The position numbers and the translations under genes are program-made. Below the pieces are notes generated by a model. That model was not told the DNA's origin and did not search any database. It worked only from the letters and a program-made list of their open reading frames with translations. This document shows, one piece after another, positions 1 through 64,000 of a stretch of 64,000 bases of DNA. The DNA lies in the sequence record MK327931.1; one strand, written 5' to 3'. The DNA comes from Escherichia phage vB_EcoM_G17. Positions within the stretch are counted from its first letter, which is position 1. Every line of letters starts with the position of its first letter.

Positions 1-182
1 AGATCAAATTCTTCAGTCCACCTTCTGTGCCCTTTGCTTTCATTGCAGATGATTTTATATTTTACATCTGGTTTAAAAGTTTCAGTACTGTCATCCCATG
101 CACCATAGTCAGTATATTCATCATTTTCATCTAACTCTGCTAGATGCCACATTAATTGTGGTAAAAAGATTTTAGATTTCAT
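1..182 (-). CDS. hypothetical protein, N-terminal part only (gene runs past window start)
   Basis: ATG at 182..180 with GGAG about 9 nt upstream; frame stays open to position 1. Confidence 0.4.
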   Translation of the reverse strand, partial: MKSKIFLPQLMWHLAELDENDEYTDYGAWDDSTETFKPDVKYKIICNESKGHRRWTEEFD

Positions 183-193
183 TTATTTTCTCC

Positions 194-221
194 AAAAAAA
201 AGGACTTGAATACTCAAGTCC
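194..221 (-). terminator. rho-independent terminator-like hairpin after HNH gene
   Basis: 8-bp stem GGACTTGA/TCAAGTCC (202-209 / 214-221) followed on minus strand by a T8 run (A-run 194-201 on plus). Confidence 0.5.
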
Positions 222-234
222 CTATAATATCATA

Positions 235-846
235 TCAATCATGTTTATTCAATTTCTTCTGTTCTTTTTTCAAAGCTTTCATATGACGACCAAACTCTCG
301 AACATGCCATAGATGATCGGTTTCCCATAATTCTTGACGTAACCTACGTTCTTCTAGTAGTTTCGACTTGTCAATGTTATTTTTCTTTTTTTGTACATTA
401 AAGAAATTATTCATATGTTCTTGGAGAAGATTACGACCTTTAACTTTCTCAAGAAACTCATCAACTGTTTCAGTTTTATTCGAACGTAGTTGATTACATC
501 TGGAGCACATAGTATTAAAGTTTGACTCTAAATCAGGTCCACCCTTAGATGCCAGATGATTATGGTCAACTGTCATTAAAACTTCATAAAGACCACATAC
601 AGCATATACATTTAAATGTGGTTTACCATATACTGGATCAGAACATAATGAACGTTCAATGCGTACTTCAGTAGCTTCAATCCCACATGCCACGCATTTT
701 GGATTCTTAACAAAAGTAAGAACTTTTTGTGGGAAATATCGAAAAGTAATACCATTTAAAGTGTAGCGTTTCATCTTAGTACTTCGTTGATTTAATTCGT
801 CAAGAAGTGATAATTTTGTCGTATAGTAAACATGATATTTGTTCAT
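235..846 (-). CDS. HNH-family endonuclease (free-standing, homing-endonuclease-like)
   Basis: Motif VDHNHLASKGGPDLESNFNTMCSRCNQ (D-H-N...N...C..C) plus upstream CxxC pair; start moved to Met16 of track ORF (AAGGAA SD, 1 nt after upstream stop); track start 891 overlaps the upstream gene. Confidence 0.6.
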   Translation of the reverse strand: MNKYHVYYTTKLSLLDELNQRSTKMKRYTLNGITFRYFPQKVLTFVKNPKCVACGIEATEVRIERSLCSDPVYGKPHLNVYAVCGLYEVLMTVDHNHLASKGGPDLESNFNTMCSRCNQLRSNKTETVDEFLEKVKGRNLLQEHMNNFFNVQKKKNNIDKSKLLEERRLRQELWETDHLWHVREFGRHMKALKKEQKKLNKHD

Positions 847-847
847 T

Positions 848-1156
848 TTATTCCTTGATATTGATTTTAATATCTTTACCTTGTAAATCACGAATAGTTT
901 TAATCAATGCGTCGTGTTTTAAAGCACATTCATTGTAGACTGCATCCCAACGAGTAAGTACTTTAAGAATTTCTGCACCATCATAACCTTTAAAACCATT
1001 TTTGTCAATCATAATTTTTTGTGGTAGAGGTGTATCATCATCACATCTTTCTAACAGAATTTCTTGTTTAATTGGTGCGGGGGATTGTAGTTTTACTTGC
1101 TCGGCACACCCACTTATAATTAAAAAAGAAATCATTGGAACTAATAATTTTTTCAT
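848..1156 (-). CDS. outer-membrane lipoprotein, putative o-spanin (Rz1-like)
   Basis: Signal peptide with lipobox IISGC; ATGA overlap with the upstream TM/coiled-coil gene; arrangement like T4 pseT.3/pseT.2 separated spanins. Confidence 0.5.
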   Translation of the reverse strand: MKKLLVPMISFLIISGCAEQVKLQSPAPIKQEILLERCDDDTPLPQKIMIDKNGFKGYDGAEILKVLTRWDAVYNECALKHDALIKTIRDLQGKDIKINIKE

Positions 1157-1527
1157 TTGAATTTATTCCTCGCTGCTTGAGAATTTTGTTTTAGTTCATT
1201 CAGTACTTTTACACCATCTTCATCTAAACATACATTCTTATAAACTTCACGTTCTACAATAAAAGGAACCTTTGTTTCAATAACTTTAGCATTATCTTCC
1301 ATGATTTTTTTAGTTTCAAGGTAATTTTTTGCATTTTCTTGTTGCATTTTATCCAAGGCGGTATCAACTTTTTTAGCTATTTGTTGCTCTATGCTTTGTT
1401 GATATCCACTGTAATAAGTATTAGCTTCCCAACCAGCATAAGCTGAACCGCCAATTAATAATACAAAAGAAATTGGTTTCCAAAATGGAATAAGAATTTT
1501 TGAAACAATTATTTCTAACATACTCAT
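1153..1527 (-). CDS. putative i-spanin (Rz-like), N-terminal TM anchor with charged helical periplasmic region
   Basis: Hydrophobic N-terminal segment (ILIPFWKPISFVLLIGGSAYAGW) then K/E/Q-rich region; immediately precedes lipoprotein gene. Confidence 0.5.
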   Translation of the reverse strand: MSMLEIIVSKILIPFWKPISFVLLIGGSAYAGWEANTYYSGYQQSIEQQIAKKVDTALDKMQQENAKNYLETKKIMEDNAKVIETKVPFIVEREVYKNVCLDEDGVKVLNELKQNSQAARNKFK

Positions 1528-1580
1528 AATAATATCTCCTATAGTTGATGATATTATTTAGAGTATACAATTGTATAGTT

Positions 1581-2000
1581 TTACAACATTTTTTGAATAT
1601 GTTCTACTAGTTCATACAGCTTCGTTTCATTATTCTCGAACTTTTCATCAACTTCAACATTGAATTTTTCTTCTAGTTCCATGACCATTTCAATCCAATC
1701 AAGCCAATCAAAATTGAATTTTTCTTCGACTTCCAATTTAGTAAGATTGAAGTTCGCTGATACCTCATTCTCTGATGTATCACAGTAACGAGTAGTGATG
1801 AATTTGACAATTTCTTTTTCAACATCGTTTAATTCACGAGTTTGATATTCGGGCTGAAGATACCACCATTCTCCCTTATTAATAGATTCCAATTCTTGTT
1901 TGATTTCATGCATTACTTTATAACGGTCAGTACTTTTATCAATAGAATTTACTTCTTGGTTCAATACATGTAGTGCATTTTTAATACGTTCATTTAACAT
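1581..2000 (-). CDS. hypothetical protein with acyl-carrier-protein-like C-terminal motif lacking the phosphopantetheine serine
   Basis: NFDWLDWIEMVMELEEKFNVEVDE resembles ACP helix-II motif (DSLDxVELVMALEEEF) with Ser replaced by Trp. Confidence 0.5.
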   Translation of the reverse strand: MLNERIKNALHVLNQEVNSIDKSTDRYKVMHEIKQELESINKGEWWYLQPEYQTRELNDVEKEIVKFITTRYCDTSENEVSANFNLTKLEVEEKFNFDWLDWIEMVMELEEKFNVEVDEKFENNETKLYELVEHIQKML

Positions 2001-2013
2001 TTTATCACCTTAT

Positions 2014-2043
2014 AAAAAAAGAGAACTCCATATGAAGTTCTCT
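2014..2043 (-). terminator. rho-independent terminator-like hairpin
   Basis: 8-bp stem AGAGAACT/AGTTCTCT with 8-nt loop, followed on minus strand by T7. Confidence 0.5.
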
Positions 2044-2074
2044 GATTATACATAATTACTTTTTCTATGTCAAG

Positions 2075-4864
2075 TTATAAATCACGGAAACGATTTGGTG
2101 TGTTTAAGCGGTACATTGAGTATAATCCCAATCCACGCATAATCTCACCTGCCCAGAAACCAAAAAACATACCATTATCAGTACCTTCTCTAACTGCTGG
2201 ACTCCATGAACCATTCATTGGAGAACCTGGACTTACAATAACATAGTTCTTTTGAAGTTCGAGAACTAAGTTATCAGCGAGTGTTGTTAGACCTTCTATT
2301 TTACATCCAGCCAATCCAGCAGCACAAGCCCCAGCTAACCACAACCCACACATATGACCTGTAAAGTCCCAATCTGGACCTTCAACTGTGCCATCTTTAT
2401 TGAAGATTGTTGGTGAACGACCATCATTATCTTTTTGAAATTGAATTAAAAAGTGAATCCAATTCTCACAAAATTCAACAAGATCTGCTGGTGGTTCAAT
2501 TCCTCTCTCTGCGAGTTCTTGCCATGCTCTGGCAGCCCCAAAGAACGCACGTGGTTCATACCCACTCCATGCTTGATCACCCCAATGTAGCATAGTAAAT
2601 GTATCTGGTTCACCATATTTTAAGTTATCCCAGCGGTTCCAAACATATGCTTGTGCACATGGACCAACAGTACCGAATTGTTGAGTAAACCATGTTTGAG
2701 AATCTTTCATAAAGCTTAACATGTTGCCTAAACGTGTGTTATCAACTGGTTGGTCTTTAAAACAATATATCACAGGATATTGATAACCTGGATACGGTAA
2801 ACCACGCCATCCTGAATACTGGTTCGCATACGGGTCAGTGATGTTAGAAAATGGTATTGTTCCTGGTGTGTAATGCAATGAGTTTAACAAATAATCCTTG
2901 ATTACACAATCCCCTAACTGTGCAGTATATGGTGATTCACCTGCAATTGTTATTGAAAATGTCATAGTATAGTCATCACCGTCAGCATCCGTGTATAATT
3001 CTGGAATGTCATTAATACAATACCAATCAATTATTGCAGCAACACCATCTACTGGGGTTGTATCAGGTAAAATAGTAATATCTTCTAGTTCACTATAAAC
3101 TGGTGCATCTGGTCTTGGGTCAGAACTTGGATGATTTGGCTGATACCCAGATAAACGTAATGTATCGGAACTTAGTGTGATTGTAGTCCATTCCCCGTGT
3201 GTTGCAGGAATCATCCACCACCATCTCCAACCATTATCATCTACAATTCTTATATTGTAATCATCTTCATATGAACGATAGGTAAAAGATTTAACTTCAG
3301 ACTTATTTGTTGCTAATAGCCAAAATCCAATAACAGCACCATCATCTTCACCACAAACTAACTGATTAATGGTATCGCGGCGTGTAACTAATATATCAGT
3401 ACTATATATCATTTCGGACGTAGCTGCACCATAAGGAACAACAATTCTACTATCAGCAATTATATAAGGGGAACCATCTGCTTTCTTTTCTCTAACAAAT
3501 GCACTTAAAGGTGTTAATGAATGTGTGATATTTTGGTCTTTACTTTCCGGTAAGCCACAACGATAACGAACAACATCATGGTCATTTTTTGTTTTTGACA
3601 ATTCCAGTACTGGTTTAAATGATAACGGCTTACCATCATCACATACACCACCATAGTCTACAAGTAATTTAGAATCAGCATTGACCCTGAACCAAATAGC
3701 TTGTTGTTCCATAGTACTTTGTGCACTTTGGTCTTGCCTGATAGTAATATATCCTAGAGAATTTCTACCAAACTTAGCAATAGCATCACTAGGATAAAAA
3801 TATTCATAGGAAATACCATCAGTGAATGGTGTGGTTACAATTGTACTTTGTCTGAAAAATTTATCTCTGGAGTCAATATCACCATAAGCATAACACGTTA
3901 GTAGTGAACATTTCCAACCCAAATAATGTTTTCTTTCTTTTGTTATTTTATATAACAAATAAGAAGCATCACTAAACCATAATTCTGCATCTGATGCGTT
4001 ATCAGCAAATTCCAAATCAATTGGAACATGAAGAGGGCGGTTGTGTTGCATTTCATTTCGTTGAATTATCACACCACCATATTCTACTGGTTGACGATTT
4101 GCAAAATTTAATTTATATACACCATTAATTGTTGTATTCTTTAATTGAACAGTTCCTTTTTCCGATTCGTCAAAACCTTCTGCTAAAATATTACCATCCC
4201 AGTCGATTTTTCTACCCATGAAATCGATAATCCAGTCAACATCATATTGTTCACCTGGTGTATCCCAATCAACACTACCATCTGGTAATAATGCTTTTAC
4301 TGACGCATTTATTTGGTTCCATGCTAAAGCACCTTTGAATGCAAATGTTACTTTATCCAAGAACTGACCATAATAAGGTGCACCATGTGGTATTTTACAT
4401 TGTCCATTTGTAAATGTAAATTCTACACCCTTGAAACCACCATGTGTAGGCCATCCATCATCAGCTAAAGGCCAGTTAGCCAATATAGGTTCTTTGGCAT
4501 TAACTATCCAGTTACATTGTAGTGGTGTAGGTGGATCTGGTAATTCACGTCCAGCATAAAAGTACTGATGATATGCGTCCCAATACCACTTTGCCTTATC
4601 TAAAAACATTGGATCATTTGTTGCCAGATACGCATAAATGTATCCTAAAATTAATAGACTTTGACCTTCTGTTGTCCCGTCACCGTTTGGTTGACCTTCC
4701 ATTGCAGAATAGTTAATAAAATGACGGTTGTTCGCCAAAACACCCTGATTATTCACCACATAATGTTGTACTGTTGGATCTATAGTATCACCAGTATTTC
4801 TTTCAATAAACTTATGATGCCCATAAAGAAGTTGTACTATATTATCAATATTATTGTTTAACAT
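2075..4864 (-). CDS. large Trp-rich protein (929 aa), possibly a virion-associated glycan-binding or glycan-degrading protein (tailspike/depolymerase-like)
   Basis: Uninterrupted 2.8 kb ORF adjacent to tail-fibre module; many aromatic/Trp motifs (WYWDAY, DGWPTHGG, HWGDQAWSGYEP) typical of carbohydrate-active domains; function inferred only. Confidence 0.7.
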   Translation of the reverse strand: MLNNNIDNIVQLLYGHHKFIERNTGDTIDPTVQHYVVNNQGVLANNRHFINYSAMEGQPNGDGTTEGQSLLILGYIYAYLATNDPMFLDKAKWYWDAYHQYFYAGRELPDPPTPLQCNWIVNAKEPILANWPLADDGWPTHGGFKGVEFTFTNGQCKIPHGAPYYGQFLDKVTFAFKGALAWNQINASVKALLPDGSVDWDTPGEQYDVDWIIDFMGRKIDWDGNILAEGFDESEKGTVQLKNTTINGVYKLNFANRQPVEYGGVIIQRNEMQHNRPLHVPIDLEFADNASDAELWFSDASYLLYKITKERKHYLGWKCSLLTCYAYGDIDSRDKFFRQSTIVTTPFTDGISYEYFYPSDAIAKFGRNSLGYITIRQDQSAQSTMEQQAIWFRVNADSKLLVDYGGVCDDGKPLSFKPVLELSKTKNDHDVVRYRCGLPESKDQNITHSLTPLSAFVREKKADGSPYIIADSRIVVPYGAATSEMIYSTDILVTRRDTINQLVCGEDDGAVIGFWLLATNKSEVKSFTYRSYEDDYNIRIVDDNGWRWWWMIPATHGEWTTITLSSDTLRLSGYQPNHPSSDPRPDAPVYSELEDITILPDTTPVDGVAAIIDWYCINDIPELYTDADGDDYTMTFSITIAGESPYTAQLGDCVIKDYLLNSLHYTPGTIPFSNITDPYANQYSGWRGLPYPGYQYPVIYCFKDQPVDNTRLGNMLSFMKDSQTWFTQQFGTVGPCAQAYVWNRWDNLKYGEPDTFTMLHWGDQAWSGYEPRAFFGAARAWQELAERGIEPPADLVEFCENWIHFLIQFQKDNDGRSPTIFNKDGTVEGPDWDFTGHMCGLWLAGACAAGLAGCKIEGLTTLADNLVLELQKNYVIVSPGSPMNGSWSPAVREGTDNGMFFGFWAGEIMRGLGLYSMYRLNTPNRFRDL

Positions 4865-4865
4865 G

Positions 4866-5402
4866 TCATACTCCTGCTCTAATCAATGCACCGTACCATG
4901 TAACTCCTTTATCGTATGTTTCTAATGAAATAATATCTTTTTCACCAATTTCATAAGAAAGAACAACTGGTCTATTATATGACCATTTAACATTAGATCC
5001 CCAATTAACGAGGTTAGACCCTGTTTGCTGAGTTAATAGGATAGTAATTGAATAAACTTCAGTAGGAGCAGCACCAATAGCAATAGTGGTATTTCTGTCA
5101 GATAAATTAATATTAAAAACTGTATTACCTGATAGGGGATTAATTAAAATATTATTAGAACTCAATACATTATATAATTTGTTACTAGCACTATCATACA
5201 ATGTTACCCATTCTGTTTCATGATTCTCATTAGTAGCTTTAGCTTTTATTTTTACATTATTTTCGGAAGAAGTCATTCCAGTCCAGCCAGAAATAATAAA
5301 AGAACTGTTTTTATTTGTTCCAAATGATGCAATTACTGAATCACTAAGAGAACTATCTTCACCGTCAATAGATCCGAGTACTGACAATGTTAAAACCATC
5401 AT
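4866..5402 (-). CDS. hypothetical beta-rich structural-type protein (possibly the 3' part of a frameshifted gene)
   Basis: ORF with Ser/Asn/Thr-rich composition; starts ATGATG inside the end of ORF 5365..5565 in another frame. Confidence 0.5.
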   Translation of the reverse strand: MMVLTLSVLGSIDGEDSSLSDSVIASFGTNKNSSFIISGWTGMTSSENNVKIKAKATNENHETEWVTLYDSASNKLYNVLSSNNILINPLSGNTVFNINLSDRNTTIAIGAAPTEVYSITILLTQQTGSNLVNWGSNVKWSYNRPVVLSYEIGEKDIISLETYDKGVTWYGALIRAGV

Positions 5403-5565
5403 TTTTAATGTCTACACCAGTTGCACCTGAAAAATTATTTTGAAATTTAATAACTCCGGTAGTGTGGATATCTGTGAAAATTTGTTGTGCCATACTTAAT
5501 CCTTGCGTTAATTTATATTGAGTATTTATTGAGTATAATGGCATTTTTAGTACCATTATACTCAT
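5365..5565 (-). CDS. hypothetical protein (possibly the 5' part of a frameshifted gene continuing in 4866..5402)
   Basis: 66-aa ORF whose last 38 nt overlap the start of the next ORF; overlap contains an A-rich AAAAATGATGG stretch. Confidence 0.4.
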   Translation of the reverse strand: MSIMVLKMPLYSINTQYKLTQGLSMAQQIFTDIHTTGVIKFQNNFSGATGVDIKNDGFNIVSTRIY

Positions 5566-5570
5566 GTATG

Positions 5571-6803
5571 TTACTTATACCATTGCATTTCTCTGATATC
5601 AATGATAATTTTTGATGCTAATTTAATGTTTGGTTTTTTGGGAAGTACTGATTTCTTATATAGAACATCACGAATGTATTGTACTTTATCATCGAAATAT
5701 TCTAATACTTCTTCATACTTCCACTTACCATTACGAATATCCATCAACATTTGTGCATCAGGTCGTTTAACTTGAATAATTCCACTCTGTAAAGCTTCTT
5801 CTGCACTATTCAAAAGTCTAATTGTGTGCATAGCATGTTTACAATCGTATCCGTGTTGTGATTCTAAAACAGCACGTTTGGCATTACGATTTTCTTTCCA
5901 TTTATGATAACTTTTCCTATTCTCACTATTCTCCTGATATTCTTTTTCGTTAAATTTTACAATTAGTTCTGGTTTGGTTTTCAACTCTTCAGTACTACGT
6001 TCTTTTGAAAAATAACGCAATGAACCATCATGGTTAATAGTGCTTTCATTAGGATTCTTAACAATCGCAAAAATGTTTTCTCCGTAATGAATTAGTTCAT
6101 AACCATTATTAAAATTCAATAAATTGAAATCACGATCAAGAATTTTTTCAGTAGTGTAGTTATGCACTAATCTTACGAAATGATATTGCTTTAATGGATT
6201 TTTCGAAACTAACTGCAATGATGTATCACGCATATATTTTTCAAAATCAATCTTTTTAGCATTAAATGGATGTAAGTTGGATGTATCTAAACGTTCAACA
6301 AGATACTGTGGGAATGAATCATACATCCACGCAAGAACCTCATCGACAGGGTGTTCTTCTAAAATCTCATTTAATCGTTTTTCAGCAATACGCTCTTTAT
6401 CCATCCAACCGTGATGATTTGTCATACGCTTAATCTGATTATATGCATATCCAGTGTATGAAAATGCAATCTTGGAACTAAGAAGTTTTTGGTTAAATGA
6501 ACGAAGATAGTCATAAATTTCAGTACTTTCCACAATGTGTTCAGGTTCAACCCAAAGTGATTCAAGAATATTAGGGTTAGCTTCAGTGTATAATTTTAAA
6601 TACTGATTCAACTCATAGAATTTAGTATCTTCTTCGCTTTTGTCAGCTACCTCTTTGACCTTATAGAAGGGTGTAAGAATAAATTCTTTATTAGCAAGAA
6701 AAATACCACGATAATCAGTATCACTTTCCGGTGTACTGGTTCCGTAGGCTTGTGACCCAGCCAAGTGTTTCACTATTGTTTGTTCAATATATTGGTTATT
6801 CAT
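5571..6803 (-). CDS. DNA polymerase beta-superfamily nucleotidyltransferase (predicted)
   Basis: N-terminal GSQAYGTSTPESDTDYRG matches the hG[GS]...DxD nucleotidyltransferase signature. Confidence 0.55.
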   Translation of the reverse strand: MNNQYIEQTIVKHLAGSQAYGTSTPESDTDYRGIFLANKEFILTPFYKVKEVADKSEEDTKFYELNQYLKLYTEANPNILESLWVEPEHIVESTEIYDYLRSFNQKLLSSKIAFSYTGYAYNQIKRMTNHHGWMDKERIAEKRLNEILEEHPVDEVLAWMYDSFPQYLVERLDTSNLHPFNAKKIDFEKYMRDTSLQLVSKNPLKQYHFVRLVHNYTTEKILDRDFNLLNFNNGYELIHYGENIFAIVKNPNESTINHDGSLRYFSKERSTEELKTKPELIVKFNEKEYQENSENRKSYHKWKENRNAKRAVLESQHGYDCKHAMHTIRLLNSAEEALQSGIIQVKRPDAQMLMDIRNGKWKYEEVLEYFDDKVQYIRDVLYKKSVLPKKPNIKLASKIIIDIREMQWYK

Positions 6804-7201
6804 AGATAAATTGTTAACTCCTTTAAGAAACCATTATAATAACGATTAAAGTCATGTTCTAATGTTTTATAATCATCAAAACTAAAACCTAAATTGATAA
6901 TTGTATCTTCTTGAAAGAAAGTTTCTTCATTCATACATTCAATAGGTTCGTAATTAATTCCACCTTTGAAAACTTTTGTAAAAAACATTCCATCATTATT
7001 AATTTCAACATACATAAAATTATTTTCTGGGTCACGAGGACAGACGATATTCAGTGAACTATTTCCACTTGTATTGTACTCATAAGAAATTATATCAAAA
7101 GAATCAATACCATAACACTTAGATTTTTCTTTATCGCCAAATACTTTTCTATCTGTACTCATATTGCGTATAGTGCTATAGATATCATCAACTGTAGTCA
7201 T
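6800..7201 (-). CDS. hypothetical protein
   Basis: ORF co-oriented with and overlapping flanking genes by 4 nt. Confidence 0.5.
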   Translation of the reverse strand: MTTVDDIYSTIRNMSTDRKVFGDKEKSKCYGIDSFDIISYEYNTSGNSSLNIVCPRDPENNFMYVEINNDGMFFTKVFKGGINYEPIECMNEETFFQEDTIINLGFSFDDYKTLEHDFNRYYNGFLKELTIYL

Positions 7202-7203
7202 AG

Positions 7204-7713
7204 TTAACCACCATACTTTGACTTGTATGTTTCAAGTGATAAAGATATACGATTTTGCTTTTTAATTCTTTCATCAATATCCTTTGAATTCTTCACACTT
7301 CGGTATACGTCAGCTAATAAATTATAATCTTCTTTATTTGAGCTATGCTGTGTCCAACCTATGTCTGTTTTAATACGAACATTTGCTTTATTTGACGAGT
7401 AAAAGAAACTGAAACCATTTGACCCATCAAAAATATCAAAAGTATCTACCCAATCACCATAAGGAAAACTCATCGGGACTGACTCGTGGTCGATTGTGAT
7501 ATCCGATAAATTTTTTGAACAGTACTTCGCAAAGTGATAAACAATTGGATCACATTTAGATAATTCATATTTGTATTCAATGATAGTTTTTCTATTAGCA
7601 TCATTGATAGCATATTCTTTCATCAATGGGCTTTTTTTGATGATAAGAGTCCACAGAAACGATTCTAATCCGGTTTCATCAACTTTTTGTTTCTTTTTGA
7701 AAAATGAAATCAT
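7204..7713 (-). CDS. hypothetical protein, member of a 3-gene tandem paralog set
   Basis: Shares motif KSPxxK..xxDxxRKxxIExKYxLSK with 7710..8231 and 8238..8804. Confidence 0.55.
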   Translation of the reverse strand: MISFFKKKQKVDETGLESFLWTLIIKKSPLMKEYAINDANRKTIIEYKYELSKCDPIVYHFAKYCSKNLSDITIDHESVPMSFPYGDWVDTFDIFDGSNGFSFFYSSNKANVRIKTDIGWTQHSSNKEDYNLLADVYRSVKNSKDIDERIKKQNRISLSLETYKSKYGG

Positions 7714-8231
7714 TTATATAAACCCTTAATTTTCTGTCTATTATGTATATCATTTTGCTGGATTTTCAATTTAGTAAGGTTGTTTCTTACACCTTCAACT
7801 CCACGCATTATTTGTAACATAATTAGTGATTCGTCATATGTTAGTACATTGCTATTATTATCGATATATACTTTCACTCCACTTTCAAGATAATCATTTT
7901 CTTTGGAGTTAAAGTTTCTAATAGCAAACTTAACGCCATTTGATGTATCACTGAAAACATATCGTTCCGCACCGTAGAATGTTTTTCCACGAAATAAACC
8001 GCCGTCTTCCCACTTCCAACGACTAGATTCATAATCATTAACGTAATCAATGATTAAAGAAAGTAAAGGGTGTTTGCTCAATTTATATTTTGCATCTAAC
8101 AGGATACGTCTATCATTATCTGTGGTGATAATATCCTTTAGTGAGTAGCTTTTAGATATAATTTTAAAGATAATTTCATGCCAAATTAAAGTACTGTTTT
8201 GTTTTCCAACTGATCCAAAAAACATATCCAT
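7710..8231 (-). CDS. hypothetical protein, tandem paralog
   Basis: Paralog motif KSYSLKDIITTDNDRRILLDAKYKLSK; 4-nt overlap with neighbour. Confidence 0.55.
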   Translation of the reverse strand: MDMFFGSVGKQNSTLIWHEIIFKIISKSYSLKDIITTDNDRRILLDAKYKLSKHPLLSLIIDYVNDYESSRWKWEDGGLFRGKTFYGAERYVFSDTSNGVKFAIRNFNSKENDYLESGVKVYIDNNSNVLTYDESLIMLQIMRGVEGVRNNLTKLKIQQNDIHNRQKIKGLYK

Positions 8232-8237
8232 TCCTCA

Positions 8238-8804
8238 TTAGTATAAATCAGTAATGTCTTTGTATGCATTAATCTGTTTTTGTTGTAATGAAAGTTCATT
8301 GAGTTTAGTTACCATTTTATCTACACCAACACGTGTATAGAAAATAATAAATGAATCTAAATTGCCTAGAGTAATTCTTGAACTGAAATTTGAAAGTTTT
8401 CTTGCATAAACATAAATTTCTTCTTCACTTGGTAAACGTTTCTCAATCGGCCAGCTTTCCACACCATTCGGCTCATAATCGATTTCAAATTCAACTCCCA
8501 TCACTGTGTCTTGAATGAGATCCGTATATGAACCACCGTAAAAATACTCTCTTGGTTTGGCTCTCCAACGAGGACTAAATGGGTCAGATGCGTATTCTTT
8601 TACAAATTTGTAAAAGGACATTTTACTGAGCATATACTTCATCTCAATTAGTGCTTTGCGGTCATCATCAGTTTTAAACTCTGCTTTGAGCGATGGACTT
8701 TTACACAGTAACTTAACTAAATTGATGTACATCTTTAATGTACGTTGTTCTTTCATTTCTTTGATTTTGTGACGTTTTGGTGGCGGTAATAAAGATTTGA
8801 CCAT
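8238..8804 (-). CDS. hypothetical protein, tandem paralog
   Basis: Paralog motif KSPSLKAEFKTDDDRKALIEMKYMLSK. Confidence 0.55.
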   Translation of the reverse strand: MVKSLLPPPKRHKIKEMKEQRTLKMYINLVKLLCKSPSLKAEFKTDDDRKALIEMKYMLSKMSFYKFVKEYASDPFSPRWRAKPREYFYGGSYTDLIQDTVMGVEFEIDYEPNGVESWPIEKRLPSEEEIYVYARKLSNFSSRITLGNLDSFIIFYTRVGVDKMVTKLNELSLQQKQINAYKDITDLY

Positions 8805-8836
8805 AATTTCCTCCTATTTTTATTCAATTATACACA

Positions 8837-8867
8837 TAAAAGAAAAGCCCGTCAATAGACGAGCTTT
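8837..8867 (-). terminator. terminator-like hairpin after tail-fibre genes (imperfect)
   Basis: Stem AAAGCCCGTC/GACGAGCTTT with one mismatch, followed on minus strand by a U-rich tract. Confidence 0.35.
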
Positions 8868-8871
8868 AAAT

Positions 8872-11601
8872 TTATTTCCAACGTGTACCTGGACCTGATG
8901 GTACACCAGTACTGGCAGGTATCGCTGAACCACGTTTCGTTGTACTTGGACGATATGTCAAAAAACGAGTTACTTTTTCTGTATCAATTGAAGTTATTCC
9001 TGAAGTTCCAGTAACTATCTTACCAATGTAAGTGCTAGTTAAAGATTCATCAATTGTTTCAGTACTAATAACATATGACGCTTTCTTAGTATTCCTGTTC
9101 ATTTGTATATACAAATAGAACGTAGTATTAGCTGGGTTACTTTTTACAGTACTTAAATCAACACTTTGTATAGGTAGTCTGTCGAAAATTCCACCTAAAA
9201 ACACCGGAACTTCACGTGTAAAGTACACTGAGAATCCTTGTGCAACGTCTTGTGATACTACCACAATCTTTTCTTTAACGCTACCATTTCCACTAATTAA
9301 ACCATCCATTTCAGCAGATGTTGTACCAAAAACGCTGAATACAGATTTGGTTTGATAGTCAGAATCTTGAAAATTGTAATATCCAAAACCAACACCAGGA
9401 ATAACACCATGTTGATATGCTGCACCAAGTTGGATGTAACTAGATGATAAAAAACGATTTGATGTTATGACACCATCTACTGTTTTAGCTATCATCATCT
9501 TAAATTGTGCATTACCTGGTTGTGAAAATTGATGAACAGCATCAACACCAATGTAACCAAATCCTGAATATTTTGCAACTGTTAGACCAGTACAACGTTT
9601 CATATATGCTTCAGTAATAATTCCTGTAACAGAACTAAGTGTCTCATATCTAGTACTTACCAATGTAGCTGAAGTTATGTTAGATCCAGATAATACAACA
9701 TCAACTTCGGCATAGATTGCATAACCTTGGTTATTGTTAAGATTATATGCTGAAACTACTGCAATGGATTTAGAAAAAGTATTATCAGGTACATAATATA
9801 ATACAATTTGTCCAGATAGTGTACCAACAATGCCAGAGTTTCCTAGATTAGCAAAAATATCTTGTTTTAATGATTCTAATACCGTTGGTTCTATTGTATA
9901 TGTTTCATCAAATTCTAAAGTATCTGGGTTTAATAATCCACCACTTGTTTTATATACACCTTCAATGAATGATGTTCCATAACATCTAACACTACCATCG
10001 GTATCAACAAGAGAAATCATAGCAGTGTATGTAAAATCATCACCTATTTGTTTACGATTAGATTGTGGTGCAAAACCATTTAATGTAGTATTATTTTGAA
10101 CTGAGTTATATTGATATGTTGGTTGTGAGCCTATTTCAGAAAAAACAGTATTATTATAATTATATGTTACATCATCATACGTACCAGAACATGCTAATAA
10201 TATTTTTCTATTATCGATGAAACGTACACCTAATAGGTTTGCACCAACAGCACTACCAAAAACTGGTAAAACGTTTGCATTTATAACGTTACTTGCGGAT
10301 CTAGTACTAGCAACCCATGAATCAAACGGTGTACCACTAACCTTATATCGTTGTAGACCATAAAATTCAGTTGAACTCCATCTAAATTTAGATGCAAATA
10401 CTAAACCATCTTTGGTTTGACATAAACCACCTGCGTTTCCTAATACACCAGCAGCAGTTGTCCCAGTAAAGTTGACCATATTGATTTCAAATGGGTTAGA
10501 AACTTGAAATCCATTATCATATGAAACTGTAGCAGGAGCACGAGCAGAACCATCTAGTGACATAGATTTTGAGTTTATATTATAAACAAAACTGATACCA
10601 GTACCATACACTGTTGAAATATATAAAGGTGTAACCATTCTATGGGTTGGGTATAAAGTTACACGTATTTTGGATAAATCAGTACTAACGTTTGCTTGTA
10701 TATTAAAGTCTGTATAATCCGAAAATTCTACACGTGAGACTGGTGATGTAACTTCGAATAATGAATCCGAGCTAGTACCAACACTATATAATCTATCAAA
10801 CACTCTTATGTTATTAGATGCAGAATAACTTGTATTTCGAACAGTTTGCCCTGATAATCCAGTAACTTTTGTTAATGATGCCATTGAGCTTGCTTTCACA
10901 TCACTTAGCTCTACTGTATAAATTGAAAGTGCTAATCCTAAATTAGAAACACTTTTATCTTTACACCAAATATATACTTTTGTTCCAACAATATGAGTAT
11001 ATATAGGCATATCATTACCAAAAGAAGTACTTGGTACTTTAGCATGAATATGTGATACTTCGTTGAATGTACCATTAGTTATAGTAAAAATATAATTATC
11101 TTCTGTACTTAAACATCCAAGCATTTCATAACCATTAGAGCCAATAAAATACTTAATATTCTCTGTACTACTCATAATTGAAGGTTTATACATTGAATTG
11201 GTTGAAATAACACTTTCTTGTGAAATCATGGTTATATTTCTGATTTCTCGTATAAATGAATAATAAAAACCTTTAGTACTACCATTGGTTCCGCTACGCA
11301 GAACAACGGCGGTTCCATCATCTTCAATAATTGTTGGCTGAACTACTTGGTCACTTGACATAGGTGTAGCACCTTCATACGACCCACTTACGTTTAATGG
11401 CAAGTAATCCATTTCTCCTACACGTGATATAGGCAACATATCTAAAATACTTTGAACTTCTGAACGCTTATATATTGGATATTGAACAATTCCAGTATTG
11501 GCATTCGGTGAGGTTCCATTAAAAGTACGCATAGCGTACCTTTGTCCAATTGCCAAGTTCCCAAGGATCTCGGCACTTCCTATAATTCGTTTTGATGACA
11601 T
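8872..11601 (-). CDS. tail fibre / receptor-binding protein, paralog 1
   Basis: About 910 aa, Ser/Thr/Gly/Asn-rich; N-terminus (PISxxGxxxYLPxxVSG) and C-terminal ~70 aa (VxRFxTYRPSxTxxGSxxPxSTGxPSxxGT) shared with 12217..14913; start set at Met31 of track ORF (AAGGA SD, 16 nt after upstream stop). Confidence 0.7.
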   Translation of the reverse strand: MSSKRIIGSAEILGNLAIGQRYAMRTFNGTSPNANTGIVQYPIYKRSEVQSILDMLPISRVGEMDYLPLNVSGSYEGATPMSSDQVVQPTIIEDDGTAVVLRSGTNGSTKGFYYSFIREIRNITMISQESVISTNSMYKPSIMSSTENIKYFIGSNGYEMLGCLSTEDNYIFTITNGTFNEVSHIHAKVPSTSFGNDMPIYTHIVGTKVYIWCKDKSVSNLGLALSIYTVELSDVKASSMASLTKVTGLSGQTVRNTSYSASNNIRVFDRLYSVGTSSDSLFEVTSPVSRVEFSDYTDFNIQANVSTDLSKIRVTLYPTHRMVTPLYISTVYGTGISFVYNINSKSMSLDGSARAPATVSYDNGFQVSNPFEINMVNFTGTTAAGVLGNAGGLCQTKDGLVFASKFRWSSTEFYGLQRYKVSGTPFDSWVASTRSASNVINANVLPVFGSAVGANLLGVRFIDNRKILLACSGTYDDVTYNYNNTVFSEIGSQPTYQYNSVQNNTTLNGFAPQSNRKQIGDDFTYTAMISLVDTDGSVRCYGTSFIEGVYKTSGGLLNPDTLEFDETYTIEPTVLESLKQDIFANLGNSGIVGTLSGQIVLYYVPDNTFSKSIAVVSAYNLNNNQGYAIYAEVDVVLSGSNITSATLVSTRYETLSSVTGIITEAYMKRCTGLTVAKYSGFGYIGVDAVHQFSQPGNAQFKMMIAKTVDGVITSNRFLSSSYIQLGAAYQHGVIPGVGFGYYNFQDSDYQTKSVFSVFGTTSAEMDGLISGNGSVKEKIVVVSQDVAQGFSVYFTREVPVFLGGIFDRLPIQSVDLSTVKSNPANTTFYLYIQMNRNTKKASYVISTETIDESLTSTYIGKIVTGTSGITSIDTEKVTRFLTYRPSTTKRGSAIPASTGVPSGPGTRWK

Positions 11602-11617
11602 CTTTCTTTTCCTTAAT

Positions 11618-12205
11618 TTACCAACCAATTGTACCAGTTTCTGATGGTTTTCCAGTACTGACTGGGAATGAAGAACCTTTTTGTGTAACACTAGGTCTAT
11701 ATGTACTAAATCTGGATACTTTATTAATGTTTATATTTGTAATACCACTTGTACCAACGGTCAGTGTTCCAATAAACATTATAATTTCAGATTCTTGTAT
11801 TTGTGTTGGTGATATTTTATAAATTGGTTCACCGAGAACTAACGTTGCATATACATATTGTGTTTGTGTTCCAGATGAAACAGTTGAAGCAAAAATAGAA
11901 ACTGCTGGAAATTTATAAAGATAACCACCAATAAATGATGGTATCTGTCTATTAAATGTAAGACTATAGCCTGATGAAGTAATATTTAGACTAGCGTCAT
12001 CATACAATTCTCCGTATTGTGTAAGTGGTAATCCATTGACAATAAAGTTAACTTCATCTTTGGTAATAGAGGGGAATGTACATTCCCCATTTGAATTTGT
12101 TGGGTAATAAGTCATATTATTACCTAATACACCAAGTCCAGTACTTTTACCCTGTACTGTAACTTGTTGCATTGCCTTAAGGTCTGCTCTTATTTTAAAT
12201 GCCAT
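11618..12205 (-). CDS. short tail-fibre-related protein sharing the conserved C-terminal domain
   Basis: 195 aa; C-terminus KVSRFSTYRPSVTQKGSSFPVSTGKPSETGTIGW aligns with the C-termini of both long fibre proteins. Confidence 0.6.
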   Translation of the reverse strand: MAFKIRADLKAMQQVTVQGKSTGLGVLGNNMTYYPTNSNGECTFPSITKDEVNFIVNGLPLTQYGELYDDASLNITSSGYSLTFNRQIPSFIGGYLYKFPAVSIFASTVSSGTQTQYVYATLVLGEPIYKISPTQIQESEIIMFIGTLTVGTSGITNININKVSRFSTYRPSVTQKGSSFPVSTGKPSETGTIGW

Positions 12206-12216
12206 TATGTAATCCT

Positions 12217-14913
12217 TTACCAGTTTATGGTTCCTGTTTGTGATGGTAGACCGTAGCTAACTGGGAACGATGAACCTGCTGATTCAAGTGAAGCACCAAA
12301 TATATCTAAACGTGAACGTTTTTGTATATTAATAGTTTCGATTTGAATTGCGTTAGTTTGAATAGTACCTATCCAAAAAATATTATATGCAGTTGTTCCT
12401 GTTTCGGAAATAACATCAGTAGTTATGTAGTAGTTTGCCAACCCTTGTTCTAATTTAACATATACATAAAATGTTGTATTTGCTGGATTAGATTTTATAG
12501 TTCTCAAATCAATATTTGAAACTGGTAGTGTAAAAGACTTACCTGATAGTATAACTGGTGTTTCCTCTGTAAAATAAACAATAAACCCTTGAGCAACGTC
12601 TTGTGATACTACGTTAATTGGGCTACCTTGTGGAGTCCAGTTATTATAGTCGGCTATCGTTGTTCCATATTTTTGAAATGACATTTTATTTGTATAATCC
12701 AGTGGATCAAAAATACCAAATCCAATACCAGGCAACGCAGTGGGTTGTCTTCCTTGTTCATAACTGGCATGAGAACCAGTAATAACAAAACTTGTAAATT
12801 GTGCAGTTGATTTAGTTACATATGCTCTAAATTGATGAGTTGCTGTATTTCCTATTGTTGGATGTGTTAATGGGTCAGAACCACCAATGAAGTAGAATGA
12901 ACCACCATCATAAATTGTTAACCCAACAGAAGAAGATGCAATCGAACCATTACCATTAGGTGTAAAGTTTTCACCATATGTATTTTCTAGTACTAAACGC
13001 TTAAAGGTAATAGATGTTATATTTCCAACTCTAGTATTAACGTTAACTTCAGCAATTCTAATATAGTTTTTATAGTCATTTGTTATAGTACTCAACATAA
13101 CAAAAGCCGGAATGTCAGTTTGTTGTGGAACAAATAATGTCATATCACGATAAGCTTGTGAAGATAAGTTCCAGTCACTTAGAACTTTAGCATATTCTGT
13201 ATTTCTAAAGTTATCTAGAACTGATTGTGTAACACTAATAACACCAGTACCATTTAAGTTTTTATCATATGAAAATGATTGTGAATAACGTTGACCAACC
13301 ATAAAAATACCGCCATTAGTTGTTACAGTTGAACCTGAAATACTACTAATGAAAATTCTATTATTGGCATTATCATCTACATAACCACGTTCAGTTGTAG
13401 GTTCATAACCTTGTATGGTTCCTAAAGATAATGATTTAAATGTAAAATTAGGAGTACTTTTATGAACTGCATATGATGGTCTAAACCCACCACTACCAGA
13501 CGCACGTGAATATTGTTTAGTACTATTATCTGGTAACAACTCCACACCATTAATAAATGAACCAACTGCTGAACCAAAGGATGGTCTAACAACTCCACCT
13601 TTAAAATCAGTTGATTGTACTGCACGAACGTTAATCATACTATAAACAATTTGTATAGGAAACTTTGCTTTTTGCATAAGTAATGGTTCTGCTAAGTTTG
13701 GACACACAGTACAAAAAGCTTCACCTGAACTTAAGTAAAAATAAGAACTATAAATGTTTCTTGCATTAGCATGATTATATAATGGATCATTATTTAAAAC
13801 GTTACCTGTAGGCACTAATGCAGAACCAGTATTGGTTATAACCAATGGTGCTTGATATGAACCTATGTCATTCCCAGCGTCTAGGGTGCATTGTTTAGTA
13901 CTCATATTAAATGCAAAGCTGTAGCTATGTTGTGGTCGGGCATTATATGTCGCCATTGTAAACCATGCATCACCATTCATTCTAAAACGAAAGTTCTGTG
14001 TTCCTGGTTGCTGTGCAACATACAAATCAATGGATGTCATATAAATCCCAATACCACGTAGGTTTTGTGGTACATACACATAAGGCTTATCTGCTATATT
14101 AGTTGAAGTTACTTGATTAGTAATAACCATGTTATTCTGTGCAGAATAAGTTGTATTATAGAATGTTTTTGTAGTCCATCCTGTAATACGAGTTGCCGTA
14201 TATGTTCCATTGCTAATATTATATACAACTCGGACAACAACTAACTGTAGTTGGTTATTTTCATTAAGAACACTAAAGACATAGATTGAACCATCTTCAG
14301 CCATCATTGCAAATTCTATACCACCTTCAGGGCAAATATCTGCTTGATTTACAAAAAAACCAGTATGTAATTTATCATCTAATGTACCATTAGTAATAGA
14401 AATAAACAATCCATTAGTACTGTTAGAAGTGTCTACATATCTACCGAGTAAAATATTTGGATCAGTATTGTATAAGCCAATTGCGACGCGATTTGAACCG
14501 AAAAAACCAGGCTTGTATTGACGACTGGTGTTAATTGTACGGCTCATGTCATCAACTGATAATGCGTTAGCCAAATATGAATAATATAATCCCTCAACAC
14601 TACCGTTTGTACCACTACGTAATAATACGAGTGTACCATCGTTTTCTAATAAAATTTTATTTCTACGTTGGGACTGGTTTTCAGATGCACCATTGAAATC
14701 ACCAGATACACCAGCAGGAAGATAGTTTTGTGACCCATAATGGGAAATTGGCATCATACTGACGATATCTAGTACTTCATCTCTTGAATAAGTATCTAGC
14801 TCCATATTGCCATTAGCATCAAATACTTGATCATTGATACCTTGTATTGTTCTTTTACCATTAACTGTCACATTATGTGTGACATCCAAGCCACCATATA
14901 TTTTCTTTGACAT
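12217..14913 (-). CDS. tail fibre / receptor-binding protein, paralog 2
   Basis: 898 aa; same composition and shared termini as paralog 1; AAGGGA SD upstream; TATAAATA motif 35 nt upstream. Confidence 0.7.
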   Translation of the reverse strand: MSKKIYGGLDVTHNVTVNGKRTIQGINDQVFDANGNMELDTYSRDEVLDIVSMMPISHYGSQNYLPAGVSGDFNGASENQSQRRNKILLENDGTLVLLRSGTNGSVEGLYYSYLANALSVDDMSRTINTSRQYKPGFFGSNRVAIGLYNTDPNILLGRYVDTSNSTNGLFISITNGTLDDKLHTGFFVNQADICPEGGIEFAMMAEDGSIYVFSVLNENNQLQLVVVRVVYNISNGTYTATRITGWTTKTFYNTTYSAQNNMVITNQVTSTNIADKPYVYVPQNLRGIGIYMTSIDLYVAQQPGTQNFRFRMNGDAWFTMATYNARPQHSYSFAFNMSTKQCTLDAGNDIGSYQAPLVITNTGSALVPTGNVLNNDPLYNHANARNIYSSYFYLSSGEAFCTVCPNLAEPLLMQKAKFPIQIVYSMINVRAVQSTDFKGGVVRPSFGSAVGSFINGVELLPDNSTKQYSRASGSGGFRPSYAVHKSTPNFTFKSLSLGTIQGYEPTTERGYVDDNANNRIFISSISGSTVTTNGGIFMVGQRYSQSFSYDKNLNGTGVISVTQSVLDNFRNTEYAKVLSDWNLSSQAYRDMTLFVPQQTDIPAFVMLSTITNDYKNYIRIAEVNVNTRVGNITSITFKRLVLENTYGENFTPNGNGSIASSSVGLTIYDGGSFYFIGGSDPLTHPTIGNTATHQFRAYVTKSTAQFTSFVITGSHASYEQGRQPTALPGIGFGIFDPLDYTNKMSFQKYGTTIADYNNWTPQGSPINVVSQDVAQGFIVYFTEETPVILSGKSFTLPVSNIDLRTIKSNPANTTFYVYVKLEQGLANYYITTDVISETGTTAYNIFWIGTIQTNAIQIETINIQKRSRLDIFGASLESAGSSFPVSYGLPSQTGTINW

Positions 14914-14947
14914 TATATATCCCTTATAAATTAGATATTAGTTAATG

Positions 14948-14955
14948 TATTTATA
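14948..14955 (-). promoter_or_regulatory. T4-type late-promoter-like TATAAATA element upstream of the tail-fibre operon
   Basis: Exact TATAAATA on coding strand about 35 nt upstream of the start at 14913, just after the nrdG terminator; only clear copy seen in the window. Confidence 0.4.
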
Positions 14956-14960
14956 TACAT

Positions 14961-14986
14961 AACAAAAAAGCACCCAATGGGTGCTT
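14961..14986 (-). terminator. rho-independent terminator after nrdG
   Basis: Stem AAGCACCCA/TGGGTGCTT (14968-14986) followed on minus strand by a T-rich run. Confidence 0.55.
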
Positions 14987-14989
14987 ATG

Positions 14990-15460
14990 TTAAAAATCTT
15001 TATTTTTATATAGTATTCTTTGATTATTTGAACCACGGAAAGGTAATTTTAAATTCTTTTCGGACTCGATAAACTTACCATCAACTAATACATCTAAGTA
15101 CTGAAGTATATCTTTAGCATGATTTTTCATAATCTCATCTAAAGTATACCCACTCCAGCACCAAATAGTTTTACTAGGATAAGTTTCTTTAACTACTTTG
15201 CATAGATTTAAAACTTCATCTATATTCTTTTTCATTAATGGATCGCCGCCTAGAAGTGACAAACCACTAACATATGGTTTTTTTAGTTCCTGTAGTATAA
15301 TCTCAACTGTTTCAGTACTGAACTCTTGTCCACTTCGGTAGTCCCATGCTTCTTCATTGAAGCAACCATCACATCCGTGCGAACACCCACTAACAAATAA
15401 AGAGCAGCGAACGCCCTCTCCATTTACTAAATCATCCTTGATTATCGTCTGGTAATTCAT
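14990..15460 (-). CDS. nrdG: anaerobic ribonucleoside-triphosphate reductase activating protein (radical SAM)
   Basis: Collinear with E. coli/T4 NrdG as recalled: VNGEGVRCSLFVSGCSHGCDGCFN, LSLLGGDPL, WCWSGYTLDE, VLVDGKF. Confidence 0.9.
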   Translation of the reverse strand: MNYQTIIKDDLVNGEGVRCSLFVSGCSHGCDGCFNEEAWDYRSGQEFSTETVEIILQELKKPYVSGLSLLGGDPLMKKNIDEVLNLCKVVKETYPSKTIWCWSGYTLDEIMKNHAKDILQYLDVLVDGKFIESEKNLKLPFRGSNNQRILYKNKDF

Positions 15461-15764
15461 CTAATATTGCACTCACTATTTCGACAAGAACATCGCCGTG
15501 ACATGATTTTGGTTTACAGAAACAACCAAGGCGTTTCCCTGCGAGTTCAAGTAATTCATCAATCTTAACTTCTCCACAAGAAATACGTTCAATAATGTAT
15601 TCTCTGAATTTTTCAATTGATTCTTCTCTTGTACTAACAATGAATTCGGCTTTAGTTTGTTTATCTTTAATATGGGTAAATGGGTTTCCCCATTTAGACC
15701 CACGTCCAATATACACATCATACGGTTCTTTGTATTTGTTAACCACAATTGGCTTTAAATCCAT
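15432..15764 (-). CDS. hypothetical protein with YIGRGSKWGNPF and CFCxPxxCHGD motifs
   Basis: 110-aa ORF between nrdD and nrdG; motifs as stated; family assignment not verified. Confidence 0.5.
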   Translation of the reverse strand: MDLKPIVVNKYKEPYDVYIGRGSKWGNPFTHIKDKQTKAEFIVSTREESIEKFREYIIERISCGEVKIDELLELAGKRLGCFCKPKSCHGDVLVEIVSAILDELPDDNQG

Positions 15765-15772
15765 AATTTACC

Positions 15773-17641
15773 TTATTTGTGCTGAATACGCTCACAACAC
15801 TCTTGTTGTTTGCCTTTATTGAATCCACGCGAAGAAGGATTACCCAAGTAACCAGAAACACGACGAATCACTGAGATTGTCTTCTCATTACGATTATCAC
15901 ATACCGGACAGTGGAAACCATGTTTATCTACACTGAACTCACCCTGGAAGCCACATTCATAACAATGGTCAACTGGTTGGTTAATACCAAAATATGGTAT
16001 CTTAGTGTACGCATAGTTAACTAATGTTTCAAGTGCTTGAATGTTGTTTGCTAAGTTTGGAGATTCAACATAACTGATGTTTCCACCGTTACTTAGGTAA
16101 GCAAACCCTTCTTCATAACTCCATTTATCAAATGGAGAACTTTCTACCCATACTGGTTGATGGAAGGAATTTGTGATGTAATCACGTTTTAGTACTGAAG
16201 GATATTTTGCTTCAATGCAACGTGCAAATTTATAACAAAGCGACTCTGCTGGAGTTCCATATAGACTAAAAGCAATATTACTTTCTTTTTTGAACTCATC
16301 ACATTTTACTTTCATATAATTCAGTACTGACATACAAAACTCCTTACTGATAGAACCAGTGAGGATTTCTGAACATTCAACAAGACCAACATAACCAATA
16401 CTAATACTAGCATAACCATTGTAAAATAGCTTGTCAATGGTTTCTTCTGCACCTAAACGTGCTAATGCACCTTCCATGAACAAAATTGGATTCTGCTTCG
16501 CTTTAGTGCCTTTTAAACGCTCCACACGGTTCATCTGAGCACGATATGCAATATTCATGTGCTCGTCTATCTTATCAAAAAACTCTCCATCAGAAGCACT
16601 CTCAAGAGCAATTAGAGGTAAATTGATAGAAACTACGCCTAAATTGAAACGACCGTTGTATTGTTCATTTCCATTTGAATCTTCCCATTTTCCTAAGAAT
16701 GAACGACAGCCCATCGGTGTTACAGCAGTACTACTACTTCCAGTCACTTTGTGATTTAATGGAACTGAAACAAAGTCTGGGTAGATTCGTTTTGATGCAC
16801 AACGCATAGCTAACTGTTTAAGGTCATAATTACTATCATTGGTATTCATGTTTATACCATCTTGTAAAAAGAAAATTACTTTAGGAAACACTGGAGTAAT
16901 CTTATCTTTACCTAAACCATTCTCATGAACTTTTAAGTACTGTTCAGTGATTAATTTACCAAATTTAGAAGTATTAAGCCCTAAACTAAGAGAAATGAAT
17001 GCAGCTTGTCCATTAGTGCTAATCATTGAATTAGTCTGGTAAAGTAATGTTTGACATCCATCGTATACTTCTTTTCGTAATTCTTCTTCAATGAACTCAT
17101 CACTTAGATTATATTTCTTTTGTTTTTCTAACAGCTTATCCCATGACTTTTGGACGTAAGGTTCAAGACCAACGTCAATATGAGCCAACGATTGTCCACC
17201 GTACTGGGAACTGGCAACAGCTTGGACAATTTGTGTCAGTACTGTGCAAGCTACACTGAAACTTTTTGGTTCTTCAATTTTAGCACAACCAATAGTGAAG
17301 CCGTTTTTAAGCATATCAGGATAGTTAACCAAGCAACAATTGGTCAATGGGCTAATATAGTAATCTAAATCATGAATATGACCATATCCATCATTATGCC
17401 ATTGCATTAACTCGGTGGGAATAACATCTTGTGAATAATGCTTAGATAGAATACCTGCTAGTAAATCTCTATGTGTATTGACGCATTTTGCATCTTTATT
17501 AGCGTTTTCATTAGTAAGATCAGTATTACTCTGATTTAGGAAATTTGTTACATCGGTATATAATTTATCTAATTGCATTGTACATTCCTTGTATTTTGAA
17601 ATCATCTGGGGGTGAAGATATTTAATATCACCAGACAACAT
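15773..17641 (-). CDS. nrdD: anaerobic ribonucleoside-triphosphate reductase (class III, glycyl-radical enzyme)
   Basis: 622 aa; C-terminal glycyl-radical motif RVSGYLG and Cys cluster (CYECGFQ...CPVCDN); directly upstream of nrdG. Confidence 0.9.
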   Translation of the reverse strand: MLSGDIKYLHPQMISKYKECTMQLDKLYTDVTNFLNQSNTDLTNENANKDAKCVNTHRDLLAGILSKHYSQDVIPTELMQWHNDGYGHIHDLDYYISPLTNCCLVNYPDMLKNGFTIGCAKIEEPKSFSVACTVLTQIVQAVASSQYGGQSLAHIDVGLEPYVQKSWDKLLEKQKKYNLSDEFIEEELRKEVYDGCQTLLYQTNSMISTNGQAAFISLSLGLNTSKFGKLITEQYLKVHENGLGKDKITPVFPKVIFFLQDGINMNTNDSNYDLKQLAMRCASKRIYPDFVSVPLNHKVTGSSSTAVTPMGCRSFLGKWEDSNGNEQYNGRFNLGVVSINLPLIALESASDGEFFDKIDEHMNIAYRAQMNRVERLKGTKAKQNPILFMEGALARLGAEETIDKLFYNGYASISIGYVGLVECSEILTGSISKEFCMSVLNYMKVKCDEFKKESNIAFSLYGTPAESLCYKFARCIEAKYPSVLKRDYITNSFHQPVWVESSPFDKWSYEEGFAYLSNGGNISYVESPNLANNIQALETLVNYAYTKIPYFGINQPVDHCYECGFQGEFSVDKHGFHCPVCDNRNEKTISVIRRVSGYLGNPSSRGFNKGKQQECCERIQHK

Positions 17642-17666
17642 TATAGCGTCAGAACAGGTTATTTCT

Positions 17667-17682
17667 CTTGACCTATATCAAG
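17667..17682 (-). promoter_or_regulatory. inverted repeat upstream of nrdD (possible operator or 5'-UTR hairpin)
   Basis: CTTGA-N6-TCAAG about 30 nt upstream of the nrdD start; core TTGAC-N4-ATCAA is one mismatch from the FNR half-site consensus TTGAT-N4-ATCAA. Confidence 0.2.
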
Positions 17683-17716
17683 GAAAAGTCACATTGCTTT
17701 TTATTTGCACAAATAG

Positions 17717-17744
17717 AAAAAGCACCACAAGGGTGCTTTTAAAG
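17717..17744. terminator. bidirectional terminator-like hairpin
   Basis: Stem AAAAGCACC/GGTGCTTTT with 5-nt loop, A-rich on one side and T-rich on the other. Confidence 0.5.
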
Positions 17745-17841
17745 TACTGCTAATATAACAACTGCCCAAATTAGCAGTAATACATTGGTTGGTGCGGAAA
17801 AAAGCATATATGCAGCAAGTGCACTGCAACCTATGACAAGT

Positions 17842-18078
17842 TTAGCTAGTCTCATCTGGACTCCATGTAATAGTTACTGTGAACGTCCCTTCTTGAAAAC
17901 CAAACTCATCTTGTGGGATTTGTTCAGCTAATGGGTTAAATCTTGAATCGAAGGCTTCATGCACATCTCTCTGAATATCATAGAGACTTTCACCATCGTA
18001 TTCTTTTTTAAAGATTTCATTCTGCATTGATACGTAACGACCCTCGTATTCTGTCTGGATAGCCATCAAATAGTTCAA
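17842..18078 (-). CDS. hypothetical protein (start probably internal)
   Basis: ORF; track start overlaps upstream gene by 62 nt. Confidence 0.4.
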   Translation of the reverse strand: MNYLMAIQTEYEGRYVSMQNEIFKKEYDGESLYDIQRDVHEAFDSRFNPLAEQIPQDEFGFQEGTFTVTITWSPDETS

Positions 18079-18427
18079 TAAGTTGGTTTAACGCATAAGA
18101 ACTGAAGAATGGATTATTCTTTGCAATTTCTATTCGTTTTTCAATATCCATTAATATAATCTCTGGTCTACTGAAATTACCTTTACGTCTATATGTTAGT
18201 AAACGCTCTTTGTGTCCGTTGAACTGAAATTCAAAATATGTTGATGATGTATAATCACTTCCATCAGGAATCGGAATTGAGAAATCAACATTGTACTTAT
18301 AACCAAATGCAAAAAAATAACCACCATCTTCGAACGGTATAGTTGTATCATTTAGGTGGAAATCTATTTCATCTCCTAATATATCAAATATCTTGGTACT
18401 TAGAGACATAAAATCATCGGCTAACAT
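18017..18427 (-). CDS. hypothetical protein
   Basis: ORF co-oriented in dense minus-strand array. Confidence 0.5.
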   Translation of the reverse strand: MLADDFMSLSTKIFDILGDEIDFHLNDTTIPFEDGGYFFAFGYKYNVDFSIPIPDGSDYTSSTYFEFQFNGHKERLLTYRRKGNFSRPEIILMDIEKRIEIAKNNPFFSSYALNQLIELFDGYPDRIRGSLRINAE

Positions 18428-18437
18428 TTTTTTTACC

Positions 18438-18656
18438 TTATTTTATAACTCGACAGTAGTACTGAATAATGTAAGGAAATAATGGATTATTCACGTATGT
18501 AGCGAAATTAGCTATTGTAACTTTTTTATAGTACGAATTATGAATTGTTATAAGAGTGTGGGGATCTATTGATTCTCTATTAGAGAGTTCAACATAACGC
18601 CCACACTTCATATAAGCCTTACCATAATAATCGTAAATTATGTCATATTTTTCCAT
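18438..18656 (-). CDS. hypothetical protein
   Basis: 72-aa ORF abutting neighbours. Confidence 0.4.
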   Translation of the reverse strand: MEKYDIIYDYYGKAYMKCGRYVELSNRESIDPHTLITIHNSYYKKVTIANFATYVNNPLFPYIIQYYCRVIK

Positions 18657-19016
18657 TTATTCTGGATCTTTGTTTTTATCAACTGTGTTGTTTTTATTTA
18701 AATCAATTTGTAAAGCCATTGCAGCTTCAGCATTTTCTTCATGTGTGCCATTGAATTTATACCCATTCTTAATGAGATTCACTGTGTAGTACTTATTGTA
18801 AAGAAATGCCCACACGACCATTGCAATTGTACCCACAATCCAAAATGACACTGCGTTGAGGATGAAGTAAATTACAAATGCACCGATGAACGTAATAAAG
18901 TCACCACGAAACAATGCAGGGAATGGTCCAAAGAATAGTGTTGTCCATGAGAATCCAAAGAAACCATCTTTGCGTTGTCCTACATTTTCATTTTTTAAAG
19001 AAATAGTTTTAGCCAT
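18657..19016 (-). CDS. membrane protein (two predicted TM segments)
   Basis: Hydrophobic stretches FFGFSWTTLFFGPFPALF and FITFIGAFVIYFILNAVSFWIVGTIAMVVWAFL. Confidence 0.5.
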   Translation of the reverse strand: MAKTISLKNENVGQRKDGFFGFSWTTLFFGPFPALFRGDFITFIGAFVIYFILNAVSFWIVGTIAMVVWAFLYNKYYTVNLIKNGYKFNGTHEENAEAAMALQIDLNKNNTVDKNKDPE

Positions 19017-19025
19017 TTTAATCTC

Positions 19026-19250
19026 CTACTTATTATTTGGGTTTGGTATACAGTACACATATACTAGATTACTAAAGTGTTCAGTACTGGAATATTTTGC
19101 TAACTCAGTAATGTGAAAGTTCTTGTCATAAAACCTTCCACTATTGAATGTTGTTATTTGGCAACAATGTATAGGTCTGAAAATATAATAATAAAATATA
19201 TCATTTTCAACTACAACAGTATGGTTTGTATAACGCTCGATTTTCTTCAT
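19026..19250 (-). CDS. hypothetical protein
   Basis: 74-aa ORF. Confidence 0.35.
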   Translation of the reverse strand: MKKIERYTNHTVVVENDIFYYYIFRPIHCCQITTFNSGRFYDKNFHITELAKYSSTEHFSNLVYVYCIPNPNNK

Positions 19251-19615
19251 GTGTGGATAATTTCCTTAACCCCGTATTCCATAATTGCTAATGTGCAAAT
19301 TTCACATGGTTTGGCAGGTACAGGAATTCCATCTTTACTTATCCGTGCAATCAGTAAAGTATGAACATCAGCACGAGCAGCCAGTAAACATGAAATTTCA
19401 GCATGAAGAAACTCACCTTGCGGTCGCCCAGCACGAATGGCGAAACCCTTCTGTACTGGGTGAGTCTGTGTATAAGAATTTGTGCGAGTTGCCAGTACTC
19501 GACCTTTTTTATCCAGTGCACGAGCAATCACACGATACCGCTTGTAGTTCCCTACTTGCTCAATAGGTGGCATCCGGCGTAATTCTTCAACAAGTTTCTC
19601 CAATTTACTATTCAT
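19247..19615 (-). CDS. cytidine/deoxycytidylate-deaminase-fold zinc-dependent deaminase (small)
   Basis: Zinc motifs HAE (FLHAEISCLL) and PCxxC (AKPCEICTLAI) with typical spacing; locally higher GC. Confidence 0.55.
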   Translation of the reverse strand: MNSKLEKLVEELRRMPPIEQVGNYKRYRVIARALDKKGRVLATRTNSYTQTHPVQKGFAIRAGRPQGEFLHAEISCLLAARADVHTLLIARISKDGIPVPAKPCEICTLAIMEYGVKEIIHT

Positions 19616-20238
19616 AAGTCTAAGTCTATACCCTTTTCAAGTGATTTTTCTAGAACCCAAAGTTTACATTCTTCACTCTCCAAATGTATCTTTGCCTCTT
19701 GCTGTTCTCCTATTGTACAAGACTTTATGAATGCACGCAAGGCTTGGATTGTATTTTTTAAATTTTTTATGTCATCGATGATTTTTTCTTTGGTTTCTTC
19801 ATCGATTACACATGAACTCCAACTGTGTCGTTCCTCCCAAACTGTTTTAGCGGGATTATATATTGATTGTGATGCATTGAATGAATGTATTTTATGAAAT
19901 TTATCATCTGCTTCCTGTTGGGTATAATCCCCATATGTGTTCAGAACATTTTTGTATAATTCATCAATGGCCTCTTCATACGTATCACCACCACAATCCA
20001 ATTGATAATCATGTGCTTGTACCCATTCGTCGTCTTGCTCAATATACATTGGTGAAAGAAATTCTACCCAAAATTGAGTCTTTGTATTCAATGCTTTGAA
20101 ATCTTCAATTCGATTTGTCATTGGACACACATCATGAGGTTCAATATCAATCCTAGCTGGAACCATATCTTTGTTTATGAATTTAGGATGACCCAAAATC
20201 CACCAGTACTTTTCCGATGTAGTCATAGTAATCTCCAA
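19612..20238 (-). CDS. hypothetical protein
   Basis: 208-aa ORF, 4-nt overlap with neighbour. Confidence 0.5.
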   Translation of the reverse strand: MEITMTTSEKYWWILGHPKFINKDMVPARIDIEPHDVCPMTNRIEDFKALNTKTQFWVEFLSPMYIEQDDEWVQAHDYQLDCGGDTYEEAIDELYKNVLNTYGDYTQQEADDKFHKIHSFNASQSIYNPAKTVWEERHSWSSCVIDEETKEKIIDDIKNLKNTIQALRAFIKSCTIGEQQEAKIHLESEECKLWVLEKSLEKGIDLDL

Positions 20239-20272
20239 TTAAAAAGTACTGCACACGATGGCAGTACTGATG

Positions 20273-20632
20273 TTAAACGTAACGTTTCTTTTTATAATCA
20301 TACCCTACTGCTTTGTAAAAGTCAAACAAAGAAGCATGTTCAAATGTAGGTAATAGATCATATGGGTGCTGATAGTTCGCAATACCAACAATAGCCATCA
20401 TTGATTCAGCAGTTCTTACGTTATCACTATCCCATTCATCTAAACGCCAAAGTGAGCAAAGTACCTCTCGTTCATGTTGCTTACCCAGAAAGAATCCAGC
20501 TTCACGGTCACGAAATGCACCTACACTGACAGTACTTTTGTACCAGTCTTTTTCACCATATAATGGCATACGGATAATATGTTTTTCTTTAGCTTCTCCA
20601 AAGCGATGAAGAAATGCTACATAATCACTCAT
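20273..20632 (-). CDS. hypothetical protein
   Basis: 119-aa ORF. Confidence 0.5.
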   Translation of the reverse strand: MSDYVAFLHRFGEAKEKHIIRMPLYGEKDWYKSTVSVGAFRDREAGFFLGKQHEREVLCSLWRLDEWDSDNVRTAESMMAIVGIANYQHPYDLLPTFEHASLFDFYKAVGYDYKKKRYV

Positions 20633-20799
20633 AATTTATAACCCATTACAGGTTTGGTATGATCCGGTTCGTAAGACTTTTCAGTACTGAACCCTCTGAA
20701 ATTTCCACGTCCTGGATTTGGACAAGCCATCCCTTGTATTGAATGCTTACCCTTATCTTTGCCACAATTTTTACATTTGTAGCCAATTACTTCTTTCAT
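20629..20799 (-). CDS. small zinc-ribbon-like protein (56 aa), not in ORF track
   Basis: Hand-translated MKEVIGYKCKNCGKDKGKHSIQGMACPNPG...; AAGGA SD 7 nt upstream; ATGA overlaps with both flanking genes. Confidence 0.45.
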   Translation of the reverse strand: MKEVIGYKCKNCGKDKGKHSIQGMACPNPGRGNFRGFSTEKSYEPDHTKPVMGYKL

Positions 20800-21044
20800 T
20801 GTGCATCCTTCGGAACAGTATTAAGACGTTTGCGATTCACAATCTTCCTGCACATGAGGTTAAGATCTTGCCCATGACGCATAGTATGACATGCGTATAG
20901 TGTTCCTTGATGATTTAGTTTTGTTAAACCTTGACGGATGATTTCAGCATCCATCTCATCAACTTTAGGAGCACAACCACAGAGAATAATGGATACAAAT
21001 ATTGTTAATGTAATGAATATATTTTTCATGATATTTTTTCTCAT
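20796..21044 (-). CDS. small lipoprotein
   Basis: Signal peptide with lipobox (IILCGC). Confidence 0.45.
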   Translation of the reverse strand: MRKNIMKNIFITLTIFVSIILCGCAPKVDEMDAEIIRQGLTKLNHQGTLYACHTMRHGQDLNLMCRKIVNRKRLNTVPKDAQ

Positions 21045-21421
21045 TTAGTAAAACACGAATTATTACTGATAAGTTCATCAAGTACTTTTTGTACTTCGAT
21101 AGAATTAATATCAACTTTGTAATAATTATAGTTTTTAACTCTAAAATGTTCTTTTGATATATCAACTTTAAATTCAATAATATCAAGATTACCAATAAAA
21201 TCAGACTTATCAGTTCTTAAATCCAAAATACCTAATTCCGGTTTTTGTGGTTTACATAAAATCAAACCAAATTTATTTTCTTCAAATGCCTGATTAAACA
21301 TATCATAATAATCACTAATAACAAATCTAATATTATCAGTGCTTAACTTTCCTGATTTTCCTTTTTTATAAACAGAAACAATGTTTAGTTCAAAGGTTTT
21401 ACCAAAGCGTGTGATTTTCAT
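21041..21421 (-). CDS. hypothetical protein
   Basis: 126-aa ORF, 4-nt overlaps. Confidence 0.5.
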   Translation of the reverse strand: MKITRFGKTFELNIVSVYKKGKSGKLSTDNIRFVISDYYDMFNQAFEENKFGLILCKPQKPELGILDLRTDKSDFIGNLDIIEFKVDISKEHFRVKNYNYYKVDINSIEVQKVLDELISNNSCFTK

Positions 21422-22389
21422 TTTGGGCTATAACCACTTTTAATTTTAGAAATTACTTTCTTCTCGAAGAACTTACGTGCTTCTTCAATAGTTTCGAATT
21501 CTTCACCATCTGTAGTACTGGTTTTACCAATAGCACCGTACTCAATAATTACTTCACACACTGGAGCATTCAATTCAATATTATAGAATTTGTTTGAAGA
21601 ACCGTGAACATATTCCAAATGTACATTATCAGGAATGTTCTGTACATAATCATAGTTCTTGAAGATAATATCAATCATATTTTCTTCGCCGCGATCAGGA
21701 AATAGTTCAGTATTATTCAGTACTAAACGCTGTGCAGCACGGAACATATCAAAATATTGTTCGCCTTTTTTCAGTTCTTTTGTATCAGAACAGAAATGAC
21801 CATAGTATTCTACATAATCATTCCAAGGATAAATTCCTTCATCAGCAGTTTCAGACACGTAAGTTTCATCTTGTGGAACTTTAAAACCACGAGTTTTTGG
21901 ATGAGAAATTAAGCACAGTGAAATATTATGACCGATATCTGAATCATCAGTAATACTACCACCAACCATATGAACAACATTTTTAATACTTTCAAAATCT
22001 ACATCTTCAATTTCATGATACATTAAATGTTCTTCAATATTACTTACTAGTAATGAATTACCATTTCCGGCATCGAATTCAAAAATGAAAAGTTCTACAC
22101 AATCTTCTTCTTTCATTTCAATAGTATCACTGAGTTTAATATACTCATTTTTTAATTGTTCAATATTTTCATGAGAACCAAAACTATAACGTGAACTGAT
22201 ATAACTACTACCGTCCAACCATCCCATATCCCAAGGTTCTTCTGACATGTATTCTGAGCTATAGAAATCAGTCAAATCATCTCTCTGAGTACAAACCGTA
22301 AGAGAACGAACATTACTAAGACCTTGAACTTCAAGATTCAGTACTGTAGTATTGCCAATTTTTTGTTCAGAAATAATTTTAGTTTTCAT
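21418..22389 (-). CDS. hypothetical protein with WGR-like C-terminal domain
   Basis: C-terminus SSNKFYNIELNAPVCEVIIEYGAIGKTSTTDGEEFETIEEARKFFEKKVISKIKSGY resembles the WGR fold pattern (motif recalled from memory). Confidence 0.5.
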   Translation of the reverse strand: MKTKIISEQKIGNTTVLNLEVQGLSNVRSLTVCTQRDDLTDFYSSEYMSEEPWDMGWLDGSSYISSRYSFGSHENIEQLKNEYIKLSDTIEMKEEDCVELFIFEFDAGNGNSLLVSNIEEHLMYHEIEDVDFESIKNVVHMVGGSITDDSDIGHNISLCLISHPKTRGFKVPQDETYVSETADEGIYPWNDYVEYYGHFCSDTKELKKGEQYFDMFRAAQRLVLNNTELFPDRGEENMIDIIFKNYDYVQNIPDNVHLEYVHGSSNKFYNIELNAPVCEVIIEYGAIGKTSTTDGEEFETIEEARKFFEKKVISKIKSGYSPK

Positions 22390-22602
22390 TTAAAATACCT
22401 ATTGAATTGATTTACGCCATTTGGCTAGTTTAACATTCATGTAAGTAACTCACGTTCCATCTCTTCTGAACTCATATTATCGCATTACAAAGCGAACATG
22501 TCAAGTGCACAAATGCAAAGATCTACAGCTTCACCTTTGACACCATCTTTACCTGCTTCTTTATATGATAACCCATCACGGATGTTCATATTTCATATCA
22601 TC

Positions 22603-23253
22603 CTACTTTTTCGATTGGAACAATGCAATCTGTACGCGTGTAATGAACTCACGCTCTACTTCTTCAGCACTGTGTCCTTCATATTGTGTCTTGAAAAGTT
22701 CCATTGCTTTTAGTGCCATCTGTACAGAAATGTCTGTAATACTTTCAGTACTGGTACTTTCAAATACATTTTTGAGGCTTAGTTCATCATCACTAACATC
22801 ATCAACTTCAACTGGGTTGTTGTTTTGTTCATCAATGTAACGTAAAGCTTTGTACTCTGCTTTTGTTAGATTTTCATACCAACGTGGGTGGTGGAACAAA
22901 TCATGCATTGTAACTTTTGCTGCTTCCATGAGAAGTAATAGCTCTTCATTTCTGCGAATATGTTTTTCTTCACCTTTATGATTTTTGTAAGTATATGCAC
23001 AACGCATAATGGCTAATCGAACTTCACCTGCTTTGGTGATAGTGTATGAATGTATTGCATTATCATAATCACTTTCCCATTTCTGACCAGCATATTCGTA
23101 CCAAAGTTCATTAGTTTCCCATTTAATGAAATCAAATTCTAACAAACTGTCAATCAACTTAGCCAAATTACCACTGTACTCACGGCTAATGATATTGAAA
23201 CCACCATTGTACTTTGCAAGGTACAGAATCTTTTCTTGAGTTACATTTTTCAT
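22603..23253 (-). CDS. hypothetical protein
   Basis: 216-aa ORF. Confidence 0.5.
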   Translation of the reverse strand: MKNVTQEKILYLAKYNGGFNIISREYSGNLAKLIDSLLEFDFIKWETNELWYEYAGQKWESDYDNAIHSYTITKAGEVRLAIMRCAYTYKNHKGEEKHIRRNEELLLLMEAAKVTMHDLFHHPRWYENLTKAEYKALRYIDEQNNNPVEVDDVSDDELSLKNVFESTSTESITDISVQMALKAMELFKTQYEGHSAEEVEREFITRVQIALFQSKK

Positions 23254-23591
23254 TACATGTAATCCTTGATGTATTTTAGCAGTTTAGATTTCTCTTCGGT
23301 ACTTAATGATTTCTTGTTCATTAAGTGTTTCATTTCTTGACGTTCAATTTCTTCACATCTTTTAGATTCAGCTTCAATTCGTGTATTATATTCTTCGTCA
23401 GTTTCTTCTCTGGTCCAAATTACATTGTATCCATGAAAACCGCCGTAACCACTGTCTGGTGAAAGACTAATGTGACCGTTATATTCAGCACGATACTTAT
23501 TAAGAGTGTCAATAAAGGTATCAATGCCACACGGTTCAATTTCAATATAACCAATCACTACAGTAACGTCAATTTTGTTCATAAAGTTCAC
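23253..23591 (-). CDS. hypothetical protein
   Basis: 112-aa ORF, start/stop overlap with neighbour. Confidence 0.5.
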   Translation of the reverse strand: MNFMNKIDVTVVIGYIEIEPCGIDTFIDTLNKYRAEYNGHISLSPDSGYGGFHGYNVIWTREETDEEYNTRIEAESKRCEEIERQEMKHLMNKKSLSTEEKSKLLKYIKDYM

Positions 23592-23609
23592 CTATAAAAT
23601 TAGGGAGCA

Positions 23610-24167
23610 TTAGCTCCCTTTGTATTGATGTTTACGTTTAGTACTGTATTTCCAGCCAGTACTATGTCTTGTTCTGATATCGTCCCAATACGATGGTAAT
23701 GAACGCATCTTACGTCTTCCACGTATATCAGGTTCCCCCTCATCCTTCAGTACTGCACAAGCCATACGACGCTCTTGTTGTGTCTTAGGACGCTTGTATC
23801 GGGAGTGGTTATGTTTGTACATATACGAACGCTTATGTCGCCATTCCGTATCACGAGCTTTACGTTTATGTTCCCAGTACTCATTATAGAGTATCATGTA
23901 TTCACCCATAAGTAAATCAGGAGATACAAGTAATCCTTTTTCAGTACAAAGATAATAACCCACAAACTTTTCTGGAAACATTTCGTAATAGAAACGGTTC
24001 TTCCAAAATGTTTCACGATTCTTTTTGTTGAATTCAGCTAAATCGAATTTCATCTTACTGTGGAAACGGTCTATACCGTCATGTTCCGCAATGTACTCTA
24101 ACAGATTATCAATAATCTCAACTTTACCAGAATCGTGATACAACGTAAATGTTTGGTCAAAAAACAT
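23610..24167 (-). CDS. hypothetical protein with strongly basic C-terminal tail
   Basis: 185 aa; C-terminal third rich in R/K/H; AAAGGAG SD upstream. Confidence 0.5.
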   Translation of the reverse strand: MFFDQTFTLYHDSGKVEIIDNLLEYIAEHDGIDRFHSKMKFDLAEFNKKNRETFWKNRFYYEMFPEKFVGYYLCTEKGLLVSPDLLMGEYMILYNEYWEHKRKARDTEWRHKRSYMYKHNHSRYKRPKTQQERRMACAVLKDEGEPDIRGRRKMRSLPSYWDDIRTRHSTGWKYSTKRKHQYKGS

Positions 24168-24261
24168 ATGAAATCTCCTTTAAGTTAAAATAACCTAATG
24201 GAAAGTCATTCTTCCTTTAATACATGTTCTCATGATTTGTTCCTTTTGTCAAGATATAGAT

Positions 24262-24289
24262 ATAAAAAATCCCTGCCAAAAGACAGGGA
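24262..24289 (-). terminator. rho-independent terminator-like hairpin
   Basis: Stem TCCCTG/CAGGGA with 8-nt loop, followed on minus strand by T6. Confidence 0.45.
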
Positions 24290-24393
24290 CGAAAAACTGA
24301 AATAACACATGGAGTTCTTTTTAATTTAATAAAAAGTATTATTATTCTTATAAAAGTATTTATTAAGAACTCCACAATATGTCTTCAAATGAA

Positions 24394-24582
24394 TCAAAAA
24401 CCTTTCTGAGCTACTAGTTCACGGTACTGTGCACGAGTTAGTACACCTTGTTTGCGTAGAGCTTGAAGACCGGATAGGGTTTCACTCTTACGTTGTTCGT
24501 ACATACGTTGTTCTTTAGATTGAATAACTTTCTCTTTCTTAACTTTTGCTACTGGTTCTTTTTTCTTAGGTTGTTTAGCCAT
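24394..24582 (-). CDS. small basic protein
   Basis: 62 aa, Lys-rich N-terminus. Confidence 0.4.
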   Translation of the reverse strand: MAKQPKKKEPVAKVKKEKVIQSKEQRMYEQRKSETLSGLQALRKQGVLTRAQYRELVAQKGF

Positions 24583-24650
24583 TTTATATCTCCTTCTGTA
24601 TTATGATAACAACATTATATCATGTATGGGACATAATGTCCCATACAATA

Positions 24651-26090
24651 TTACATATTTTCTTCAGCAAATTCTGCAAGTGGTGAACGAACAACACCTT
24701 CTAGTTCGATGACACGACAACCTGCCCAATCTTTAAACTTCTCAGTTACATATGTCAAACCACTGTTAACAGGACTAATAAACTTACTGTCAATCTGACT
24801 CAAGTTACCCATAATTACTACTTTACAGTTTAATCCTGCTCGTGTCAAGATTGTTTTGGCTTGTGCAGGTGTAATGTTTTGGAATTCATCAACTACTAGA
24901 ATAGTGTTGGTGAATGAACGTCCACGTACAAAGTTTAGTGCTTTAAATTGAATAACATTACGTTTCATAATCTCTTCAATACTACCTTGAGGGTTAGCAT
25001 CATCTTTATGAAGAAACTCTAACGCGTCAATTGCGGCTCCACAGAATGGAATCACTTTTTCTGCTTCTGAACCTGGCAAGAAACCAATATCTTCAAACTG
25101 TGAGTCTTGAGTTTTAGAGAAGATGATTCGGTCGTATTTACGTTTTTCCAGTACTAATTCTAATGCAGTCGCAATCGTAATTAGTGTTTTACCAGTACCA
25201 GCAGAACCTAGCAGTACTGTTAGATGTACATCAGGATCGAGAATACTGTTGATGGCGAGTGCTTGTTGGATATTCTTTGCTTTAATATCCCATACTTTAG
25301 CACGTAAAGCTACTGATTGTCCAATATCTTGGAATACCAAAATATCTTCTGGTGTTAGTGTTCCATCATCTTCCTCAATTGCTGATTGACCTTCGTACAC
25401 AAATAATACGTCTGCATCATCATATAGATAATCCCCGATGCATAGATTTTGTGGGAGCAAATGCTCAATCAAGCTTTTGGAAATGTAATGATACAAACGA
25501 CGACCAACTTGTTCGGATTGAATATTAGTATTGGTTAAGTTGCTATATACTTCCCAAAAATTGATTTCCAAATGGTGTTGACCAATGTGAATCAAATCAC
25601 TATCACCAATAACAATATCATGGCGATAATCTTGTACCTCGACACCATAACTTAGTGCTTTGATACGCATGTTGATATCACGAGTTACCAGTACTGATTC
25701 TGTTGCTAAAGCTACCAGAATGATTTTATCATCAGGTACTGTGCTTTTGAGAAGGGTTTGAACTTTCTCTTCTGAACCTTTAGTACGAATTAGTGCTTCA
25801 GCTTCTTCGTTTGTAATAACAAACAATTTGCTATCAGGATTCATATTGGTATGAACATCAGCAATATTAACACCAGTACTACTAATCTCATCATGTGATG
25901 CATCTGCAATAATTGCTTCAATGTTACGAATAGCAACACGAGCATCGCGTGAAACATCTACATTACGACTCTTAATTGAATCCAATTCTTCCAGTACTGT
26001 AAATGGTAGAATGATTGCAGCACCATCAAAAGCAATAGATGCATTAGGGTCAGATAGTAGTACGTTTGTGTCAATTGTATATTTTTTCAT
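24651..26090 (-). CDS. phoH: PhoH-like ATPase with N-terminal PIN-like domain
   Basis: Walker A LLGSAGTGKTLITIA; overall PhoH/YlaK-type architecture. Confidence 0.85.
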   Translation of the reverse strand: MKKYTIDTNVLLSDPNASIAFDGAAIILPFTVLEELDSIKSRNVDVSRDARVAIRNIEAIIADASHDEISSTGVNIADVHTNMNPDSKLFVITNEEAEALIRTKGSEEKVQTLLKSTVPDDKIILVALATESVLVTRDINMRIKALSYGVEVQDYRHDIVIGDSDLIHIGQHHLEINFWEVYSNLTNTNIQSEQVGRRLYHYISKSLIEHLLPQNLCIGDYLYDDADVLFVYEGQSAIEEDDGTLTPEDILVFQDIGQSVALRAKVWDIKAKNIQQALAINSILDPDVHLTVLLGSAGTGKTLITIATALELVLEKRKYDRIIFSKTQDSQFEDIGFLPGSEAEKVIPFCGAAIDALEFLHKDDANPQGSIEEIMKRNVIQFKALNFVRGRSFTNTILVVDEFQNITPAQAKTILTRAGLNCKVVIMGNLSQIDSKFISPVNSGLTYVTEKFKDWAGCRVIELEGVVRSPLAEFAEENM

Positions 26091-26150
26091 AAAACATCCT
26101 TGAGTTATGAGTACATCCTTGTACTCGACTAATGTTATTGACTCGGATTA

Positions 26151-26453
26151 TTACATATTTGGTTCGTATTCAACATAGCAACGTGAACCTCGAACCTTTT
26201 CTTCCCAGCACTCCTGGTAAACAAGTTGACCAATTGAAACTGGTTCTCTTGATAGTCCATTACGTACTTCACCATTTTGGGTTTTATACATAAATGAACA
26301 TTTGGACTCGCTACATTGTCCTAAACTAACAACTTCTGCGGTATTGTAGTGAATGTTGGTACGCTTAGTGTTCTCGTGATACTGTCCGAACCAAAGAACT
26401 CCTGCACCTAACAGAACAGTACAAATAAGACTTTTGATGTGTGTTTGAATCAT
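26151..26453 (-). CDS. membrane-anchored Cys-rich small protein
   Basis: N-terminal hydrophobic helix (LICTVLLGAGVLWF) then soluble domain with five Cys. Confidence 0.45.
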   Translation of the reverse strand: MIQTHIKSLICTVLLGAGVLWFGQYHENTKRTNIHYNTAEVVSLGQCSESKCSFMYKTQNGEVRNGLSREPVSIGQLVYQECWEEKVRGSRCYVEYEPNM

Positions 26454-26770
26454 AATGAGTTAAATCCATTGTTTAAGTATGTTTCAATATTAATTTTACC
26501 AACAGGATTACTACTGTGAACAAAGTACTCAAACGGTTCTTTAATATTATTATCAAACATATAATCAATAAGAAACTTAGCAAAAGAATATCCAGTCTTT
26601 TCGTCTTCGCTCACATCACCCAAGTCATGGTCGAATGATACAAATGCTGGAATTCCATTTTCAATAACATATTCACATGCACTTTTAAAGTCACGACATA
26701 CCACCATATCTTGGTTTGGATAATATAGATTTGCATCACGAATATCATCCAAAAACATTGAGTAAGACAT
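26450..26770 (-). CDS. stand-alone receiver (REC)-like domain protein
   Basis: Acidic residues spaced as in CheY-type receivers: FLDDIRD ... FVSFDHDLGD ... FVHSSNPVGK; ATGA-coupled to Nudix gene. Confidence 0.4.
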   Translation of the reverse strand: MSYSMFLDDIRDANLYYPNQDMVVCRDFKSACEYVIENGIPAFVSFDHDLGDVSEDEKTGYSFAKFLIDYMFDNNIKEPFEYFVHSSNPVGKINIETYLNNGFNSL

Positions 26771-26779
26771 GTTAAACTC

Positions 26780-27331
26780 CTATAGATAACTAATTAGTAA
26801 GTTTTCTTTTTGAACCAGATACTCCAATTCTTGTTTTGCTGTACCGATGAAGTTCTGTGTCATAAGATTATTATATCCCGCTTCTCGATTTTGTCCCTTA
26901 GAATAACGAGAAATATGACATAAATTTACACCAGCAACTTCTGCACTTGCATGTTTAGCATTAGTGTATCCATCTCTAATGTGTTTCAACTCGTCATAGG
27001 TTACTTCATAGCTAAAACTGTGACTGTTTGCACCTGGGTAAATTTCAAAAGTTTTGAGTGGTCGAAGATGGGAAACAAAAATATTGTAATCCATTTCTTC
27101 TTGAACTTCACGACGCAACGCATCTTCTAGTGAGATATCAGTACTTTCTACGGTTCCACCACATCCACCAAGAAGACCATCCCATCGTAATTGCAGTAAT
27201 ACTAAATTTACTTCTGGTATATCATTCAACTCATAGTTTTTGTAAGGGTTGCATTTTCTTGCAAAGAAATAACAAAATACAAAATTTGCACGTGTGCCAT
27301 ATTCACCAAAGGGAACTTCTTTAACACTCAT
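26780..27331 (-). CDS. Nudix hydrolase
   Basis: Nudix box GGCGGTVESTDISLEDALRREVQEEMDY (Gx5Ex7REUxEExGU pattern). Confidence 0.75.
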   Translation of the reverse strand: MSVKEVPFGEYGTRANFVFCYFFARKCNPYKNYELNDIPEVNLVLLQLRWDGLLGGCGGTVESTDISLEDALRREVQEEMDYNIFVSHLRPLKTFEIYPGANSHSFSYEVTYDELKHIRDGYTNAKHASAEVAGVNLCHISRYSKGQNREAGYNNLMTQNFIGTAKQELEYLVQKENLLISYL

Positions 27332-28086
27332 TTCATACGTTCCTTAATTATAGTCTCTAGATGCGGTATTGCTTTGGTTGCTGGCTTGATAACTTTTTCA
27401 TTAAACAAAAAATCATTATCATTTTTACGAATGTTAACATTAACACTATAACATGGTAATGCTGCTGCTAATCTCGACCATACCAGTACTGTATCGCTAC
27501 TACCAATTACAATAACTGTATCATTTTCATTAAGAGATTTCAACACATTATTTCGTTCTTCGTAAATTGGTAAGCGAATACCATCAACATAACGATGATA
27601 TTCTCCAATCATTACTACATTTGGTTTAGCAAAAACATCATGTTTTGGTATGTATGGTTCGTATCCGCAGTTAATAACATTATAATCATCGGAATTGATA
27701 CTATAATTTTCAATAACTTCGCACAAGTTTCCATGAAGTTTAAGCTCATGACCACCAATACGAGTATAAAGATCGTCCATGTTAGAAGTCATATGAAGGA
27801 AGCAATCACCATATTGATCTTCTAACGATTTTATAAAATAATGCATTGCATTCGGTTCGCATTGTCCCAATTTTACACGTAATGTATTATAGAAAGAATG
27901 AACAACATGATATTTTGTAGTTAAACTAGCAATGTTACATACATCATTAATTTTAAATGTATCCCACAAACCATCATCAAATCGAAAAGGTTCCATACCA
28001 CTTTCAACAGAAAGTCCTGCACCTGATATAATCAGTAATCGCTTTTTACCTTCATTGCTTATAAATTTTTCTGATATCATATTCAA
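27328..28086 (-). CDS. Sir2-family (sirtuin-like) NAD-dependent enzyme
   Basis: Rossmann motif ISGAGLSVESGMEPFR and TSNMDDLYTRIGGHELKLHG, matching sirtuin GAGIS...GIPxFR and TQNIDxLH...LHG. Confidence 0.75.
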   Translation of the reverse strand: MNMISEKFISNEGKKRLLIISGAGLSVESGMEPFRFDDGLWDTFKINDVCNIASLTTKYHVVHSFYNTLRVKLGQCEPNAMHYFIKSLEDQYGDCFLHMTSNMDDLYTRIGGHELKLHGNLCEVIENYSINSDDYNVINCGYEPYIPKHDVFAKPNVVMIGEYHRYVDGIRLPIYEERNNVLKSLNENDTVIVIGSSDTVLVWSRLAAALPCYSVNVNIRKNDNDFLFNEKVIKPATKAIPHLETIIKERMK

Positions 28087-28283
28087 TCCTTATAAAAAAC
28101 AATTAAATATATTGATAATAACAGAATGATTCCAATATGATAGGCATACATAAAATTATTATCTTTGTGATAACCATTGGATTTCAAGTCCCTATATAAG
28201 CATTTAGCATTGTTATAAATTACAACAATAGAAAAAACTATAAAAAAACTCAAAACCCATTCATAAATTGTGTATGCCATCAT
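28083..28283 (-). CDS. small membrane protein (two TM helices)
   Basis: 66 aa, two hydrophobic segments; ATGA overlap with Sir2 gene. Confidence 0.45.
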   Translation of the reverse strand: MMAYTIYEWVLSFFIVFSIVVIYNNAKCLYRDLKSNGYHKDNNFMYAYHIGIILLLSIYLIVFYKD

Positions 28284-28310
28284 CTATTCTCTCTTATAAT
28301 ATTAGTACTT

Positions 28311-28904
28311 TTAATATTTTAAAACATCAAACTCTTCGCTTACGCTTGTTACATTATCACTAACAATTTTAAAAATTGATTTGATACGTTCGTGTAGTGG
28401 TTTTTTAGATTCGTTCTCAACTTCAATATATGCTTGCATTGCTGCAATTGCATGATATGTCCCACTACCTACTGCGGTAATTCTTGTTTTAGGTTGTAGT
28501 ACTGAAAAGTCTTCTTGAACTTCATAGATTGTATGATTGTGGAGAATGATAAATTGTCCACCTCCTACATCTTGTGATGCATCTCGTGCACCCCATTCTT
28601 CTTTAAACATTTGACGAATAATTGGAATAACTTTAAGAACCAAATATTGTGAAAATGTTTGACTAGCATCTTGTTCAGGTAAATTAAGGTTATAATTTAA
28701 CAACTGACCCATACGAAATGATGTAGTATAACCCAATGCCATTACTTCTTTAGTTCTAGTTAGTCCATCATCATGTAACTTGATAAATTCTTTCTCGAAT
28801 ACCTTTGGCTCAGTTTGAACAGTTTTTGTAAATCCATTGCTTCCTAACTTATCCCCAGCAATAAAAGAACTTACTCCGTCAGTGTGTGCAATAATACAGG
28901 TCAT
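28311..28904 (-). CDS. HslV/proteasome-beta-like Ntn-hydrolase peptidase
   Basis: Start at Met24 of track ORF gives MTCIIAHTDGVSSFIAGDKLGSNG (Thr after Met, as in HslV TTIVSV...IAGDGQ) and ITAVGSGTYHAIAAMQA (HslV AIGSGGxYAxAAA); GGAG SD and ATGA overlap with upstream gene. Confidence 0.65.
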   Translation of the reverse strand: MTCIIAHTDGVSSFIAGDKLGSNGFTKTVQTEPKVFEKEFIKLHDDGLTRTKEVMALGYTTSFRMGQLLNYNLNLPEQDASQTFSQYLVLKVIPIIRQMFKEEWGARDASQDVGGGQFIILHNHTIYEVQEDFSVLQPKTRITAVGSGTYHAIAAMQAYIEVENESKKPLHERIKSIFKIVSDNVTSVSEEFDVLKY

Positions 28905-29161
28905 AAAATAGCTCCAATTGCAAATAATGTTGTGTATAAGATATAAATTAGTGCTCCTAACAACATTAGGCACACCAAGTATGAAGTTGATAGTACATAA
29001 TAAATTATTGCTTCGAATTTTGAATTGAACTTCATTGTAGTTGAATCAATAAAGCCATTACGATAATCTTTGTAAATGAAAACTGTTAGAAAAATAACTG
29101 TAGCATACATTACTACAGTAGCATAAAAAATAATAGATGTCAAGTTTTGGATGTTTGTCAT
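28901..29161 (-). CDS. small membrane protein
   Basis: 86 aa, three hydrophobic segments. Confidence 0.45.
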   Translation of the reverse strand: MTNIQNLTSIIFYATVVMYATVIFLTVFIYKDYRNGFIDSTTMKFNSKFEAIIYYVLSTSYLVCLMLLGALIYILYTTLFAIGAIL

Positions 29162-29231
29162 AGTTATATAATCTCAATATAATTAATAACAAAGGAAGTA
29201 CATCATAATCATCCTGTTATTTTAATTATTT

Positions 29232-29855
29232 TTATTGTTTGACTGAACCGTAAAAAACCAGTTCTGGTTTTGTTAATATTACAACATCTTCACCACGAGA
29301 ACGACTAACTCTAAATAGAACTTCTGGTGGGATTCCATTTGCTGCATATAGTGAAAAAAGGAAACCTACCTTTGTTGCCATTTCTTCGGTAAAAGTTGAT
29401 AACTGTCTTACAGACACAAATGAATTATCACCATCAGTAACATTACTTTTAATCGAAATGTTATGAAGACCCAGTACTGAGCGATTTGTCATATATCGCT
29501 TTTCGGGAGATACACTAAAGAATACCACAGTACATGCTGAATTGCAATACCTAGAAACAATTAAATTTATCCCATTGTCTCTAACAAAGTTTGCCATTCG
29601 AATACCTGCATCAAAATCACCACCAGGAGATGTAATTGTGATGGTATCATAGTGTTCTTTATCATACAACTCTATCATACGCTTGAGTGACCCATCTGTA
29701 ATATCTGATATGAAATATACATTTCGGGTTTCAGGATTATACTTTATCACATTTTTACTTTCAATACCAGCACTGGCTGGAAAATTTATTAACAATAGAA
29801 ACATTGCTGCTTGTATCACTTCAAGCCATAGTCTTTTCATATAACAAGTCCTCAA
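29232..29855 (-). CDS. secreted ClpP/S49-fold serine peptidase-like protein
   Basis: N-terminal signal peptide (LLLINFPASAG); ITSPGGDFDAGIRMANF...NSACTVVF parallels ClpP INSPGGxVxAG...AASMGA. Confidence 0.55.
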   Translation of the reverse strand: MRTCYMKRLWLEVIQAAMFLLLINFPASAGIESKNVIKYNPETRNVYFISDITDGSLKRMIELYDKEHYDTITITSPGGDFDAGIRMANFVRDNGINLIVSRYCNSACTVVFFSVSPEKRYMTNRSVLGLHNISIKSNVTDGDNSFVSVRQLSTFTEEMATKVGFLFSLYAANGIPPEVLFRVSRSRGEDVVILTKPELVFYGSVKQ

Positions 29856-30065
29856 TTTTGTTTAGGAAGATATAAATAATATAGTACTTAAACACTTAAG
29901 TCAAACTTTTTCTGTACTTAACTCAAATTTTTAAAAATAAAACTTAAGGTGTACAGTTTATAACAGATCATATCATACCACTGATGTTTTGTCAACTAGT
30001 TCATGGTGCATCTGATGTAAAAAACAAATATATTTCATACTTATATTTAAAAAAGGAAATAAAAT

Positions 30066-30443
30066 ATGAAAGCTATCGCAGCACAAGGTAAACTACCATT
30101 CAATATCGGCGGGTTTTGTGTAACCGCAGCTAATATAAACGGTGAATTGAAATATAACTTGAACATCTTTAATCAACGTTCTAGTTGTGTTTACGATCTC
30201 ATTGATACTGATTTTAATGTTTATCGTTTTGTAACTATCACTAGTTATGATAAAGATAAAATTAGATTAGATGCATCTAAAACAGCATTGGAAATTGCAC
30301 CAACTCTAGCCAAAAATACTTTTTGTATTAAGATTGACGATAGTGCATTTGCTGAATCATTCCAGTTTCATAAAATTAAATTGAGTACTGGGGCGATGAA
30401 ATATCACCCTTGGGATTTGTATTATTGCAACCTCCCAGGTTAA
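30066..30443 (+). CDS. hypothetical protein (only convincing plus-strand gene)
   Basis: AGGAAA SD 8 nt upstream; 210-bp AT-rich upstream region; strong terminator immediately downstream. Confidence 0.6.
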   Translation: MKAIAAQGKLPFNIGGFCVTAANINGELKYNLNIFNQRSSCVYDLIDTDFNVYRFVTITSYDKDKIRLDASKTALEIAPTLAKNTFCIKIDDSAFAESFQFHKIKLSTGAMKYHPWDLYYCNLPG

Positions 30444-30444
30444 C

Positions 30445-30476
30445 AAAAAAGGAGCCTTGTGGCTCCTTTTTTTATT
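30445..30476. terminator. bidirectional rho-independent terminator
   Basis: Stem AAAAAAGGAGCC/GGCTCCTTTTTT with TTGT loop, A-run and T-run flanks. Confidence 0.75.
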
Positions 30477-30729
30477 CTACAGTATTAAGCTTCTGACAAA
30501 TCATATCAGCTTCTACTCGGTCTTTATAATAAATGGTAAATCCAAATCTACTTGTTACCCTTTTCTCACTACGGTGTATACAGTTTACAATATAGTACTT
30601 ATTATTTTGTGCAGAAAAACGAACTTCATAATTTCGAAAAGAAGTATTAGGTTCATCCATAGCAACTATATATAACATAAAAATAAAAAACACTGTTATT
30701 AGAAAAGCAATAATAATTATTACTGTCAT
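30472..30729 (-). CDS. small membrane protein
   Basis: 85 aa, N-terminal hydrophobic helix. Confidence 0.45.
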   Translation of the reverse strand: MTVIIIIAFLITVFFIFMLYIVAMDEPNTSFRNYEVRFSAQNNKYYIVNCIHRSEKRVTSRFGFTIYYKDRVEADMICQKLNTVE

Positions 30730-31217
30730 TTATCAAGACCCTTATCATAAATGCAATTAACAATAATTCCAGCATCTTCCAGTACTTTAATAGCTTCTGG
30801 TGGTGTACGAGGATAATTTTTGAGATAAATTACACGTGAAATCCCACTACCTGCGATCAACTTAGAACAAGTATAACATGGTTGTAGTGTTGTGTAAAGA
30901 GTAGCACCTTGACGTTCAGTAGGAGAACTATAGAGTAAAGCGTTCATTTCAGCATGGATTTCATGAATATTACTCCACTCATGATGTTCATGCTTTGCTT
31001 CATCACTAACCCAGTCTTGAAAACGTCCATCATTGACTAAGTGTTGATTCACATCACAACAATTTGGTTGTTTTGATGGAGTACCATTGTATCCAGTACT
31101 CAATACTCGGTTATTTTTAACAATAACACAACCAACTTTTTGTGAAATACATTTACTTTCCTCAGCAACTACTTCTGCTATCTTCAACCAAGTCGTATGT
31201 TTCATTATAAGCTCCAA
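30726..31217 (-). CDS. cd: dCMP deaminase
   Basis: Zinc motifs HAEMNAL and PCYTCSKLI; T4 cd-like length. Confidence 0.85.
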   Translation of the reverse strand: MELIMKHTTWLKIAEVVAEESKCISQKVGCVIVKNNRVLSTGYNGTPSKQPNCCDVNQHLVNDGRFQDWVSDEAKHEHHEWSNIHEIHAEMNALLYSSPTERQGATLYTTLQPCYTCSKLIAGSGISRVIYLKNYPRTPPEAIKVLEDAGIIVNCIYDKGLDK

Positions 31218-31686
31218 TACTTAACAATGCGTTTTTACACAAATCATGAATTTTCATAACTCGAATATAGTTTAACACATCTGTTTCATTAATTTCAAAT
31301 GGTTTATCTGCATATGTAGACCACGTTTGATTTAATTCAATAACAAATGTAATTTTATCTGTATCCATAATATTATCACAAAATCTACGAAAATCTTGCT
31401 CTTCATCGGAAAGTCTGAAATTTAAATCATTTTTTAAACCATTAACTGTGAAGCAAATACCAGTACTGTAACCGATGCAAATATCTTCAATATCATATAA
31501 TCCATAAATTAATTTAGAGATAAACGTGCTATATTTGTTTCTATGATAATAGTTTAATATTTCTTGTTTAATATTAATTTCAATATCAGTAGTTTTTTGT
31601 AATGTAAGTTTAATTAATTCTAATGTCTTGATTATGTTATCTAACCAGATATTAGTATCATCTATACTTAGGTGTGTGTATTTCAT
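31162..31686 (-). CDS. hypothetical protein
   Basis: 174-aa ORF. Confidence 0.5.
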   Translation of the reverse strand: MKYTHLSIDDTNIWLDNIIKTLELIKLTLQKTTDIEINIKQEILNYYHRNKYSTFISKLIYGLYDIEDICIGYSTGICFTVNGLKNDLNFRLSDEEQDFRRFCDNIMDTDKITFVIELNQTWSTYADKPFEINETDVLNYIRVMKIHDLCKNALLSIGAYNETYDLVEDSRSSC

Positions 31687-32212
31687 TATGTCCCTCTAGA
31701 TTCCAATCATCAACGAGTTTAGAACAAACTTCCATATGATTATAGTACTTTTCATCCAATACATACGGTTTATTATGATATTGTCGTACATCAGTGAATA
31801 TATCATAATTTCTATATATGAATGACATATTTTTATGCATTAATTCTATAGTTTTCCAAATTTTCTCAATATCATATAGAATTGTTTCTAATGACAAACC
31901 TGTTAACTTGGAAATTCTTTCAACTTTAAACCCTGATAACATCATAGTACTGTTGTGTTTAGTTAAGTAACTATATCCAATAGAACTATGTATTAACTCA
32001 ATACTATCAGTGTATGTGATTGTTTTTAGAAATGATTTTATATTTCTATTAAACCAATACCACTTTTTGTTTTTATTATAACAACTATACCATTTCTTCA
32101 ATATATCAATTGCTTCAGAATTAATTTTTAAAGCAAATTCATCAATTAAAAACATATGATGGTAAAAAATATCACTTTGTTCTTCAGTTAAATTATATTG
32201 CTGCATATTCAC
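31658..32212 (-). CDS. hypothetical protein
   Basis: 184-aa ORF. Confidence 0.5.
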   Translation of the reverse strand: MNMQQYNLTEEQSDIFYHHMFLIDEFALKINSEAIDILKKWYSCYNKNKKWYWFNRNIKSFLKTITYTDSIELIHSSIGYSYLTKHNSTMMLSGFKVERISKLTGLSLETILYDIEKIWKTIELMHKNMSFIYRNYDIFTDVRQYHNKPYVLDEKYYNHMEVCSKLVDDWNLEGHNEIHTPKYR

Positions 32213-32290
32213 CTACCCTAGTAACAATGATTCCTTGGGTATTTAGCTCATATAGATCAAAATATGATCAATGGAAAATTGATATACAGC

Positions 32291-32322
32291 AATAAAAATA
32301 GGAATCCCATGATAGGATTCCT
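32291..32322 (-). terminator. rho-independent terminator-like hairpin
   Basis: Stem AGGAATCC/GGATTCCT with 7-nt loop, followed on minus strand by a T-rich tract. Confidence 0.5.
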
Positions 32323-32332
32323 TTTCACAATA

Positions 32333-32779
32333 TTATTTTTGATATGGGGTGTACTGATATTTTTCACAATCAGAAACAGTTAGAACACCTTCATCATAAC
32401 CATATTGAAGTACAAGGTCAAATGCTTTATCAACCATAGCAACAACATCTTTATAACGAACAATCTTATGAGATTGATTCTCAACTGCTTTCATAATCCC
32501 CATTAGCAACCAGCGACCTTCATCGGTGTGTAATTTAGCAAAGCGTGGACGCTTTGTCGCTGCCATAATATCAGTCCATTCAGCTTTAAAAATGTGTGGA
32601 CGTTTTGGAATATCATATAGTGTAGTAGGGAAAGTTACATTATTTTTCTTCATTGCTTCTGCTTGTGCTGCACGATAGCCCTGACGATATAATGGATGCT
32701 GCATTTTTAGCTGTTCAGCACTTAGAACTACTTTTGCTTTGTATGCGTCATAACCATCTTTATATTGTGCATTGGACAT
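32333..32779 (-). CDS. hypothetical protein
   Basis: 148-aa ORF. Confidence 0.5.
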   Translation of the reverse strand: MSNAQYKDGYDAYKAKVVLSAEQLKMQHPLYRQGYRAAQAEAMKKNNVTFPTTLYDIPKRPHIFKAEWTDIMAATKRPRFAKLHTDEGRWLLMGIMKAVENQSHKIVRYKDVVAMVDKAFDLVLQYGYDEGVLTVSDCEKYQYTPYQK

Positions 32780-32780
32780 A

Positions 32781-33098
32781 TTATTCTTTTACCTCATCAG
32801 TTTGAATGTATTTTTTGTCAGAGAATGTACCGTGTTCTTTACGCACAGCTTCTGCATGTTGAACCGCATCAACTGGATTAATGTTCTTTTTAATTAGTAC
32901 TTCATTCATTAATTCAAGTACAATTGCAAAACCATTCAGCACACGCTCAGATTCATCTACATTTTTTAATTCAAGTGCTACTGCACTAATTTGATCGAAC
33001 GCAACATTAATAAAATCGGAATCTTCTAATACATTTGCTACTTCCGTATTATTACGTACTAGTACTTTCATATAATCTCCACAAAGATGATGCCCCAT
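32781..33098 (-). CDS. hypothetical protein
   Basis: 105-aa ORF. Confidence 0.45.
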   Translation of the reverse strand: MGHHLCGDYMKVLVRNNTEVANVLEDSDFINVAFDQISAVALELKNVDESERVLNGFAIVLELMNEVLIKKNINPVDAVQHAEAVRKEHGTFSDKKYIQTDEVKE

Positions 33099-33119
33099 AT
33101 TGAGGCATCAAAATCTATC

Positions 33120-33815
33120 TTACACCCACTCTTCTACACCACCGCGACGCTTAACTAAGTACTTGCCTTCTTCGTTACGTGGACCAAGAATAATACCATC
33201 AATGAAACCATGTTCACCATATTCAAGTGCTTCTTCTGCATTTAACCACAAATCGCGGTCAGCATCTTTTAGTAATTGTTCATGTGATACACCTACAGCT
33301 TCTGCAATTTCTTTGGTCAACAATGTATTCAGTGCATCAGAATGTTGTAGGGAAATCTTCTGGTCTGTAATTAGACCTTGTGTACCAGAACTTACTTGGT
33401 GACACATGAAGTATGAGCGTTTACCACCTAAACGGAAACCTTTAGTCCCAATAACAGATTGTGTATAGCAACCCATTGATGCTGCATAGCCCATTACTAC
33501 AGTGCGAATTGGCGAAATACAAGACTTAGCAACATCTGCAATACCCAAACCTGCGTGTACTGAACCACCCGGTGAACTAATGTAGAATGTAATAGGGGAA
33601 TCACCTTGTGAGTCTAACCATACCAATTGTTGTTTGATGATATGTGCCATTTGATCATTGAAATCAGTATCAAGGAAAATGATACGGTCTTGCATCATAC
33701 GAGATGCTAGATCATATGTACGTTCTGAACCATTAACTTTCTCAACTACGTAAGGAATAGAAATGTTACGTACTTCGCCATTAGCATAACCACCAAACAT
33801 GAATTGTTCAACCAT
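33120..33815 (-). CDS. clpP: ATP-dependent Clp protease proteolytic subunit
   Basis: Collinear with ClpP: ISSPGGSVHAG, catalytic Ser in GYAASMG, His in MCHQ. Confidence 0.85.
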   Translation of the reverse strand: MVEQFMFGGYANGEVRNISIPYVVEKVNGSERTYDLASRMMQDRIIFLDTDFNDQMAHIIKQQLVWLDSQGDSPITFYISSPGGSVHAGLGIADVAKSCISPIRTVVMGYAASMGCYTQSVIGTKGFRLGGKRSYFMCHQVSSGTQGLITDQKISLQHSDALNTLLTKEIAEAVGVSHEQLLKDADRDLWLNAEEALEYGEHGFIDGIILGPRNEEGKYLVKRRGGVEEWV

Positions 33816-33879
33816 TATTAATTTCCTCTATTATTTCGTTGTTGTGAGTATTATATCACTAAGATTTAAAATGTCCAAA

Positions 33880-34320
33880 CTATTTTACTGGAATATTTGA
33901 AAAGAAATCAGTCATCCAATACGCCGTCTCTTTGTTGAATAATACTGGATCAAACTTAAGTAACTCAACATGACTTGTATCATACACGCTTGTATCGGTA
34001 ATGTCAAACAAAGTTTTAGTACTGAATAGTGGATTACTCACTAGAAAGTAGTAATCAGCAGTAGTGCTAATGTCATCATAAAACACACCGTCATACCATC
34101 CATCATCATATACATAAACAGAATCGTCATGAAGATAGTAAACTTCTATATGTAAACTCAAGTTCTTCATGGTTTCAATCATTTTTGCCGTATGAGGATT
34201 TAACTTATTGACATTTTCAAACACATAAGAGTGTTTTTTATTCATATCAACAAATGAAAATATTCGTACTGAACGTATATTCATATTACTCCAAATAAAC
34301 AAGTGAATTAATGAAATCAT
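33880..34320 (-). CDS. hypothetical protein
   Basis: 146-aa ORF. Confidence 0.5.
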   Translation of the reverse strand: MISLIHLFIWSNMNIRSVRIFSFVDMNKKHSYVFENVNKLNPHTAKMIETMKNLSLHIEVYYLHDDSVYVYDDGWYDGVFYDDISTTADYYFLVSNPLFSTKTLFDITDTSVYDTSHVELLKFDPVLFNKETAYWMTDFFSNIPVK

Positions 34321-34669
34321 ATTTCAATTTATCATCAACATAATTCAAATCAACTTTAATCATCGGAGCATGGGAACGTATAGACAGTGTTTCCATAAAG
34401 TACTGATTAAGTTTGTATGTATGGAAAAGATGAATATCTCGTTTCAATACCACCATTACTTCCCCGAACAGATCACAGAGTTCAACTTCAGTGTTAGTTG
34501 GGTCAAACCCATAACGATTCTTTAATGTACGTGGTTCTTTATTTCGATAATAATGCACAGCTTTATTACTATTCACTAACAAGTGATGATATGCATTACT
34601 ATAAACTGAGCAAATAACTCGGCTTGGATAATTGGTATATTCTGGCAGTTCAAAATAAATTAATGACAC
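34286..34669 (-). CDS. hypothetical protein
   Basis: 127-aa ORF. Confidence 0.45.
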   Translation of the reverse strand: MSLIYFELPEYTNYPSRVICSVYSNAYHHLLVNSNKAVHYYRNKEPRTLKNRYGFDPTNTEVELCDLFGEVMVVLKRDIHLFHTYKLNQYFMETLSIRSHAPMIKVDLNYVDDKLKYDFINSLVYLE

Positions 34670-34681
34670 AATATCCTCTCA

Positions 34682-35485
34682 TTAAATTTCAAATACAAAT
34701 TTAGGATTGTAATCAAAATTCTCACAAGCTCCACTGTATGATTCATAGCCTCGTGGATTACAAATGATACGTGTCTTACCAATGTGGTAGTCAAAACTAC
34801 TATGAACATGACCATGAATCCAAACATCAGCACCCAAATCTTCAATGTACTGATCCATATCGGAACAGTAACAACCATTCAGTGAATCATTTTTATATTT
34901 TGGTGAAACACTTTGATAACTTGGTGCGTGATGGGTAACCACGATGACCTTGAAATCATTATCATGCATAAAGCGAACTGTGTCAATAGAATTTTTGATA
35001 AATTGTTTATCTTTGTGATGCATAAACTCAGTATCATCTGGTGTCAGTTTCTTACGCCAAGGCTCTGATGTTGTTCCATGACGGATATGTTTGTAATCGT
35101 TCATCTTCAGACGAGCATCAAACTTCGTCAAAGAATTACCTTTATCGAAGTCTGTCCACAGAGTACTACCAACAAGCAGTACTCCGTCCAGCCATACAAA
35201 TTTGTTTTGCAAAAAGATGAAATTTGGAATCTCATCTTGCATATCGGACAGTACTTTATGCGTTTTGTGGATATTGGAACCATAATATTCATGATTGCCA
35301 GGAACCAGTACTACATTCTTAAACTGCTTACATAGTGATTCTATACCAGTACGGTAACGACTGCGTTTAACTTCATCGAAGTCCCCAGCAATAATCAGTA
35401 CTGTATCACTGTAATCACCACTATGGAGGTAATCAGTCCCACCGTGTACATCAGATGTTACAACAAATTTCATAATCACCTCCAA
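34682..35485 (-). CDS. calcineurin-like metallophosphoesterase
   Basis: Motifs VTSDVHGG, IIAGDFD, VPGNHEYYG, VVTHHAP, HGHVH. Confidence 0.75.
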   Translation of the reverse strand: MEVIMKFVVTSDVHGGTDYLHSGDYSDTVLIIAGDFDEVKRSRYRTGIESLCKQFKNVVLVPGNHEYYGSNIHKTHKVLSDMQDEIPNFIFLQNKFVWLDGVLLVGSTLWTDFDKGNSLTKFDARLKMNDYKHIRHGTTSEPWRKKLTPDDTEFMHHKDKQFIKNSIDTVRFMHDNDFKVIVVTHHAPSYQSVSPKYKNDSLNGCYCSDMDQYIEDLGADVWIHGHVHSSFDYHIGKTRIICNPRGYESYSGACENFDYNPKFVFEI

Positions 35486-35492
35486 TAAATGG

Positions 35493-36911
35493 TTAACCTA
35501 ATGCGTCAATAATACTGTTTGAGAACACTTCAACAGCACTCTCACGAATTTCTAAGATACGAGTATAATCATCACAAGTGTTTTTGTCAAATCTAAATTC
35601 AATAAACACTGGTAAGAACAGTGATGGCTCACCAGTACGCTTGTCGAATACAATGTCATTACACTCAACTGTAACCACTTTACCAATAAGTTCTTGCATT
35701 CTTTCCCAAATGGTTTTAAATGTCCATTCAGCATCTTTCTCTTTGATACCAGTACCCACATTAACTTTCAATGAACCACAAGCACTTTCCAGTTGTAAAG
35801 AACCTAGGCTTCCTTTACGTTTACCTTCACCTTCATTGAAACCAACAATACGTAAGTCCAGTTGCATTTTCAATTTCATTTTCAACTGCTTAGGTGAAGT
35901 ATGAGATTTCCAGATACCATCTTCACATTTCAGTACTGAACCCTCTTCACCTTCGTTCATTAGTTCACTATTGTACTCAAATGCTTCTTTGATGTTTAGA
36001 ACTTTACGGAATCCAACCATACGAACAAAATCACTATTGAGTTCGTTAATTGCATCTACTAAGATCTCGCGACGTTCTTTACGTTTTACATCCCATACAC
36101 CTTCACAAAATGCATCATATGGAACAACATCCCATAGAACGAATACAGTACGCATTGCTTCATTCTGACTGATGCTATCTTTACCAGCTTTCTGAATTAT
36201 ACCGTTGCCAGTAGTGCGTGGGAGAATGGTTTCTCCATCATTGTCCAGTACTACACCTTCCCCCATAAAGACTACACCACTACTAAAACGTTCATCTTTA
36301 CTTTGGATGATGTGAGCAAGACCTGCCATCTCACCATCACGACAACCCAGGAAGTCGTATAGTTTACCATTACGGGATGTAGAAGTTAATGAACCATTAA
36401 TGACAACGTGGTTTAAGTACTGACCATCCATTTTCACTTCTGATATAGCGTAACCATAATCTTTGAAGTTGATGTTCTTTGCAGTCTTTTTGTCAATCAA
36501 AGAACAACGCATATATGGTTCGTCTTTGATGAATCCTTTACCAAACACATCATTGCAGTTCTTCTCCTGAATACCACAATCAAGGTTCTTAGTGAGCATT
36601 CTACGTAGAACTTCCTGATCATCTTCAGATACAGAACCCAGTACTGAAGCAATGAAATCACGCCCCGCATTTCCTGTCACATCACGCTTGTAAATGCATT
36701 CTAGCTTATCAATTGCTTCATCTAACGTCATATGTTGATATACGTCATCAGCGGCAGGGAGCTTCTTATAGCCACTAACGATAGAAGGGTCTAGAGTATA
36801 TTTCAGTACTTTTTGTAAAGTTACATTATCTTTATTTTGTTCAAGAATAGCCTTTTTGCCCAGAGTACTGCTAGTATTTTTAATGCTTTCAAGAATTGCT
36901 AAAATGCTCAT
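35493..36911 (-). CDS. ATP-dependent DNA ligase (T4 gp30-like)
   Basis: Adenylation motif I KMDGQ; N-terminus and DQEVLRRMLTKNLDCG resemble T4 DNA ligase as recalled. Confidence 0.85.
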   Translation of the reverse strand: MSILAILESIKNTSSTLGKKAILEQNKDNVTLQKVLKYTLDPSIVSGYKKLPAADDVYQHMTLDEAIDKLECIYKRDVTGNAGRDFIASVLGSVSEDDQEVLRRMLTKNLDCGIQEKNCNDVFGKGFIKDEPYMRCSLIDKKTAKNINFKDYGYAISEVKMDGQYLNHVVINGSLTSTSRNGKLYDFLGCRDGEMAGLAHIIQSKDERFSSGVVFMGEGVVLDNDGETILPRTTGNGIIQKAGKDSISQNEAMRTVFVLWDVVPYDAFCEGVWDVKRKERREILVDAINELNSDFVRMVGFRKVLNIKEAFEYNSELMNEGEEGSVLKCEDGIWKSHTSPKQLKMKLKMQLDLRIVGFNEGEGKRKGSLGSLQLESACGSLKVNVGTGIKEKDAEWTFKTIWERMQELIGKVVTVECNDIVFDKRTGEPSLFLPVFIEFRFDKNTCDDYTRILEIRESAVEVFSNSIIDALG

Positions 36912-36922
36912 TGTATATTCCT

Positions 36923-38125
36923 TTATAGATAATACTTTCCAATATAAAGTGGATTACTAATTGATAGTTGAACGTGACATGGTTTGTCTTGGTAGTAACG
37001 AGTGCTTGATGTTTTGCGTTCATTTGGTGGGAAGAATGGGGAACGATAGCCATTCCATGTACTAAATGATGAGTGTTCATTAATATCAACATCCATTACC
37101 ATAATCCCATTATCATCAATTTGAACTGGATATGCACTAAAGCGTTCAAATTTATCATTATAATGGATATTATAATCTCCACTACGCCCATAATAACTAC
37201 GCGTTGTATTATTACTTACACCAAAAAATACGCGATATGTTTGTTCATTATCTTTAGTCATAAATGGTACGTTCTCGTTGAAACGTCCATTATTCATAAG
37301 ATCATCAACATTTATTTCTTCGTATTTAATTTTAAGGTCTTTTGCTTTAAATGATTTATTGTGTACCAGTACTGGAATGTTAGATTCACCTAATGGGTTA
37401 TGTCTGTTTGTTCTATAGCTTTGCCAAAATTCATTAGCAAGTTTAATTTCTTCATCTGCCGTAGTCTTCTTATTCAAGAGTGCACGAGGTTCAAGATTGT
37501 AATTATCCAAACGTTGATTCAATGCATAAGTTCCACGAGTACTGTTAAAAAGTAAATGATAAACTGAACTTTTGTCGGGATATGCAAATTCTTTAGTTTT
37601 CTTTATACAAATTGCATGTACTTTACCGCAGTAATAGTAATCTTCTTTAAGATAAGTGAAACCATCACCAACTTTAAGACCTGCTACAGTTTCTTTTTGT
37701 TGTTCTTTTTTATTTTCTTTTTCAACTAACTTAGCAAACGTTTTTGTTTTACCATTAATTAATTCTAAGTTATTGTTGAAAAACATTGGGTCTACAAAAA
37801 CACCTTTGATTATATCGTTATTGATAATTAAATCATTCATGTTTTTTGCACTAATCATAAATTCAAATCCTTCTGGGTGACGGATCGTGAAATATGTTTC
37901 TCGTGCATGAGTTGTTAATTTATCAACTACACAAAATCCCGTAGTTGGAACGTTGTCAATATATAACGATGGAAGATTGTTCTTCTTTGCCCAGTACTCT
38001 GCTCTCTCTTTCTTTGTTTCAAACGCTTTTGTATGTGATTTTGTTGCATCGATAATAAAACCATCAACTTGGTTGTGGTTTACATAGGAACGTGCAACAA
38101 ATAACTTCTCTGGAAAATCCATCAA
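36923..38125 (-). CDS. hypothetical protein
   Basis: 400-aa ORF. Confidence 0.55.
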   Translation of the reverse strand: MMDFPEKLFVARSYVNHNQVDGFIIDATKSHTKAFETKKERAEYWAKKNNLPSLYIDNVPTTGFCVVDKLTTHARETYFTIRHPEGFEFMISAKNMNDLIINNDIIKGVFVDPMFFNNNLELINGKTKTFAKLVEKENKKEQQKETVAGLKVGDGFTYLKEDYYYCGKVHAICIKKTKEFAYPDKSSVYHLLFNSTRGTYALNQRLDNYNLEPRALLNKKTTADEEIKLANEFWQSYRTNRHNPLGESNIPVLVHNKSFKAKDLKIKYEEINVDDLMNNGRFNENVPFMTKDNEQTYRVFFGVSNNTTRSYYGRSGDYNIHYNDKFERFSAYPVQIDDNGIMVMDVDINEHSSFSTWNGYRSPFFPPNERKTSSTRYYQDKPCHVQLSISNPLYIGKYYL

Positions 38126-38541
38126 ATTGTCCTCATTGTGCTGATTGCTTTTAATGTGTCAAACAATGCACCATATTTTACTTGCATTAGTTGATCACCA
38201 GCAGGAAGATTCATACGCATAACAGCCATGTCTTCAATCATTTCAGACGTACACAGTACTGCTACACAGGTAATAGCATCATTCAATCCAGCTTCATTGA
38301 ATTTGGCAAACGGAACTTTTCCCTGTTTGCTAAGGTTGTTATAATAAGAATTTAACTTATCATGTCCACCAGCATTTAGTACTACAATAGTTTCGTGTTC
38401 ATAGTACCATTCATCAATAATAGTACTGAAAGCAGTACCTTCATATTCTTTAATTAGTTTAACACCAGCATGGAATGCTTGAATACCAGCTTGGACACCT
38501 TGGCAGTACATATTAGTTAAGCAATACAATTTCATTTCCAT
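38122..38541 (-). CDS. hypothetical protein
   Basis: 139-aa ORF. Confidence 0.5.
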   Translation of the reverse strand: MEMKLYCLTNMYCQGVQAGIQAFHAGVKLIKEYEGTAFSTIIDEWYYEHETIVVLNAGGHDKLNSYYNNLSKQGKVPFAKFNEAGLNDAITCVAVLCTSEMIEDMAVMRMNLPAGDQLMQVKYGALFDTLKAISTMRTI

Positions 38542-38759
38542 ACCTCTTGTTTTTCTACGTAGCCTTTCCCATCACAGTGTGGACAAGCATAAAAGCTGCG
38601 GTAATCTTCTGACGGTACTTGTTGTGTTCCATTACATGTAGGACATACTTTACGTGCACCAGAAATAATACGTTCATGGTGTTCAGCTTGTTTAGCTGAA
38701 TCAAAAATACGACCATCTTCAGTTTGGTATTTTTCTACCATAACTTGAATTACTTTCAT
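38532..38759 (-). CDS. zinc-ribbon protein
   Basis: CPTCNG ... CPHCDG (two CxxC pairs). Confidence 0.5.
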   Translation of the reverse strand: MKVIQVMVEKYQTEDGRIFDSAKQAEHHERIISGARKVCPTCNGTQQVPSEDYRSFYACPHCDGKGYVEKQEVWK

Positions 38760-38769
38760 TTCTATTTCC

Positions 38770-39039
38770 TTATAAAAATGTTAAATCTTCAGTACTTAAT
38801 TGTGATAATTTACCATCATATTCTATTTCAACATATACATCTTGGTCATAAACAGCAACTACACGTTTAATAACTCCAACCTTCACGACATTCTTTTTGT
38901 AGTTGAACTCAACTGAACAACCAATAAGTTTATTTGATAGAATCTCACGTATTTGATTTGCATGGTCTTTTAGGATAGAATTAATAGATTTTTTCATAAT
39001 ATATCTATCATTCAAATATTTTTTAACTACATCATGCAT
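38770..39039 (-). CDS. hypothetical protein (small dispersed paralog family)
   Basis: 89 aa; internal LIGCSVEF motif resembling other ~90-aa ORFs here. Confidence 0.45.
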   Translation of the reverse strand: MHDVVKKYLNDRYIMKKSINSILKDHANQIREILSNKLIGCSVEFNYKKNVVKVGVIKRVVAVYDQDVYVEIEYDGKLSQLSTEDLTFL

Positions 39040-39044
39040 AATTA

Positions 39045-39803
39045 TTACCTTTTGAAACGATTGAATGAGTACTCATCTTTTTCTTTACGTAAGTATCTCA
39101 TCCCACCACTTTGTGGAGTAGCGAGAGTTAAGTCACCCGTCAAGAACTGACTATCAATCCAAATGCGATTACCGTAAATGAGTGGGTCTGTAACTGCTGT
39201 ATGTCCACTAAAGACACAATGCACTCCATCTAACTTAGGTGCATAATATGTATTATTAGTTCTACAATAATCGAATGTTTTTCTATCCCACAAGCACTTA
39301 TCAATTATATCAGCACTAAGTGATTTTGTCCCATTAACAAATCGTTCCCATGTTGTATATTCCAACGGAACTCCAGCATGAACTAACCCAATCTTCAATC
39401 CTCGGTGATTGATTTGGATAATCATAGGGAGATCCTTTAAGTACTGACGAAAGAATTGAATGCCTGTTCCTCCAACTTCATCAAGGAATTTATCACCACC
39501 ATTACTTATCCAACAATGATACCAATCTCGAAGTGTTTCCGAATCAACGCACATCATCTCATGATTACCCGCAATCATGTAACGATTTTCTCCGAACAAA
39601 AATTCAAAAAGGAGCTTTGAATTTTGTTCTCCACGGTCGATAATATCACCTACACTGAAAACATAATCATTGTGTGTAATACCAAATTCTTTCACTGTAG
39701 CATCCCATAGTTTACCATTACCATGCAAATCACCTACAATGTATAAATCTTTATCATCAGGTACAGTTACTTCTAAGAAGTGTTTCATTATTACTCCAAC
39801 CAT
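39045..39803 (-). CDS. Ser/Thr protein phosphatase (lambda-PPase-like metallophosphatase)
   Basis: Motifs GDLHGNG, VGDIIDRGEQ, AGNHEMM. Confidence 0.8.
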   Translation of the reverse strand: MVGVIMKHFLEVTVPDDKDLYIVGDLHGNGKLWDATVKEFGITHNDYVFSVGDIIDRGEQNSKLLFEFLFGENRYMIAGNHEMMCVDSETLRDWYHCWISNGGDKFLDEVGGTGIQFFRQYLKDLPMIIQINHRGLKIGLVHAGVPLEYTTWERFVNGTKSLSADIIDKCLWDRKTFDYCRTNNTYYAPKLDGVHCVFSGHTAVTDPLIYGNRIWIDSQFLTGDLTLATPQSGGMRYLRKEKDEYSFNRFKR

Positions 39804-40042
39804 ATAATATTAGTGTGTTTAGTAACTTGTGTTCCAGCAAAAGAACCATCTTTAAGATAAGTATTAATTTTAAAACGCCATTCACCACCACTAATATACA
39901 TATCAGTAATAATATACTTTCCATACCCTCTGGAGTTTATTAATCGTACTTCTTGACCAATATATTTTGGCTTCAGATCATTTATAAAATCATCAGCCAA
40001 AGACATAAGATATCGCAAATGTGATAAGTCAGTGTTGAACAT
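39791..40042 (-). CDS. hypothetical protein (small paralog family)
   Basis: 83 aa; LKPKYIGQEVRLI motif. Confidence 0.45.
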   Translation of the reverse strand: MFNTDLSHLRYLMSLADDFINDLKPKYIGQEVRLINSRGYGKYIITDMYISGGEWRFKINTYLKDGSFAGTQVTKHTNIIWLE

Positions 40043-40257
40043 TATTTCTTTCTCTTATATTTGTTAATAATATCTTGGGTAAGTGAAATAAAAATATATA
40101 CTAATGTTACAGGCCAAATAATAGCCATCAGTGCTGCTGTTTGGAGATTCATGATAATCATGATTTCATCTTTAAAACAACCCCAATTAAGTACTAGAAA
40201 GTTGGTTATAAATGTAACAAATGCTACAAAACCATATATTGCAAAAAATGTTATCAT
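40042..40257 (-). CDS. small membrane protein
   Basis: 71 aa, two hydrophobic segments. Confidence 0.4.
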   Translation of the reverse strand: MITFFAIYGFVAFVTFITNFLVLNWGCFKDEIMIIMNLQTAALMAIIWPVTLVYIFISLTQDIINKYKRKK

Positions 40258-40259
40258 AA

Positions 40260-40589
40260 TTATTCCTCATCATCCACTAAAACAAGATAATCCAAACTTA
40301 ACTCGGTATCTATGTAACAATCACAATTCAAGTACTCAATTTCAGCACCTATAGTTCTCCCATTCTTAAATATCTCAATGATTTTCATTCTAGTATTGGG
40401 ATTAATGTGTTCAATGTCGTATTCGTATTCAGGGTCAATATACTCACTTGTCATACGTTTGATGTATTGTTCCGAATATCGTACAGTTTTACCTATAAGA
40501 TCATTACTCAACGTCTGATAAAAATCATCTTGAATTTTGAATAATGACCTATAAAAAATATTATGTTGAATTAGTGGTTTCATTGACAT
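40260..40589 (-). CDS. hypothetical protein (small paralog family)
   Basis: 109 aa; LIGKTVRY motif. Confidence 0.45.
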   Translation of the reverse strand: MSMKPLIQHNIFYRSLFKIQDDFYQTLSNDLIGKTVRYSEQYIKRMTSEYIDPEYEYDIEHINPNTRMKIIEIFKNGRTIGAEIEYLNCDCYIDTELSLDYLVLVDDEE

Positions 40590-41230
40590 TAATCACAACT
40601 TCCAGACGATGAACTTGAATCAGAACTAGAGCTATCATAGGAACAAGAATCAGAGGAAGAACTGCTGTGACGGCTATAATCACTGTAATCATCATTGTTG
40701 TAGATTGGTGATGTTACGATTGCTGCTGCGGTCGCTGCCGTTGCAATTTGTGCAGTATGGTCATGAACACCTAGTTGTGGTTCATCCTTAGATTTACCTT
40801 TGTTCTTACCTTTAGTGTAACGAGCTTTCTTTGCAGTTTTAGTATTTTTCTGTACTTTAGGAGCTTTTGGTTTCACATCTTCAACGACTGGAACTACATT
40901 CACTACAACTTTAGGATCAGTTTCTTCAAGTGTATTATACACTTTAACTTGCATTTGAACTTCAACTTCTTTAACTTCTTCTTTAACTTCTTCTTTAACT
41001 TCTGGAATAACTGTTTCTGGTGCTGGAGTGATTTTATCAAGTTCTTTAGTAATAAAGAAGCTTGTATTTTTCTCACCTAGCATAACAAGAAGACCAATGG
41101 CAATCACTGGACTTAGTACTGTACCAAGTACTACATAACCTAGAACACTTCGGTTATAGTTATATGCAAGCATACCAGAAATAATAATACCGATTACATA
41201 TGCACTGCTAAGAATAATTGGGGTTAACAT
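40589..41230 (-). CDS. membrane protein with EVKEE repeats and Ser/Asp-rich C-terminal tail
   Basis: Two N-terminal TM segments; tandem 15-nt DNA repeats near 40960-41010; C-terminal SSSSSDSCSYDSSSSDSSSSSGSCD. Confidence 0.5.
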   Translation of the reverse strand: MLTPIILSSAYVIGIIISGMLAYNYNRSVLGYVVLGTVLSPVIAIGLLVMLGEKNTSFFITKELDKITPAPETVIPEVKEEVKEEVKEVEVQMQVKVYNTLEETDPKVVVNVVPVVEDVKPKAPKVQKNTKTAKKARYTKGKNKGKSKDEPQLGVHDHTAQIATAATAAAIVTSPIYNNDDYSDYSRHSSSSSDSCSYDSSSSDSSSSSGSCD

Positions 41231-41534
41231 ATTCTACTCCTTTGTATATAAATTTACTAACTTCTTCGATGTATAAAGACAACCCTGAACGTTCATTTAG
41301 AACTAACCAAGCACCAAAACCACATCGAATCTCGGATATATGAAACTCTTCTACACTATAAATTGAATACGCGTTAAATGGACATATTTCATCAGATATA
41401 CTTACCACATAGTTATTATTAATTGAATCTAACACCTGGGTATTGTATAAATTATTAGTACTGAAAATCTGCATTAACGAGCTAGAAAGCATCTCGGTTG
41501 TCTTTTCTAATATTGTTAAAAACGAACCATTCAC
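41208..41534 (-). CDS. hypothetical protein
   Basis: 108-aa ORF. Confidence 0.4.
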   Translation of the reverse strand: MNGSFLTILEKTTEMLSSSLMQIFSTNNLYNTQVLDSINNNYVVSISDEICPFNAYSIYSVEEFHISEIRCGFGAWLVLNERSGLSLYIEEVSKFIYKGVEYVNPNYS

Positions 41535-41591
41535 TTCAACTTCTCCCTATTGGTGATGTAATCAAATTATATCACCGAATTCTGATACGTC

Positions 41592-41897
41592 TCATGATAT
41601 TCGCATTTCATCTATATATAATGAACATGATTCAGAATTATCGTCTAAACTTAAACCTAAATCGACCATCAAACCGCAATGCGTTCCCCAGAATTTCTTT
41701 ATGTATAGTTTTTTGCTATTATTACCTAAATCATAAACATATTCATTTTTAAATATACTTTTTAATTCTTCACATATACATTTTATTATCTTCATTACTT
41801 GATTATGATATTCGTATGGTATTCCATCAAGTTCGTTAATTATTAATGCAAAACCATCATCATAGTACTTAAGTTTATTGAATGTTTGTATATCCAT
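41592..41897 (-). CDS. hypothetical protein
   Basis: 101-aa ORF. Confidence 0.45.
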   Translation of the reverse strand: MDIQTFNKLKYYDDGFALIINELDGIPYEYHNQVMKIIKCICEELKSIFKNEYVYDLGNNSKKLYIKKFWGTHCGLMVDLGLSLDDNSESCSLYIDEMRIS

Positions 41898-42194
41898 TTA
41901 ATATATAATCTCACTAGCTTCTATTGTGTAGACACCATCATCAGTCATTAATCTAACTGCAACTTTAATATTATTAGACATTCGTGTAACTATCAATCCA
42001 ATAATTACACCATTCTTTAAAGTACCGTTATGGTATCTTACTTGTACTTTAGTTTTGTTATCAATTAGGTATCTTCGAATTTGATGAATTTCAGTTCTAA
42101 ACAGTTCTAAATAAACTTCACTATATTCCTTATCTGAACCGTCTGAACACCAGTACAATAAATTTACTTGTTCAAATAATTTTTTTATATTCAT
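41898..42194 (-). CDS. hypothetical protein (small paralog family)
   Basis: 98-aa ORF. Confidence 0.45.
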   Translation of the reverse strand: MNIKKLFEQVNLLYWCSDGSDKEYSEVYLELFRTEIHQIRRYLIDNKTKVQVRYHNGTLKNGVIIGLIVTRMSNNIKVAVRLMTDDGVYTIEASEIIY

Positions 42195-42550
42195 AAAAAT
42201 CTCACAGATTTAATATTACTGGTTACATGATTTACCCAAGTGTTATCGAACTTGTAAACAATTGTATTAAGTGATTTATGAAAATTAACCTCGCACACTA
42301 ATGCCTTGGAACCATTGATTGTACAGACCGTGGATGGTAAGTTGTTTGCTAATATCTCTTTTTCATCTAAACATAGTGAACTAATACAATCATAATAGAG
42401 AGGTTCAAGAACTTTTTCAGTACTGAGAAATTCAAAAGAAAGATCATCTATTAGTTTTATGTAATCGAATAAATTATGATAATATTCATTCATTGCAGAT
42501 CCTTTTAAATTTAGCATTATTAGAATATGTATATGAATGACCGAAATCAT
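42191..42550 (-). CDS. hypothetical protein
   Basis: 119-aa ORF. Confidence 0.4.
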   Translation of the reverse strand: MISVIHIHILIMLNLKGSAMNEYYHNLFDYIKLIDDLSFEFLSTEKVLEPLYYDCISSLCLDEKEILANNLPSTVCTINGSKALVCEVNFHKSLNTIVYKFDNTWVNHVTSNIKSVRFL

Positions 42551-42740
42551 TTACACCATGTACATTTAGTACACCGTCACTGAAATAAATTCGATCAATA
42601 GTGAGTTCACGTTTATAATCCCAATCATCATACCAGCACAGAACACGAATACCTTTGTACTTTGTAGTTAAATCATTTTCTAATATAGTCAAGTAATCAA
42701 TATGACTTTTGAATATCTCTAAGTCCTGCTCAAACATCAT
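42486..42740 (-). CDS. hypothetical protein (small paralog family)
   Basis: 84 aa; LTTKYKGIRVLCW motif. Confidence 0.4.
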   Translation of the reverse strand: MMFEQDLEIFKSHIDYLTILENDLTTKYKGIRVLCWYDDWDYKRELTIDRIYFSDGVLNVHGVNDFGHSYTYSNNAKFKRICNE

Positions 42741-42997
42741 TGTTCCTCGTATAATTCTATATCATCAACACCAACTTGGCGAATTGCAGTACTTCTGTTG
42801 AATGTATTTTTTTCAAACAAACATACTGTTAAACGTATTTCACACTTCAATGCACTATAATAAATCATATCAATAACACCATATGTTTCATACATTTCTA
42901 CGTATACATTTCGACCTAAATACTTTTCTTCTAAATCAGTAATTAGACTATTGATAAGATTACCTATCTGTGTTATATCTGTGTGAAATTTATCCAT
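42737..42997 (-). CDS. hypothetical protein (small paralog family)
   Basis: 86 aa; LEEKYLGRNVYV motif. Confidence 0.45.
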   Translation of the reverse strand: MDKFHTDITQIGNLINSLITDLEEKYLGRNVYVEMYETYGVIDMIYYSALKCEIRLTVCLFEKNTFNRSTAIRQVGVDDIELYEEQ

Positions 42998-43184
42998 TAT
43001 AATAAACCTCTCACATAAAACATTGATGAAAATAGATAATCATCAGTACTGGAATTTAGTAGTTTATCAAAACTATAATTTTTATGCTTATTTTCATACA
43101 AAGACAATCTATAGTATCGTTCTATATTTTCTAAGTAGTCTTTTTGTAATAACATCTGTGTTGTTACATTCACTATAATGTACC

Positions 43185-43219
43185 TTAAAAGAAAAAGGGA
43201 CCAATATATGATCCCTTTT
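43185..43219 (-). terminator. weak terminator-like hairpin after polynucleotide kinase gene
   Basis: AT-rich stem AAAAGGGA/TCCCTTTT with 11-nt loop and U-rich flank. Confidence 0.3.
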
Positions 43220-43222
43220 GTA

Positions 43223-44155
43223 TTAGAAATTTCCTTCAGCCACTTGGAAAACTTTCAACCCAAGTAGCTTACGCCACATGAATACAACTTGATCGCGGTC
43301 ATCATATACCTTTTTAACATCGTAATGATCAACCACATTTTTCATGTACAGGTCGAATTTTACAACATCATCAGGACGTTTATCATCGATATCTCGCATA
43401 AACAATGCATCGTAAGGAACACCCCAATTCTTAAGCCACTGTTCGGTATCAGCACGACACCCTTCAGTACGCCCACTCATGACGATAATCTTGCGTTTAT
43501 GAAAAACTGCTTCAGCGATAATAGACAAAATAACTTCTTCATCAGGTGTATCCTGAAGAACAGTACTTTCATCGTAAGGATTACGACCCCATTTATGAGC
43601 AAGAGTTCCATCGATATCAACGATGATAGCAGCTTCGCGTGAATTACCATAGTAACCAATGTGTAATGCCTTACTATAATAGTACGTATCTGCCATTGTG
43701 TCAATGATATCATCTTGTACTGAACGCTCACGCTGGAGGTTATATTTCTTACAAAGTTTTACGAACTCTTTAATCTTAAAGAATTCATGAACATCTGCAC
43801 CACGGTCTTCATTAGGTACAAAATCATCATAGAAGTTCTTTTCTTTGTAATCATAACCATTATCTTTAGCCCATACTTTCCAGAGATTACGGAAATGTTG
43901 TTTAAGGTTTGTATCGGATATGATGATGTTCCAACCATTCTCTGCTGCTGAATTTGCTGCACTGAACTGTAAATTAGTTACGTACTGCTCATTAGCATCG
44001 TTGAATTTGTAAGCATCATGTGACCCAGCCATAGATTCACGAATATCATCACGGTTGATGTTGATAGTCTTGGATTTGGCATTTTTAATTTCTTGAACTG
44101 CCCATGTGGTTTTACCACACCCAGGTAATCCAACTGTTAGTGTAATAGTTGGCAT
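43223..44155 (-). CDS. pseT: polynucleotide 5'-kinase / 3'-phosphatase (T4 Pnk-like)
   Basis: N-terminal P-loop LTVGLPGCGKTTWA and C-terminal HAD-type phosphatase motif IVDIDGTLA. Confidence 0.85.
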   Translation of the reverse strand: MPTITLTVGLPGCGKTTWAVQEIKNAKSKTININRDDIRESMAGSHDAYKFNDANEQYVTNLQFSAANSAAENGWNIIISDTNLKQHFRNLWKVWAKDNGYDYKEKNFYDDFVPNEDRGADVHEFFKIKEFVKLCKKYNLQRERSVQDDIIDTMADTYYYSKALHIGYYGNSREAAIIVDIDGTLAHKWGRNPYDESTVLQDTPDEEVILSIIAEAVFHKRKIIVMSGRTEGCRADTEQWLKNWGVPYDALFMRDIDDKRPDDVVKFDLYMKNVVDHYDVKKVYDDRDQVVFMWRKLLGLKVFQVAEGNF

Positions 44156-44167
44156 TATTACTCCTTG

Positions 44168-44482
44168 TTACTCAATGAATTCTACATCTTCGAGTTTGTG
44201 CCATCCTCTTGAAAGGTTTCTTGTTCCGTTATTGTATTCAGTGTATACAAAGCATTCACCATTTACTAAATTACCAATAGCAGTACGCGATACTTTAACA
44301 TCAAGAATTATAGTACTGAACCATTCTCTGATTGTATGATCCCAGCATTTAACTTTACATCCAATCAATGTTTTCTTAAAATCGAAAACGTAATCTTCGA
44401 CCATTGATTCGACAGATTCTATTAGTTCCTTTTCAATGTACTTTAACTTTTCGATCCTCTCAAATGCAAGTTCTTTATTCAT
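44168..44482 (-). CDS. hypothetical protein (small paralog family)
   Basis: 104 aa; LIGCKVKCW motif. Confidence 0.45.
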   Translation of the reverse strand: MNKELAFERIEKLKYIEKELIESVESMVEDYVFDFKKTLIGCKVKCWDHTIREWFSTIILDVKVSRTAIGNLVNGECFVYTEYNNGTRNLSRGWHKLEDVEFIE

Positions 44483-44488
44483 ATGTCC

Positions 44489-44743
44489 TCAATTATCTAG
44501 AACATCCACTATCAAACAAGCTTCAATAACGAAACAATCATCTAATTCAAAGAGTAATTGATAGTCATCAGAAAACTTCACTTTAGTAATGTAAGCACTT
44601 TCAATTCCACCACTATGATAAGAACTATATAAAATACATTTACCTGTATATTCCTTACGGATACGACTAAATTCTTCATATAAATGAGTAATAAACGTAT
44701 CCGCAGTTTTGTTGTAGTATTTTAGGTCACTTACTGTGCTCAT
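44489..44743 (-). CDS. hypothetical protein
   Basis: 84-aa ORF. Confidence 0.4.
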   Translation of the reverse strand: MSTVSDLKYYNKTADTFITHLYEEFSRIRKEYTGKCILYSSYHSGGIESAYITKVKFSDDYQLLFELDDCFVIEACLIVDVLDN

Positions 44744-44957
44744 TAACTTTTCCTACTCCAAATCGTTTGGAGATTTTCACAAGTACAGATTCATCACAAC
44801 GAATACTAGCAGTATCATTGGATGAACTGTACTTTAATGGGGTCCACTGTAATTGAGATTCTTCTAGGAACTTGATACATCTGAAGTAATCTTTCAGAGA
44901 AAGAAATTTAACTACTGACATATCCTGAACAATACTATGCTGAACTTCAACTTTCAT
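44727..44957 (-). CDS. hypothetical protein
   Basis: 76-aa ORF. Confidence 0.35.
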   Translation of the reverse strand: MKVEVQHSIVQDMSVVKFLSLKDYFRCIKFLEESQLQWTPLKYSSSNDTASIRCDESVLVKISKRFGVGKVNEHSK

Positions 44958-44966
44958 ATGAACTCC

Positions 44967-45224
44967 TTATAGTGGATCAAATTTATTTTCACGTTTCGAT
45001 GTATAGCGAGTTACATCATGTATTCTCGGCTTAACACCTTTTGGTTTCCTTTTCTTCTTGTATTCAGTACTACTACATCCGAAGGTATTCTCGATTCGTT
45101 TCTTACTTATCTTCACACCTTTCATTGAGCGTTTGTGCTGTAATTCATCGATTTCTTCTTGTATTTTCCTGAACTCAGTCGGAGAAAGGGAACCGTCATT
45201 TTTATACTTAGGTTTAGCCATCAC
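44967..45224 (-). CDS. small basic protein
   Basis: 85 aa with KKKRKPKGVKP stretch. Confidence 0.4.
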   Translation of the reverse strand: MMAKPKYKNDGSLSPTEFRKIQEEIDELQHKRSMKGVKISKKRIENTFGCSSTEYKKKRKPKGVKPRIHDVTRYTSKRENKFDPL

Positions 45225-45251
45225 TTCTCCTTGTGCTTAGGCTAGATAGTA

Positions 45252-46394
45252 CTAAAAATCCTTTAGTACAATTTTCATGTATTTTATAAGAGTCTCTTTG
45301 TAATCAACTTTCTTATTGTTATACATTGCAAAGGCCAAGCCCTGACGATTCAGTTCATTAGTTAAACACTCCTGAACCTTCATTGCGAATTCCTTTCGCT
45401 CCAAGTGCTTGTGTTCCTTGACGAAGCTTTCTACTTCATCTTGTAATGCATTATAGCACGAAAATACCAATTGTTCCATTCTTAATATCTTTTGCATAGC
45501 ATATTCATCAGTACTGAACAATTGTTTTAAATCATCACTTGAACCATTTAATACTGCTTCATATAAATGAGAATCAATAATAATACTATCTTTTGTAAGA
45601 TGTAATGAACTGTACCAGTCAGTCTTTATTTTACACATTGTCCCATTATTTAGGATGCACACAAAACCCTCAATATCAAGCATTTTATGAACTTCCTCCA
45701 CGCTTTCACGGAAGGTATTTCGTACCGGAAAAGTGTGATGAATATCTTTTCCAGTCATATTAGTACTGTACTGTGCAAGACATGGAAACTTATCACGTAG
45801 TGCTTTACCACATAGCAACTCACCACTCACACGATGACGAACGTTCAGTACAAACAGTTGTTCTACCTGATATGGTAATACAATTCGGTACTCTGGGCTT
45901 GTATACTCCATATTAACTGTGTAACCTAAACGTTCCGCTTCGTCGATGTACTGATACAAATTCTGGTTCTCGTTAATAAGTCGAGTACTGTTAATCGCAT
46001 GGTCAGAATACAATGCAGTATGTGATTTACAACGAATCTCACCATCATTATCACGGTAAGTACTGATAATCGAACCATCCAACTTAGGCATCACTACCGC
46101 AATGTCATCGCATGTGGTGTTAGCAGGGAACATTGTAGCAGGATTCTCGTAAGCATTGAAGAACTTTTTCATTGTACGTGCTGCACAACGTATCATTTCA
46201 CCTTCTTCATCAATTTCCCACATAGAGCCACGGGTTTCCAACGCATTTGGTTGCATGAAATCAGTGTATGATGCTAGACGATAACTGAATACACGATACG
46301 TGCCACCAGCAGGACTTTTATGATCCACATAAAAGAATGCATCGTTTGTATTACATAAGTGCATTAAATCTTCATATATTTGCAAAAGGGTCAT
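45252..46394 (-). CDS. rnlA: RNA ligase 1 (T4 Rnl1-like)
   Basis: Closely parallels T4 Rnl1 as recalled: FFYVDHKSPAGGTYRVFSYRLASYTDF, ALETRGSMWEI, KKFFNAYENP, lysine motif PKLDGSI. Confidence 0.85.
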   Translation of the reverse strand: MTLLQIYEDLMHLCNTNDAFFYVDHKSPAGGTYRVFSYRLASYTDFMQPNALETRGSMWEIDEEGEMIRCAARTMKKFFNAYENPATMFPANTTCDDIAVVMPKLDGSIISTYRDNDGEIRCKSHTALYSDHAINSTRLINENQNLYQYIDEAERLGYTVNMEYTSPEYRIVLPYQVEQLFVLNVRHRVSGELLCGKALRDKFPCLAQYSTNMTGKDIHHTFPVRNTFRESVEEVHKMLDIEGFVCILNNGTMCKIKTDWYSSLHLTKDSIIIDSHLYEAVLNGSSDDLKQLFSTDEYAMQKILRMEQLVFSCYNALQDEVESFVKEHKHLERKEFAMKVQECLTNELNRQGLAFAMYNNKKVDYKETLIKYMKIVLKDF

Positions 46395-46699
46395 TTTATT
46401 ACCTCTATATCTACATCAGTTCCATAATATGATATTAATCCATCATCAGATTCACACTGAATAGACAACTCAGATTCATAGTATGTTACTTTATTCACTG
46501 TTAGTACTTGTTCTTCAATTACTCCAGAAAAATAATTCATCTCACGTACACGAACTTTAGTTCCTTTAGGTAGTTCATCTGAGATTTTTCGAACAAGATC
46601 ATAAGCAGCCTGTTCAAGTGTGTACAGTAATTGTAATCTATCTTGAATATTCATATTATTTCCACCAACTGGTATCACGTCCATTAGACAAAGATTCAT
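46391..46699 (-). CDS. hypothetical protein
   Basis: 102-aa ORF, ATGA overlap with rnlA. Confidence 0.45.
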   Translation of the reverse strand: MNLCLMDVIPVGGNNMNIQDRLQLLYTLEQAAYDLVRKISDELPKGTKVRVREMNYFSGVIEEQVLTVNKVTYYESELSIQCESDDGLISYYGTDVDIEVIK

Positions 46700-47345
46700 T
46701 GTACTGATGCCTAAAATTAGTTTTTGGATTATTGTTCATAGTACTAATAAAATCAAATTTAACATTCTCTTGAATATATTTTTTAACACTATCTTTAAAT
46801 TTAATAGTACTGAAGTCTAAATCTAGATGTTCATACAATACCGGATGACAAAACTCATGTGTACGCAACGCTGGCATGGTATCCTTAATGTATTGCACAG
46901 TGTTAATCATTGCATTGTATTCCGGCATAGCACGCATCATCATTAGCTGAAAGTGTTCTTCCTCTGACATTGACTCATCCAAATCAATAACGACTTCATC
47001 ATTTTTAGAGTCATAAACTTTAATGGTACTCTTGGTTGGATCAAGCATAGCCCACTCTGGATACAGGCATGTTTTCCAAAAAGGATTATTGCACTGAAAC
47101 ATACTAATGAGATTTTGATCTTTATCAAAAATAGCAAATCCAAGATCCGAACTTGGTTGTACTTCACATACACAAATATCGTAAGACGAGTCTTCAGTAC
47201 TGAGTGAACCAACTACATTTGATATATGTGAATATGGAGTTTCTCTTGACTCCAACTGAAATGTACTTTCAATTCGATTGATTTGTGGATGTAATGTAAT
47301 TACACCCCTTAGTACATATAAAATTCTATCTAAATCTTTAATCAA
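46656..47345 (-). CDS. hypothetical protein
   Basis: 229-aa ORF. Confidence 0.5.
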   Translation of the reverse strand: MIKDLDRILYVLRGVITLHPQINRIESTFQLESRETPYSHISNVVGSLSTEDSSYDICVCEVQPSSDLGFAIFDKDQNLISMFQCNNPFWKTCLYPEWAMLDPTKSTIKVYDSKNDEVVIDLDESMSEEEHFQLMMMRAMPEYNAMINTVQYIKDTMPALRTHEFCHPVLYEHLDLDFSTIKFKDSVKKYIQENVKFDFISTMNNNPKTNFRHQYNESLSNGRDTSWWK

Positions 47346-47920
47346 AATTCTATCCCCGTATCAGTTAATTTCGTTCCGTCCATGTACTTAACAGTTATTT
47401 CAATGCGTCGATCAGTACTCAATTTTTGAAGATCATTGTAGTACAATTTAAATTCTTCAAAGAACTCAAGTGGTGGAATATCGTATAAAGTACTAATCTG
47501 GAAGTGCTCAGGTAATCCAAATTCCAATATATCAATCTTAGGCATAAGTCCATCGGCTGCTGCACCTTCTGGAGTACTGCTATCTGCTACATAAAACATA
47601 GAATTACCATGACGCTGGATAACGAATATGCAATCATCTTCACTTACATAAATCATATTTCCAAGGTATGGATCGTTATCACACCAATTATCATGGACGA
47701 GTTGTTCAACTTGAAGTAAATCTTTTATAATTCCCTGACCACTATCGTCAACTAGAATATGTAAACCAGAACAATCTTTGCTCAACCAGCGGTATCTTGC
47801 ATCACATCCTGATTCCATAAATGGATATTTTGAAAAATCCATATCAGTACCATTATAAAACCAATCGTACCACTCATTACGCATACTAATCAGCTTAGTA
47901 CTTAATTCTAATACATTCAT
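47342..47920 (-). CDS. hypothetical protein, FQxSTLxD-motif paralog family
   Basis: C-terminal HFQISTLYDIPPLEFF shared with 62456..63007 and 63069..63650. Confidence 0.5.
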   Translation of the reverse strand: MNVLELSTKLISMRNEWYDWFYNGTDMDFSKYPFMESGCDARYRWLSKDCSGLHILVDDSGQGIIKDLLQVEQLVHDNWCDNDPYLGNMIYVSEDDCIFVIQRHGNSMFYVADSSTPEGAAADGLMPKIDILEFGLPEHFQISTLYDIPPLEFFEEFKLYYNDLQKLSTDRRIEITVKYMDGTKLTDTGIEF

Positions 47921-47927
47921 TTTAGTT

Positions 47928-48230
47928 TTATCCTCTTAATTTAATAGTACTGGCTGGATATTCTACAAAAGTATTATCTGGTAATCCTATACAGTAATAA
48001 GGTAAATACCCCATCTTTATATTAATACCAATTAAAATTCCTGTTTTATATGAAGTATTAATTCCATAGTAATCGTCTATATCAACAGCAAGTCCATATA
48101 ATGATATGTTACAATCCTTGATGTATCGGTCAAACATTTTATACATTGATGGATATAAAGTTCCATTGGATTGTCTCACCAAATCAGCCAACATTTTGAT
48201 AGTACTGTTAATTAAATCTATACTGAACAT
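47928..48230 (-). CDS. hypothetical protein
   Basis: 100-aa ORF. Confidence 0.45.
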   Translation of the reverse strand: MFSIDLINSTIKMLADLVRQSNGTLYPSMYKMFDRYIKDCNISLYGLAVDIDDYYGINTSYKTGILIGINIKMGYLPYYCIGLPDNTFVEYPASTIKLRG

Positions 48231-48274
48231 CTTTGTACCTGCGAAAAAAGACCAGCAAACGCTGGCCTAAGAAT

Positions 48275-48556
48275 TTAAATTATTTCATAAAGACAATATA
48301 CACCATCAACGCCAGCATCAGGAAAATCAACATAGAAATTCACACTAACAGTGTCGTAATCTATATCAGTGATTCGTCCGGTTTTACCTACACTTTTTAC
48401 AAATATATCAGACCCAAGATACACAAACTCGAACTCGTCAGCATACTCTTTTATGATATCTGCGAACCTACAACCACACCTAGGTTCTGTGTTAATAATT
48501 TCAAGATATAATGTAATATATTGTTCGTATGTCCATGTGTGTAGATAAAAATCCAT
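48275..48556 (-). CDS. hypothetical protein
   Basis: 93-aa ORF. Confidence 0.45.
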   Translation of the reverse strand: MDFYLHTWTYEQYITLYLEIINTEPRCGCRFADIIKEYADEFEFVYLGSDIFVKSVGKTGRITDIDYDTVSVNFYVDFPDAGVDGVYCLYEII

Positions 48557-48566
48557 AGAAGTTTCC

Positions 48567-49304
48567 TTAGAAATATATCATACCCATCAATTCAGAATCG
48601 GCGGGGCGAGTATAACCTTGCTTCTTAACTTTAAAATAGAATGATTCATGCTCTTCTAAATTATAACGTTTTTTCAAGCAACGAGTGTATGTCTGACAAT
48701 TTGGGTGAACCCATTCATAAATGTGAATGCCATTTTCGTCATAACCATTTATACTACAACGATTTCCTTCATGCTTCATGAAGTTTTTACTTTTTTCAGT
48801 AAATTCTTTCACTGTAGTTGTATATGGGGATTTGTATTCAAAAGGAACTTCAGTCATACGAAAATAATAGTATTCTTCGTCTTCATCATATCCCAAGAGC
48901 ACTGTGTTAGTTTCACGTACATTGTAATGATTCTTACTTTTTAATTCATTTTCGTATATATCTTTCAGTACTTCTGCAAAAACTTCCTCGCTTGATGCAT
49001 TAGGATTAGATACACCTGATACTCGGCGTTCAATAATAAAATCAGTGAATTTACGGTCTTCGGCAATATCTTCGTTCATATAAAGACTAACAAACTTATC
49101 CTTATATGTCTTTACACTATATTGCTTACTTTGCACTTCACTATAAACATCTGCTAACATATTCTCCTGACCACACTGCACACCACTTACAGAATAAGCA
49201 CATGCATGTTCAGCCATTACTGATGTTAACATTTGGAAATTTGCCATGTTTAATTCATTCGCCATCTCTGTAGCGAAACGGATACGGTCAAGCATTTCAC
49301 ACAC
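48567..49304 (-). CDS. hypothetical protein
   Basis: 245-aa ORF. Confidence 0.5.
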   Translation of the reverse strand: MCEMLDRIRFATEMANELNMANFQMLTSVMAEHACAYSVSGVQCGQENMLADVYSEVQSKQYSVKTYKDKFVSLYMNEDIAEDRKFTDFIIERRVSGVSNPNASSEEVFAEVLKDIYENELKSKNHYNVRETNTVLLGYDEDEEYYYFRMTEVPFEYKSPYTTTVKEFTEKSKNFMKHEGNRCSINGYDENGIHIYEWVHPNCQTYTRCLKKRYNLEEHESFYFKVKKQGYTRPADSELMGMIYF

Positions 49305-49353
49305 TCCTTGTGTTAATTATTGTTCCTTACCCATTATTATATCATGAATTAAA

Positions 49354-49650
49354 CTATTGTCCCTGTTTATAGCAATAAAGATTCTCTAATTTAAAATCTA
49401 CTAGATCACATTCAGAACGTACTCGATTCTTGTTCCAGAATAAAATACGAATCCTTTCATAATCACGATAAACACTAATAATGCTTCTGTGCTTGGATTT
49501 GTAGTAATCCTGTACTATCCCCAGATACACAGTCCTCAATAAAGACTTAGTTGGATAGGGCATATTCTGTGCTGACGTGATATCGTAAATCATCTTCATT
49601 GTTTCAGCAACAAGTACTTCATTTGTTCTCATTGTAATCCTTACATACAC
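49354..49650 (-). CDS. hypothetical protein (track start is GTG; true start probably an internal ATG)
   Basis: 98-aa ORF. Confidence 0.4.
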   Translation of the reverse strand: MYVRITMRTNEVLVAETMKMIYDITSAQNMPYPTKSLLRTVYLGIVQDYYKSKHRSIISVYRDYERIRILFWNKNRVRSECDLVDFKLENLYCYKQGQ

Positions 49651-49795
49651 TATGTAAAGTAAATCCTAATCCAACACCGACAAATGGAAATAGTAAATTG
49701 ATATACCAAGTATTAATTGATGAAAGTAAACAAATCCCACATACTGTCAGTACTGCCAATGAAAAAAGACTCCAGATAAAAAATACTGCTCTCAT
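49619..49795 (-). CDS. small hydrophobic protein (58 aa, two TM segments), not in ORF track
   Basis: Hand-translated MRAVFFIWSLFSLAVLTVCGICLLSSINTWYINLLFPFVGVGLGFTLHSVCKDYNENK; GAGGT SD about 10 nt upstream; ATGA overlap with upstream gene stop. Confidence 0.4.
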   Translation of the reverse strand: MRAVFFIWSLFSLAVLTVCGICLLSSINTWYINLLFPFVGVGLGFTLHSVCKDYNENK

Positions 49796-50082
49796 AAAAA
49801 TGTTACCTCATCAAATGAAAAGTTTAAGTACGTTGTTGAATCTTGGTCTAAAGTATGAATAGTAATATGACCATTGAAATAAAAAGAAACATCAACTATT
49901 TGAAGTTTTGGGTATTTTCTAGTACTGAAATACCTTCCTACTACTAAGTCAGAAAACATATTTCTGTATTCTTGTGTTACGTTTTTGTATAGGTTATGTA
50001 GAGCACTTTCTTGTGAATCGAAAGTAATGGAATAATCTTTCACCAATATAGCATATGTTTTCTGCATTAAAATGATATTCAT
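49792..50082 (-). CDS. hypothetical protein, tandem ~90-aa paralog array
   Basis: 96 aa; similar size and composition to 50079..51937 ORFs. Confidence 0.45.
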   Translation of the reverse strand: MNIILMQKTYAILVKDYSITFDSQESALHNLYKNVTQEYRNMFSDLVVGRYFSTRKYPKLQIVDVSFYFNGHITIHTLDQDSTTYLNFSFDEVTFL

Positions 50083-50342
50083 AAATCTCCTAATATCTCA
50101 AAAATTATTGATATTGGGTATACTGGGTTATCAGATGAAGTAACACATACTATTAGTACGTTTTTTCCAGGTGCTACATCCTTTACCGTGAAATTAATAT
50201 TATTAAGAATCAGTGATTTACCAATATAATGCTCTTTCAATAATTCAACAAAATAATCCAGTACTGGATTATCTGCACTATATGATAACTCAGTACTTGA
50301 TATCATTTTATATGTATGAACTATTAGTTCAGCTTTAGTCAT
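50079..50342 (-). CDS. hypothetical protein, tandem ~90-aa paralog array
   Basis: Start moved to Met42 of track ORF (avoids swallowing the zinc-ribbon ORF); LKEHYIGKSLIL motif. Confidence 0.45.
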   Translation of the reverse strand: MTKAELIVHTYKMISSTELSYSADNPVLDYFVELLKEHYIGKSLILNNINFTVKDVAPGKNVLIVCVTSSDNPVYPISIIFEILGDL

Positions 50343-50535
50343 GAACACGCTCACAATTAAGGCAATAAATGCACTCAATGTCAGGTCGCCATGATTTATC
50401 AAAATCTTTGTGTTGTTCTTCGGTGTATTCCGCATCATCATTAATAGGGAAGAAATCACCAGCACCAGTCGCCCAGTCTGAATCTAAACGGAAACGAGCT
50501 AATTGAGTACTGTTACAATATGGACATTTATTCAA
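50335..50535 (-). CDS. zinc-ribbon protein
   Basis: 66 aa; CPYC ... CIYCLNC. Confidence 0.45.
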   Translation of the reverse strand: MNKCPYCNSTQLARFRLDSDWATGAGDFFPINDDAEYTEEQHKDFDKSWRPDIECIYCLNCERVHD

Positions 50536-50812
50536 AATTTATTCCTTCTAACTGATATACGTTTAATGAAAATGACCCACTATTATTATCGCATCTGAAA
50601 CACAGTGTTAAAGAACCATTAAAACTAACTACATCCGTACAGATACATTTTTCACCATTGGATATGATAGATTTTCCTATATATAAATCTCTTACTATAG
50701 TACGGTAATGTTGCCATAAAAAATAATACACACTTTCATAGTACTCATCTTTTACATATGATAAGTATAAGAATTTATAAAATACTTGTATTTCCTTTAA
50801 GTTGTTTTTCAT
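50528..50812 (-). CDS. hypothetical protein, tandem ~90-aa paralog array
   Basis: N-terminal EIQVFYKFLYLSY and DLYIGKSIIS motifs. Confidence 0.5.
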   Translation of the reverse strand: MKNNLKEIQVFYKFLYLSYVKDEYYESVYYFLWQHYRTIVRDLYIGKSIISNGEKCICTDVVSFNGSLTLCFRCDNNSGSFSLNVYQLEGINFE

Positions 50813-51086
50813 TCTTCAATTCCAGTAAATTTACACCAATCCAATCAACATCACTATCAGTACTTAATTCCAATCGTAGCTTACCGCTATGACTAACAAT
50901 ATCGCGGAATTTGTATATTTTATTATCACGAACTATACACAAATCATGGTAATATTCATGTAATTCATCCAAAAACTTTATCCATACCGAACGATAGATT
51001 TCACTGTAGAGATATTCTCCAGCATCAACCGTAGCGTATTGGATATACAAAAATTTGTATGTGAATTGTATATCATTTAATAACAT
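50775..51086 (-). CDS. hypothetical protein, tandem ~90-aa paralog array
   Basis: N-terminal LNDIQFTYKFLYIQY. Confidence 0.5.
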   Translation of the reverse strand: MLLNDIQFTYKFLYIQYATVDAGEYLYSEIYRSVWIKFLDELHEYYHDLCIVRDNKIYKFRDIVSHSGKLRLELSTDSDVDWIGVNLLELKNEKQLKGNTSIL

Positions 51087-51096
51087 ATGTAACCTC

Positions 51097-51408
51097 TTAT
51101 AAATTCACCAACTTCACAACTTTAATCTCGATAAATCCCCTATCGGTTATTTCCTGAAATTGAACATGGATTATACCATTATATGATTGCACACCATAGA
51201 AATCGAATTTATCATTTCCATCGATAAAAGTACTGTAATTCTTTTTTATATATTCACCTACTGAATCTAAGTACTCAATATATAAATCAATAAATGGTTG
51301 TTCTTTGGATCGGTTATGTGAACCTATGTTGTTACTAACAAGGTATACATCATACAAATCATATAGGATCTTATAAGTGAATTGTATATCATTTAAATTT
51401 AATCCCAA
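51097..51408 (-). CDS. hypothetical protein, tandem ~90-aa paralog array
   Basis: N-terminal LNDIQFTYKILYDLY. Confidence 0.5.
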   Translation of the reverse strand: MGLNLNDIQFTYKILYDLYDVYLVSNNIGSHNRSKEQPFIDLYIEYLDSVGEYIKKNYSTFIDGNDKFDFYGVQSYNGIIHVQFQEITDRGFIEIKVVKLVNL

Positions 51409-51665
51409 GGGAATATCTCCAACGGAATACTGGTAAATCCAAAATCAGTGTAGTACTGAACCTCAACTTTACCATCACGTCTAATGATTATATCAGAAAA
51501 TTCTGCATGGTCATCACCAATAATAACAGTACTGAATTTTTTTTTAATCTTACCACGAATCGTATGAATCATTTCAGTGCATGTGTCTTCTAGACTAGGG
51601 CTATCATTGTCGTGTGCTAAATCTCGAATAATCTTGTATGTTAGTAGGAAATCTTTATAATTCAT
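51399..51665 (-). CDS. hypothetical protein, tandem ~90-aa paralog array
   Basis: N-terminal DFLLTYKIIRDL. Confidence 0.5.
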   Translation of the reverse strand: MNYKDFLLTYKIIRDLAHDNDSPSLEDTCTEMIHTIRGKIKKKFSTVIIGDDHAEFSDIIIRRDGKVEVQYYTDFGFTSIPLEIFPWD

Positions 51666-51937
51666 ATGTCCACCAAATCTATACTATATCTTTCATTAGT
51701 ATTACTATCTATAAATGATAGTACTAATTTACCACCAAAACTATTAACTTGTTCTATCTTCTGTTTTTTACCACGAATGATTATCTCACTATTAACAAAA
51801 TATTCACGTATCATTATTAAGTGATTAATCCAGATAGTATGAGTGAATGTGTTTTCTCGTATTGTATTGAGATATCTTCCATTGTGATGTAAATCAAACA
51901 AAACACTGTATGTATATTGTAGAACTTTATAATTCAT
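51662..51937 (-). CDS. hypothetical protein, tandem ~90-aa paralog array
   Basis: N-terminal YKVLQYTYSVLFDL. Confidence 0.5.
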   Translation of the reverse strand: MNYKVLQYTYSVLFDLHHNGRYLNTIRENTFTHTIWINHLIMIREYFVNSEIIIRGKKQKIEQVNSFGGKLVLSFIDSNTNERYSIDLVDI

Positions 51938-51983
51938 ATATCCCCTTACAAAAATAGCCCGAACTTATGTCGGGCTATGTACA

Positions 51984-52598
51984 TTATTCATCGTCGTCAT
52001 CGTCATCTAGATCGATATAGATACTATCATCACCATCATCAAAGTACTCCACAATAACTCCTGGAATATTAAGGGCAGTAAACATTGCATCATATTTCTC
52101 ATCAGATGGAATCAAAACAAATTCGTCAATGTTTTGAACTTCTGGCATTTTATCTTCGGGGATACCCATATCAACAAGTGACTGAATAATCTTTTCTTTG
52201 AATTCTAAAAACTTCTCTTCAGATTCAAAATCCATAATAAGCTGTGCAACATATCCTTCATCGTTACCGAATGAAATTGACATTTGTGCATCAGTACCGA
52301 CATAGCACCAAACACGTTTACCTGTGTGCTGCTCAATAAAGTTTTGAATCTGTAACACAATGTCATGGCGAGAACTGTTAGCAATGTTGTTAAGATTTTC
52401 TACACCAGCATTAATTCCAGTACTGTCATTTGTTTCTTCAAATTCACCATAATCACCCAATACATACTGTACACCTTCATGATGTAATGCATATGCATAG
52501 TCAAGGTCAGCGAGTGAATCGCACTTTCCACGGATCGGACGTAGGGAAAGACCTAAGCGAAGATAACGGAAGTATGTATTAGTATTTGTATTTGTCAA
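51984..52598 (-). CDS. acidic protein with poly-Asp C-terminus
   Basis: Start set at TTG (AAGGAG SD 7 nt upstream) after upstream gene stop; C-terminus YFDDGDDSIYIDLDDDDDDE. Confidence 0.45.
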   Translation of the reverse strand: MTNTNTNTYFRYLRLGLSLRPIRGKCDSLADLDYAYALHHEGVQYVLGDYGEFEETNDSTGINAGVENLNNIANSSRHDIVLQIQNFIEQHTGKRVWCYVGTDAQMSISFGNDEGYVAQLIMDFESEEKFLEFKEKIIQSLVDMGIPEDKMPEVQNIDEFVLIPSDEKYDAMFTALNIPGVIVEYFDDGDDSIYIDLDDDDDDE

Positions 52599-52878
52599 CG
52601 TAATGCTCCTTAACAATATAAAAGTAGTTGCTGTTATTGTCAAAAAAGATAACCATCCCTTTATAGACATTTACACCAATTTTGATTTCACATATGTTAT
52701 TTGATTTACTCGCTTCAGTCAATAACATTTTGTGCTCTTTACTGAAAGTGTGGAACAGTGGTTTGACATGCCACATTTCGATACCATCCAGTACTGAAAA
52801 TTTTTCACTAAATTTAATCATTGATTCTTGTAAAAAATATCCTGTAAGATTTATTTCATCACACATGCAAGTTTCCAA
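52579..52878 (-). CDS. hypothetical protein
   Basis: 99-aa ORF. Confidence 0.45.
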   Translation of the reverse strand: METCMCDEINLTGYFLQESMIKFSEKFSVLDGIEMWHVKPLFHTFSKEHKMLLTEASKSNNICEIKIGVNVYKGMVIFFDNNSNYFYIVKEHYVDKYKY

Positions 52879-53152
52879 GAAAATTAATCACATCTGCATG
52901 TGATAATGTATCATTACCTTCTAGTACATTAATGATAAACGGCACTTGACGATATAGTTCAGCCAGGAATTGTACCTCATCAGATGTGTAAGAATATCCC
53001 ATAGGAACAACCTGTGCAGTCCAGTTTCCTAGAGTTTTGTTAGCAATAATTGCAACTACAGTATTACCTTTGTATTCAACATGGATGGAACGAAATCCTG
53101 ATTGCTCATTTTGATCCCAAAGTACTGGATTGGTTTTGAACAGTACTGACAT
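52859..53152 (-). CDS. hypothetical protein
   Basis: 97-aa ORF. Confidence 0.45.
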   Translation of the reverse strand: MSVLFKTNPVLWDQNEQSGFRSIHVEYKGNTVVAIIANKTLGNWTAQVVPMGYSYTSDEVQFLAELYRQVPFIINVLEGNDTLSHADVINFLGNLHV

Positions 53153-53154
53153 AA

Positions 53155-53688
53155 TTATTTCCTCATGTATTTTATAACGTCTTCAAATAATTGTATTTTT
53201 AAGTCCTCGTCATTTCCAGGTAAAAACTCACGAAAACTATCAAAATCTTCATTTTTTGCGAAGTTACGCATTTGTGTTGAGCTATATTGACTTACATTAC
53301 GGTCAATACCTGCCTGAATTGCTTTTATACTACAAAAATTATACAACTTACCATTGTACATGTCAAGAGTTTTTTGAAAAGAATCAATACGGTCAGAACC
53401 ACAAATGAAAAGAACATCTAAGTACTTTCCATCCAGTTCTCTCATTATATCAAATAGATTGTCTTCTGTGTAGATGTTCTCTTGCACTGAAGGATAGAAT
53501 CCCTCTGTATAATACATTTTTAGTTCAGGTGGGAGTGGGTTTTTTATATTGTCAGTACTGGTGCTTAGATATATTTTTAAATCAGCATTGTACTGTTCTT
53601 GTAATGTTTTGGCCTTTTCAAAAACTAAACCATGTCCACGATGTACAGGATTAATACGACCAAACGTTAATACACATGTTTCTTTCAT
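53155..53688 (-). CDS. HxGH-type nucleotidyltransferase (cytidylyltransferase superfamily; NMN adenylyltransferase- or PPAT-like)
   Basis: N-terminal FGRINPVHRGH (HxGH) and downstream SSTQMR (ISSTxxR-like). Confidence 0.65.
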   Translation of the reverse strand: MKETCVLTFGRINPVHRGHGLVFEKAKTLQEQYNADLKIYLSTSTDNIKNPLPPELKMYYTEGFYPSVQENIYTEDNLFDIMRELDGKYLDVLFICGSDRIDSFQKTLDMYNGKLYNFCSIKAIQAGIDRNVSQYSSTQMRNFAKNEDFDSFREFLPGNDEDLKIQLFEDVIKYMRK

Positions 53689-54206
53689 AAATTCTTCATC
53701 ACCAATCCGAGAGATTTAAGATAATTAATTTTAGCAGTGGTTAAGTACTTATCCAGTACTATCAGACACGAAGGAAATGGTGCTGAATCTGTTTTCTTAT
53801 CGGGTTCTTCTGGTATACCAAATCGTAATCTTCCCTTAATAAAACAAATACAATCACATATTTTAGCAGCATAATCCTGAAAAGCAATTGTGTCGGTTCT
53901 TGAGGGTACAAGAATAACTACAGTTGCCCCGTTATTATATGCATCTACTGCTTTAGATAACCAAGTTTTCAAATCACTGTATGGTGGATTCAACCAAACT
54001 ATATTATTTCCCCAATCCTGTGATAGTGAATCATCTTCTGGAGTGAAAAAATTATCACACAATGCAGTCTCATCAACACAAGCAGCATCAAGTGTAAATC
54101 CCCATAACTCATCCAAATCTTCAAAGAAATCTTTGGGAGTTGTCCAGTTATCTTTTCCAGTACTGAAATGTACTGAATGTTTTTTCGAAGCATCCTTCTT
54201 CGACAT
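53685..54206 (-). CDS. DNA N6-adenine methyltransferase (phage Dam-like family)
   Basis: Catalytic NPPYS motif with WTTP, LDAA and TVVILVPSRTDT context. Confidence 0.7.
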   Translation of the reverse strand: MSKKDASKKHSVHFSTGKDNWTTPKDFFEDLDELWGFTLDAACVDETALCDNFFTPEDDSLSQDWGNNIVWLNPPYSDLKTWLSKAVDAYNNGATVVILVPSRTDTIAFQDYAAKICDCICFIKGRLRFGIPEEPDKKTDSAPFPSCLIVLDKYLTTAKINYLKSLGLVMKNL

Positions 54207-54222
54207 TATATAATTCCTTTTG

Positions 54223-54843
54223 TTAGAGACAGTTGTGTACTATCTTATCAAAAGTACTACTGTCAATGTTATATTCATATAAAAATTTAAAATGTGAACC
54301 GTAACGCATCATCAGATTAAACTCTTCTTCAGTATTGAACTTGTAATCATGAATAGTCTCAGGGGTACATTTTAAACCCAAGAACTCTATAATTTCAGAT
54401 GTTACATCATATCCTGAATTGAAGTATTTAACCCAAACACATTTTCCTTGTGGGTTGTATTTTCTATATTCTCCTTCTAGTTCTCCTTTAATAATATGAG
54501 CCTTAACACTTATTGAATTATTACTATATCTTTCTTCAAAATAATTACCATACTGGGCTTTTGATATTGTTGGTTTTTGAGTAGGAAGTAATTTAACTGA
54601 AGTTACTTCAATTCCATTTTGTAATTCCTTTATATAAGAAATGCATCCTTTTTCTTTAATAACCACATATCCAGTAAAGATATCTTCGTCTTGTGATTGA
54701 TTAATGCAATCATCAAAATTCAAAGTTTTATAAGTAACAGTTTTTTCTTTTCTAATAAATGCCATCATTATTCCTATGGAAACATCAATGAATATACGTG
54801 ACGTTGATTGCATCAACATCAGTAGAATTATCATGCTACGCAT
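54223..54843 (-). CDS. hypothetical protein (true start probably an internal Met)
   Basis: 206-aa ORF with Met-rich hydrophobic N-terminal extension. Confidence 0.5.
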   Translation of the reverse strand: MRSMIILLMLMQSTSRIFIDVSIGIMMAFIRKEKTVTYKTLNFDDCINQSQDEDIFTGYVVIKEKGCISYIKELQNGIEVTSVKLLPTQKPTISKAQYGNYFEERYSNNSISVKAHIIKGELEGEYRKYNPQGKCVWVKYFNSGYDVTSEIIEFLGLKCTPETIHDYKFNTEEEFNLMMRYGSHFKFLYEYNIDSSTFDKIVHNCL

Positions 54844-55384
54844 GTCTAATTCTACACAAGTACTATTTTCTTTTAATTAATATTGACGGGGTTTGCTTGA
54901 GCATATTTCATCCCCCCGCAGGGGAAAGAACAAAAAAATTTGACGCTGGTGGCCTTCACATAGTTCATATCACGAATTCTCTTACGAGACGAAAGCGGGT
55001 TGCTCTGTTTCTCTCTATCGCGGTTCTTGTAGCAACGGTCGTCGGTCTTAAACATCCCGACACATAATACAAATACCATATGACCAGTACTTGTATTTGA
55101 TTTCACAAAATTTGGACGCAACTATATTGTATAATTCCGACCGCATATTTCTTATGAAATCTCCCTTAGATAATTGGTAAGGTGCGATCCTTATATGTCT
55201 ATCGAGGAACTCTCTTTATCCTATTGGAGTTCTTTATACAGCCGCATTGCCGTGAGTGGTTCAAACTATGCCATCATCTAACGGGTTTCATCTGCTGTTC
55301 GTACTGAAAGGACTACTCATCTACCCTCTACATTTTCGAGTGGATTAGGCTTTTAATCATTTCCTTATGGGAACCTTTCAGGAT

Positions 55385-55420
55385 TAAAAAAAGGTGACTA
55401 ACATATTATGTTGTCACCTT
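55385..55420 (-). terminator. rho-independent terminator
   Basis: Long stem AAGGTGAC(t)AACAT/ATGTTGTCACCTT followed on minus strand by T7. Confidence 0.65.
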
Positions 55421-55448
55421 ATATTATATCATTAACTTATCATTTGTC

Positions 55449-56303
55449 TCAGTTATATTCGGTTTTTTCTGTGAAATTTGTTAGTATATCAACACTAAAA
55501 CTTCGAATAACCTCAATCCTGCTTGGCATGAAACGATGTTTATTTTTAATATACAACTCATCATCTTCAATAAAAGACGTAAAAATAAATGTCATATCTT
55601 CACGTGGAATTTGTAAAATATCACACATTTCATTTGCCGATGCTACTGGTGAATCGTTGTAGTACTGAGAGTATGCACTAGATTGGCGACCGATTATAAT
55701 AGAATTTCTGATTAGAAAATTACTACAGTACTGAAAATCTTTGTAGTACTTTTCAATAATGTAAGGCATAAGTGCTTCTTTCACGTCTTCATAACCATTA
55801 GTACTATCAATTGCTATACAGTAATCTTCACGTTCTTTTTTCTCATGATGGTAATCATAAACATACTCAAAGAATGAATTTTTATTTAATGAATCATTTA
55901 AACCAACTGACCCACTATAGTATGATTTTCTATCATTCATTCGATCATCTGGGCATGATGCATACATAGAAGTGTCATGTGATGATGTACCAATATAAAT
56001 TTTCTTAGTAATATGATTATACGCTATGTAATCATAATCTTGAACTCCAGTCAGCATTAACTGGAACATTAAATCATCAGGAACATCAATTAACGGGTAC
56101 TCAAACTTCGAATATCTACTGCGGCAGAAGTTCTTTTCAAATGCTCGGTATGCGATAAAATCTTTTAGATTTTTACAAGATTCATGTTCATGAGCACTAC
56201 TGCTACGTACATTGACATTAGTCGATGTGCAATATCCATCCGAATCTTCGGTGAAGTTACCAGCATAATCCTTATTGTAGTCAACGATTAGATAAAGTTT
56301 CAT
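55449..56303 (-). CDS. hypothetical protein
   Basis: 284-aa ORF. Confidence 0.55.
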   Translation of the reverse strand: MKLYLIVDYNKDYAGNFTEDSDGYCTSTNVNVRSSSAHEHESCKNLKDFIAYRAFEKNFCRSRYSKFEYPLIDVPDDLMFQLMLTGVQDYDYIAYNHITKKIYIGTSSHDTSMYASCPDDRMNDRKSYYSGSVGLNDSLNKNSFFEYVYDYHHEKKEREDYCIAIDSTNGYEDVKEALMPYIIEKYYKDFQYCSNFLIRNSIIIGRQSSAYSQYYNDSPVASANEMCDILQIPREDMTFIFTSFIEDDELYIKNKHRFMPSRIEVIRSFSVDILTNFTEKTEYN

Positions 56304-56355
56304 ACATCTCCAGACAAAAAAAAGGACGAGATAACAAATCCCGTCCTTTGGTTTA

Positions 56356-56661
56356 TTAGTGACTTGCCCAGCAGTAAACAGGACGTAGATTTTCCATTGG
56401 ATTTACTTCAGGCTTCAGTACTGTTACACGTACTTCATATGGAGTTCCATCTGCGTGATGGAATGTTTCATAATGAATACTTTCAATAAATGTTTCGTAT
56501 TCTTCTTGTGAACGTGAACGTACTGATGATGAATATTTCTTTTTAGAATCTGCTTTAAGTGTAACACTAACTAGTTCTGATTCCTCACCTTCTTCAAGTT
56601 TGTTGAAATCGAACTCTGGTACACCTTCAAACATATCAAATTTCATTCCATTGTCTTCCAT
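56356..56661 (-). CDS. hypothetical acidic protein
   Basis: 101-aa ORF, Glu/Asp-rich. Confidence 0.45.
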   Translation of the reverse strand: MEDNGMKFDMFEGVPEFDFNKLEEGEESELVSVTLKADSKKKYSSSVRSRSQEEYETFIESIHYETFHHADGTPYEVRVTVLKPEVNPMENLRPVYCWASH

Positions 56662-56710
56662 TTTTAAATTCCTTTTATATAATGTTAATTAGATATTTTT
56701 AATAAGCAGA

Positions 56711-57097
56711 TTAGATTGTGTCATACTGTAGTGTTCCGTGACGGAATTTTTCAAGTCGTGCTAGAACTTCTTTTCGTTCAACAATTTCTGGAACATCTTC
56801 TTGTAGTTGATCACAAACTTCAACAATGAAGTCCCAATCACTCTCACAACTTTGTCGTACCGCCTCAATTGTTTTCCAATCAGTACTGATATCACCATCA
56901 GCATTTTGATATACAGGCCAAACTTTTCCATAATCAGCAATGGATTTGTCATTTAGAATACGAATGGCATTGAAAATCTGACCAGTACTGAAGTGTTTTG
57001 TATTCTTCATATCTTCTAAACAGCATAGCTTTGGCTCACCTTTTACTTCAATGAGTAAAACACCACCAATTGCTTTTAGGACTGAACTTGTATTCAT
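56711..57097 (-). CDS. hypothetical protein
   Basis: 128-aa ORF. Confidence 0.5.
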   Translation of the reverse strand: MNTSSVLKAIGGVLLIEVKGEPKLCCLEDMKNTKHFSTGQIFNAIRILNDKSIADYGKVWPVYQNADGDISTDWKTIEAVRQSCESDWDFIVEVCDQLQEDVPEIVERKEVLARLEKFRHGTLQYDTI

Positions 57098-57169
57098 CTA
57101 TATCTCCGTTATCAAAAAAAAGATGTGAACATTATATCACAAGAATCTAATATGTTCACATTATTTTCA

Positions 57170-57463
57170 TTAGATTTTAATAATATTGTACCAGTTATCA
57201 AAATCCTCAATTGCTAGAATGAACATATTTTCATCATTGAAATCTAAAATATGTTCATTGTATAGGTAACTAATGTACTTGTTTTTGCATAGTCTAGCAT
57301 TCATTAGTAACATTTCTACTGCACGTTCATAAGAACAAGGAACAAGGTATAACTTAGTACCATCTTGGTGAATAATTTCCTCAGCACCATGTGGTATAAA
57401 ACGTTCTGCTGTATGTGGAATATACGGCTTAGTTTTAAAAATAATTTTGAATTTAGTATCCAT
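57170..57463 (-). CDS. hypothetical protein
   Basis: 97-aa ORF. Confidence 0.45.
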   Translation of the reverse strand: MDTKFKIIFKTKPYIPHTAERFIPHGAEEIIHQDGTKLYLVPCSYERAVEMLLMNARLCKNKYISYLYNEHILDFNDENMFILAIEDFDNWYNIIKI

Positions 57464-57479
57464 ACCAAATCCTCCAGAT

Positions 57480-58328
57480 TTATAATGTTTCTTTTATGTT
57501 ATGTAACATAGTATTAACTATGCACATCTTACCACCTAACTTGTAGTAATATTCTAACTTATTAATAATATTACTTTTTAATATATCAAATATTTGATAT
57601 TCATTTGGATCGAAACTAAGTTCGAATTGGAATGTATATAAATTGTTAAAGAGGTGAACTAATGATGCATCTGGTGATTCCATTGTAACTGTATATTTTT
57701 CACGATAACCAGTACTAATCACTACTTCGGATATATCACCTTTCATGTATATGTCAATATTGTACATCATTGGTCTGCCTGTGGCAATATCTTTCATGCG
57801 AAAGAATGCAGTACTACGATATACAATGCCTTCTGAAACCTGTTCTTGTATAGTGATATTTGAAACTTCACTCTCTTGGAATTTGGACTCGAATGAATGA
57901 GTGTAATTTGTTTTTTCATTATCCGTGTGCATAGTACATGTGTATTTTCCAAAATCATCTCTAGATGTATATGATTTATCACTGCTAGTTTTATAGAACG
58001 AAACACCATTAATATGTTGTTCTTTATACATCATCGTGTCATGGGATTTGTAGTATGAACAATTAGGTGTTGAAAGAGATTCAAACTTGTTCACGTCATG
58101 ACAGTAAGAAATAGAAGAATCGCTATACATTACTACATCACGAATTGCAACTTCTTTTGTAAAACCTTTTTTGACGGAAATTTGAAAGTCATTGTATGGG
58201 AAGATTGTATATCCATCGTATGCATCTGATGTACTGATACCAAATGGTGTAGTAGAATTCAGAAATTCGTTGATATGTTCAAGTACTGAATACTTTTTAA
58301 AATTAAGAAAATCTGAAATATCTAACAT
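57480..58328 (-). CDS. hypothetical protein
   Basis: Track start is TTG at 58334; ATG two codons in has GAGGA SD 8 nt upstream. Confidence 0.55.
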   Translation of the reverse strand: MLDISDFLNFKKYSVLEHINEFLNSTTPFGISTSDAYDGYTIFPYNDFQISVKKGFTKEVAIRDVVMYSDSSISYCHDVNKFESLSTPNCSYYKSHDTMMYKEQHINGVSFYKTSSDKSYTSRDDFGKYTCTMHTDNEKTNYTHSFESKFQESEVSNITIQEQVSEGIVYRSTAFFRMKDIATGRPMMYNIDIYMKGDISEVVISTGYREKYTVTMESPDASLVHLFNNLYTFQFELSFDPNEYQIFDILKSNIINKLEYYYKLGGKMCIVNTMLHNIKETL

Positions 58329-58350
58329 ATACAATCCTCATAAATTTAGA

Positions 58351-58379
58351 CAAAAAATTAGTCGAGAATAAATCTCGAC
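58351..58379 (-). terminator. rho-independent terminator-like hairpin
   Basis: Stem GTCGAGA/TCTCGAC with 5-nt loop, followed on minus strand by T6. Confidence 0.45.
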
Positions 58380-58489
58380 TTGTGTTTTACTTTACCATTT
58401 TTCATTTCTTTTTTACGATCCACATGTGTCTGAGGCTTGTTAAACTCATTCATGTGTTTCTGTACGAAATTGTTTACTTTCTTAGCCAT
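58358..58489 (-). CDS. small basic protein (43 aa), not in ORF track
   Basis: Hand-translated MAKKVNNFVQKHMNEFNKPQTHVDRKKEMKNGKVKHKSRFILD; GGAG SD 8 nt upstream; starts 3 nt after upstream stop. Confidence 0.4.
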   Translation of the reverse strand: MAKKVNNFVQKHMNEFNKPQTHVDRKKEMKNGKVKHKSRFILD

Positions 58490-58491
58490 AC

Positions 58492-58965
58492 TTACTCCAA
58501 ACTGGGATCTTTAACTGTTAGACTTTCTATGTCACTCGCATAAAGAACTACATTGGATTGATTTTCAGACACTTTAAAGTCGTGATAACTGTCTTTGACG
58601 ATAAAATTATCTAATATAAACCCTTTACTACAGCACATCATAATTTTATCATCTTTGATTGTGTAGGTGTTTTTCTTTTTACGTACTTCAGATTGTGGCG
58701 TAATACTATCGTTATTACGAATAACACAATCAATATATTGTTCATTTGTACTCATAGGCATACCCATGATAAACGAGTTTTCAGTACTGATTGTTAGTAT
58801 AAAAACGTTAGTATTTGGGTTGTGAAAAAAATCATGCATTGTCTTGCTACACAAAAATAGACATTGAATAATGTCCTTCACATTAAACATTATATCATGA
58901 ACTTTGAATGCGTCCAACTCTAAAATGTCATCAATTTTCCCATTTTCAACAGTTTTAATCTCCAT
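58492..58965 (-). CDS. hypothetical protein
   Basis: 157-aa ORF. Confidence 0.5.
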   Translation of the reverse strand: MEIKTVENGKIDDILELDAFKVHDIMFNVKDIIQCLFLCSKTMHDFFHNPNTNVFILTISTENSFIMGMPMSTNEQYIDCVIRNNDSITPQSEVRKKKNTYTIKDDKIMMCCSKGFILDNFIVKDSYHDFKVSENQSNVVLYASDIESLTVKDPSLE

Positions 58966-59007
58966 GATCTATCCTTGATCTTCTAATGCACTCCATGTGC
59001 GTTTTTA

Positions 59008-59505
59008 TTAAGTCACTGCATTATACTTCTCTATAGCATTAGTAATATTTAATATAGCTTCAGGAACCATTTCTTTATTGTATTCACGTTTTAAATTTTC
59101 CATTTTCTTAATAATTTCCAAGAAAAATGGCAAAATACATGAAGTATCTGTAAAATTACATGAGTACAAAGTACTCATTTGAAATAATTCACCTGAATCA
59201 ATATTAAGAGATTTGTATTCCTTAACAATGTTTTCGTTTGTATTGAAAATATGAAATACTGTTCCCATGTGATGAAGATATACACCATTCTCATTTTGAA
59301 TATGGCATGGTGTGATTACAATAGCAGTGTTGTCAATATTATTTACTATTGATAAACGTAGACTATGTAAACCTAAAATAACAGTACAATCACTTGAACT
59401 GCTTTGAATTTGGTCAGCAGTTTGTGTAACACTTGTAATATTTTCCCCATCAAGACAACTCTTGATTTTATCAAATGAATTTTTCATTGATTTAGTTAGA
59501 TACAT
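59008..59505 (-). CDS. hypothetical protein
   Basis: 165-aa ORF. Confidence 0.5.
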   Translation of the reverse strand: MYLTKSMKNSFDKIKSCLDGENITSVTQTADQIQSSSSDCTVILGLHSLRLSIVNNIDNTAIVITPCHIQNENGVYLHHMGTVFHIFNTNENIVKEYKSLNIDSGELFQMSTLYSCNFTDTSCILPFFLEIIKKMENLKREYNKEMVPEAILNITNAIEKYNAVT

Positions 59506-59909
59506 TTATGAACACCTTCGAAATATTTGATTAATGATTTTATCATATCGCTACTAATGCCATGTAAGTCAACACCTAAACACTCGTATTGAAAAAAATC
59601 AATATCCTCCAGTGTGTTTAGATCAATTTCCACCTTATCATGACCCAACGAATTCATAATAACGTTTTTATCATTAATTGTCAAGAAAGTTTTTTTATCT
59701 GAACCTAAAAAGATTTTTACATGTTTTTTTGGCATTACATCATAAGATAAAGATTGTGAACCATAAATGTATATGCCTTCCATTGAACCAATATCTATAA
59801 AATATAGACGAATCCCTTTGTGGTATTTTGACTCCTTAGTGATCGCCTCTATTAGTTCATCTGTGGTTGTTAACCTTGTTTCTTTCTTCTCTAAATTGCT
59901 CAAATGCAT
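59496..59909 (-). CDS. hypothetical protein
   Basis: 137-aa ORF. Confidence 0.5.
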   Translation of the reverse strand: MHLSNLEKKETRLTTTDELIEAITKESKYHKGIRLYFIDIGSMEGIYIYGSQSLSYDVMPKKHVKIFLGSDKKTFLTINDKNVIMNSLGHDKVEIDLNTLEDIDFFQYECLGVDLHGISSDMIKSLIKYFEGVHKCI

Positions 59910-60330
59910 AAAATAATACCTTGATCATTTGTAATGTTTCTGACATTACATCAGCAGAAAATTGAACATCAGTGTATTTTACCATAGTACTTTGAGTAAA
60001 GAAAGTAGCTTCAATATCTTCAAGGTCAAATGGTTCATCAAATAAATTAGTACTGAACATATCAGTTTTTTTCTTATAAGTCAACATAAACTTAGCACTG
60101 TATCTCAATACAATTTCATCTTTACTTACTAAAATTCGTGCAATGTTCTGTCTACCCAGTGTTGTAATGTTAACATTAAACGTATTCTTTCGTGCCTCAA
60201 CAATATCAACGAAATAACCATCACCTTGGTAAACGTTATGACGAACTTCTAATCCTTGTTGAACTGTATTGAACAGTGCGTCCTGGATAAAATAATTTGC
60301 AGTATCGATGTTTCCTAAAATATCTAACAT
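59857..60330 (-). CDS. hypothetical protein
   Basis: 157-aa ORF. Confidence 0.45.
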   Translation of the reverse strand: MLDILGNIDTANYFIQDALFNTVQQGLEVRHNVYQGDGYFVDIVEARKNTFNVNITTLGRQNIARILVSKDEIVLRYSAKFMLTYKKKTDMFSTNLFDEPFDLEDIEATFFTQSTMVKYTDVQFSADVMSETLQMIKVLFYAFEQFREERNKVNNHR

Positions 60331-60860
60331 AACTTCTCCTTTATAGCTGTCATATTTAGAAGAAATTCAGTAAGCAATTCCTCCGTAACATGCTCTGTAT
60401 ACCAGAATATCACAATATCTTTTGAAAGTCGTGTATTCATAAAAATATCTACTAACTCTTTGTAGAACTCTAGTGTTTCGAGATTTGTGAGAATTAACGA
60501 GTACTGAAAGAGTAATTCTTCCGTTAGATTAAATTCTGGATAAAGTAAATCATTGAACTCATGTGATGCAGTTTGAACTTTAATTTCTTTGAAGTTATTG
60601 GTTATACAACCGGAATAAATATTTCGGTGCAACTCTCTGTACAACGCAGCATAATCTATGAATTTTGCTTTAGGGTTAAAATCAAGAACACTTTCACCTT
60701 TATATGACAATCGGTGGAACGCCGAGAACATAGTCACTTCCCACGGTTGCTTAATATCTAGCTCAGTAATATCAATATTATTGGACAGAAGAACCGTAAA
60801 AATCTCACCAATCTTTAATAGTAACTTAGTACGTGCCAGTGCTACCATCGGGTCAGTCAT
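60324..60860 (-). CDS. hypothetical protein
   Basis: 178-aa ORF. Confidence 0.5.
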   Translation of the reverse strand: MTDPMVALARTKLLLKIGEIFTVLLSNNIDITELDIKQPWEVTMFSAFHRLSYKGESVLDFNPKAKFIDYAALYRELHRNIYSGCITNNFKEIKVQTASHEFNDLLYPEFNLTEELLFQYSLILTNLETLEFYKELVDIFMNTRLSKDIVIFWYTEHVTEELLTEFLLNMTAIKEKLC

Positions 60861-61273
60861 TATACACCTTCATATTCATCAAGAAAATCTTCGATAATCA
60901 TTTCAGCTTCATCCATATGCATAGCATCAACTTCAATGATGCGAACTTTAGATGCATCCCAAATCATAAAGCTAGGAACATTATCAGGCTCGTAGTCATT
61001 TTTGTACTGAACAGCATCATAACCTTGAGCAGTGCAATTCTCAATAAGTGAACGCCACTCATCATCACTGCCTAAATCTTCACACAGAAGCACGTTATCA
61101 ACATCAACTTCTAAGGTATGCAAGTATACTGTACATGCGTCTACTACGTTCAGTGGGCTTCTCAGCTTGCGTAATGCAGCTTCCAAAGCACTGTGTTTAC
61201 CTCCCATATGAAGACCACCATACGGGATATAAAAGTTATCAATTTTTACAGTACTCGCATGATACAGTTTCAT
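60860..61273 (-). CDS. hypothetical protein
   Basis: 137-aa ORF. Confidence 0.5.
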   Translation of the reverse strand: MKLYHASTVKIDNFYIPYGGLHMGGKHSALEAALRKLRSPLNVVDACTVYLHTLEVDVDNVLLCEDLGSDDEWRSLIENCTAQGYDAVQYKNDYEPDNVPSFMIWDASKVRIIEVDAMHMDEAEMIIEDFLDEYEGV

Positions 61274-61282
61274 ATTTCATTC

Positions 61283-61867
61283 CTATTTCAGTACTTTAGT
61301 CAATGCTTTCACAGCGGTTTCGAGTTGAGCATAGTCGTTAATTGTAAGGTAATGAATACCATGTGCCTTCATTTCAGCATCTATTTTACTATATAAATCA
61401 AACATGTCAAGGATATGATTGTATGCATATGAAGTATTTGAAACACACAATTCTTGGAACAAACGTTCTTCCAAGTCATTCACAACTTCTCCATGAATGT
61501 CAAGTACTACACCATCTTTGTAAGTGTAGTACTCTTCACTCCACTCTTCAGAAAGTCGGAACAGTAACGGATTCCCGCCGAACACTTCCATGTCATAGGA
61601 ATTTATCTCACTAAGTAGTGTTTCACCTGGTTCTGGTGTGAAGTCAAAATATGCGAGTGTTGTACCATCATAGTCCTTGAGTGATATACCAGTATGATTT
61701 AAGGTTACTTCACCATAATTATTATTCTTGAACTTGATTTTGATATTAATCTCAATGTATTTTATTGTCTCATCATCACTGAAATTGTAATCAACTTTAT
61801 ACTTTTTCCAAAGAAGTTTGATATCTTTGAAGTACTTTAATTTACTTTCAATTTCTTTAAAGTCCAT
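61283..61867 (-). CDS. hypothetical protein
   Basis: 194-aa ORF. Confidence 0.5.
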   Translation of the reverse strand: MDFKEIESKLKYFKDIKLLWKKYKVDYNFSDDETIKYIEINIKIKFKNNNYGEVTLNHTGISLKDYDGTTLAYFDFTPEPGETLLSEINSYDMEVFGGNPLLFRLSEEWSEEYYTYKDGVVLDIHGEVVNDLEERLFQELCVSNTSYAYNHILDMFDLYSKIDAEMKAHGIHYLTINDYAQLETAVKALTKVLK

Positions 61868-62459
61868 CTGGAACCACCATTTCTTGAATGTGCTTACATT
61901 TTATATTTGCCATATTGGTATGTAATATAATGCTGTGTTTACGCAATGATTTTACTTTGTAGCACTCATTGAGTACTGAAATAATTCCCCATAACTCTTC
62001 TACACTAATAGTGATAGGTTCACTTGTACTCAGTTGCATCAGTGCTGCTTGAACATCATCTTTGTTATTAATAGTGAACTGGATTCCTCTTTTGAGAATT
62101 TTAGTTTTTGGATTGTACTCAGCTAATACATCACCTTCTGGATAACCCTCATGAAGTAATAATGTTGTTTCAAAATCACCGCAGTTGAAGTTAATTTCAT
62201 CATAATCAGGTACACAAATGTTCCCTTCCCCGTACTCATTAGGTTCAGATTCTAGTGTTAAAATACGCTGAGTCTCATTGCTCAGGATGATAGAATCATT
62301 CCAGTACTGGGTAGTGAATGCTCTACGTTTCTTTTGAAAGCACATACTCGACATTGAACCATACTTCTTGTATATGGACTTCTTGAACTCAATAGCAGCA
62401 GGAGCCACCTTGATAACTTCACGAATTAAGTCAATAGCTTCTTGATAACTTTTTCTCAT
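61857..62459 (-). CDS. hypothetical protein
   Basis: 200-aa ORF. Confidence 0.5.
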   Translation of the reverse strand: MRKSYQEAIDLIREVIKVAPAAIEFKKSIYKKYGSMSSMCFQKKRRAFTTQYWNDSIILSNETQRILTLESEPNEYGEGNICVPDYDEINFNCGDFETTLLLHEGYPEGDVLAEYNPKTKILKRGIQFTINNKDDVQAALMQLSTSEPITISVEELWGIISVLNECYKVKSLRKHSIILHTNMANIKCKHIQEMVVPDGL

Positions 62460-63007
62460 TTATCGTATCCATATAAAATATGATCTAGTGTACTTTGTAC
62501 TTCTTCATGAAAGAATGAAGGGTAAACTTGTATCAATTTATCTTTAAGTTCAAGGGAATGGCATAGTTCTAATGTTTTGTAACAATCCTCGTACTGTGCC
62601 AGATCATGTAATGTACTTAACTGAAAATGTTGTTCTTCGGAGTACAATAAATCATAAACCATATTATCGGATAAAAGATTAGATTTGATTGAAGGATCAA
62701 GTACTGTCTGGTGGTGACCAACCCAAAAGATAGCTTTTGAGTTAATGTTATTACAACCCCATCCTTTCCCCATCTTTTGGTGAATAGCAAATACACAGGA
62801 ATCATACAAATTAATGCTCAGACGTTCTTCGTCTGCATGGATAGTTACACCATCAATAGATAGTGTATATTTGAAATCCATAGCCCCCTCACTTCGTGCA
62901 CGAGAACTAAAGACCAGATATCGATGAATTATGGTATTGATTTTATCTGTCCATCCATCAACACATTTGGATGCACATAATGTAAAAAGATCATGATTGT
63001 AGTTCAT
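62456..63007 (-). CDS. hypothetical protein, FQxSTLxD-motif paralog family
   Basis: C-terminal HFQLSTLHDLAQYED. Confidence 0.5.
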   Translation of the reverse strand: MNYNHDLFTLCASKCVDGWTDKINTIIHRYLVFSSRARSEGAMDFKYTLSIDGVTIHADEERLSINLYDSCVFAIHQKMGKGWGCNNINSKAIFWVGHHQTVLDPSIKSNLLSDNMVYDLLYSEEQHFQLSTLHDLAQYEDCYKTLELCHSLELKDKLIQVYPSFFHEEVQSTLDHILYGYDK

Positions 63008-63068
63008 AAAATTCTCCTTTAGGACAATGTATCATACAAAAATACCAGAGTCAACCCCTGGTACGAAT

Positions 63069-63650
63069 TTAATCCATCATAAGTGGGATAATTGCCCATA
63101 TCTTTTTCATAATCATATCTTCAGTAAAAACAAATGTTTTAGGAGCAGTATATGATATTGACACACCAAATGGAAGTTTGATTGCATCATCAATTATATT
63201 ATGAATATCAAACCATGTTTTAACATAATCATACGGTGGAAGTTCATGAATTGTACTTAACTGAAAGTAATTCTCTTCACCAAAATCACTATATTCAATT
63301 TCACAAATTTTAGTGAATTGATGATTCCATTTAGATATAATACTATTTTTATTATTGTACATAGTAGTTCTATGCATAAAACCATTTTTGCTAGTATGAT
63401 TTGATATTACGTTTTCTTCAATGTCAGTATCTATTTTAAAATTCATATCAAAGTTGTAGTACGGACTTGACGATTCTTTGAATTTTAAATGTAAATTGCG
63501 ATTGTTATTAATTTCAATTTCAATACAAAACACATCTGAATCAAAACGATTAAACTTGTAATCGTTATCTTCCGGTAGATTCTGTATTTTTTTCATAATA
63601 CTAAGCATAGGGTGTACTACACTTTTAATAAAATCATTTGTTATTTTCAT
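63069..63650 (-). CDS. hypothetical protein, FQxSTLxD-motif paralog family
   Basis: C-terminal YFQLSTIHELPPYDY. Confidence 0.5.
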   Translation of the reverse strand: MKITNDFIKSVVHPMLSIMKKIQNLPEDNDYKFNRFDSDVFCIEIEINNNRNLHLKFKESSSPYYNFDMNFKIDTDIEENVISNHTSKNGFMHRTTMYNNKNSIISKWNHQFTKICEIEYSDFGEENYFQLSTIHELPPYDYVKTWFDIHNIIDDAIKLPFGVSISYTAPKTFVFTEDMIMKKIWAIIPLMMD

Positions 63651-63966
63651 AGTATTCCTTTAGAACTTTATATGATTCAACAATACTATCTTGTGTATAA
63701 TTTGAACTATATACAACAGCACTTGTTTTAGTTGACCATAGATATGACATAAAGGTTATAACACTACTACATGGACTTAATGTATTGTTTTGAAATTCAA
63801 TTTCTTCAATGTTATCAGTACTGGTATAGATGAATTGGAAAGTACCCATTGATTTATTGGACAGCGATACTATAGTAGAATCCGTACCAGGACTATACAT
63901 GAATGTCTCATTACTAATTGAACTATCATTAGTATATGATGGTTTGGGAATATAAATCAAACGCAT
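63634..63966 (-). CDS. hypothetical protein
   Basis: 110-aa ORF. Confidence 0.45.
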   Translation of the reverse strand: MRLIYIPKPSYTNDSSISNETFMYSPGTDSTIVSLSNKSMGTFQFIYTSTDNIEEIEFQNNTLSPCSSVITFMSYLWSTKTSAVVYSSNYTQDSIVESYKVLKEYYENNK

Positions 63967-64000
63967 GATATCGCGTTCAAGACCTGACTTATTACTTTCC

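Follow-up and report, generated by a model that had tools for sequence, protein, structure and literature searches.

Why does a phage that encodes a T4-type dCMP deaminase carry a second gene with the signature motifs of the same superfamily? The question is raised by an open reading frame on the minus strand of the 64,000-nucleotide stretch of DNA analysed here (the window), at positions 19247..19615, which has an ATG start in the list of open reading frames and encodes the 122-residue protein gp468 of the jumbo coliphage Sharanji (WNN14749.1). An earlier note, made from the sequence alone, had singled out this frame for its HAE and PCxxC motifs; its coordinates proved exact and its motif spacing correct, with 29 residues between the two motifs, within the usual deaminase range of about 25–35. 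The protein is identical to gp490 of phage 121Q; the 121Q annotation calls it a ‘dCMP deaminase’, the Sharanji annotation a ‘hypothetical protein’. The note had also placed a T4-type dCMP deaminase at 30726..31217. This second gene, on the minus strand and encoding gp491 (WNN14772.1; 159 residues from the annotated ATG start at 31205), is indeed a canonical enzyme: it matches PF00383 with 78 bits, and its best PDB match, 1vq2 (E 6.6e-35), extends over the full length and includes the residues aligned with the T4 second metal site. Its sequence shows GYNG, HAEMNAL and PCYTCSKLI. The phage therefore has a true T4-type dCMP deaminase besides gp468, and gp468 is not a recent duplicate of it, as the two proteins show no pairwise similarity (BLASTP E 12).

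Careful alignment had been proposed as the check on the zinc site of gp468, and the site came out complete. The codons for H71-A72-E73 (19397..19405, minus strand) specify the His zinc ligand and the catalytic Glu and open a helix at residues 72–80, and those for P103-C104-E-I-C107 (19295..19309, minus strand) specify the two Cys zinc ligands and open a helix at residues 105–114. E73, C104 and C107 are invariant in the family alignment (156/156 members), while H71 and P103 are each kept in 155 members and A72 in 151. Across 192 family sequences the offset from the start of the H/C-A-E motif to the start of P-C has its mode at 32–33 residues. N46 (codon 19478..19480, minus strand) is the first residue of the family motif N-S-Y-x-K/Q-T-H-P-x-Q and is found in 153 of the 156 members; it aligns with the Asn of GYNG/GWNG, which in dCMP deaminases binds the sugar (Asn40 in T4). 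Profile–profile alignment further delineated a conserved Arg that ends strand β3, R91 (153/156), and a hairpin insert of about ten residues that precedes PCxxC (codons R91 to A101, 19313..19345, minus strand); G96 is kept in 130 of 156 members, and the predicted model has a short strand at 98–99 of this insert. The last codons, 118–122 (E-I-I-H-T), are followed by the stop codon at 19247–19249 (together 19247..19264, minus strand), and the chain thus ends right after strand β4, which DSSP assigns to residues 118–121. gp468 matches Pfam PF00383 at 29.4 bits (gathering score 25, E 7.8e-7) and the PHROG 174 ‘dCMP deaminase’ family at E 6.6e-13, and PF00383 is matched by all 103 aligned family members. 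This confirms that the motif pair is not a chance occurrence, and that a CDA-fold zinc site is complete and conserved in this small protein.

Structure prediction, which the earlier note had also called for, returned a confident deaminase fold (AlphaFold2, pLDDT 92). The predicted model of gp468 has four main strands (residues 28–34, 40–45, 86–92 and 118–121) and reaches its chain end at residue 122; the five-stranded α/β/α sheet, with strand order 2-1-3-4-5, is not formed, and both the model and the alignment indicate that helix 4 and strand 5 are absent. The model superposes on solved deaminases over 84–93 residues only. Its top Foldseek matches are tetrameric CDAs, with M. tuberculosis CDA at E 1.4e-4 and a TM score of 0.48; PBCV-1 bi-DCD (7FH4) is among the structural matches, and a search of BFVD returned mostly unnamed small viral proteins.

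Sequence profiles point to a different relative. The single sequence of gp468 searched against the PDB gave noise only (E ≥ 0.23, ribosomal S18 on top). A profile of 103 family members placed dCMP deaminases first, S-TIM5 (4p9c) at E 4.9e-10 followed by the S. mutans, human (DCTD) and T4 enzymes, and ranked CDAs far lower, at 8e-3. hhalign aligned the gp468 family with canonical phage dCMP deaminases over the stretch from helix 1 to β4 (probability 98.2%, E 3.3e-14), and about 30–31 columns of the canonical profile are left over beyond β4, where the alignment stops; the residues past the end of the gp468 alignment number 20 in S-TIM5 and about 40 in T4. The NCBIfam model TIGR02571 (ComEB) gave no gp468 match at E ≤ 1, but it is a strict model, with gp491 itself scoring 71.5 against a cut-off of 219. 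By these profile comparisons the gp468 family is homologous to dCMP deaminases, and in the best explanation it is a phage-restricted offshoot of the dCMP-deaminase lineage.

With the dCMP deaminases (T4 Cd 1VQ2, S-TIM5 4P9C, S. mutans 2HVV and human DCTD 2W4L; PF00383) gp468 has in common the fold core, the His/Cys/Cys zinc site and the catalytic Glu. The Asn after β2, the Ala-Glu and Pro contacts to deoxycytidine and the Asn-to-HAE spacing are alike as well, relatives of gp468 are annotated as dCMP deaminases, and the best profile matches are enzymes of this kind. The residues of T4 Cd that contact deoxycytidine have been described (PMC12697855), and the matching positions retained in gp468 are V29, N46, A72, E73 and P103. 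In contrast to dCMP deaminases, gp468 is without the last ~30 residues beyond β4, comprising helix 4 and strand 5, and has the extra 10-residue hairpin before PCxxC; the T4-type second metal site is missing too. Two signatures have also changed. In place of the GYNG/GWNG loop gp468 has T-R-T-N-S-Y (family consensus G-x-N-S-Y), in which the Asn alone is kept, and in place of HAExNA it has H-A-E-I-S-C (family consensus H-A-E-I-x-A). Because GYNG, HAExNA and the pocket-closing C-terminal part are all lacking, gp468 is probably free of dCTP/dTTP allostery and its pocket is probably open. Conserved basic or polar residues lie beside the active-site elements in the 156-member alignment (K/Q50, T51, H52, R91, K102, Y/H121 and T122), and they suggest that the substrate carries a phosphate.

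The family is made up of single-domain proteins of about 96–166 residues, and no domain fusions were found among its members. Grouped at 50% identity (E ≤ 1e-10), it falls into more than 1,100 clusters. Members occur on at least 580 viral contigs, whereas a set of 185,579 species genomes yielded 10 short MAG contigs with one, and on these counts the family is almost purely viral. Many members have no helix 1 and are only ~100 residues long. A homologue with 52% identity to gp468 is present in Cobetia phage Carin-5. We found neither a study of the mini family nor an assayed member in our literature searches.

The locally raised GC that had been remarked on in the earlier note is real, with 0.431 in the gp468 ORF against a window mean of 0.332; among segments of 369 nt the ORF ranks in the highest 0.13%. 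Codon positions 1 and 2 account for the excess (0.577 and 0.423), and GC3, at 0.293, resembles that of neighbouring genes. Because of this distribution we attribute the rise to a protein rich in Ala, Arg, Gly and Pro, not to foreign DNA; horizontal transfer as the source of the excess was rejected on GC3. Purifying selection acts on the ORF: comparison with phage 121Q showed 18 synonymous and 0 non-synonymous differences, and dN/dS is ~0.15 against more distant relatives. The cluster of differences from 121Q was also considered as a deamination (C-to-T) signature and rejected, as transitions and transversions are mixed, pointing to a recombination patch.

The deaminase gene overlaps both of its neighbours through ATGA sequences. 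Upstream, the stop codon of gp469 (19612..20238, minus strand, 208 residues, no Pfam match) overlaps the deaminase start, and downstream the start codon of gp467 (19026..19250, minus strand, 74 residues, no Pfam match) overlaps the deaminase stop, and gp468 is probably co-translated with both by way of these overlaps. Outside RaK2-like phages (cluster 0, 6 groups) gp469 is not conserved beside the deaminase, and neighbourhood clustering showed gp467 not to be conserved outside close relatives. We had considered gp467 as a supplier of the missing C-terminal strand and dropped it, given its lack of a family match and its conservation in close relatives only. Clustering of the neighbourhoods of 108 loci yielded no conserved partner gene of the mini-deaminase in more than 6 of 57 groups.

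In other phages, the mini gene and a canonical dCMP deaminase gene overlap by 4 nt at three loci (L069, L072 and L132), and a mini-like gene and thyX overlap by 4 nt at two (L142 and L154); a canonical deaminase lies 1–5 kb from the mini gene in L026, L098, L124/L125 and L170. At 99 of 104 mini loci, no canonical dCMP deaminase is found within 6 kb. A thymidylate synthase is nearby at 1 of 104 mini loci versus 6 of 78 canonical loci, as judged by single-sequence phmmer, which has limited sensitivity. Within the first 50 kb of the 64.7-kb record of Xanthomonas phage DES1, the mini gene is the only annotated deaminase and is accompanied by ThyX and RNR. In Carin-5 the gp468 homologue co-occurs with a dCTP deaminase of the dUTPase fold; this phage, whose DNA bears hypermodified T, has been reported with the gp468-family gene as its sole ‘dCMP deaminase’. 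Mini and canonical types co-occur repeatedly in unrelated phages.

The metabolic setting in Sharanji includes ThyA, FolA, NrdAB, NrdDG and a NudG-like (d)CTP pyrophosphohydrolase, and its ThyA, with Asn in the LGVPFNISS segment, is of the dUMP-specific and not the dCMP-specific type. The explanation that we favour, tentatively and at somewhat less than an even chance, is that gp468 deaminates deoxycytidine nucleotides as a minimal enzyme, probably without allosteric control, and supplies dUMP/dTMP synthesis in an AT-rich phage. Judged by its conserved residues and predicted model, gp468 would be a catalytically competent, minimal zinc-dependent cytosine deaminase. It would convert a dC nucleotide (dCMP, dCDP or dCTP) to the uracil form, and the product would provide extra dUMP precursor for the phage ThyA/FolA pathway, in a phage of 33% GC growing on a host of ~51% GC. 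The open pocket could admit a di- or triphosphate, and the protein may complement the regulated, T4-type gp491 instead of duplicating it. A role distinct from that of the canonical enzyme is in keeping with the way both types recur together in unrelated phages; to this extent the earlier note's proposal that gp468 acts differently from the canonical enzyme holds, although the tRNA, toxin or editing, and modified-nucleotide substrates that it listed are weakened by the evidence below. Operon-level ties to pyrimidine dNTP metabolism in other phages, namely the overlaps with canonical dCMP deaminase and thyX, also argue for a dC nucleotide, and there is precedent among phage ‘dCMP deaminase’ homologues, where enzymes whose C terminus is shortened act as dCTP or promiscuous dC-nucleotide deaminases (PMC12697855).

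Some observations count against a dC-nucleotide substrate. With a canonical dCMP deaminase here and a dCTP deaminase in Carin-5, a purely redundant activity has no obvious fit, and the linkage of mini loci to thymidylate synthase is rare. The active site of gp468 may require a partner subunit. A four-stranded, C-terminally open active site is, furthermore, what a polynucleotide deaminase would need as well.

Such a polynucleotide deaminase would accept a flipped-out base in its open, truncated site and convert C to U in ssDNA or RNA, damaging host nucleic acid or editing transcripts. The parts that would shut the pocket over a mononucleotide are absent from gp468, the protein is strongly basic (pI 9.7), and phage enzymes annotated as dCMP deaminase do deaminate ssDNA in vitro (bioRxiv 10.1101/2024.12.05.627091). 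The MafB19-like toxin deaminase model (PF14437) is also matched by 57 of 103 family members; however, canonical dCMP deaminases match that model too, and gp468 itself scores 14.6 bits, below 27. PADLOC gave no match, and the family loci are devoid of delivery, targeting and nucleic-acid-binding fusions and of an immunity-like conserved partner. The operon ties of the mini family go instead to dCMP deaminase and ThyX, and a free C-deaminase of ssDNA would introduce mutations into the phage DNA as well while it replicates. We consider action on polynucleotides unlikely, and the toxin or editing clade suggested in the earlier note finds no backing in the MafB19 score, PADLOC or domain fusions. 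It is also doubtful that gp468 works at the nucleoside level, as a cytidine/deoxycytidine deaminase of the tetrameric-CDA type salvaging nucleosides freed by nucleotidases. A size of ~100–125 residues is that of the tetrameric CDAs, the top Foldseek matches, and the NT5C deoxy-pyrimidine 5'-nucleotidase encoded by Sharanji could supply nucleosides. Longer family members have a tail of ~11 residues beyond β4, too short for helix 4 and strand 5 and predicted, at low confidence, to be nearer a CDA-type hairpin; the long-form member P0049, predicted from its single sequence at pLDDT 41, gives a low-confidence hint of a β4–β5 hairpin. Yet the tetrameric CDAs (M. tuberculosis, mouse and B. subtilis) and blasticidin-S deaminase differ from gp468 in having Cys as first ligand (CAE), an ENAxY sugar motif and a fifth strand in a C-terminal hairpin, and the ligands of gp468 are His-Cys-Cys, not the Cys-Cys-Cys of tetrameric CDAs, whose second motif is PCGxC. 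With TIGR01354 gp468 reaches 13.8 bits where the cut-off is 113.65, the profiles described above favour dCMP deaminases over CDAs by a wide margin, a phosphate is suggested by the conserved Lys, His and Arg that surround the site, and Cdd is already present in E. coli.

We regard as improbable a non-canonical cytosine nucleotide as substrate (5-methyl- or 5-hydroxymethyl-dCMP/dCTP, or another modified pyrimidine), with gp468 cleaning the pool or feeding a thymidine-type modification. Among phage dCMP-deaminase-like enzymes there are some with a preference for 5mC or 5hmC, of polyphyletic origin (bioRxiv 10.1101/2024.12.05.627091), the Carin-5 homologue comes from a phage with hypermodified T, and Sharanji encodes cytosine and adenine DNA methyltransferases (PMC11895373). 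Against this stand the dUMP-specifying Asn of Sharanji ThyA, which tells against the modified nucleotide that the earlier note had entertained, and the fact that post-replicative methylation makes modified mononucleotide pools only upon DNA degradation. The mini gene is also unlinked to a thymidylate-synthase homologue, whereas 70% of 5mC-selective enzymes are linked to one. The methylation-selective phage deaminases (mSCD-B5 and relatives) are likewise phage PF00383/PF14437 proteins, with true substrates unlike their ‘dCMP deaminase’ label, but mSCD-B5 is a 154-residue protein with an ordinary fold, linked to a dCMP-methylating thymidylate-synthase homologue, and gp468 shows neither that fold nor that linkage. 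Very improbable, in our view, is an adenosine (A34) or cytidine deaminase for phage tRNAs, also on the earlier note's list. JGI pipelines give several family members the name ‘TadA’, the HAE helix has the TadA-like sequence HAEIxAL in place of HAExNA, and Sharanji has an unusual tRNA-Ser with anticodon ACT (A34). When compared with TadA/ADAT2, however, gp468 lacks helix 4, strand 5 and the tRNA-binding C-terminal helices, which in TadA hold the anticodon arm, and its Asn-to-HAE spacing is much longer; the NCBIfam TadA model (NF008113) does not match it. The tRNA-Arg of Sharanji is TCT, not ACG, and Ser-ACT is its only A34 tRNA; by genetic-code reasoning, inosine 34 would extend the reading of a Ser-ACU tRNA to AGA, an Arg codon. 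The host does possess a tRNA-Arg(ACG), which is already served by the host TadA. Linkage to tRNA genes, present within 1.5 kb in 6 of 54 mini-family groups, looked suggestive and failed the control with canonical dCMP deaminase loci, where tRNA genes occur in 20 of 54 groups, 11 of these within 1.5 kb; most mini-family loci, with ~6 kb of flank per side, have no tRNA gene. A subunit in a mixed oligomer with the canonical dCMP deaminase, altering regulation or specificity instead of acting as an independent enzyme, could make use of the sheet edge that the missing β5 leaves exposed in the predicted model, and would suit both the translational coupling of mini and canonical genes at the three loci named above and their co-occurrence in several unrelated lineages. 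This too we think highly unlikely: the catalytic residues, needless in a purely regulatory subunit, are all strictly retained, a canonical enzyme is neither annotated in the 50 kb of DES1 nor close to the great majority of mini loci, Carin-5 is reported with the mini gene alone under that name, and the genes for gp468 and gp491 lie 11 kb apart in Sharanji.

The favoured reading of gp468 as a deaminase of dC nucleotides invites comparison with the CDA-fold phage dCTP/dC-nucleotide deaminases (Dcd of PBS1, DSS3_VP1 and PhiR1-37; PBCV-1 bi-DCD, 7FH4), in which activity on dCTP/dCDP accompanies a C-terminal shortening and a widened pocket (PMC12697855). The C-terminal truncation that opens the pocket in Dcd_PBS1-type enzymes (PMC12697855) has an apparent counterpart in the predicted model and alignment of gp468. 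The enzymes of this group, however, are of normal size with a five-stranded core, and the truncation of gp468 is far more extreme. PhiR1-37 was not among the homologues in the sampled tblastn matches. The dU-DNA context of Dcd_PBS1-type enzymes, in which dTMP synthesis is lacking, does not apply to Sharanji, which has ThyA and FolA; because ThyA is kept, Sharanji is not a dU-DNA phage by the ThyA criterion. NF041025, a model for toxin or defence deaminases, gives gp468 a score of 11.6 against a cut-off of 400.

Recent work has found that phage members of this superfamily often belie their label, some being dCTP deaminases for dU-DNA and others 5mC-selective ssDNA deaminases. Thousands of phage genes that go under the names ‘dCMP deaminase’, ‘TadA’ or ‘hypothetical’ make up a distinct family, truncated and restricted to viruses. 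There is some small chance that these four-stranded, phage-only proteins of ~100–122 residues are the smallest natural zinc deaminases and owe to their open active site a specificity unlike that of any canonical enzyme, either a pool-level activity that differs from those of dCMP and dCTP deaminases alike or action on single-stranded nucleic acid. Action on ssDNA or RNA, if true, would make them a novel kind of highly compact scaffold for base editing, smaller than the engineered mini-Sdd proteins of 130–160 residues, and at ~100 residues the family is an attractive minimal deaminase scaffold. In the present phage gp468 is a well-conserved accessory gene of nucleotide metabolism and no exotic system. 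The repeated pairing of the mini family with a canonical dCMP deaminase is probably the mark of a so far unrecognised step, or point of control, by which AT-rich phages reshape the pyrimidine pool.

The window shows 100% identity to Escherichia phage Sharanji (OR545507.1; window 18600 is record 290230), a 350-kb Asteriusvirus jumbo phage with 121Q, PBECO4 and RaK2 as relatives. The 122-aa ORF with HAE and PCxxC zinc motifs reported in the earlier note was confirmed in the ORF listing, with an ATG start, at exactly 19247..19615 on the minus strand. It is Sharanji gp468 (WNN14749.1, 'hypothetical protein'); an identical protein in 121Q, gp490, is labelled 'dCMP deaminase'. As read from the sequence, HAE occupies residues 71-73 and PCEIC residues 103-107. 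The protein passes the Pfam PF00383 gathering score (29.4 bits, threshold 25) and matches PHROG 174 'dCMP deaminase' (E 6.6e-13). E73, C104 and C107 are invariant in a 156-member family alignment, and H71, A72, P103, N46 and R91 near-invariant; the incomplete zinc site that the earlier note had named as fatal to its proposal was looked for here, and the site was found complete. The gene shows 18 synonymous and 0 non-synonymous differences from 121Q, and a dN/dS of ~0.15 against more distant RaK2-like phages. Motif conservation, the Pfam and PHROG matches, the structural model and the substitution pattern together indicate that the zinc site is complete and that the gene is real and under selection.

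Fifteen of the differences from 121Q cluster within 88 nt of the ORF (19376..19463; 17%, with flanks at ~0.6%). All are synonymous, with transitions and transversions mixed, and the segment resembles one brought in by recombination with a diverged allele coding for the same protein. The locally raised GC noticed earlier is real (43.1% in the ORF against 33.2% in the window, the top 0.13% among same-size windows), but it bears no mark of recent acquisition. The excess sits in codon positions 1 and 2, GC3 being 29% as in the neighbours, and it reflects the composition of a protein rich in Ala, Arg, Gly and Pro (predicted pI 9.7).

The canonical deaminase fold has five strands. An AlphaFold2 model of gp468 (19 homologues as input, mean pLDDT 92) predicts a helix at residues 3-14, strands at 28-34 and 40-45, an extra helix at 53-61, the HAE helix at 72-80, a strand at 86-92, a short hairpin around 98-99, the PCxxC helix at 105-114 and a last strand at 118-121, with the chain ending at residue 122. 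In contrast to the canonical fold, gp468 has neither helix 4 nor strand 5. When 103 members of the family of gp468 homologues, hereafter the mini family, were compared profile to profile with six canonical phage dCMP deaminases, the probability was 98.2% (E 3.3e-14); the alignment spans helix 1 to beta4 and then ends, leaving ~31 canonical columns unmatched, and the mini family has a 10-residue insertion before PCxxC. Its signature is G-x-N-S-Y-x-K-T-H-P-x-Q ... L-H-A-E-I-x-A-L ... R-x4-G-x4-A-K-P-C-x-I-C ... G-I-K-x-V-x-Y-T (position 50 is Q rather than K in Sharanji), and the dCMP deaminase hallmarks GYNG and HAExNA are missing. Conserved positions V29, N46, A72, E73 and P103 correspond to residues that in T4 are reported to touch the deoxycytidine moiety (Val24, Asn40, Ala105, Glu106 and Pro131; PMC12697855).

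By family sequence profile the nearest solved structures are dCMP deaminases (S-TIM5, 4.9e-10; S. mutans, 5.7e-7; human, 2.6e-6; T4, 7.4e-6), with a Mycoplasma TadA-like protein ranking between them and cytidine deaminases far lower. The structural comparison proposed in the earlier note was run with Foldseek and gave TM-scores of at most 0.57, led by tetrameric CDAs and human DCTD. The protein is a divergent, reduced derivative, and structure comparison alone assigns no substrate.

Searched exhaustively with HMMER, a set of 1.84 billion representative proteins yielded 4,712 matches at E <= 1e-3, of which the best 150 are all 96-166 aa, and 1,163 matches at E <= 1e-10. A different profile found 2,353 proteins at E <= 1e-5, and the 120 of these that were listed are all single-domain proteins of 101-166 aa, many of ~102 aa and without even helix 1. 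The length after PCxxC is bimodal: either 15-17 residues, stopping at beta4 as in gp468, or 23-30, a short tail without room for both helix 4 and strand 5. PF00383 matched all 103 sampled members, and the MafB19 model also matched 57. Searching for NSYxK[TS]HPxQ / [FY]LHAE confirmed at least 580 loci in IMG/VR. NSYxK[TS]HPxQ occurred at 10 loci in 185,579 bacterial and archaeal species, one genome each and all on MAG contigs (nine of 0.7-8 kb, one of 58.5 kb). Among isolated phages, ~195 of 50,697 records carry the family, namely those of RaK2-like jumbo phages, phiKZ itself, T4-like cyanophages, Aeromonas and Xanthomonas phages and Cobetia phage Carin-5. On these counts the mini family is essentially viral.

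In Sharanji, gp468 is found downstream of nrdD and nrdG in an extended run of small minus-strand genes, and its start and stop each overlap the adjacent genes as ATGA. Neither neighbour, gp469 upstream or gp467 downstream, has a family match, and a promoter scan stayed at background level. Genes gp470 and gp469 are 34 nt apart, and the space between them contains a terminator-like hairpin (20245..20268, minus strand; 8-bp stem then TTTTT), immediately upstream of gp469-gp468-gp467, three genes whose translation is probably coupled; such sites are commoner in this stretch than expected (6 against 1.6 in shuffles). Nearby, ~1.6 kb at 20981..22589, covering gp473-gp475 and including a 'WGR domain protein', stands in place of 222 bp in 121Q, and adjoins a stretch of 22-28% GC (~20900-21500), the lowest within the profiled 17-22 kb.

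Across 108 mini-family loci in 57 groups, even the most widely conserved partner gene occurs in no more than 6 groups. Genes for replication and nucleotide metabolism surround the mini gene: primase, DnaB, a CobS/CobT-like ATPase plus VWA, an AAA_28 kinase-like protein and class-I glutamine amidotransferase. In three viral contigs (L069, 2719..3461; L072; L132) a mini gene of 102 aa is in tandem with a canonical dCMP deaminase of 145 aa carrying HAEMNA and PCFECAK, the two overlapping by 4 nt; these contigs are also rich in tRNA genes. In two others (L142, 3754..4826; L154, 2754..3826) a divergent member (NSYKTDPFQ variant, 75 bits) is encoded by a 134-aa gene that shares 4 nt with thyX, and a canonical dCMP deaminase is found 2.7 kb upstream. 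Canonical deaminases lie 1-5 kb from the mini gene in L026/L027, L098, L124/L125 and L170. Carin-5 has a mini gene plus a dUTPase-fold dCTP deaminase, and in the first 50 kb of the 64.7-kb record of Xanthomonas phage DES1 the mini gene, adjoining ThyX and RNR, is the only annotated deaminase.

Genes for glutamine amidotransferase, ATP-grasp/amidoligase and gamma-glutamyl-cyclotransferase recur a few kb from the mini-deaminase in unrelated phages (DES1, L123 15889..22336; L127 1520..7071; L083 5229..5843), and in L127 adjoin NT5C nucleotidase, HD hydrolase and NAMPT plus NMNAT/Nudix genes. In L127 (13041..13520 and 17805..17880) and in L128, ARAGORN also reports a tmRNA-like gene together with a tRNA of amber-suppressor type, its anticodon being CTA; L021 has a CTA tRNA as well.

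The earlier note was right to call the second deaminase of the phage, gp491 (30726..31217, minus strand; annotated start 31205; 159 aa), T4-type. It aligns along its entire length with T4 deoxycytidylate deaminase 1VQ2 (E 6.6e-35), has GYNG, HAEMNAL and PCYTCSKLI, and has residues aligning with the T4 second metal site. Its label in GenBank and the Sharanji paper, 'tRNA-specific adenosine deaminase', is therefore probably wrong. The PADLOC 'dCTPase' defence model also matches gp491 (90 bits) via the common deaminase domain. BLASTP finds no pairwise similarity between gp468 and gp491 (E 12), ruling out a recent paralogue. Sharanji ThyA keeps the dUMP-specifying Asn (LGVPFNISS), and the phage also encodes FolA, NrdAB, NrdDG and an NT5C nucleotidase. 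With gp491 and the ThyA/FolA set the route from dCMP through dUMP to dTMP is already complete, and gp468 is an addition. A NudG-like (d)CTP pyrophosphohydrolase (Sharanji record 222840..223304) or a PRA-PH/MazG-like pyrophosphohydrolase (record 141726..142457), both outside the window, could determine how far the cytosine nucleotides reaching the two deaminases are phosphorylated.

The earlier note had suggested that gp468 may act on another substrate, and of its candidates tRNA, a toxin target and a modified nucleotide fared poorly. tRNA editing is disfavoured: the TadA-specific C-terminal part is absent, no TadA model matches, the Sharanji tRNA-Arg has anticodon TCT, and tRNA genes lie near 12 of 54 mini-family groups against 20 of 54 control groups of canonical dCMP deaminase loci. 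A toxin or defence role lacks any supporting feature in family models, PADLOC, neighbours or fusions. Phage enzymes acting on 5mC or 5hmC nucleotides do exist (bioRxiv 10.1101/2024.12.05.627091), but such a substrate is unlikely here because ThyA is of the dUMP type and unlinked to the mini gene. Gp468 may yet work at the nucleoside level or on a polynucleotide, each being less probable than the nucleotide substrate proposed below. Separately, the phage has seven tRNAs, among them a tRNA-Ser whose anticodon is ACT (record 95470..95561, L131 23471..23562, outside the window), called alike in the record and by ARAGORN. A34 is unusual in bacteria except in tRNA-Arg(ACG), and inosine at position 34 of tRNA-Ser(ACT) would read the Arg codon AGA too.

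Linkage in operons with dCMP deaminase and ThyX, conserved deoxycytidine contacts and conserved basic residues near the site all point to a deoxycytidine nucleotide as substrate and to a part in supplying dUMP and dTMP. We tentatively propose, at somewhat less than even confidence, that gp468 acts on such a nucleotide and feeds dUMP and dTMP synthesis, with a distinct substrate form or regulation. Loss of the regulatory and pocket-closing parts suggests an unregulated enzyme with a wide pocket. That the mini family co-occurs with either canonical type of dUMP-generating enzyme speaks against simple redundancy and for a difference in substrate form or in regulation, but does not indicate which of the two. 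Extra dUMP and dTMP would suit a 33% GC phage on a ~51% GC host.

Relatives already have an annotation for this gene, and PF00383 and PHROG 174 both cover it, so gp468 is not a new kind of system. What the literature, as far as searchable, does not describe is that gp468-type proteins make up a mini family of their own, confined to viruses, predicted to be four-stranded and ~100-125 residues long, smaller than the engineered 'smallest' ssDNA deaminases (130-160 aa).

Follow-up and report, generated by a model that had tools for sequence, protein, structure and literature searches.

Iyer, Burroughs, Anantharaman & Aravind (2022, Viruses 14:1977; PMC9503650) described a type-1 sirtuin-centred neighbourhood with Serratia phage BF as prototype, in which a sirtuin is found together with Nudix, cREC and PIN proteins in Rak2-like jumbo phages (section 3.7.3), and they proposed for it a NAD-dependent RNA repair with the sirtuin acting like Tpt1/KptA. 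In Iyer et al. 2021 (PMC7824862), cREC is a named family, predicted to be a phosphoesterase rather than a signalling receiver, and cREC and Nudix proteins were predicted to linearise and degrade ADPr-derived signals (section 3.4.8). No cREC cyclic-phosphodiesterase assay is reported in PMC9503650 or in the literature searched. The block analysed here, from the Asteriusvirus jumbo phage Escherichia phage vB_EcoM_G17, has the same genes in the same order, and in the same phage group (Rak2-like), as the type-1 neighbourhood of that account. The gene combination, which the initial annotation did not recognise, had already been predicted computationally by Iyer et al. in 2021 and 2022; its being called uncharacterised in a phage agrees with our literature search, in which no experimental work on it was found. 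The block is real, conserved and already known as a computational prediction.

The 64-kb window (the whole stretch of DNA that was analysed) is 100% identical to Escherichia phage Sharanji. Five ORFs fill nt 26151–28283, where a five-gene cluster had been annotated, all of them on the minus strand. In the direction of transcription they encode a 66 aa peptide with two hydrophobic stretches, here termed TM66 (nt 28083–28283), a 250 aa Sir2 protein with an ATG start (nt 27328–28080; PF02146), a 183 aa Nudt16-like Nudix hydrolase (nt 26780–27331; PF22327 and PF00293), a 106 aa cREC protein (nt 26450–26770; cREC_REC, PF20274) and a 100 aa Cys-rich protein, here termed TM100 (nt 26151–26453; PHROG 14661). 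The two-TM gene is thus the first of the cluster and not the last, as it had been described because the genes were listed in plus-strand order. An in-frame TTG is present at nt 28086, upstream of the Sir2 ATG. Intergenic gaps range from −4 to +9 nt: +2 nt between TM66 and Sir2, −4 nt (ATGA) between Sir2 and Nudix, with the Nudix start overlapping the Sir2 stop, +9 nt between Nudix and cREC, and −4 nt between cREC and TM100, with the TM100 start overlapping the cREC stop. After a further +60 nt, TM100 is followed on the same strand by a 479 aa PIN-PhoH gene (PhoH2-like RNA helicase/nuclease; nt 24651–26090), so that the sirtuin, Nudix, cREC and PIN genes all lie inside 3.4 kb. Profile search retrieved further RNA-repair genes in the window, namely RlaP, PTH2, a T4-type polynucleotide kinase-phosphatase, Pnkp (nt 43223–44155, minus strand; HAD_PNKP, E 8.6e-44, and AAA_33) and a T4 Rnl1-type RNA ligase (nt 45252–46394, minus strand; T4_Rnl1_C, E 6.6e-17, and RNA_lig_T4_1, E 1e-15). 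Pnkp and Rnl1, although encoded outside the operon, are probable partners in the same pathway.

The Sir2 protein matched PF02146 with 73.1 bits (cut-off 24; E 3.7e-20) and PHROG 2162 (E 2e-77), and the Nudix protein its own profiles (see below), in agreement with both initial assignments. The nearest solved sequence to Sir2 is CobB (6rxj/1s5p; E about 1e-22, 28% identity), and CobB was also the best Foldseek match to the AF2 model (pLDDT 91.7), with a TM score of 0.77–0.86. The GAG, FR, N100, H116-G117 and E160 residues are invariant in the Sir2 alignment, and G20-A21-G22, F32-R33, N100, D102/D103 and H116-G117 are strictly or almost strictly conserved across the phage Sir2 lineages and CobB. 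As to the two features that the initial annotation had singled out for checking, the catalytic residues are present (GAG loop, FR motif, N100/D102 and H116), so that the annotation's own ground for refutation, a Sir2 without them, does not apply, whereas the zinc-binding module is missing, the CobB cysteines (C...CxCC) having no counterpart; indeed, no conserved Cys was found in this region across five phage Sir2 lineages. The label "NAD-linked" given to the cluster is upheld. Tyr64 and Arg68 of the class-III pocket are invariant in phage Sir2; with respect to the Y-x-x-R motif, Tyr64 is kept, while in Rak2-like phages position +3 is occupied by Leu/Met and the Arg is found at +4. After the GTS motif, an invariant Trp specific to the clade stands in place of the canonical V-x-P, and C48, Y57, H61, G139-Y140, K152, Y173 and W201 are clade-specific invariant residues. 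NCBIfam CobB models matched Sir2 with 93 bits (E about 1e-26) against an equivalog cut-off of 318. The protein is a zinc-less, CobB-like (class III) sirtuin, predicted to be an active NAD+-consuming enzyme.

The comparison with defence NADases made in the initial annotation did not hold, since Sir2 resembles the deacylase CobB in the Foldseek search and no PADLOC model matched it (no family at E ≤ 0.01); an identity with ThsA, DSR or Sir2-HerA was therefore rejected. The 50 Foldseek matches listed were all deacylase-type sirtuins, with no defence-type Sir2 structure among them, and defence-system partners (SLOG, HerA etc.) were not found among the neighbouring genes.

The Nudix protein matched Nudt16-like PF22327 with 68.6 bits (cut-off 27; E 8e-19) and NUDIX PF00293 (E 5e-7), with NUDT16/X29, enzymes that decap U8 snoRNA, as its nearest solved relatives (E about 3e-12). 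It has an intact Nudix box, with G58, G59, E62, R74, E75, E78 and E79 invariant. Its sequence places the protein in a macromolecule-acting family, nearest to NUDT16/X29, rather than among the ADP-ribose pyrophosphatases. The cREC protein matched cREC_REC PF20274 above threshold (E 1.5e-22) and has a receiver-like fold of four strands; its acidic active site is invariant, with conserved Asp at the receiver active-site positions. The protein previously described as REC-like belongs to the cREC ("cyclic-phosphate processing receiver") family and is a predicted phosphoesterase, not a signalling receiver. The catalytic motifs of Sir2, Nudix and cREC being intact, the three enzymes look active.

TM100 carries an N-terminal hydrophobic segment of 15–20 residues, below the Kyte-Doolittle cut-off of 1.6 over 19 residues, and five Cys, of which the four outside this segment are invariant in all orthologues. 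It matched PHROG 14661 (E 1e-44), with no match in Pfam, PDB or PADLOC, and directly follows cREC in all Rak2-like loci, with conservation of the motifs LGQC...C and GQ(L/I)VYQxCW...CYV. TM100, which is not mentioned in the accessible account of the type-1 neighbourhood in Iyer et al. 2022, is a conserved fifth member of the block and is probably membrane-anchored or exported. The PIN-PhoH gene (PIN_4, E 7e-20; PhoH, E 7e-44) also matched the NCBIfam model "RNA 5'-3' helicase PhoH2" (E 2.4e-44), with a score below the cut-off of the model; it follows TM100 in all complete Rak2-like loci, the conserved block thus extending beyond nt 26151–28283. TM66 showed a weak match to the "membrane protein" family PHROG 18969. 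Alone among the genes of the cluster, it is not conserved outside Asteriusvirus, the 121Q-like locus being the only one among the Rak2-like loci to have it, and in CBB-like phages its position is taken by an 80 aa Phage_zn_bind_2 protein; TM66 is genus-specific and probably not a core component.

The order Sir2-Nudix-cREC-TM100-PIN/PhoH is kept in 15 of 16 Rak2-like viral loci, with Sir2 identities of about 41–63%, which makes the arrangement far more than a chance occurrence; phage 121Q represents one further locus, which is identical. Tight spacing as well as order is preserved across genera, down to 43% Sir2 identity. In 9 of 15 Rak2-like loci (CBB and eight others) Nudix and cREC form a single fused polypeptide, as they also do in an independent metagenomic representative; in vB_EcoM_G17, unlike in Serratia phage BF, they are separate genes. 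The fusion argues that the two proteins act jointly. RaK2-, BF- and CBB-like phages encode NadV (Nampt) and NatV (NMNAT-Nudix) at a distance of 0.6–4 kb, upstream of the Sir2 block. BF, RaK2 and CBB differ in this respect from vB_EcoM_G17, as no Nampt/NMNAT gene was found within its 64-kb window, where a weak cytidylyltransferase-like ORF was all that turned up. The best 60 Nampt matches include every other Rak2-like genus, but not the PBECO4-like phages. A second difference concerns the 2H phosphoesterase that Iyer et al. include in this neighbourhood type: Pfam search detected none in the vB_EcoM_G17 cluster, in the two upstream proteases and in ten flanking ORFs (approximately 18–32 kb), a search that a very divergent 2H could escape, and none in three ORFs scanned near the BF-like block.

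The phage Sir2 clade, found in about 970 deposited phage genomes, occurs in three different RNA-repair contexts: with Nudix, cREC and PIN-PhoH in Rak2-like phages; with RNA ligase, P-loop kinase, metallophosphoesterase and MazG-like pyrophosphohydrolase in rV5/Mydo-like phages (11 loci, cREC being present in 8); and with HAD_SAK_2, an RNA-repair HAD phosphatase, about 1 kb away in T5-like phages (24 loci). In about 12 Sir2 loci no neighbour could be recognised as an RNA-repair gene, and many of these context counts are drawn from related phages, so that loci are not independent. As for cREC, the most frequent Pfam families among 146 ORFs within 1.9 kb of it in 55 non-Rak2 viral loci were RNA_ligase PF09414 (7), its OB domain (6), Metallophos (6) and AAA_33 (3), as raw counts with no random-locus baseline. 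Rnl1, Pnkp or RlaP was found within 8 kb of cREC in 14 distinct loci, with a Rnl1-type ligase only 61 nt from cREC in one viral locus (L020), and a Metallophos-cREC pair 13 nt apart occurs in a bacterial chromosome. Most cREC homologues have neighbours of unknown function only. No histidine kinase was seen near cREC in any context examined, and no phage-type Sir2 or Nudt16-like Nudix was found within 8 kb of cREC in 72 viral loci outside Rak2-/rV5-like phages. cREC tracks RNA ligation rather than NAD enzymes, and gene context points more to RNA-end processing than to the NAD-pool manipulation or defence-signal processing initially suggested.

We tentatively favour, with confidence that stays on the low side, the reading of the block as a NAD+-dependent RNA-end processing/repair module directed against host RNA-cleaving defences, of which we infer the substrates and chemical steps. 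The zinc-less sirtuin would spend NAD+ on ADP-ribosylating damaged RNA at a phosphate, which may be terminal or at the 2' position; with the help of the catalytic His, the 2''-OH of the ADP-ribose would then attack this RNA phosphate, freeing the RNA hydroxyl and releasing nicotinamide and ADP-ribose 1'',2''-cyclic phosphate. Such two-step chemistry would be that of Tpt1/KptA and formally parallel to sirtuin deacylation. cREC, as a phosphoesterase of receiver fold whose nucleophile would be an Asp and which carries a DxD motif, may open or remove a phosphate, cyclic or terminal, of the ADP-ribose by-product or of the RNA 3' end, while the Nudt16-like Nudix would cut the ADP-ribose pyrophosphate, free or RNA-attached, to AMP and phosphoribose. 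The PIN-PhoH2-like helicase/nuclease would handle the RNA substrate, healing and sealing would be completed by Pnkp and Rnl1, whose genes lie elsewhere in the window, and in the sister genera NAD+ would be regenerated from the released nicotinamide by NadV/NatV, encoded next to the block. The chemistry is plausible because the sirtuin and Tpt1 mechanisms are alike, a ribose 2'-OH attacking in both the group first attached at C1'. RNA repair was also proposed independently by Iyer et al. 2022 (PMC9503650). Against it, Sir2 is closest in sequence and fold to a protein deacylase, CobB, and retains the Tyr of the class-III pocket as well as an Arg next to it; a T4-type Pnkp/Rnl1 pair, for which a 2'-phosphotransferase is unnecessary, is already encoded by the phage, and these ligase and kinase genes lie 17–18 kb from the operon; the PIN nuclease and the Cys-rich TM100 would be odd members of a repair pathway; and the 2H phosphoesterase not detected in the ORFs scanned, the lack of cREC-Sir2 adjacency elsewhere (0/72) and the roughly 12 context-less Sir2 loci weigh in the same direction. 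To our knowledge, RNA is not a demonstrated substrate of any sirtuin.

Were the sirtuin a host-takeover protein deacylase, it would act like CobB and strip acetyl, succinyl and similar groups from proteins of the host or the phage, with Nudix and cREC clearing O-acyl-ADP-ribose. CobB and SIRT5 are the best sequence and structure matches, NCBIfam CobB models match the protein, the catalytic His, the NAD-binding motifs and the class-III Tyr64 and Arg68 are all in place, and Nudix enzymes do hydrolyse O-acetyl-ADP-ribose. We nonetheless consider this unlikely, in view of a bit score far under the CobB equivalog cut-off, of a zinc module, which forms half of the peptide cleft, devoid of all its cysteines, and of the Trp substituting V-x-P after GTS; moreover, the recognisable contexts of the Sir2 clade are all of RNA repair and none of protein modification, and cREC would be left without a role. 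A second possibility, which we regard as quite unlikely, is an anti-defence NAD module, in which Nudix and cREC would destroy NAD-derived signals or toxic ADP-ribose derivatives (cyclic ADPR isomers, ADPR phosphates) and, together with NAD salvage, counter NAD-depleting defences. It accords with the cREC and Nudix prediction in section 3.4.8 of Iyer et al. 2021 (PMC7824862), and a phage NAD+ reconstitution pathway is reported to counter NAD+-depleting defence (bioRxiv 10.1101/2024.02.11.579819). The NadV/NatV genes upstream of the block in RaK2-, BF- and CBB-like phages also speak for it. The reconstitution pathway is said to be of the Nampt+Nmnat type. On the other side, the sirtuin consumes NAD+ and so has no obvious role in signal degradation or NAD+ restoration, vB_EcoM_G17 keeps the block in a window without NadV/NatV, PBECO4-like phages are missing from the best 60 Nampt matches, cREC recurs beside RNA ligases and phosphoesterases and not beside NAD enzymes, and no protein of the block has a meaningful PADLOC match.

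The membership of the Nudix protein in the NUDT16/X29 decapping family and the strict linkage of the PIN-PhoH2-like RNA helicase/nuclease to the block are both accommodated by a turnover of RNA 5' caps and decay of host RNA, in which Nudix would remove NAD, ADPr or other caps, the sirtuin would act on NAD-capped RNA and PIN-PhoH2 would degrade decapped transcripts during host shut-off. In T4, RNA is NAD-capped and the Nudix enzyme NudE.1 decaps NAD-RNA in vitro (bioRxiv 10.1101/2024.04.04.588121). This explanation, to which we give a slim chance, does not account for the RNA ligases and kinases to which cREC and Sir2 are linked in other phages. We know of no precedent for a sirtuin using NAD-RNA and, since PhoH-family genes are very common in phages, the PIN-PhoH linkage may be lineage-specific synteny. 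An equally slim chance is given to the absence of any joint pathway, the genes being independent accessories held by synteny and Nudix a nucleotide-pool sanitiser such as a NUDT16-like IDP/ITP hydrolase. Fusions to Ham1/ITPase (P0206) or HD_4 (P0210, P0258) are seen in other Nudt16-like proteins and are typical house-cleaning/alarmone contexts, the neighbours of most cREC homologues are uninformative, and a MazG-like pyrophosphohydrolase takes the Nudix position in rV5-like phages; this last replacement, by a non-homologous pyrophosphohydrolase beside Sir2 and cREC, suggests that pyrophosphatase activity is part of the system. Co-function is also favoured by the fusion of Nudix to cREC, by the start/stop overlaps of 4 nt and by a gene order kept across genera at 43% identity.

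If RNA-end processing is the function of the block, sirtuins would gain a nucleic-acid substrate and receiver domains a true enzymatic branch, and a third phage route for undoing defence-inflicted RNA damage would be added to T4 Pnkp/Rnl1 and Tpt1-type systems. It is doubtful, but conceivable, that the phage Sir2 clade represents the first RNA-substrate sirtuins, removing or modifying RNA phosphates at the expense of NAD+ as a convergent Tpt1 analogue, and cREC a new class of receiver-fold phosphoesterases with an aspartyl-phosphate intermediate, joined in Rak2-like phages to a closed NAD cycle (NadV/NatV) and a conserved Cys-rich membrane protein, TM100, to which nobody has yet given thought. 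The block is no new kind of system, a published computational prediction having been re-found in a published genome; its value is that of a well-defined target for biochemistry. As the Sir2 clade is widespread in well-studied phages (T5-like, rV5-like, KVP40, Rak2-like), one such result would be enough to annotate some thousand genomes.

Compared with known systems, phage Sir2 has in common with CobB/SIRT5 the NAD-binding motifs, the catalytic His and the Tyr of the Y-x-x-R pocket, but has lost all of the zinc cysteines, and in Rak2-like phages the pocket Arg is shifted by one position. It shares with Thoeris ThsA, DSR1/2, Sir2-HerA and pAgo-Sir2 the Sir2 superfamily and the NAD+ substrate, and differs from these NADases in having no fused sensor domain and in being a gene of a virulent phage, outside a defence island. 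The phage Nudix aligns with NUDT16/X29 over about 140 residues, including the extended box GG-x-V-E...SLE-x-AL-x-RE-x-x-EE, at about 25–30% identity, but is operonic with or fused to cREC; NUDT16/X29 is also an IDP hydrolase and an ADP-ribose-conjugate hydrolase. Compared with two-component REC domains and HAD phosphatases, cREC has four strands, with no fifth strand and no conserved Lys, and unlike two-component REC domains it is stand-alone or Nudix-fused. The ORFs scanned yielded no Tpt1/KptA homologue, and Tpt1, an RNA 2'-phosphotransferase of ART fold, has no sequence or fold kinship with the Rossmann-fold phage sirtuin, whose RNA activity is predicted. The two pathways would nevertheless share their logic, NAD+ being spent to remove an RNA phosphate and the resulting ADP-ribose cyclic phosphate being then opened and degraded, and the rV5-like operon of ligase, kinase, cREC and Sir2 mirrors the set of ligase, kinase, CPDase and Tpt1 of the fungal/plant-type tRNA ligation pathway.

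Five ORFs, every one on the minus strand, were detected within nt 26151–28283. In order of transcription, they code for a 66-aa peptide with two hydrophobic helices (TM66, nt 28283–28083), a Sir2 protein of 250 aa from the ATG at nt 28080 (nt 28080–27328; 252 aa from a TTG at nt 28086; SIR2 Pfam E-value 3.7e-20), a 183-aa Nudix protein (nt 27331–26780; Nudt16-like Pfam E-value 8e-19, plus NUDIX), a 106-aa receiver-like domain designated as cREC (nt 26770–26450; cREC_REC Pfam E-value 1.5e-22) and a 100-aa Cys-rich protein (TM100, nt 26453–26151), with successive junctions of +2, −4, +9 and −4 nt. A gene coding for a 479-aa protein with PIN_4 and PhoH domains, as assigned by Pfam, is located 60 nt beyond TM100. 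Since the ORF coordinates and junctions match and the PHROGs assignments agree with Pfam, the five-gene description of the initial annotation is correct, except that the two-TM peptide, which does exist, is the first gene of the cluster and not the last. TM100, described there as membrane-anchored, is indeed Cys-rich with a hydrophobic segment; this segment is short and may therefore either anchor the protein or serve as a signal peptide.

The region shares 100% identity with Escherichia phage Sharanji and 99.3–99.9% with PBECO4, phAPEC6 and further jumbo phages (≈350 kb) of Asteriusvirus; jumbo phages of Klebsiella, Erwinia, Pectobacterium and Serratia matched more weakly. In the RefSeq record of PBECO4, gp091–gp095 are annotated as PhoH-like, membrane protein, hypothetical, nudix hydrolase and Sir2. 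The window has a GC content of ≈33%, with nearly all genes on the minus strand, and neither tRNAs nor Rfam families were found in it; a promoter scan was uninformative (40 sites vs. 34 expected by chance).

The order Sir2, Nudix, cREC, TM100 and PIN-PhoH was found in all eight Rak2-like loci (a jumbo phage group including Asteriusvirus, RaK2, Serratia BF and CBB) among 80 viral cREC loci, and in 15 of the 16 Rak2-like loci among 65 viral Sir2 loci, the contig of the sixteenth stopping right past Sir2. Sir2 identity across the Rak2-like loci carrying the block was 41–63%, with the exception of phage 121Q, which is identical. Nine of the 15 loci carry Nudix and cREC fused in a single polypeptide of ≈300 aa; the fusion was verified in Pectobacterium phage CBB (Nudt16-like, 5.6e-17; cREC, 3.8e-24) and also in a metagenomic representative (P0161). 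TM100 was found in every Rak2-like block and is as conserved as the enzymes, having four invariant cysteines (C-x4-C ... C-x9-C) downstream of the N-terminal hydrophobic segment. For TM100, a PDB sequence search gave no usable match, and Pfam and PADLOC gave none. TM66 is restricted to Asteriusvirus, its place in CBB-like phages being occupied by an 80-aa Phage_zn_bind_2 protein. The CBB paper (PMC5259590) mentions that PhoH, along with other proteins, was identified in virions of RaK2; the PIN-PhoH protein of the block may thus be packaged.

The Sir2 protein conserves the GAG loop, FR, N100, D102/103, H116-G117 and the FGE glutamate, including the catalytic His and Asn that the initial annotation had pointed out for verification; judging from these residues, it is therefore predicted to bind and cleave NAD+. 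As for the zinc-binding module, also mentioned there, none of the five aligned phage lineages (Asteriusvirus, CBB, rV5-like, T5-like and KVP40) has the zinc cysteines of CobB. Residues C48, Y57, H61, G139-Y140, K152, Y173 and W201 are invariant and peculiar to the phage Sir2 clade. The class-III pocket Tyr is retained, the Arg at Tyr+3 is replaced by Leu/Met in Rak2-like phages and the Arg at +4 is invariant. Sir2 homologues occurred in 974 of 50,697 phage records, and a word-indexed homologue search retrieved Rak2-like orthologues only (Sir2, n = 28; Nudix, n = 12).

Two genes adjoining phage Sir2 were considered as candidate cRECs and rejected. KVP40.0042, which overlaps the start of the KVP40 Sir2 gene, gave an hhalign probability of 0.1%. 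In an uncultured phage lineage (locus L156, nt 4452–7079), the 108-aa gene directly after Sir2 codes instead for a protein with several hydrophobic segments; small membrane proteins beside phage Sir2 thus recur in unrelated lineages. In the same locus, a 188-aa protein encoded ≈1 kb upstream of Sir2 carries GVGSR...GKAEGSD motifs that appear SLOG/DprA-like by eye.

In a 63-sequence alignment of cREC, residues D8, D9, R11, P41, F46, D47, H48, D49, L50, N88 and G91 were invariant, and H85 and S86 nearly so. A PDB sequence search retrieved nothing usable. The structural model (pLDDT 96.8) is an alternating strand-helix domain with four strands, having its acidic residues at the exact positions of a receiver (strand 1 is followed by DD, strand 3 by Asp and strand 4 by Ser) and lacking the fifth strand with its Lys. 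We infer that the invariant D47-x-D49 mimics HAD motif I, in which a nucleophile is followed two residues on by a general acid; this fits a predicted genuine phosphohydrolase acting via an aspartyl-phosphate.

Neither phage-type Sir2 nor Nudt16-like Nudix was found within 8 kb of cREC in any of the 72 non-Rak2 viral cREC loci; at the same distance, Rnl1, Pnkp or RlaP occurred in 14 distinct loci. When 146 ORFs (≥150 aa) located no more than 1.9 kb from cREC in 55 loci were assigned with Pfam, the commonest families were RNA_ligase PF09414 (7) with its OB domain (6), Metallophos (6) and AAA_33 (3), and none of Sir2, NUDIX and Macro was in the top 25; many of these matches come from one metagenomic lineage and so are not independent events. 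Testing by distance bins whether RNA ligases are enriched near cREC was underpowered, the PF09414-type seed giving two sequences, and neighbours were clustered instead. Overall, at least two RNA-ligase families (Rnl1-type and PF09414-type) are present near cREC, plus a bacterial Metallophos-cREC pair. The association of cREC is therefore with RNA ligation more than with NAD metabolism. The bacterial pair (nt 5313–6321 of the locus on Malaciobacter mytili contig JAPRAA010000040.1) consists of a calcineurin-like metallophosphoesterase 13 nt upstream of cREC and sits among housekeeping genes; the pairing is also present in seven viral loci and in rV5-like phages.

Outside the cluster, the window carries a broad RNA/tRNA maintenance set, all on the minus strand, comprising an RlaP-family nucleotidyltransferase (nt 5571–6803), a PTH2 peptidyl-tRNA hydrolase (nt 38122–38541), a T4-type Pnkp (nt 43223–44155) and an Rnl1 RNA ligase (nt 45252–46394). 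On the same strand, the genes for DNA ligase and PTH2 flank a 400-aa ORF (nt 36923–38125) that had no Pfam match and matched unknown-function PHROGs only. A 323-aa protein (nt 21418–22389, minus strand) has a C-terminal WGR domain (E-value 1e-10), a domain that also occurs in PARPs, and its 255-residue N-terminal part had no PHROG or PDB match.

The best-supported reading of the block, which we hold tentatively, is that of an NAD-dependent RNA-end processing and repair module. The sirtuin would link ADP-ribose to a phosphate of the RNA, which would then leave as ADP-ribose cyclic phosphate; cREC may be the phosphoesterase for the RNA end or for this by-product, and the Nudix enzyme would cut the ADP-ribose pyrophosphate. 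By sequence, the nearest solved relatives of Sir2 are E. coli CobB (E-value ≈1e-22), then archaeal Sir2 and SIRT5; CobB also gave the best superposition on the AlphaFold model (pLDDT 91.7; TM 0.77–0.86, 28% identity), and all 50 structural matches listed were deacylase-type sirtuins. The NCBIfam CobB score was 93 bits, far below the cut-off of 318, and a CobB-like protein deacylase with O-acyl-ADPr disposal seems unlikely.

An anti-defence breakdown of NAD-derived signals, tied to NAD salvage, is rather less to be expected. NadV (Nampt) and NatV (NMNAT-Nudix) lie 0.6–4 kb upstream of Sir2 in RaK2-, BF- and CBB-like phages (L014, nt 2462–6120; L013, nt 2441–5637; L005, nt 640–3847, respectively). 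In the window this position is taken by two minus-strand protease-like genes directly upstream of the cluster (nt 28311–28904 and 29232–29855), coding for an HslV-like Ntn-hydrolase that begins Met-Thr and a ClpP/NfeD-like protease whose N-terminus is hydrophobic. PBECO4-like phages were missing among the best 60 tblastn Nampt matches, where all other Rak2-like genera were present, suggesting that NadV may be missing elsewhere in their genomes too. No PADLOC model of defence-type Sir2 matched the cluster Sir2. By Pfam, 2H, Macro, NADAR and KptA were found neither in the cluster, in both proteases upstream of it and in ten additional flanking ORFs (≈18–32 kb), nor in three ORFs scanned near the BF-like block. 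The Nudix protein has the U8-snoRNA decapping enzymes NUDT16 and X29 as nearest solved relatives (E-value ≈3e-12), and its extended Nudix box is invariant, glutamates included. A turnover of NAD/ADPr caps coupled to RNA decay is improbable. A profile search of 1.84 billion representatives retrieved 476 Nudix relatives, mostly stand-alone. Ten longer ones were scanned, giving one cREC fusion, one Ham1/ITPase fusion and two fusions to HD_4, a RelA/SpoT-type HD (the last two kinds being P0206, P0210 and P0258), which suggests that some Nudt16-like members serve in nucleotide house-cleaning or in alarmone-related roles. These contexts therefore keep alive the view of the block as unrelated accessory genes, a nucleotide sanitiser included, to which we give a low probability.

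The gene combination, not recognised as characterised in the initial annotation, had already been published as a computational prediction. Iyer et al. (2021; PMC7824862, section 3.4.8, Fig. 6b–d) used jumbo phages to define cREC, predicting that it processes cyclic phosphates and linking it to NAD/ADPr enzymes, and a distinct phage sirtuin clade was described in three contexts, with the sirtuin proposed to act like KptA/Tpt1 on RNA 2'-phosphates and cREC stated to be experimentally uncharacterised (Iyer et al. 2022; PMC9503650, section 3.7.3). TM100 does not figure in the account given in these sections of the two papers. No later experimental study of phage sirtuins or of cREC was found in the literature. 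All three published contexts were independently confirmed among the 65 viral Sir2 loci. The Rak2-like context, published as sirtuin, Nudix, cREC and PIN, was found in 15 loci, with Nudix, cREC, TM100 and PIN-PhoH. The T5-like context, published as sirtuin plus a HAD "Swiss-army-knife" phosphatase, was found in 24 loci, with HAD_SAK_2 following Sir2 ≈1 kb away. The rV5/Mydo-like context, published as sirtuin, T4-like RNA ligase, cREC, kinase and MazG, was found in 11 loci (8 with cREC) with ligase, kinase, metallophosphoesterase and MazG-like genes; the remaining ≈12 loci had no recognisable neighbours. In the rV5-like phage FFH2, the order is Rnl1-like ligase, cREC (E-value 9e-14), Sir2 and a PHROG "nucleotide pyrophosphohydrolase", with a P-loop kinase and a metallophosphoesterase divergently transcribed and a tRNA cluster adjoining. 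The block is thus real and conserved, yet already described as a predicted system, in a published and annotated genome, and represents a good target for experiments rather than a discovery.

Follow-up and report, generated by a model that had tools for sequence, protein, structure and literature searches.

Two accessory peptidase genes, one proteasome-like and one encoding an exported ClpP-fold protein, are probably independent occupants of a variable slot in Rak2-like jumbo phages

A proteasome/HslV-like gene and a nearby gene for an exported ClpP-fold protein in a jumbo coliphage are, with a probability that we put at roughly 70%, two accessory peptidase genes that are independent of each other in evolution and in function and lie in a variable, non-structural slot of Rak2-like jumbo phages, the first predicted to act as a cytoplasmic threonine peptidase and the second as a periplasmic serine hydrolase. 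The window, a 64,000-nucleotide stretch of Escherichia phage vB_EcoM_G17 (MK327931.1), belongs to an Asteriusvirus jumbo coliphage and is 100% identical to phage phAPEC6 across the 4 kb tested, and we use the phAPEC6 names gp345c for the HslV-like protein and gp346c for the exported one. Both genes already carry labels in RefSeq and PHROGs, and phage proteasome homologues were described by Fuchs, Alva and Lupas in 2021, whose group I includes AAH, CPH and PPH (PMC8665760). Our literature searches found no biochemical or functional work on either the HslV-like or the exported ClpP-fold family, and both proteins stay below the curated thresholds of Pfam and NCBIfam for Proteasome, HslV and ClpP.

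The original prediction placed an HslV-like gene, a small membrane protein gene and a signal-peptide-bearing ClpP-fold gene side by side, and all three are present on the minus strand, as is a canonical ClpP gene. The proteasome/HslV-like N-terminal-threonine peptidase gene (28311-28904, 197 amino acids; phAPEC6 gp345c, PBECO4 gp096) lies within a program-called open reading frame at 28311-28973 that begins with GTG. We assigned its start to the ATG at 28904, which yields a product beginning MTCIIAH, because this start is annotated in PBECO4 and phAPEC6 and because the first three residues, M1-T2-C3, are invariant in 40 homologues. Read from the sequence, the ACC codon of the predicted nucleophile Thr1 (28899-28901) immediately follows the ATG (28904-28902), with the codons of Asp17 and Lys33 at 28851-28853 and 28803-28805. 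An 86-residue small membrane protein with two to three hydrophobic helices and no Pfam or PHROG match is encoded directly upstream (28901-29161, minus strand), and its TGA stop overlaps the gp345c start in an ATGA, an overlap through which the two genes are predicted to be translationally coupled. Directly downstream of gp345c lies a clade-restricted gene for a 66-residue small membrane protein with two hydrophobic helices (28083-28283, minus strand). The exported ClpP-fold serine hydrolase gene (29232-29840, 202 amino acids; phAPEC6 gp346c, PBECO4 gp097, annotated as 'protease') falls within a program-called frame at 29232-29855 with a TTG start, and we assigned its start to the ATG at 29840, which is preceded by GAGGA with an 8-nucleotide spacer. 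The conservation of the HslV-like and ClpP-fold genes in many phages indicates that both are real.

Beyond these genes, the only sizeable intergenic gap contains a candidate sigma-70-like promoter approximately 125 nucleotides upstream of the exported-protein gene (29967-29995, minus strand; TTGACA, 17 nucleotides, TG-TATGAT; 11 of 12 matches), and since promoter-like sites across the region are not above chance (19 observed against 17.7 expected), this site is weak evidence. The divergently transcribed gp347 gene (30066-30443, plus strand) serves as a synteny landmark of the variable slot: its product was found in phAPEC6 virions with 75% coverage, and its homologues include the Ig-like/invasin-like genes that occupy the corresponding place in RaK2, Munch, L086 and L088. 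The canonical ClpP that had been predicted nearby is confirmed as a 231-residue cytoplasmic homologue (33120-33815, minus strand; phAPEC6 gp353c, annotated as ClpP there) matching Pfam CLP_protease at E=4.2e-41, with positions 2-179 of the 182-position profile covered; it is context and stands outside the HslV-like/exported pair.

In an alignment of 40 HslV-like homologues reaching down to 26% identity, M1, T2, C3, D18, K34, G146 and G148 (numbered from Met) are invariant, where D18 and K34 are the Asp17 and Lys33 of proteasome-type enzymes and G146 and G148 are both glycines of the G-S-G motif, and G58, the equivalent of proteasome Gly47, is kept in at least 90% of the sequences. A propeptide is absent and the threonine directly follows Met1, a context permissive for methionine aminopeptidase, in agreement with the expectation that the product would expose an N-terminal threonine. 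The gene product matches PHROG 1040 (E=4e-24), and a search of the family profile against PDB structures returned HslV at E=5.6e-8, aligned from residue 1 with Thr1, Asp17 and Lys33 in register, along with proteasome beta subunits and BPH. Pfam PF00227 gave no match to gp345c itself, and only 9 of 40 family members match it, weakly, with a best E-value of 6.5e-4; the case for homology to the proteasome family is made by the fold together with the search of the profile against the PDB. An AlphaFold2 model (pLDDT 92.5) forms an alpha-beta-beta-alpha sandwich with four helices, H1-H4, and Foldseek aligns it with probability 1.0 to HslV (6.6e-10), BPH and proteasome beta, with BPH giving the highest TM-scores (up to 0.73 when normalised to the query). 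The model has the fold of HslV and BPH around an invariant Thr1, and the possibility raised beforehand of a non-catalytic structural fold finds essentially no footing here. The protein keeps the full proteasome-type catalytic set and looks catalytically intact, as judged from these alignments.

Proteasome-fold enzymes with a Thr1 nucleophile include connectase, which acts as a ligase and lacks the four flanking helices (PMC8665760), and we considered whether gp345c could be a connectase-like sequence-specific ligase or transpeptidase, another amidohydrolase or a non-enzymatic scaffold. An invariant Cys2 (numbered from Thr1) with no counterpart in HslV and weak matches to the Pfam connectase N-domain in 5 of 40 members would fit such a role, but these matches are insignificant (best E=0.002), the gp345c model has all four helices, and the invariance of the full catalytic set argues against a scaffold. 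We regard a non-protease function as very unlikely.

HslV (ClpQ, MEROPS T1B) resembles gp345c in its alpha-beta-beta-alpha Ntn fold, in having Thr1 right after Met, in the register of Asp17, Lys33 and G-S-G, and in size (approximately 180-200 amino acids), and HslV proteins are the nearest solved relatives by sequence. HslV proper is a dodecameric double ring that binds the C-termini of HslU and is activated by them. These phages encode HslV-like genes and no HslU (PMC7823757), and E. coli has HslU, so gp345c could in principle dock host HslU, giving a hybrid protease that depends on ATP and redirects host proteolysis, or titrate HslU away from host HslV. Weak evidence speaks against this: gp345c shares only approximately 18% identity with HslV and scores far below the NCBIfam HslV equivalogs NF003964 (19.9 bits against a cutoff of 137) and TIGR03692 (18.9 bits against 158), its best structural matches are to BPH, for which no unfoldase is known, and the pore loop that follows its helix 2 exceeds that of HslV by 6 residues or more, a long pore loop being linked by Fuchs et al. 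with unfoldase-independent BPH (PMC8665760). The Asteriusvirus proteins additionally carry an 18-residue beta-hairpin after Lys33 that HslV does not have. A compact four-helix subunit without a propeptide or an associated AAA+ gene is instead what gp345c shares with BPH and the group I homologues of Fuchs et al., which like this family occur in Caudovirales and in Alphaproteobacteria, Firmicutes and other bacteria. Membership of PPH is excluded, as PPH proteins are approximately 140 amino acids long and lack helix 2, whereas the gp345c model has H1-H4; gp345c probably belongs to the AAH group.

The distribution of the family bears on the same question. Members occur in 197 phage records, T5-like coliphages among them, in 374 IMG/VR contigs and at 390 bacterial loci, and they extend to genomes of Patescibacteria, Dehalococcoidia and Myxococcota and to phages of very different hosts, a breadth that speaks against pairing with HslU. 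The gene has no match in E. coli complete genomes and is thus not prophage-borne there. All-against-all clustering of genes neighbouring HslV-like homologues recovered no universal partner and no AAA+ gene as a conserved neighbour, as Fuchs et al. also reported for phage and bacterial proteasome homologues (PMC8665760). The neighbours are lineage-specific and include an HD-domain-like protein, an NAD-dependent ligase, a Thg1-like protein, an aaRS-like protein and a portal protein. Bacterial loci were used for the list of taxa only, because naive open reading frame calls are unreliable in those of high GC content. On this evidence we consider an HslU-dependent role for gp345c unlikely.

The exported protein matches PHROG 26024 at E=4e-119 and falls short of the gathering score for Pfam CLP_protease PF00574 (E=0.004; 17.5 bits against 20.2). 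Across 20 homologues, S71, G73, G74, C99, S101, C103, H126 and N127 are invariant, and S101 and H126 align with the nucleophilic serine and catalytic histidine of ClpP; their codons are TCA at 29538-29540, within the motif C-N-S-A-C, and CAT at 29463-29465 (minus strand). An AlphaFold2 model (pLDDT 91.4) has a helix at residues 2-19 followed by a disordered linker and a long handle helix at residues 144-167, and Foldseek aligns it to ClpP (E=2e-8, TM 0.65-0.73). By hhalign, Asp185 lies within one residue of the ClpP aspartate; family members carry D, N, E, K, S or T at this triad position. Mapping of the catalytic triad, as originally suggested, accordingly recovers an invariant serine and histidine at ClpP positions but not a conserved aspartate, and with the aspartate variable the chemistry may be that of a Ser/His dyad, or may not be proteolysis. 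The signal peptide stands up to inspection: residues 1-24 (MKR...FPASA|G; 29769-29840, minus strand) combine a basic n-region with a hydrophobic h-region (mean Kyte-Doolittle value of 2.28 over 13 residues) and an A-S-A|G cleavage site at residues 22-24, and the same layout is kept in 19 of 20 family members. The protein looks like a catalytically intact, signal-peptide-bearing ClpP-fold hydrolase, a reading drawn from its sequence and its model, and action on envelope substrates is conjecture.

Of the ClpP/S49 assignment made originally, the ClpP half holds and the S49 half is unsupported. SppA (S49) and NfeD/1510-N (S49-like) likewise place a ClpP/crotonase fold outside the cytoplasm without ATP, and the exported protein has weak matches to NfeD1b_N and to the PH1510 protease. 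These proteins are nevertheless membrane-anchored, multi-domain enzymes with a Ser/Lys dyad, whereas gp346c is a 178-residue single domain in which the conserved partner of the serine is a histidine in the ClpP position, and Pfam Peptidase_S49 gave no match at E <=1. With ClpP (MEROPS S14) the protein shares the fold with its long handle helix, the S-x-G-G oxyanion motif and the serine and histidine positions, and it differs in the unconserved triad aspartate, in an invariant C-x-S-x-C around the nucleophile and in an N-terminal signal peptide in place of the axial loops that dock ClpX or ClpA. Its predicted periplasmic location implies independence from ATPases. The exported ClpP-fold family is also a large bacterial one, with approximately 1,900 relatives at E <=0.001.

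We then asked if the two genes form a conserved pair. HMMs of the exported protein, of canonical ClpP and of a cytoplasmic ClpP-like protein were run on 80 IMG/VR loci and on further ones, and the HslV-like and exported genes were found side by side only in Asteriusvirus (the phAPEC6/PBECO4/121Q clade), where the order of exported gene, membrane gene and HslV-like gene is conserved down to 52% and 81% identity. In related viral and metagenomic contigs outside this clade, the exported type was nearby in 0 of 72, and a ClpP-fold gene adjoining the HslV-like gene was found in one lineage, where it was of the cytoplasmic type. Each gene also stands alone in relatives: RaK2, K64-1 and L086-L088 carry the exported gene without an adjacent HslV-like gene (none within approximately 6 kb in RaK2, K64-1, L086 and L088), and Munch and L007-L009 carry the HslV-like gene without the exported gene. 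We therefore rejected a conserved pair, and the functional link that juxtaposition had suggested finds no support, as the two genes come and go independently; a link specific to Asteriusvirus could still exist.

These comparisons also weigh on the idea that the exported protein, the 86-residue membrane protein and the HslV-like protein work as one module, for example a trans-membrane proteolytic relay. The shared strand, tight spacing, single promoter-like site upstream and ATGA coupling of the membrane and HslV-like genes are what such a module would look like, as is the preserved gene order across Asteriusvirus lineages, and one unrelated metagenomic phage carries a cytoplasmic ClpP-fold gene followed by a 46-residue gene and an HslV-like gene. 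A module of this kind would, however, have to operate across two compartments, its membrane component has homologues in the PBECO4/121Q clade only, a membrane gene upstream of the HslV-like gene is not enriched (6 of 55 loci against a 15% background), and both enzymes are found alone in relatives. We consider a joint module quite unlikely.

'Head maturation protease' labels in RefSeq and PHROGs on ClpP-fold genes suggest another role, in which one of the peptidases would serve as the prohead protease that matures the capsid. Prohead proteases with a ClpP fold are common among phages, the label is used in some records, and NCBIfam Clp_rel_HeadMat gives weak matches, but these lie far below the cutoff (20-28 bits against 120). 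The phAPEC6 head module, comprising the major head protein, scaffold, prohead protease and portal, is gp225c-gp230c, and its gp227c is a T4 gp21-type 'prohead core scaffold and protease' encoded beside the scaffold and major head genes and found in virions. The peptidase genes gp345c, gp346c and gp353c lie more than 100 genes from the prohead protease, their products are all absent from phAPEC6 virions by mass spectrometry, and an exported protein cannot reach proheads. The prohead reading is close to refuted, as the original prediction had anticipated from the distance to head-morphogenesis genes, and the labels are probably wrong for the ClpP-fold genes of these phages.

In relatives, the slot is flanked by the Ig-like virion gene and Sir2/Nudix and holds a NARP2-like pair of Nampt and Nmnat/Nudix genes, and also Acb1; NARP2 counters NAD-depleting defence. 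Given their position in this slot, one or both peptidases may be counter-defence or host-takeover effectors that degrade, for example, a host immune protein or an envelope receptor. Patchy presence and absence typical of accessory genes would fit, as would early expression, which the host-type promoter candidate suggests. This argument is one of guilt by association, and in T5-like phages the HslV-like gene sits amid nucleotide-metabolism genes; we hold an effector role as a tentative and rather doubtful possibility. A more specific version, which we think unlikely, would make the whole slot an anti-defence island in which gp345c acts as a mini-proteasome that needs no unfoldase and destroys an immune or stress protein of the host, while gp346c, possibly gated after export by a disulfide within C-x-S-x-C, trims envelope proteins or receptors as a periplasmic hydrolase. 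If this were true, both would count as effectors of a new kind, for counter-defence or for superinfection.

The reading we favour, two independent accessory peptidases, suggests the following roles. Within the family of proteasome homologues borne by phages, gp345c lies close to HslV and BPH, and it would work in the cytoplasm as a threonine peptidase with an N-terminal nucleophile. Removal of Met1 by the methionine aminopeptidase of the host would expose Thr1, whose hydroxyl would attack peptide bonds with assistance from Asp17, Lys33 and a backbone-glycine oxyanion hole, most likely within a homo-oligomeric ring that works without a dedicated unfoldase. gp346c would be exported through Sec, lose its signal peptide by cleavage after Ala24 and act in the periplasm as an ATP-independent ClpP-fold hydrolase using Ser101 and His126, with Asp185 as a possible third member of the triad.

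The negative results save effort: the HslV-like and exported genes are not a conserved pair, and neither is expected to be a head protease. Phage-borne proteasome homologues are widespread, and neither they nor the related bacterial proteins have a known function. An E. coli phage that is tractable and has an HslV-like gene, and along with it an exported ClpP-fold enzyme and a canonical ClpP, is a reasonable place to learn the role of a proteasome relative that may operate without an unfoldase.

The 4 kb at 27000-31000 match Escherichia phage vB_EcoM_phAPEC6 and phage Sharanji at 100% identity, PBECO4 at 99% and 121Q at 91%, all of them Asteriusvirus members, which are Rak2-like jumbo myoviruses with genomes of ~350 kb. 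The genes of the original prediction are all present, each on the minus strand. The HslV-like gene (28311-28904; gp345c in phAPEC6) encodes a 197-aa protein beginning MTCIIAH; the mechanical open reading frame spans 28311-28973, and the true start is the ATG at 28904, preceded 8 nt 5′ by a GGAG Shine-Dalgarno sequence and shared with phAPEC6 gp345c and PBECO4 gp096 (annotated 'peptidase HslV family'). A small membrane protein of 86 aa with 2-3 hydrophobic helices (28901-29161) ends in a TGA stop that shares ATGA with the HslV-like start codon, and the exported ClpP-fold gene (gp346c) begins at the ATG at 29840, encoding 202 aa with GAGGA 8 nt 5′ of the start. A second small membrane ORF of 66 aa (28083-28283) comes after the HslV-like gene, and a canonical ClpP (gp353c) lies at 33120-33815 (Pfam CLP_protease, E=4e-41). 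The exported ClpP-fold, 86-aa and HslV-like genes may be transcribed jointly from a near-consensus candidate sigma-70-type promoter at 29967-29995; the evidence is weak, since this AT-rich DNA shows no enrichment of such sites.

Nothing significant in Pfam matched gp345c, and PHROGs assigned it to phrog_1040 ('peptidase HslV family', E=4e-24). Among 5.8 billion proteins searched, 76 proved homologous, and alignment of 40 of these, reaching down to 26% identity, reveals invariant residues M1, T2, C3, D18, K34, G146 and G148, with G58 kept in at least 90%. Without Met1 this set corresponds to the Thr1, Asp17, Lys33, Gly47-type oxyanion residue and G-S-G motif of proteasome beta and HslV, bearing out the expectation of an N-terminal threonine. 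Searched against solved structures, the family profile matches E. coli HslV from residue 1 (E=5.6e-8), proteasome beta (~5e-4) and BPH (2e-3). The AF2 model (pLDDT 92.5, pTM 0.88) contains the four flanking helices, and in a Foldseek comparison with the PDB HslV is the leading hit (6.6e-10) and TM-scores are highest for BPH (≤0.73 with query normalisation). Orthology to HslV was rejected at ~18% identity and 19-20 bits against NCBIfam HslV models with cutoffs of 137-158, and Pfam Proteasome matched weakly in just 9 of the 40 family members. Compared with HslV, the phage protein has a loop after helix 2 that is longer by at least 6 residues, and the Asteriusvirus clade carries an additional 18-residue hairpin after Lys33. 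Membership of the PPH group of Fuchs, Alva and Lupas (PMC8665760) was also rejected, as PPH proteins are ~140 aa and lack helix 2; the taxon spread of the family fits their AAH group, to which it may belong. Activity, oligomeric state, timing and substrates we infer for both gp345c and gp346c: gp345c would be a cytoplasmic Ntn threonine peptidase, switched on when host methionine aminopeptidase uncovers Thr1, and would probably work as a homo-oligomeric ring with no dedicated unfoldase, as has been proposed for BPH. A pairing of gp345c with host HslU is an unlikely alternative, with some weak evidence against it and none in its favour.

The exported ClpP-fold protein matched PHROG 26024 'protease' (E=4e-119) and scored 17.5 bits against Pfam CLP_protease, slightly below the gathering score of 20.2. 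Its 13 close homologues are confined to Rak2-like jumbo phages, and the gene occurs in 49 phage records from Asteriusvirus, RaK2/K64-1, Erwinia phage Hallingskeid and Xanthomonas phage XaC1. When 1.84 billion representative proteins were searched with the family profile, 1,889 relatives emerged at E≤0.001, ~15 of them full-length (~200 aa) and the remainder mostly ~250 aa and apparently bacterial; homology to the latter covers the N-terminal two-thirds of the phage protein, and several of the seven inspected have signal-peptide- or lipoprotein-like N-termini. Twenty full-length members share invariant S71, G73, G74, C99, S101, C103, H126, N127, Y165, G169 and P171. Profile-to-PDB and profile-to-sequence alignments place S101 at the nucleophile and H126 at the catalytic histidine of ClpP, with D185 within one residue of the ClpP aspartate at a position that varies across the family. 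The AF2 model (pLDDT 91.4) adopts a ClpP fold with a long handle helix, and Foldseek retrieves ClpP structures only (E=2e-8, TM 0.65-0.73), with the RaK2 orthologue on top in a viral library. A basic n-region and hydrophobic h-region begin 19 of 20 family members, the remaining one being a fragment, and the window's protein carries A-S-A|G at residues 22-24. The signal peptide and ClpP fold originally proposed are thus present; an S49 assignment is not supported, as S49 enzymes use Ser/Lys and this protein carries Ser/His. From its sequence, gp346c is predicted to be exported and unable to partner a Clp ATPase; it would leave by Sec with cleavage after Ala24 and function in the periplasm as a Ser/His hydrolase that needs no ATP. 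The nucleophile serine is flanked by C-x-S-x-C (residues 99-103; 29526-29540, minus strand), invariant in all 20 full-length members and found as YCxSSCANY in the ~250-aa apparently bacterial relatives; it could form a disulfide or redox gate on the active site.

The implied link between the two peptidase genes is not supported by comparison of loci. Among 80 viral loci encoding the HslV-like protein and searched with HMMs, the exported ClpP-fold gene lies nearby in 121Q (Asteriusvirus) only. Munch and three contigs (L007-L009) encode the HslV-like protein at 66-67% identity and lack the exported gene, and RaK2, K64-1 and three further loci (L086-L088) have the exported gene and lack the HslV-like gene within the fetched ~6 kb either side. 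In a single unrelated metagenomic phage, a cytoplasmic ClpP-like gene is followed by a 46-aa gene and then the HslV-like gene. These distributions demonstrate that the two genes are not a pair and are independent of each other. In clear synteny, they sit in a variable slot that follows a divergently transcribed Ig-like virion gene (gp347 and homologues) and extends as far as Sir2, Nudix and PhoH. The window holds the exported ClpP-fold and HslV-like genes and neither Nampt + Nmnat/Nudix nor Acb1; RaK2 holds the exported gene and Nampt + Nmnat/Nudix, with no Acb1 or HslV-like gene; Munch holds Nampt + Nmnat/Nudix and the HslV-like gene, with no exported gene or Acb1; and L086 holds all but the HslV-like gene. 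A counter-defence role for the peptidases is suggested by the company these genes keep, and by that alone; NARP2 is an established counter-defence pathway.

The NARP2-like Nampt + Nmnat/Nudix pair lies at 6697-10697 in both L086 and L087, at 7571-11229 in RaK2 (L174) and at 1081-4263 in Munch (L173); in these relatives it occupies the slot of the window's peptidase genes, together with Acb1 in L086, and the window retains just Sir2 (27328-28086) and Nudix (26780-27331). Small 2-3-helix membrane genes lie directly 5′ of the HslV-like gene in Asteriusvirus (28901-29161), Munch (L173, 4752-4991) and EPS7 (L172, 4594-4902), with no detectable homology among the three proteins. A membrane gene in this position is no commoner than expected (6/55 loci versus a 15% background), and the small membrane proteins of the window had no homologues beyond the PBECO4/121Q clade.

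The HslV-like family extends to 197 GenBank phage records, among them the Epseptimavirus (T5-like) group, where its label is 'proteasome subunit', 'threonine-type endopeptidase' or 'peptidase HslV family', as well as Aeromonas and Vibrio phages, XacN1, SCTP-2 and Geobacillus E3. A further 374 IMG/VR contigs and 390 bacterial-genome loci carry it, the latter including many Azospirillum species, Polyangiaceae, Paenibacillus, Patescibacteria and Dehalococcoidia. The chromosomal homologue of ~30 Azospirillum species (L104-L167; 28-30% identity) appears, from crude ORF calls in high-GC DNA, to lie outside prophages, in a conserved neighbourhood close to a gene for glutamyl-tRNA synthetase. A 324-kb jumbo phage contig from IMG/VR (L053) encodes three HslV-like paralogues inside 4 kb (6001-6549, 6578-7123 and 9097-9765), and two are reported in Salmonella phage pSal-SNUABM-04; such paralogues hint at hetero-oligomeric phage 'mini-proteasomes'. 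At 11 viral loci, including L023, L025, L026, L030, L031, L032, L039 and L041, the gene directly 5′ of the HslV-like gene encodes ~210 aa with an HD-domain-like motif and in most cases overlaps it by 4 nt (or 1 nt); by eye, its product may be RelA/SpoT-hydrolase-like.

Mass spectrometry of phAPEC6 virions identified 62 proteins, including gp347, the PhoH-like gp341c and gp227c, a T4-type 'prohead core scaffold and protease' whose gene adjoins those for the scaffold and major head proteins; none of gp345c, gp346c and gp353c was among the 62. Because these three are undetected and gp227c is found in both the head module and virions, a morphogenetic role for them is very unlikely, in agreement with the original view that a prohead-protease role is unlikely. 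RefSeq applies 'head maturation protease' to equivalents of the canonical ClpP at 33120-33815, such as PBECO4 gp105 and RaK2 F403_gp046; with the gp21-type gp227c in the head module and ClpP absent from virions, this label is probably wrong, and such labels on ClpP-fold genes are probably transfers from PHROG categories. The presence of a PhoH homologue in virions is unusual: gp341c, a PhoH-like ATPase (24651-26090, minus strand; 479 aa, N-terminal PIN-like region), reached 31% coverage.

Phage-borne proteasome homologues (PPH, AAH and CPH) were already known, and Fuchs, Alva and Lupas found no function, informative gene context or AAA+ partner for them (PMC8665760); the literature we searched contained no functional study of the HslV-like family. 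RefSeq and PHROGs, too, already carry labels for both peptidase genes.
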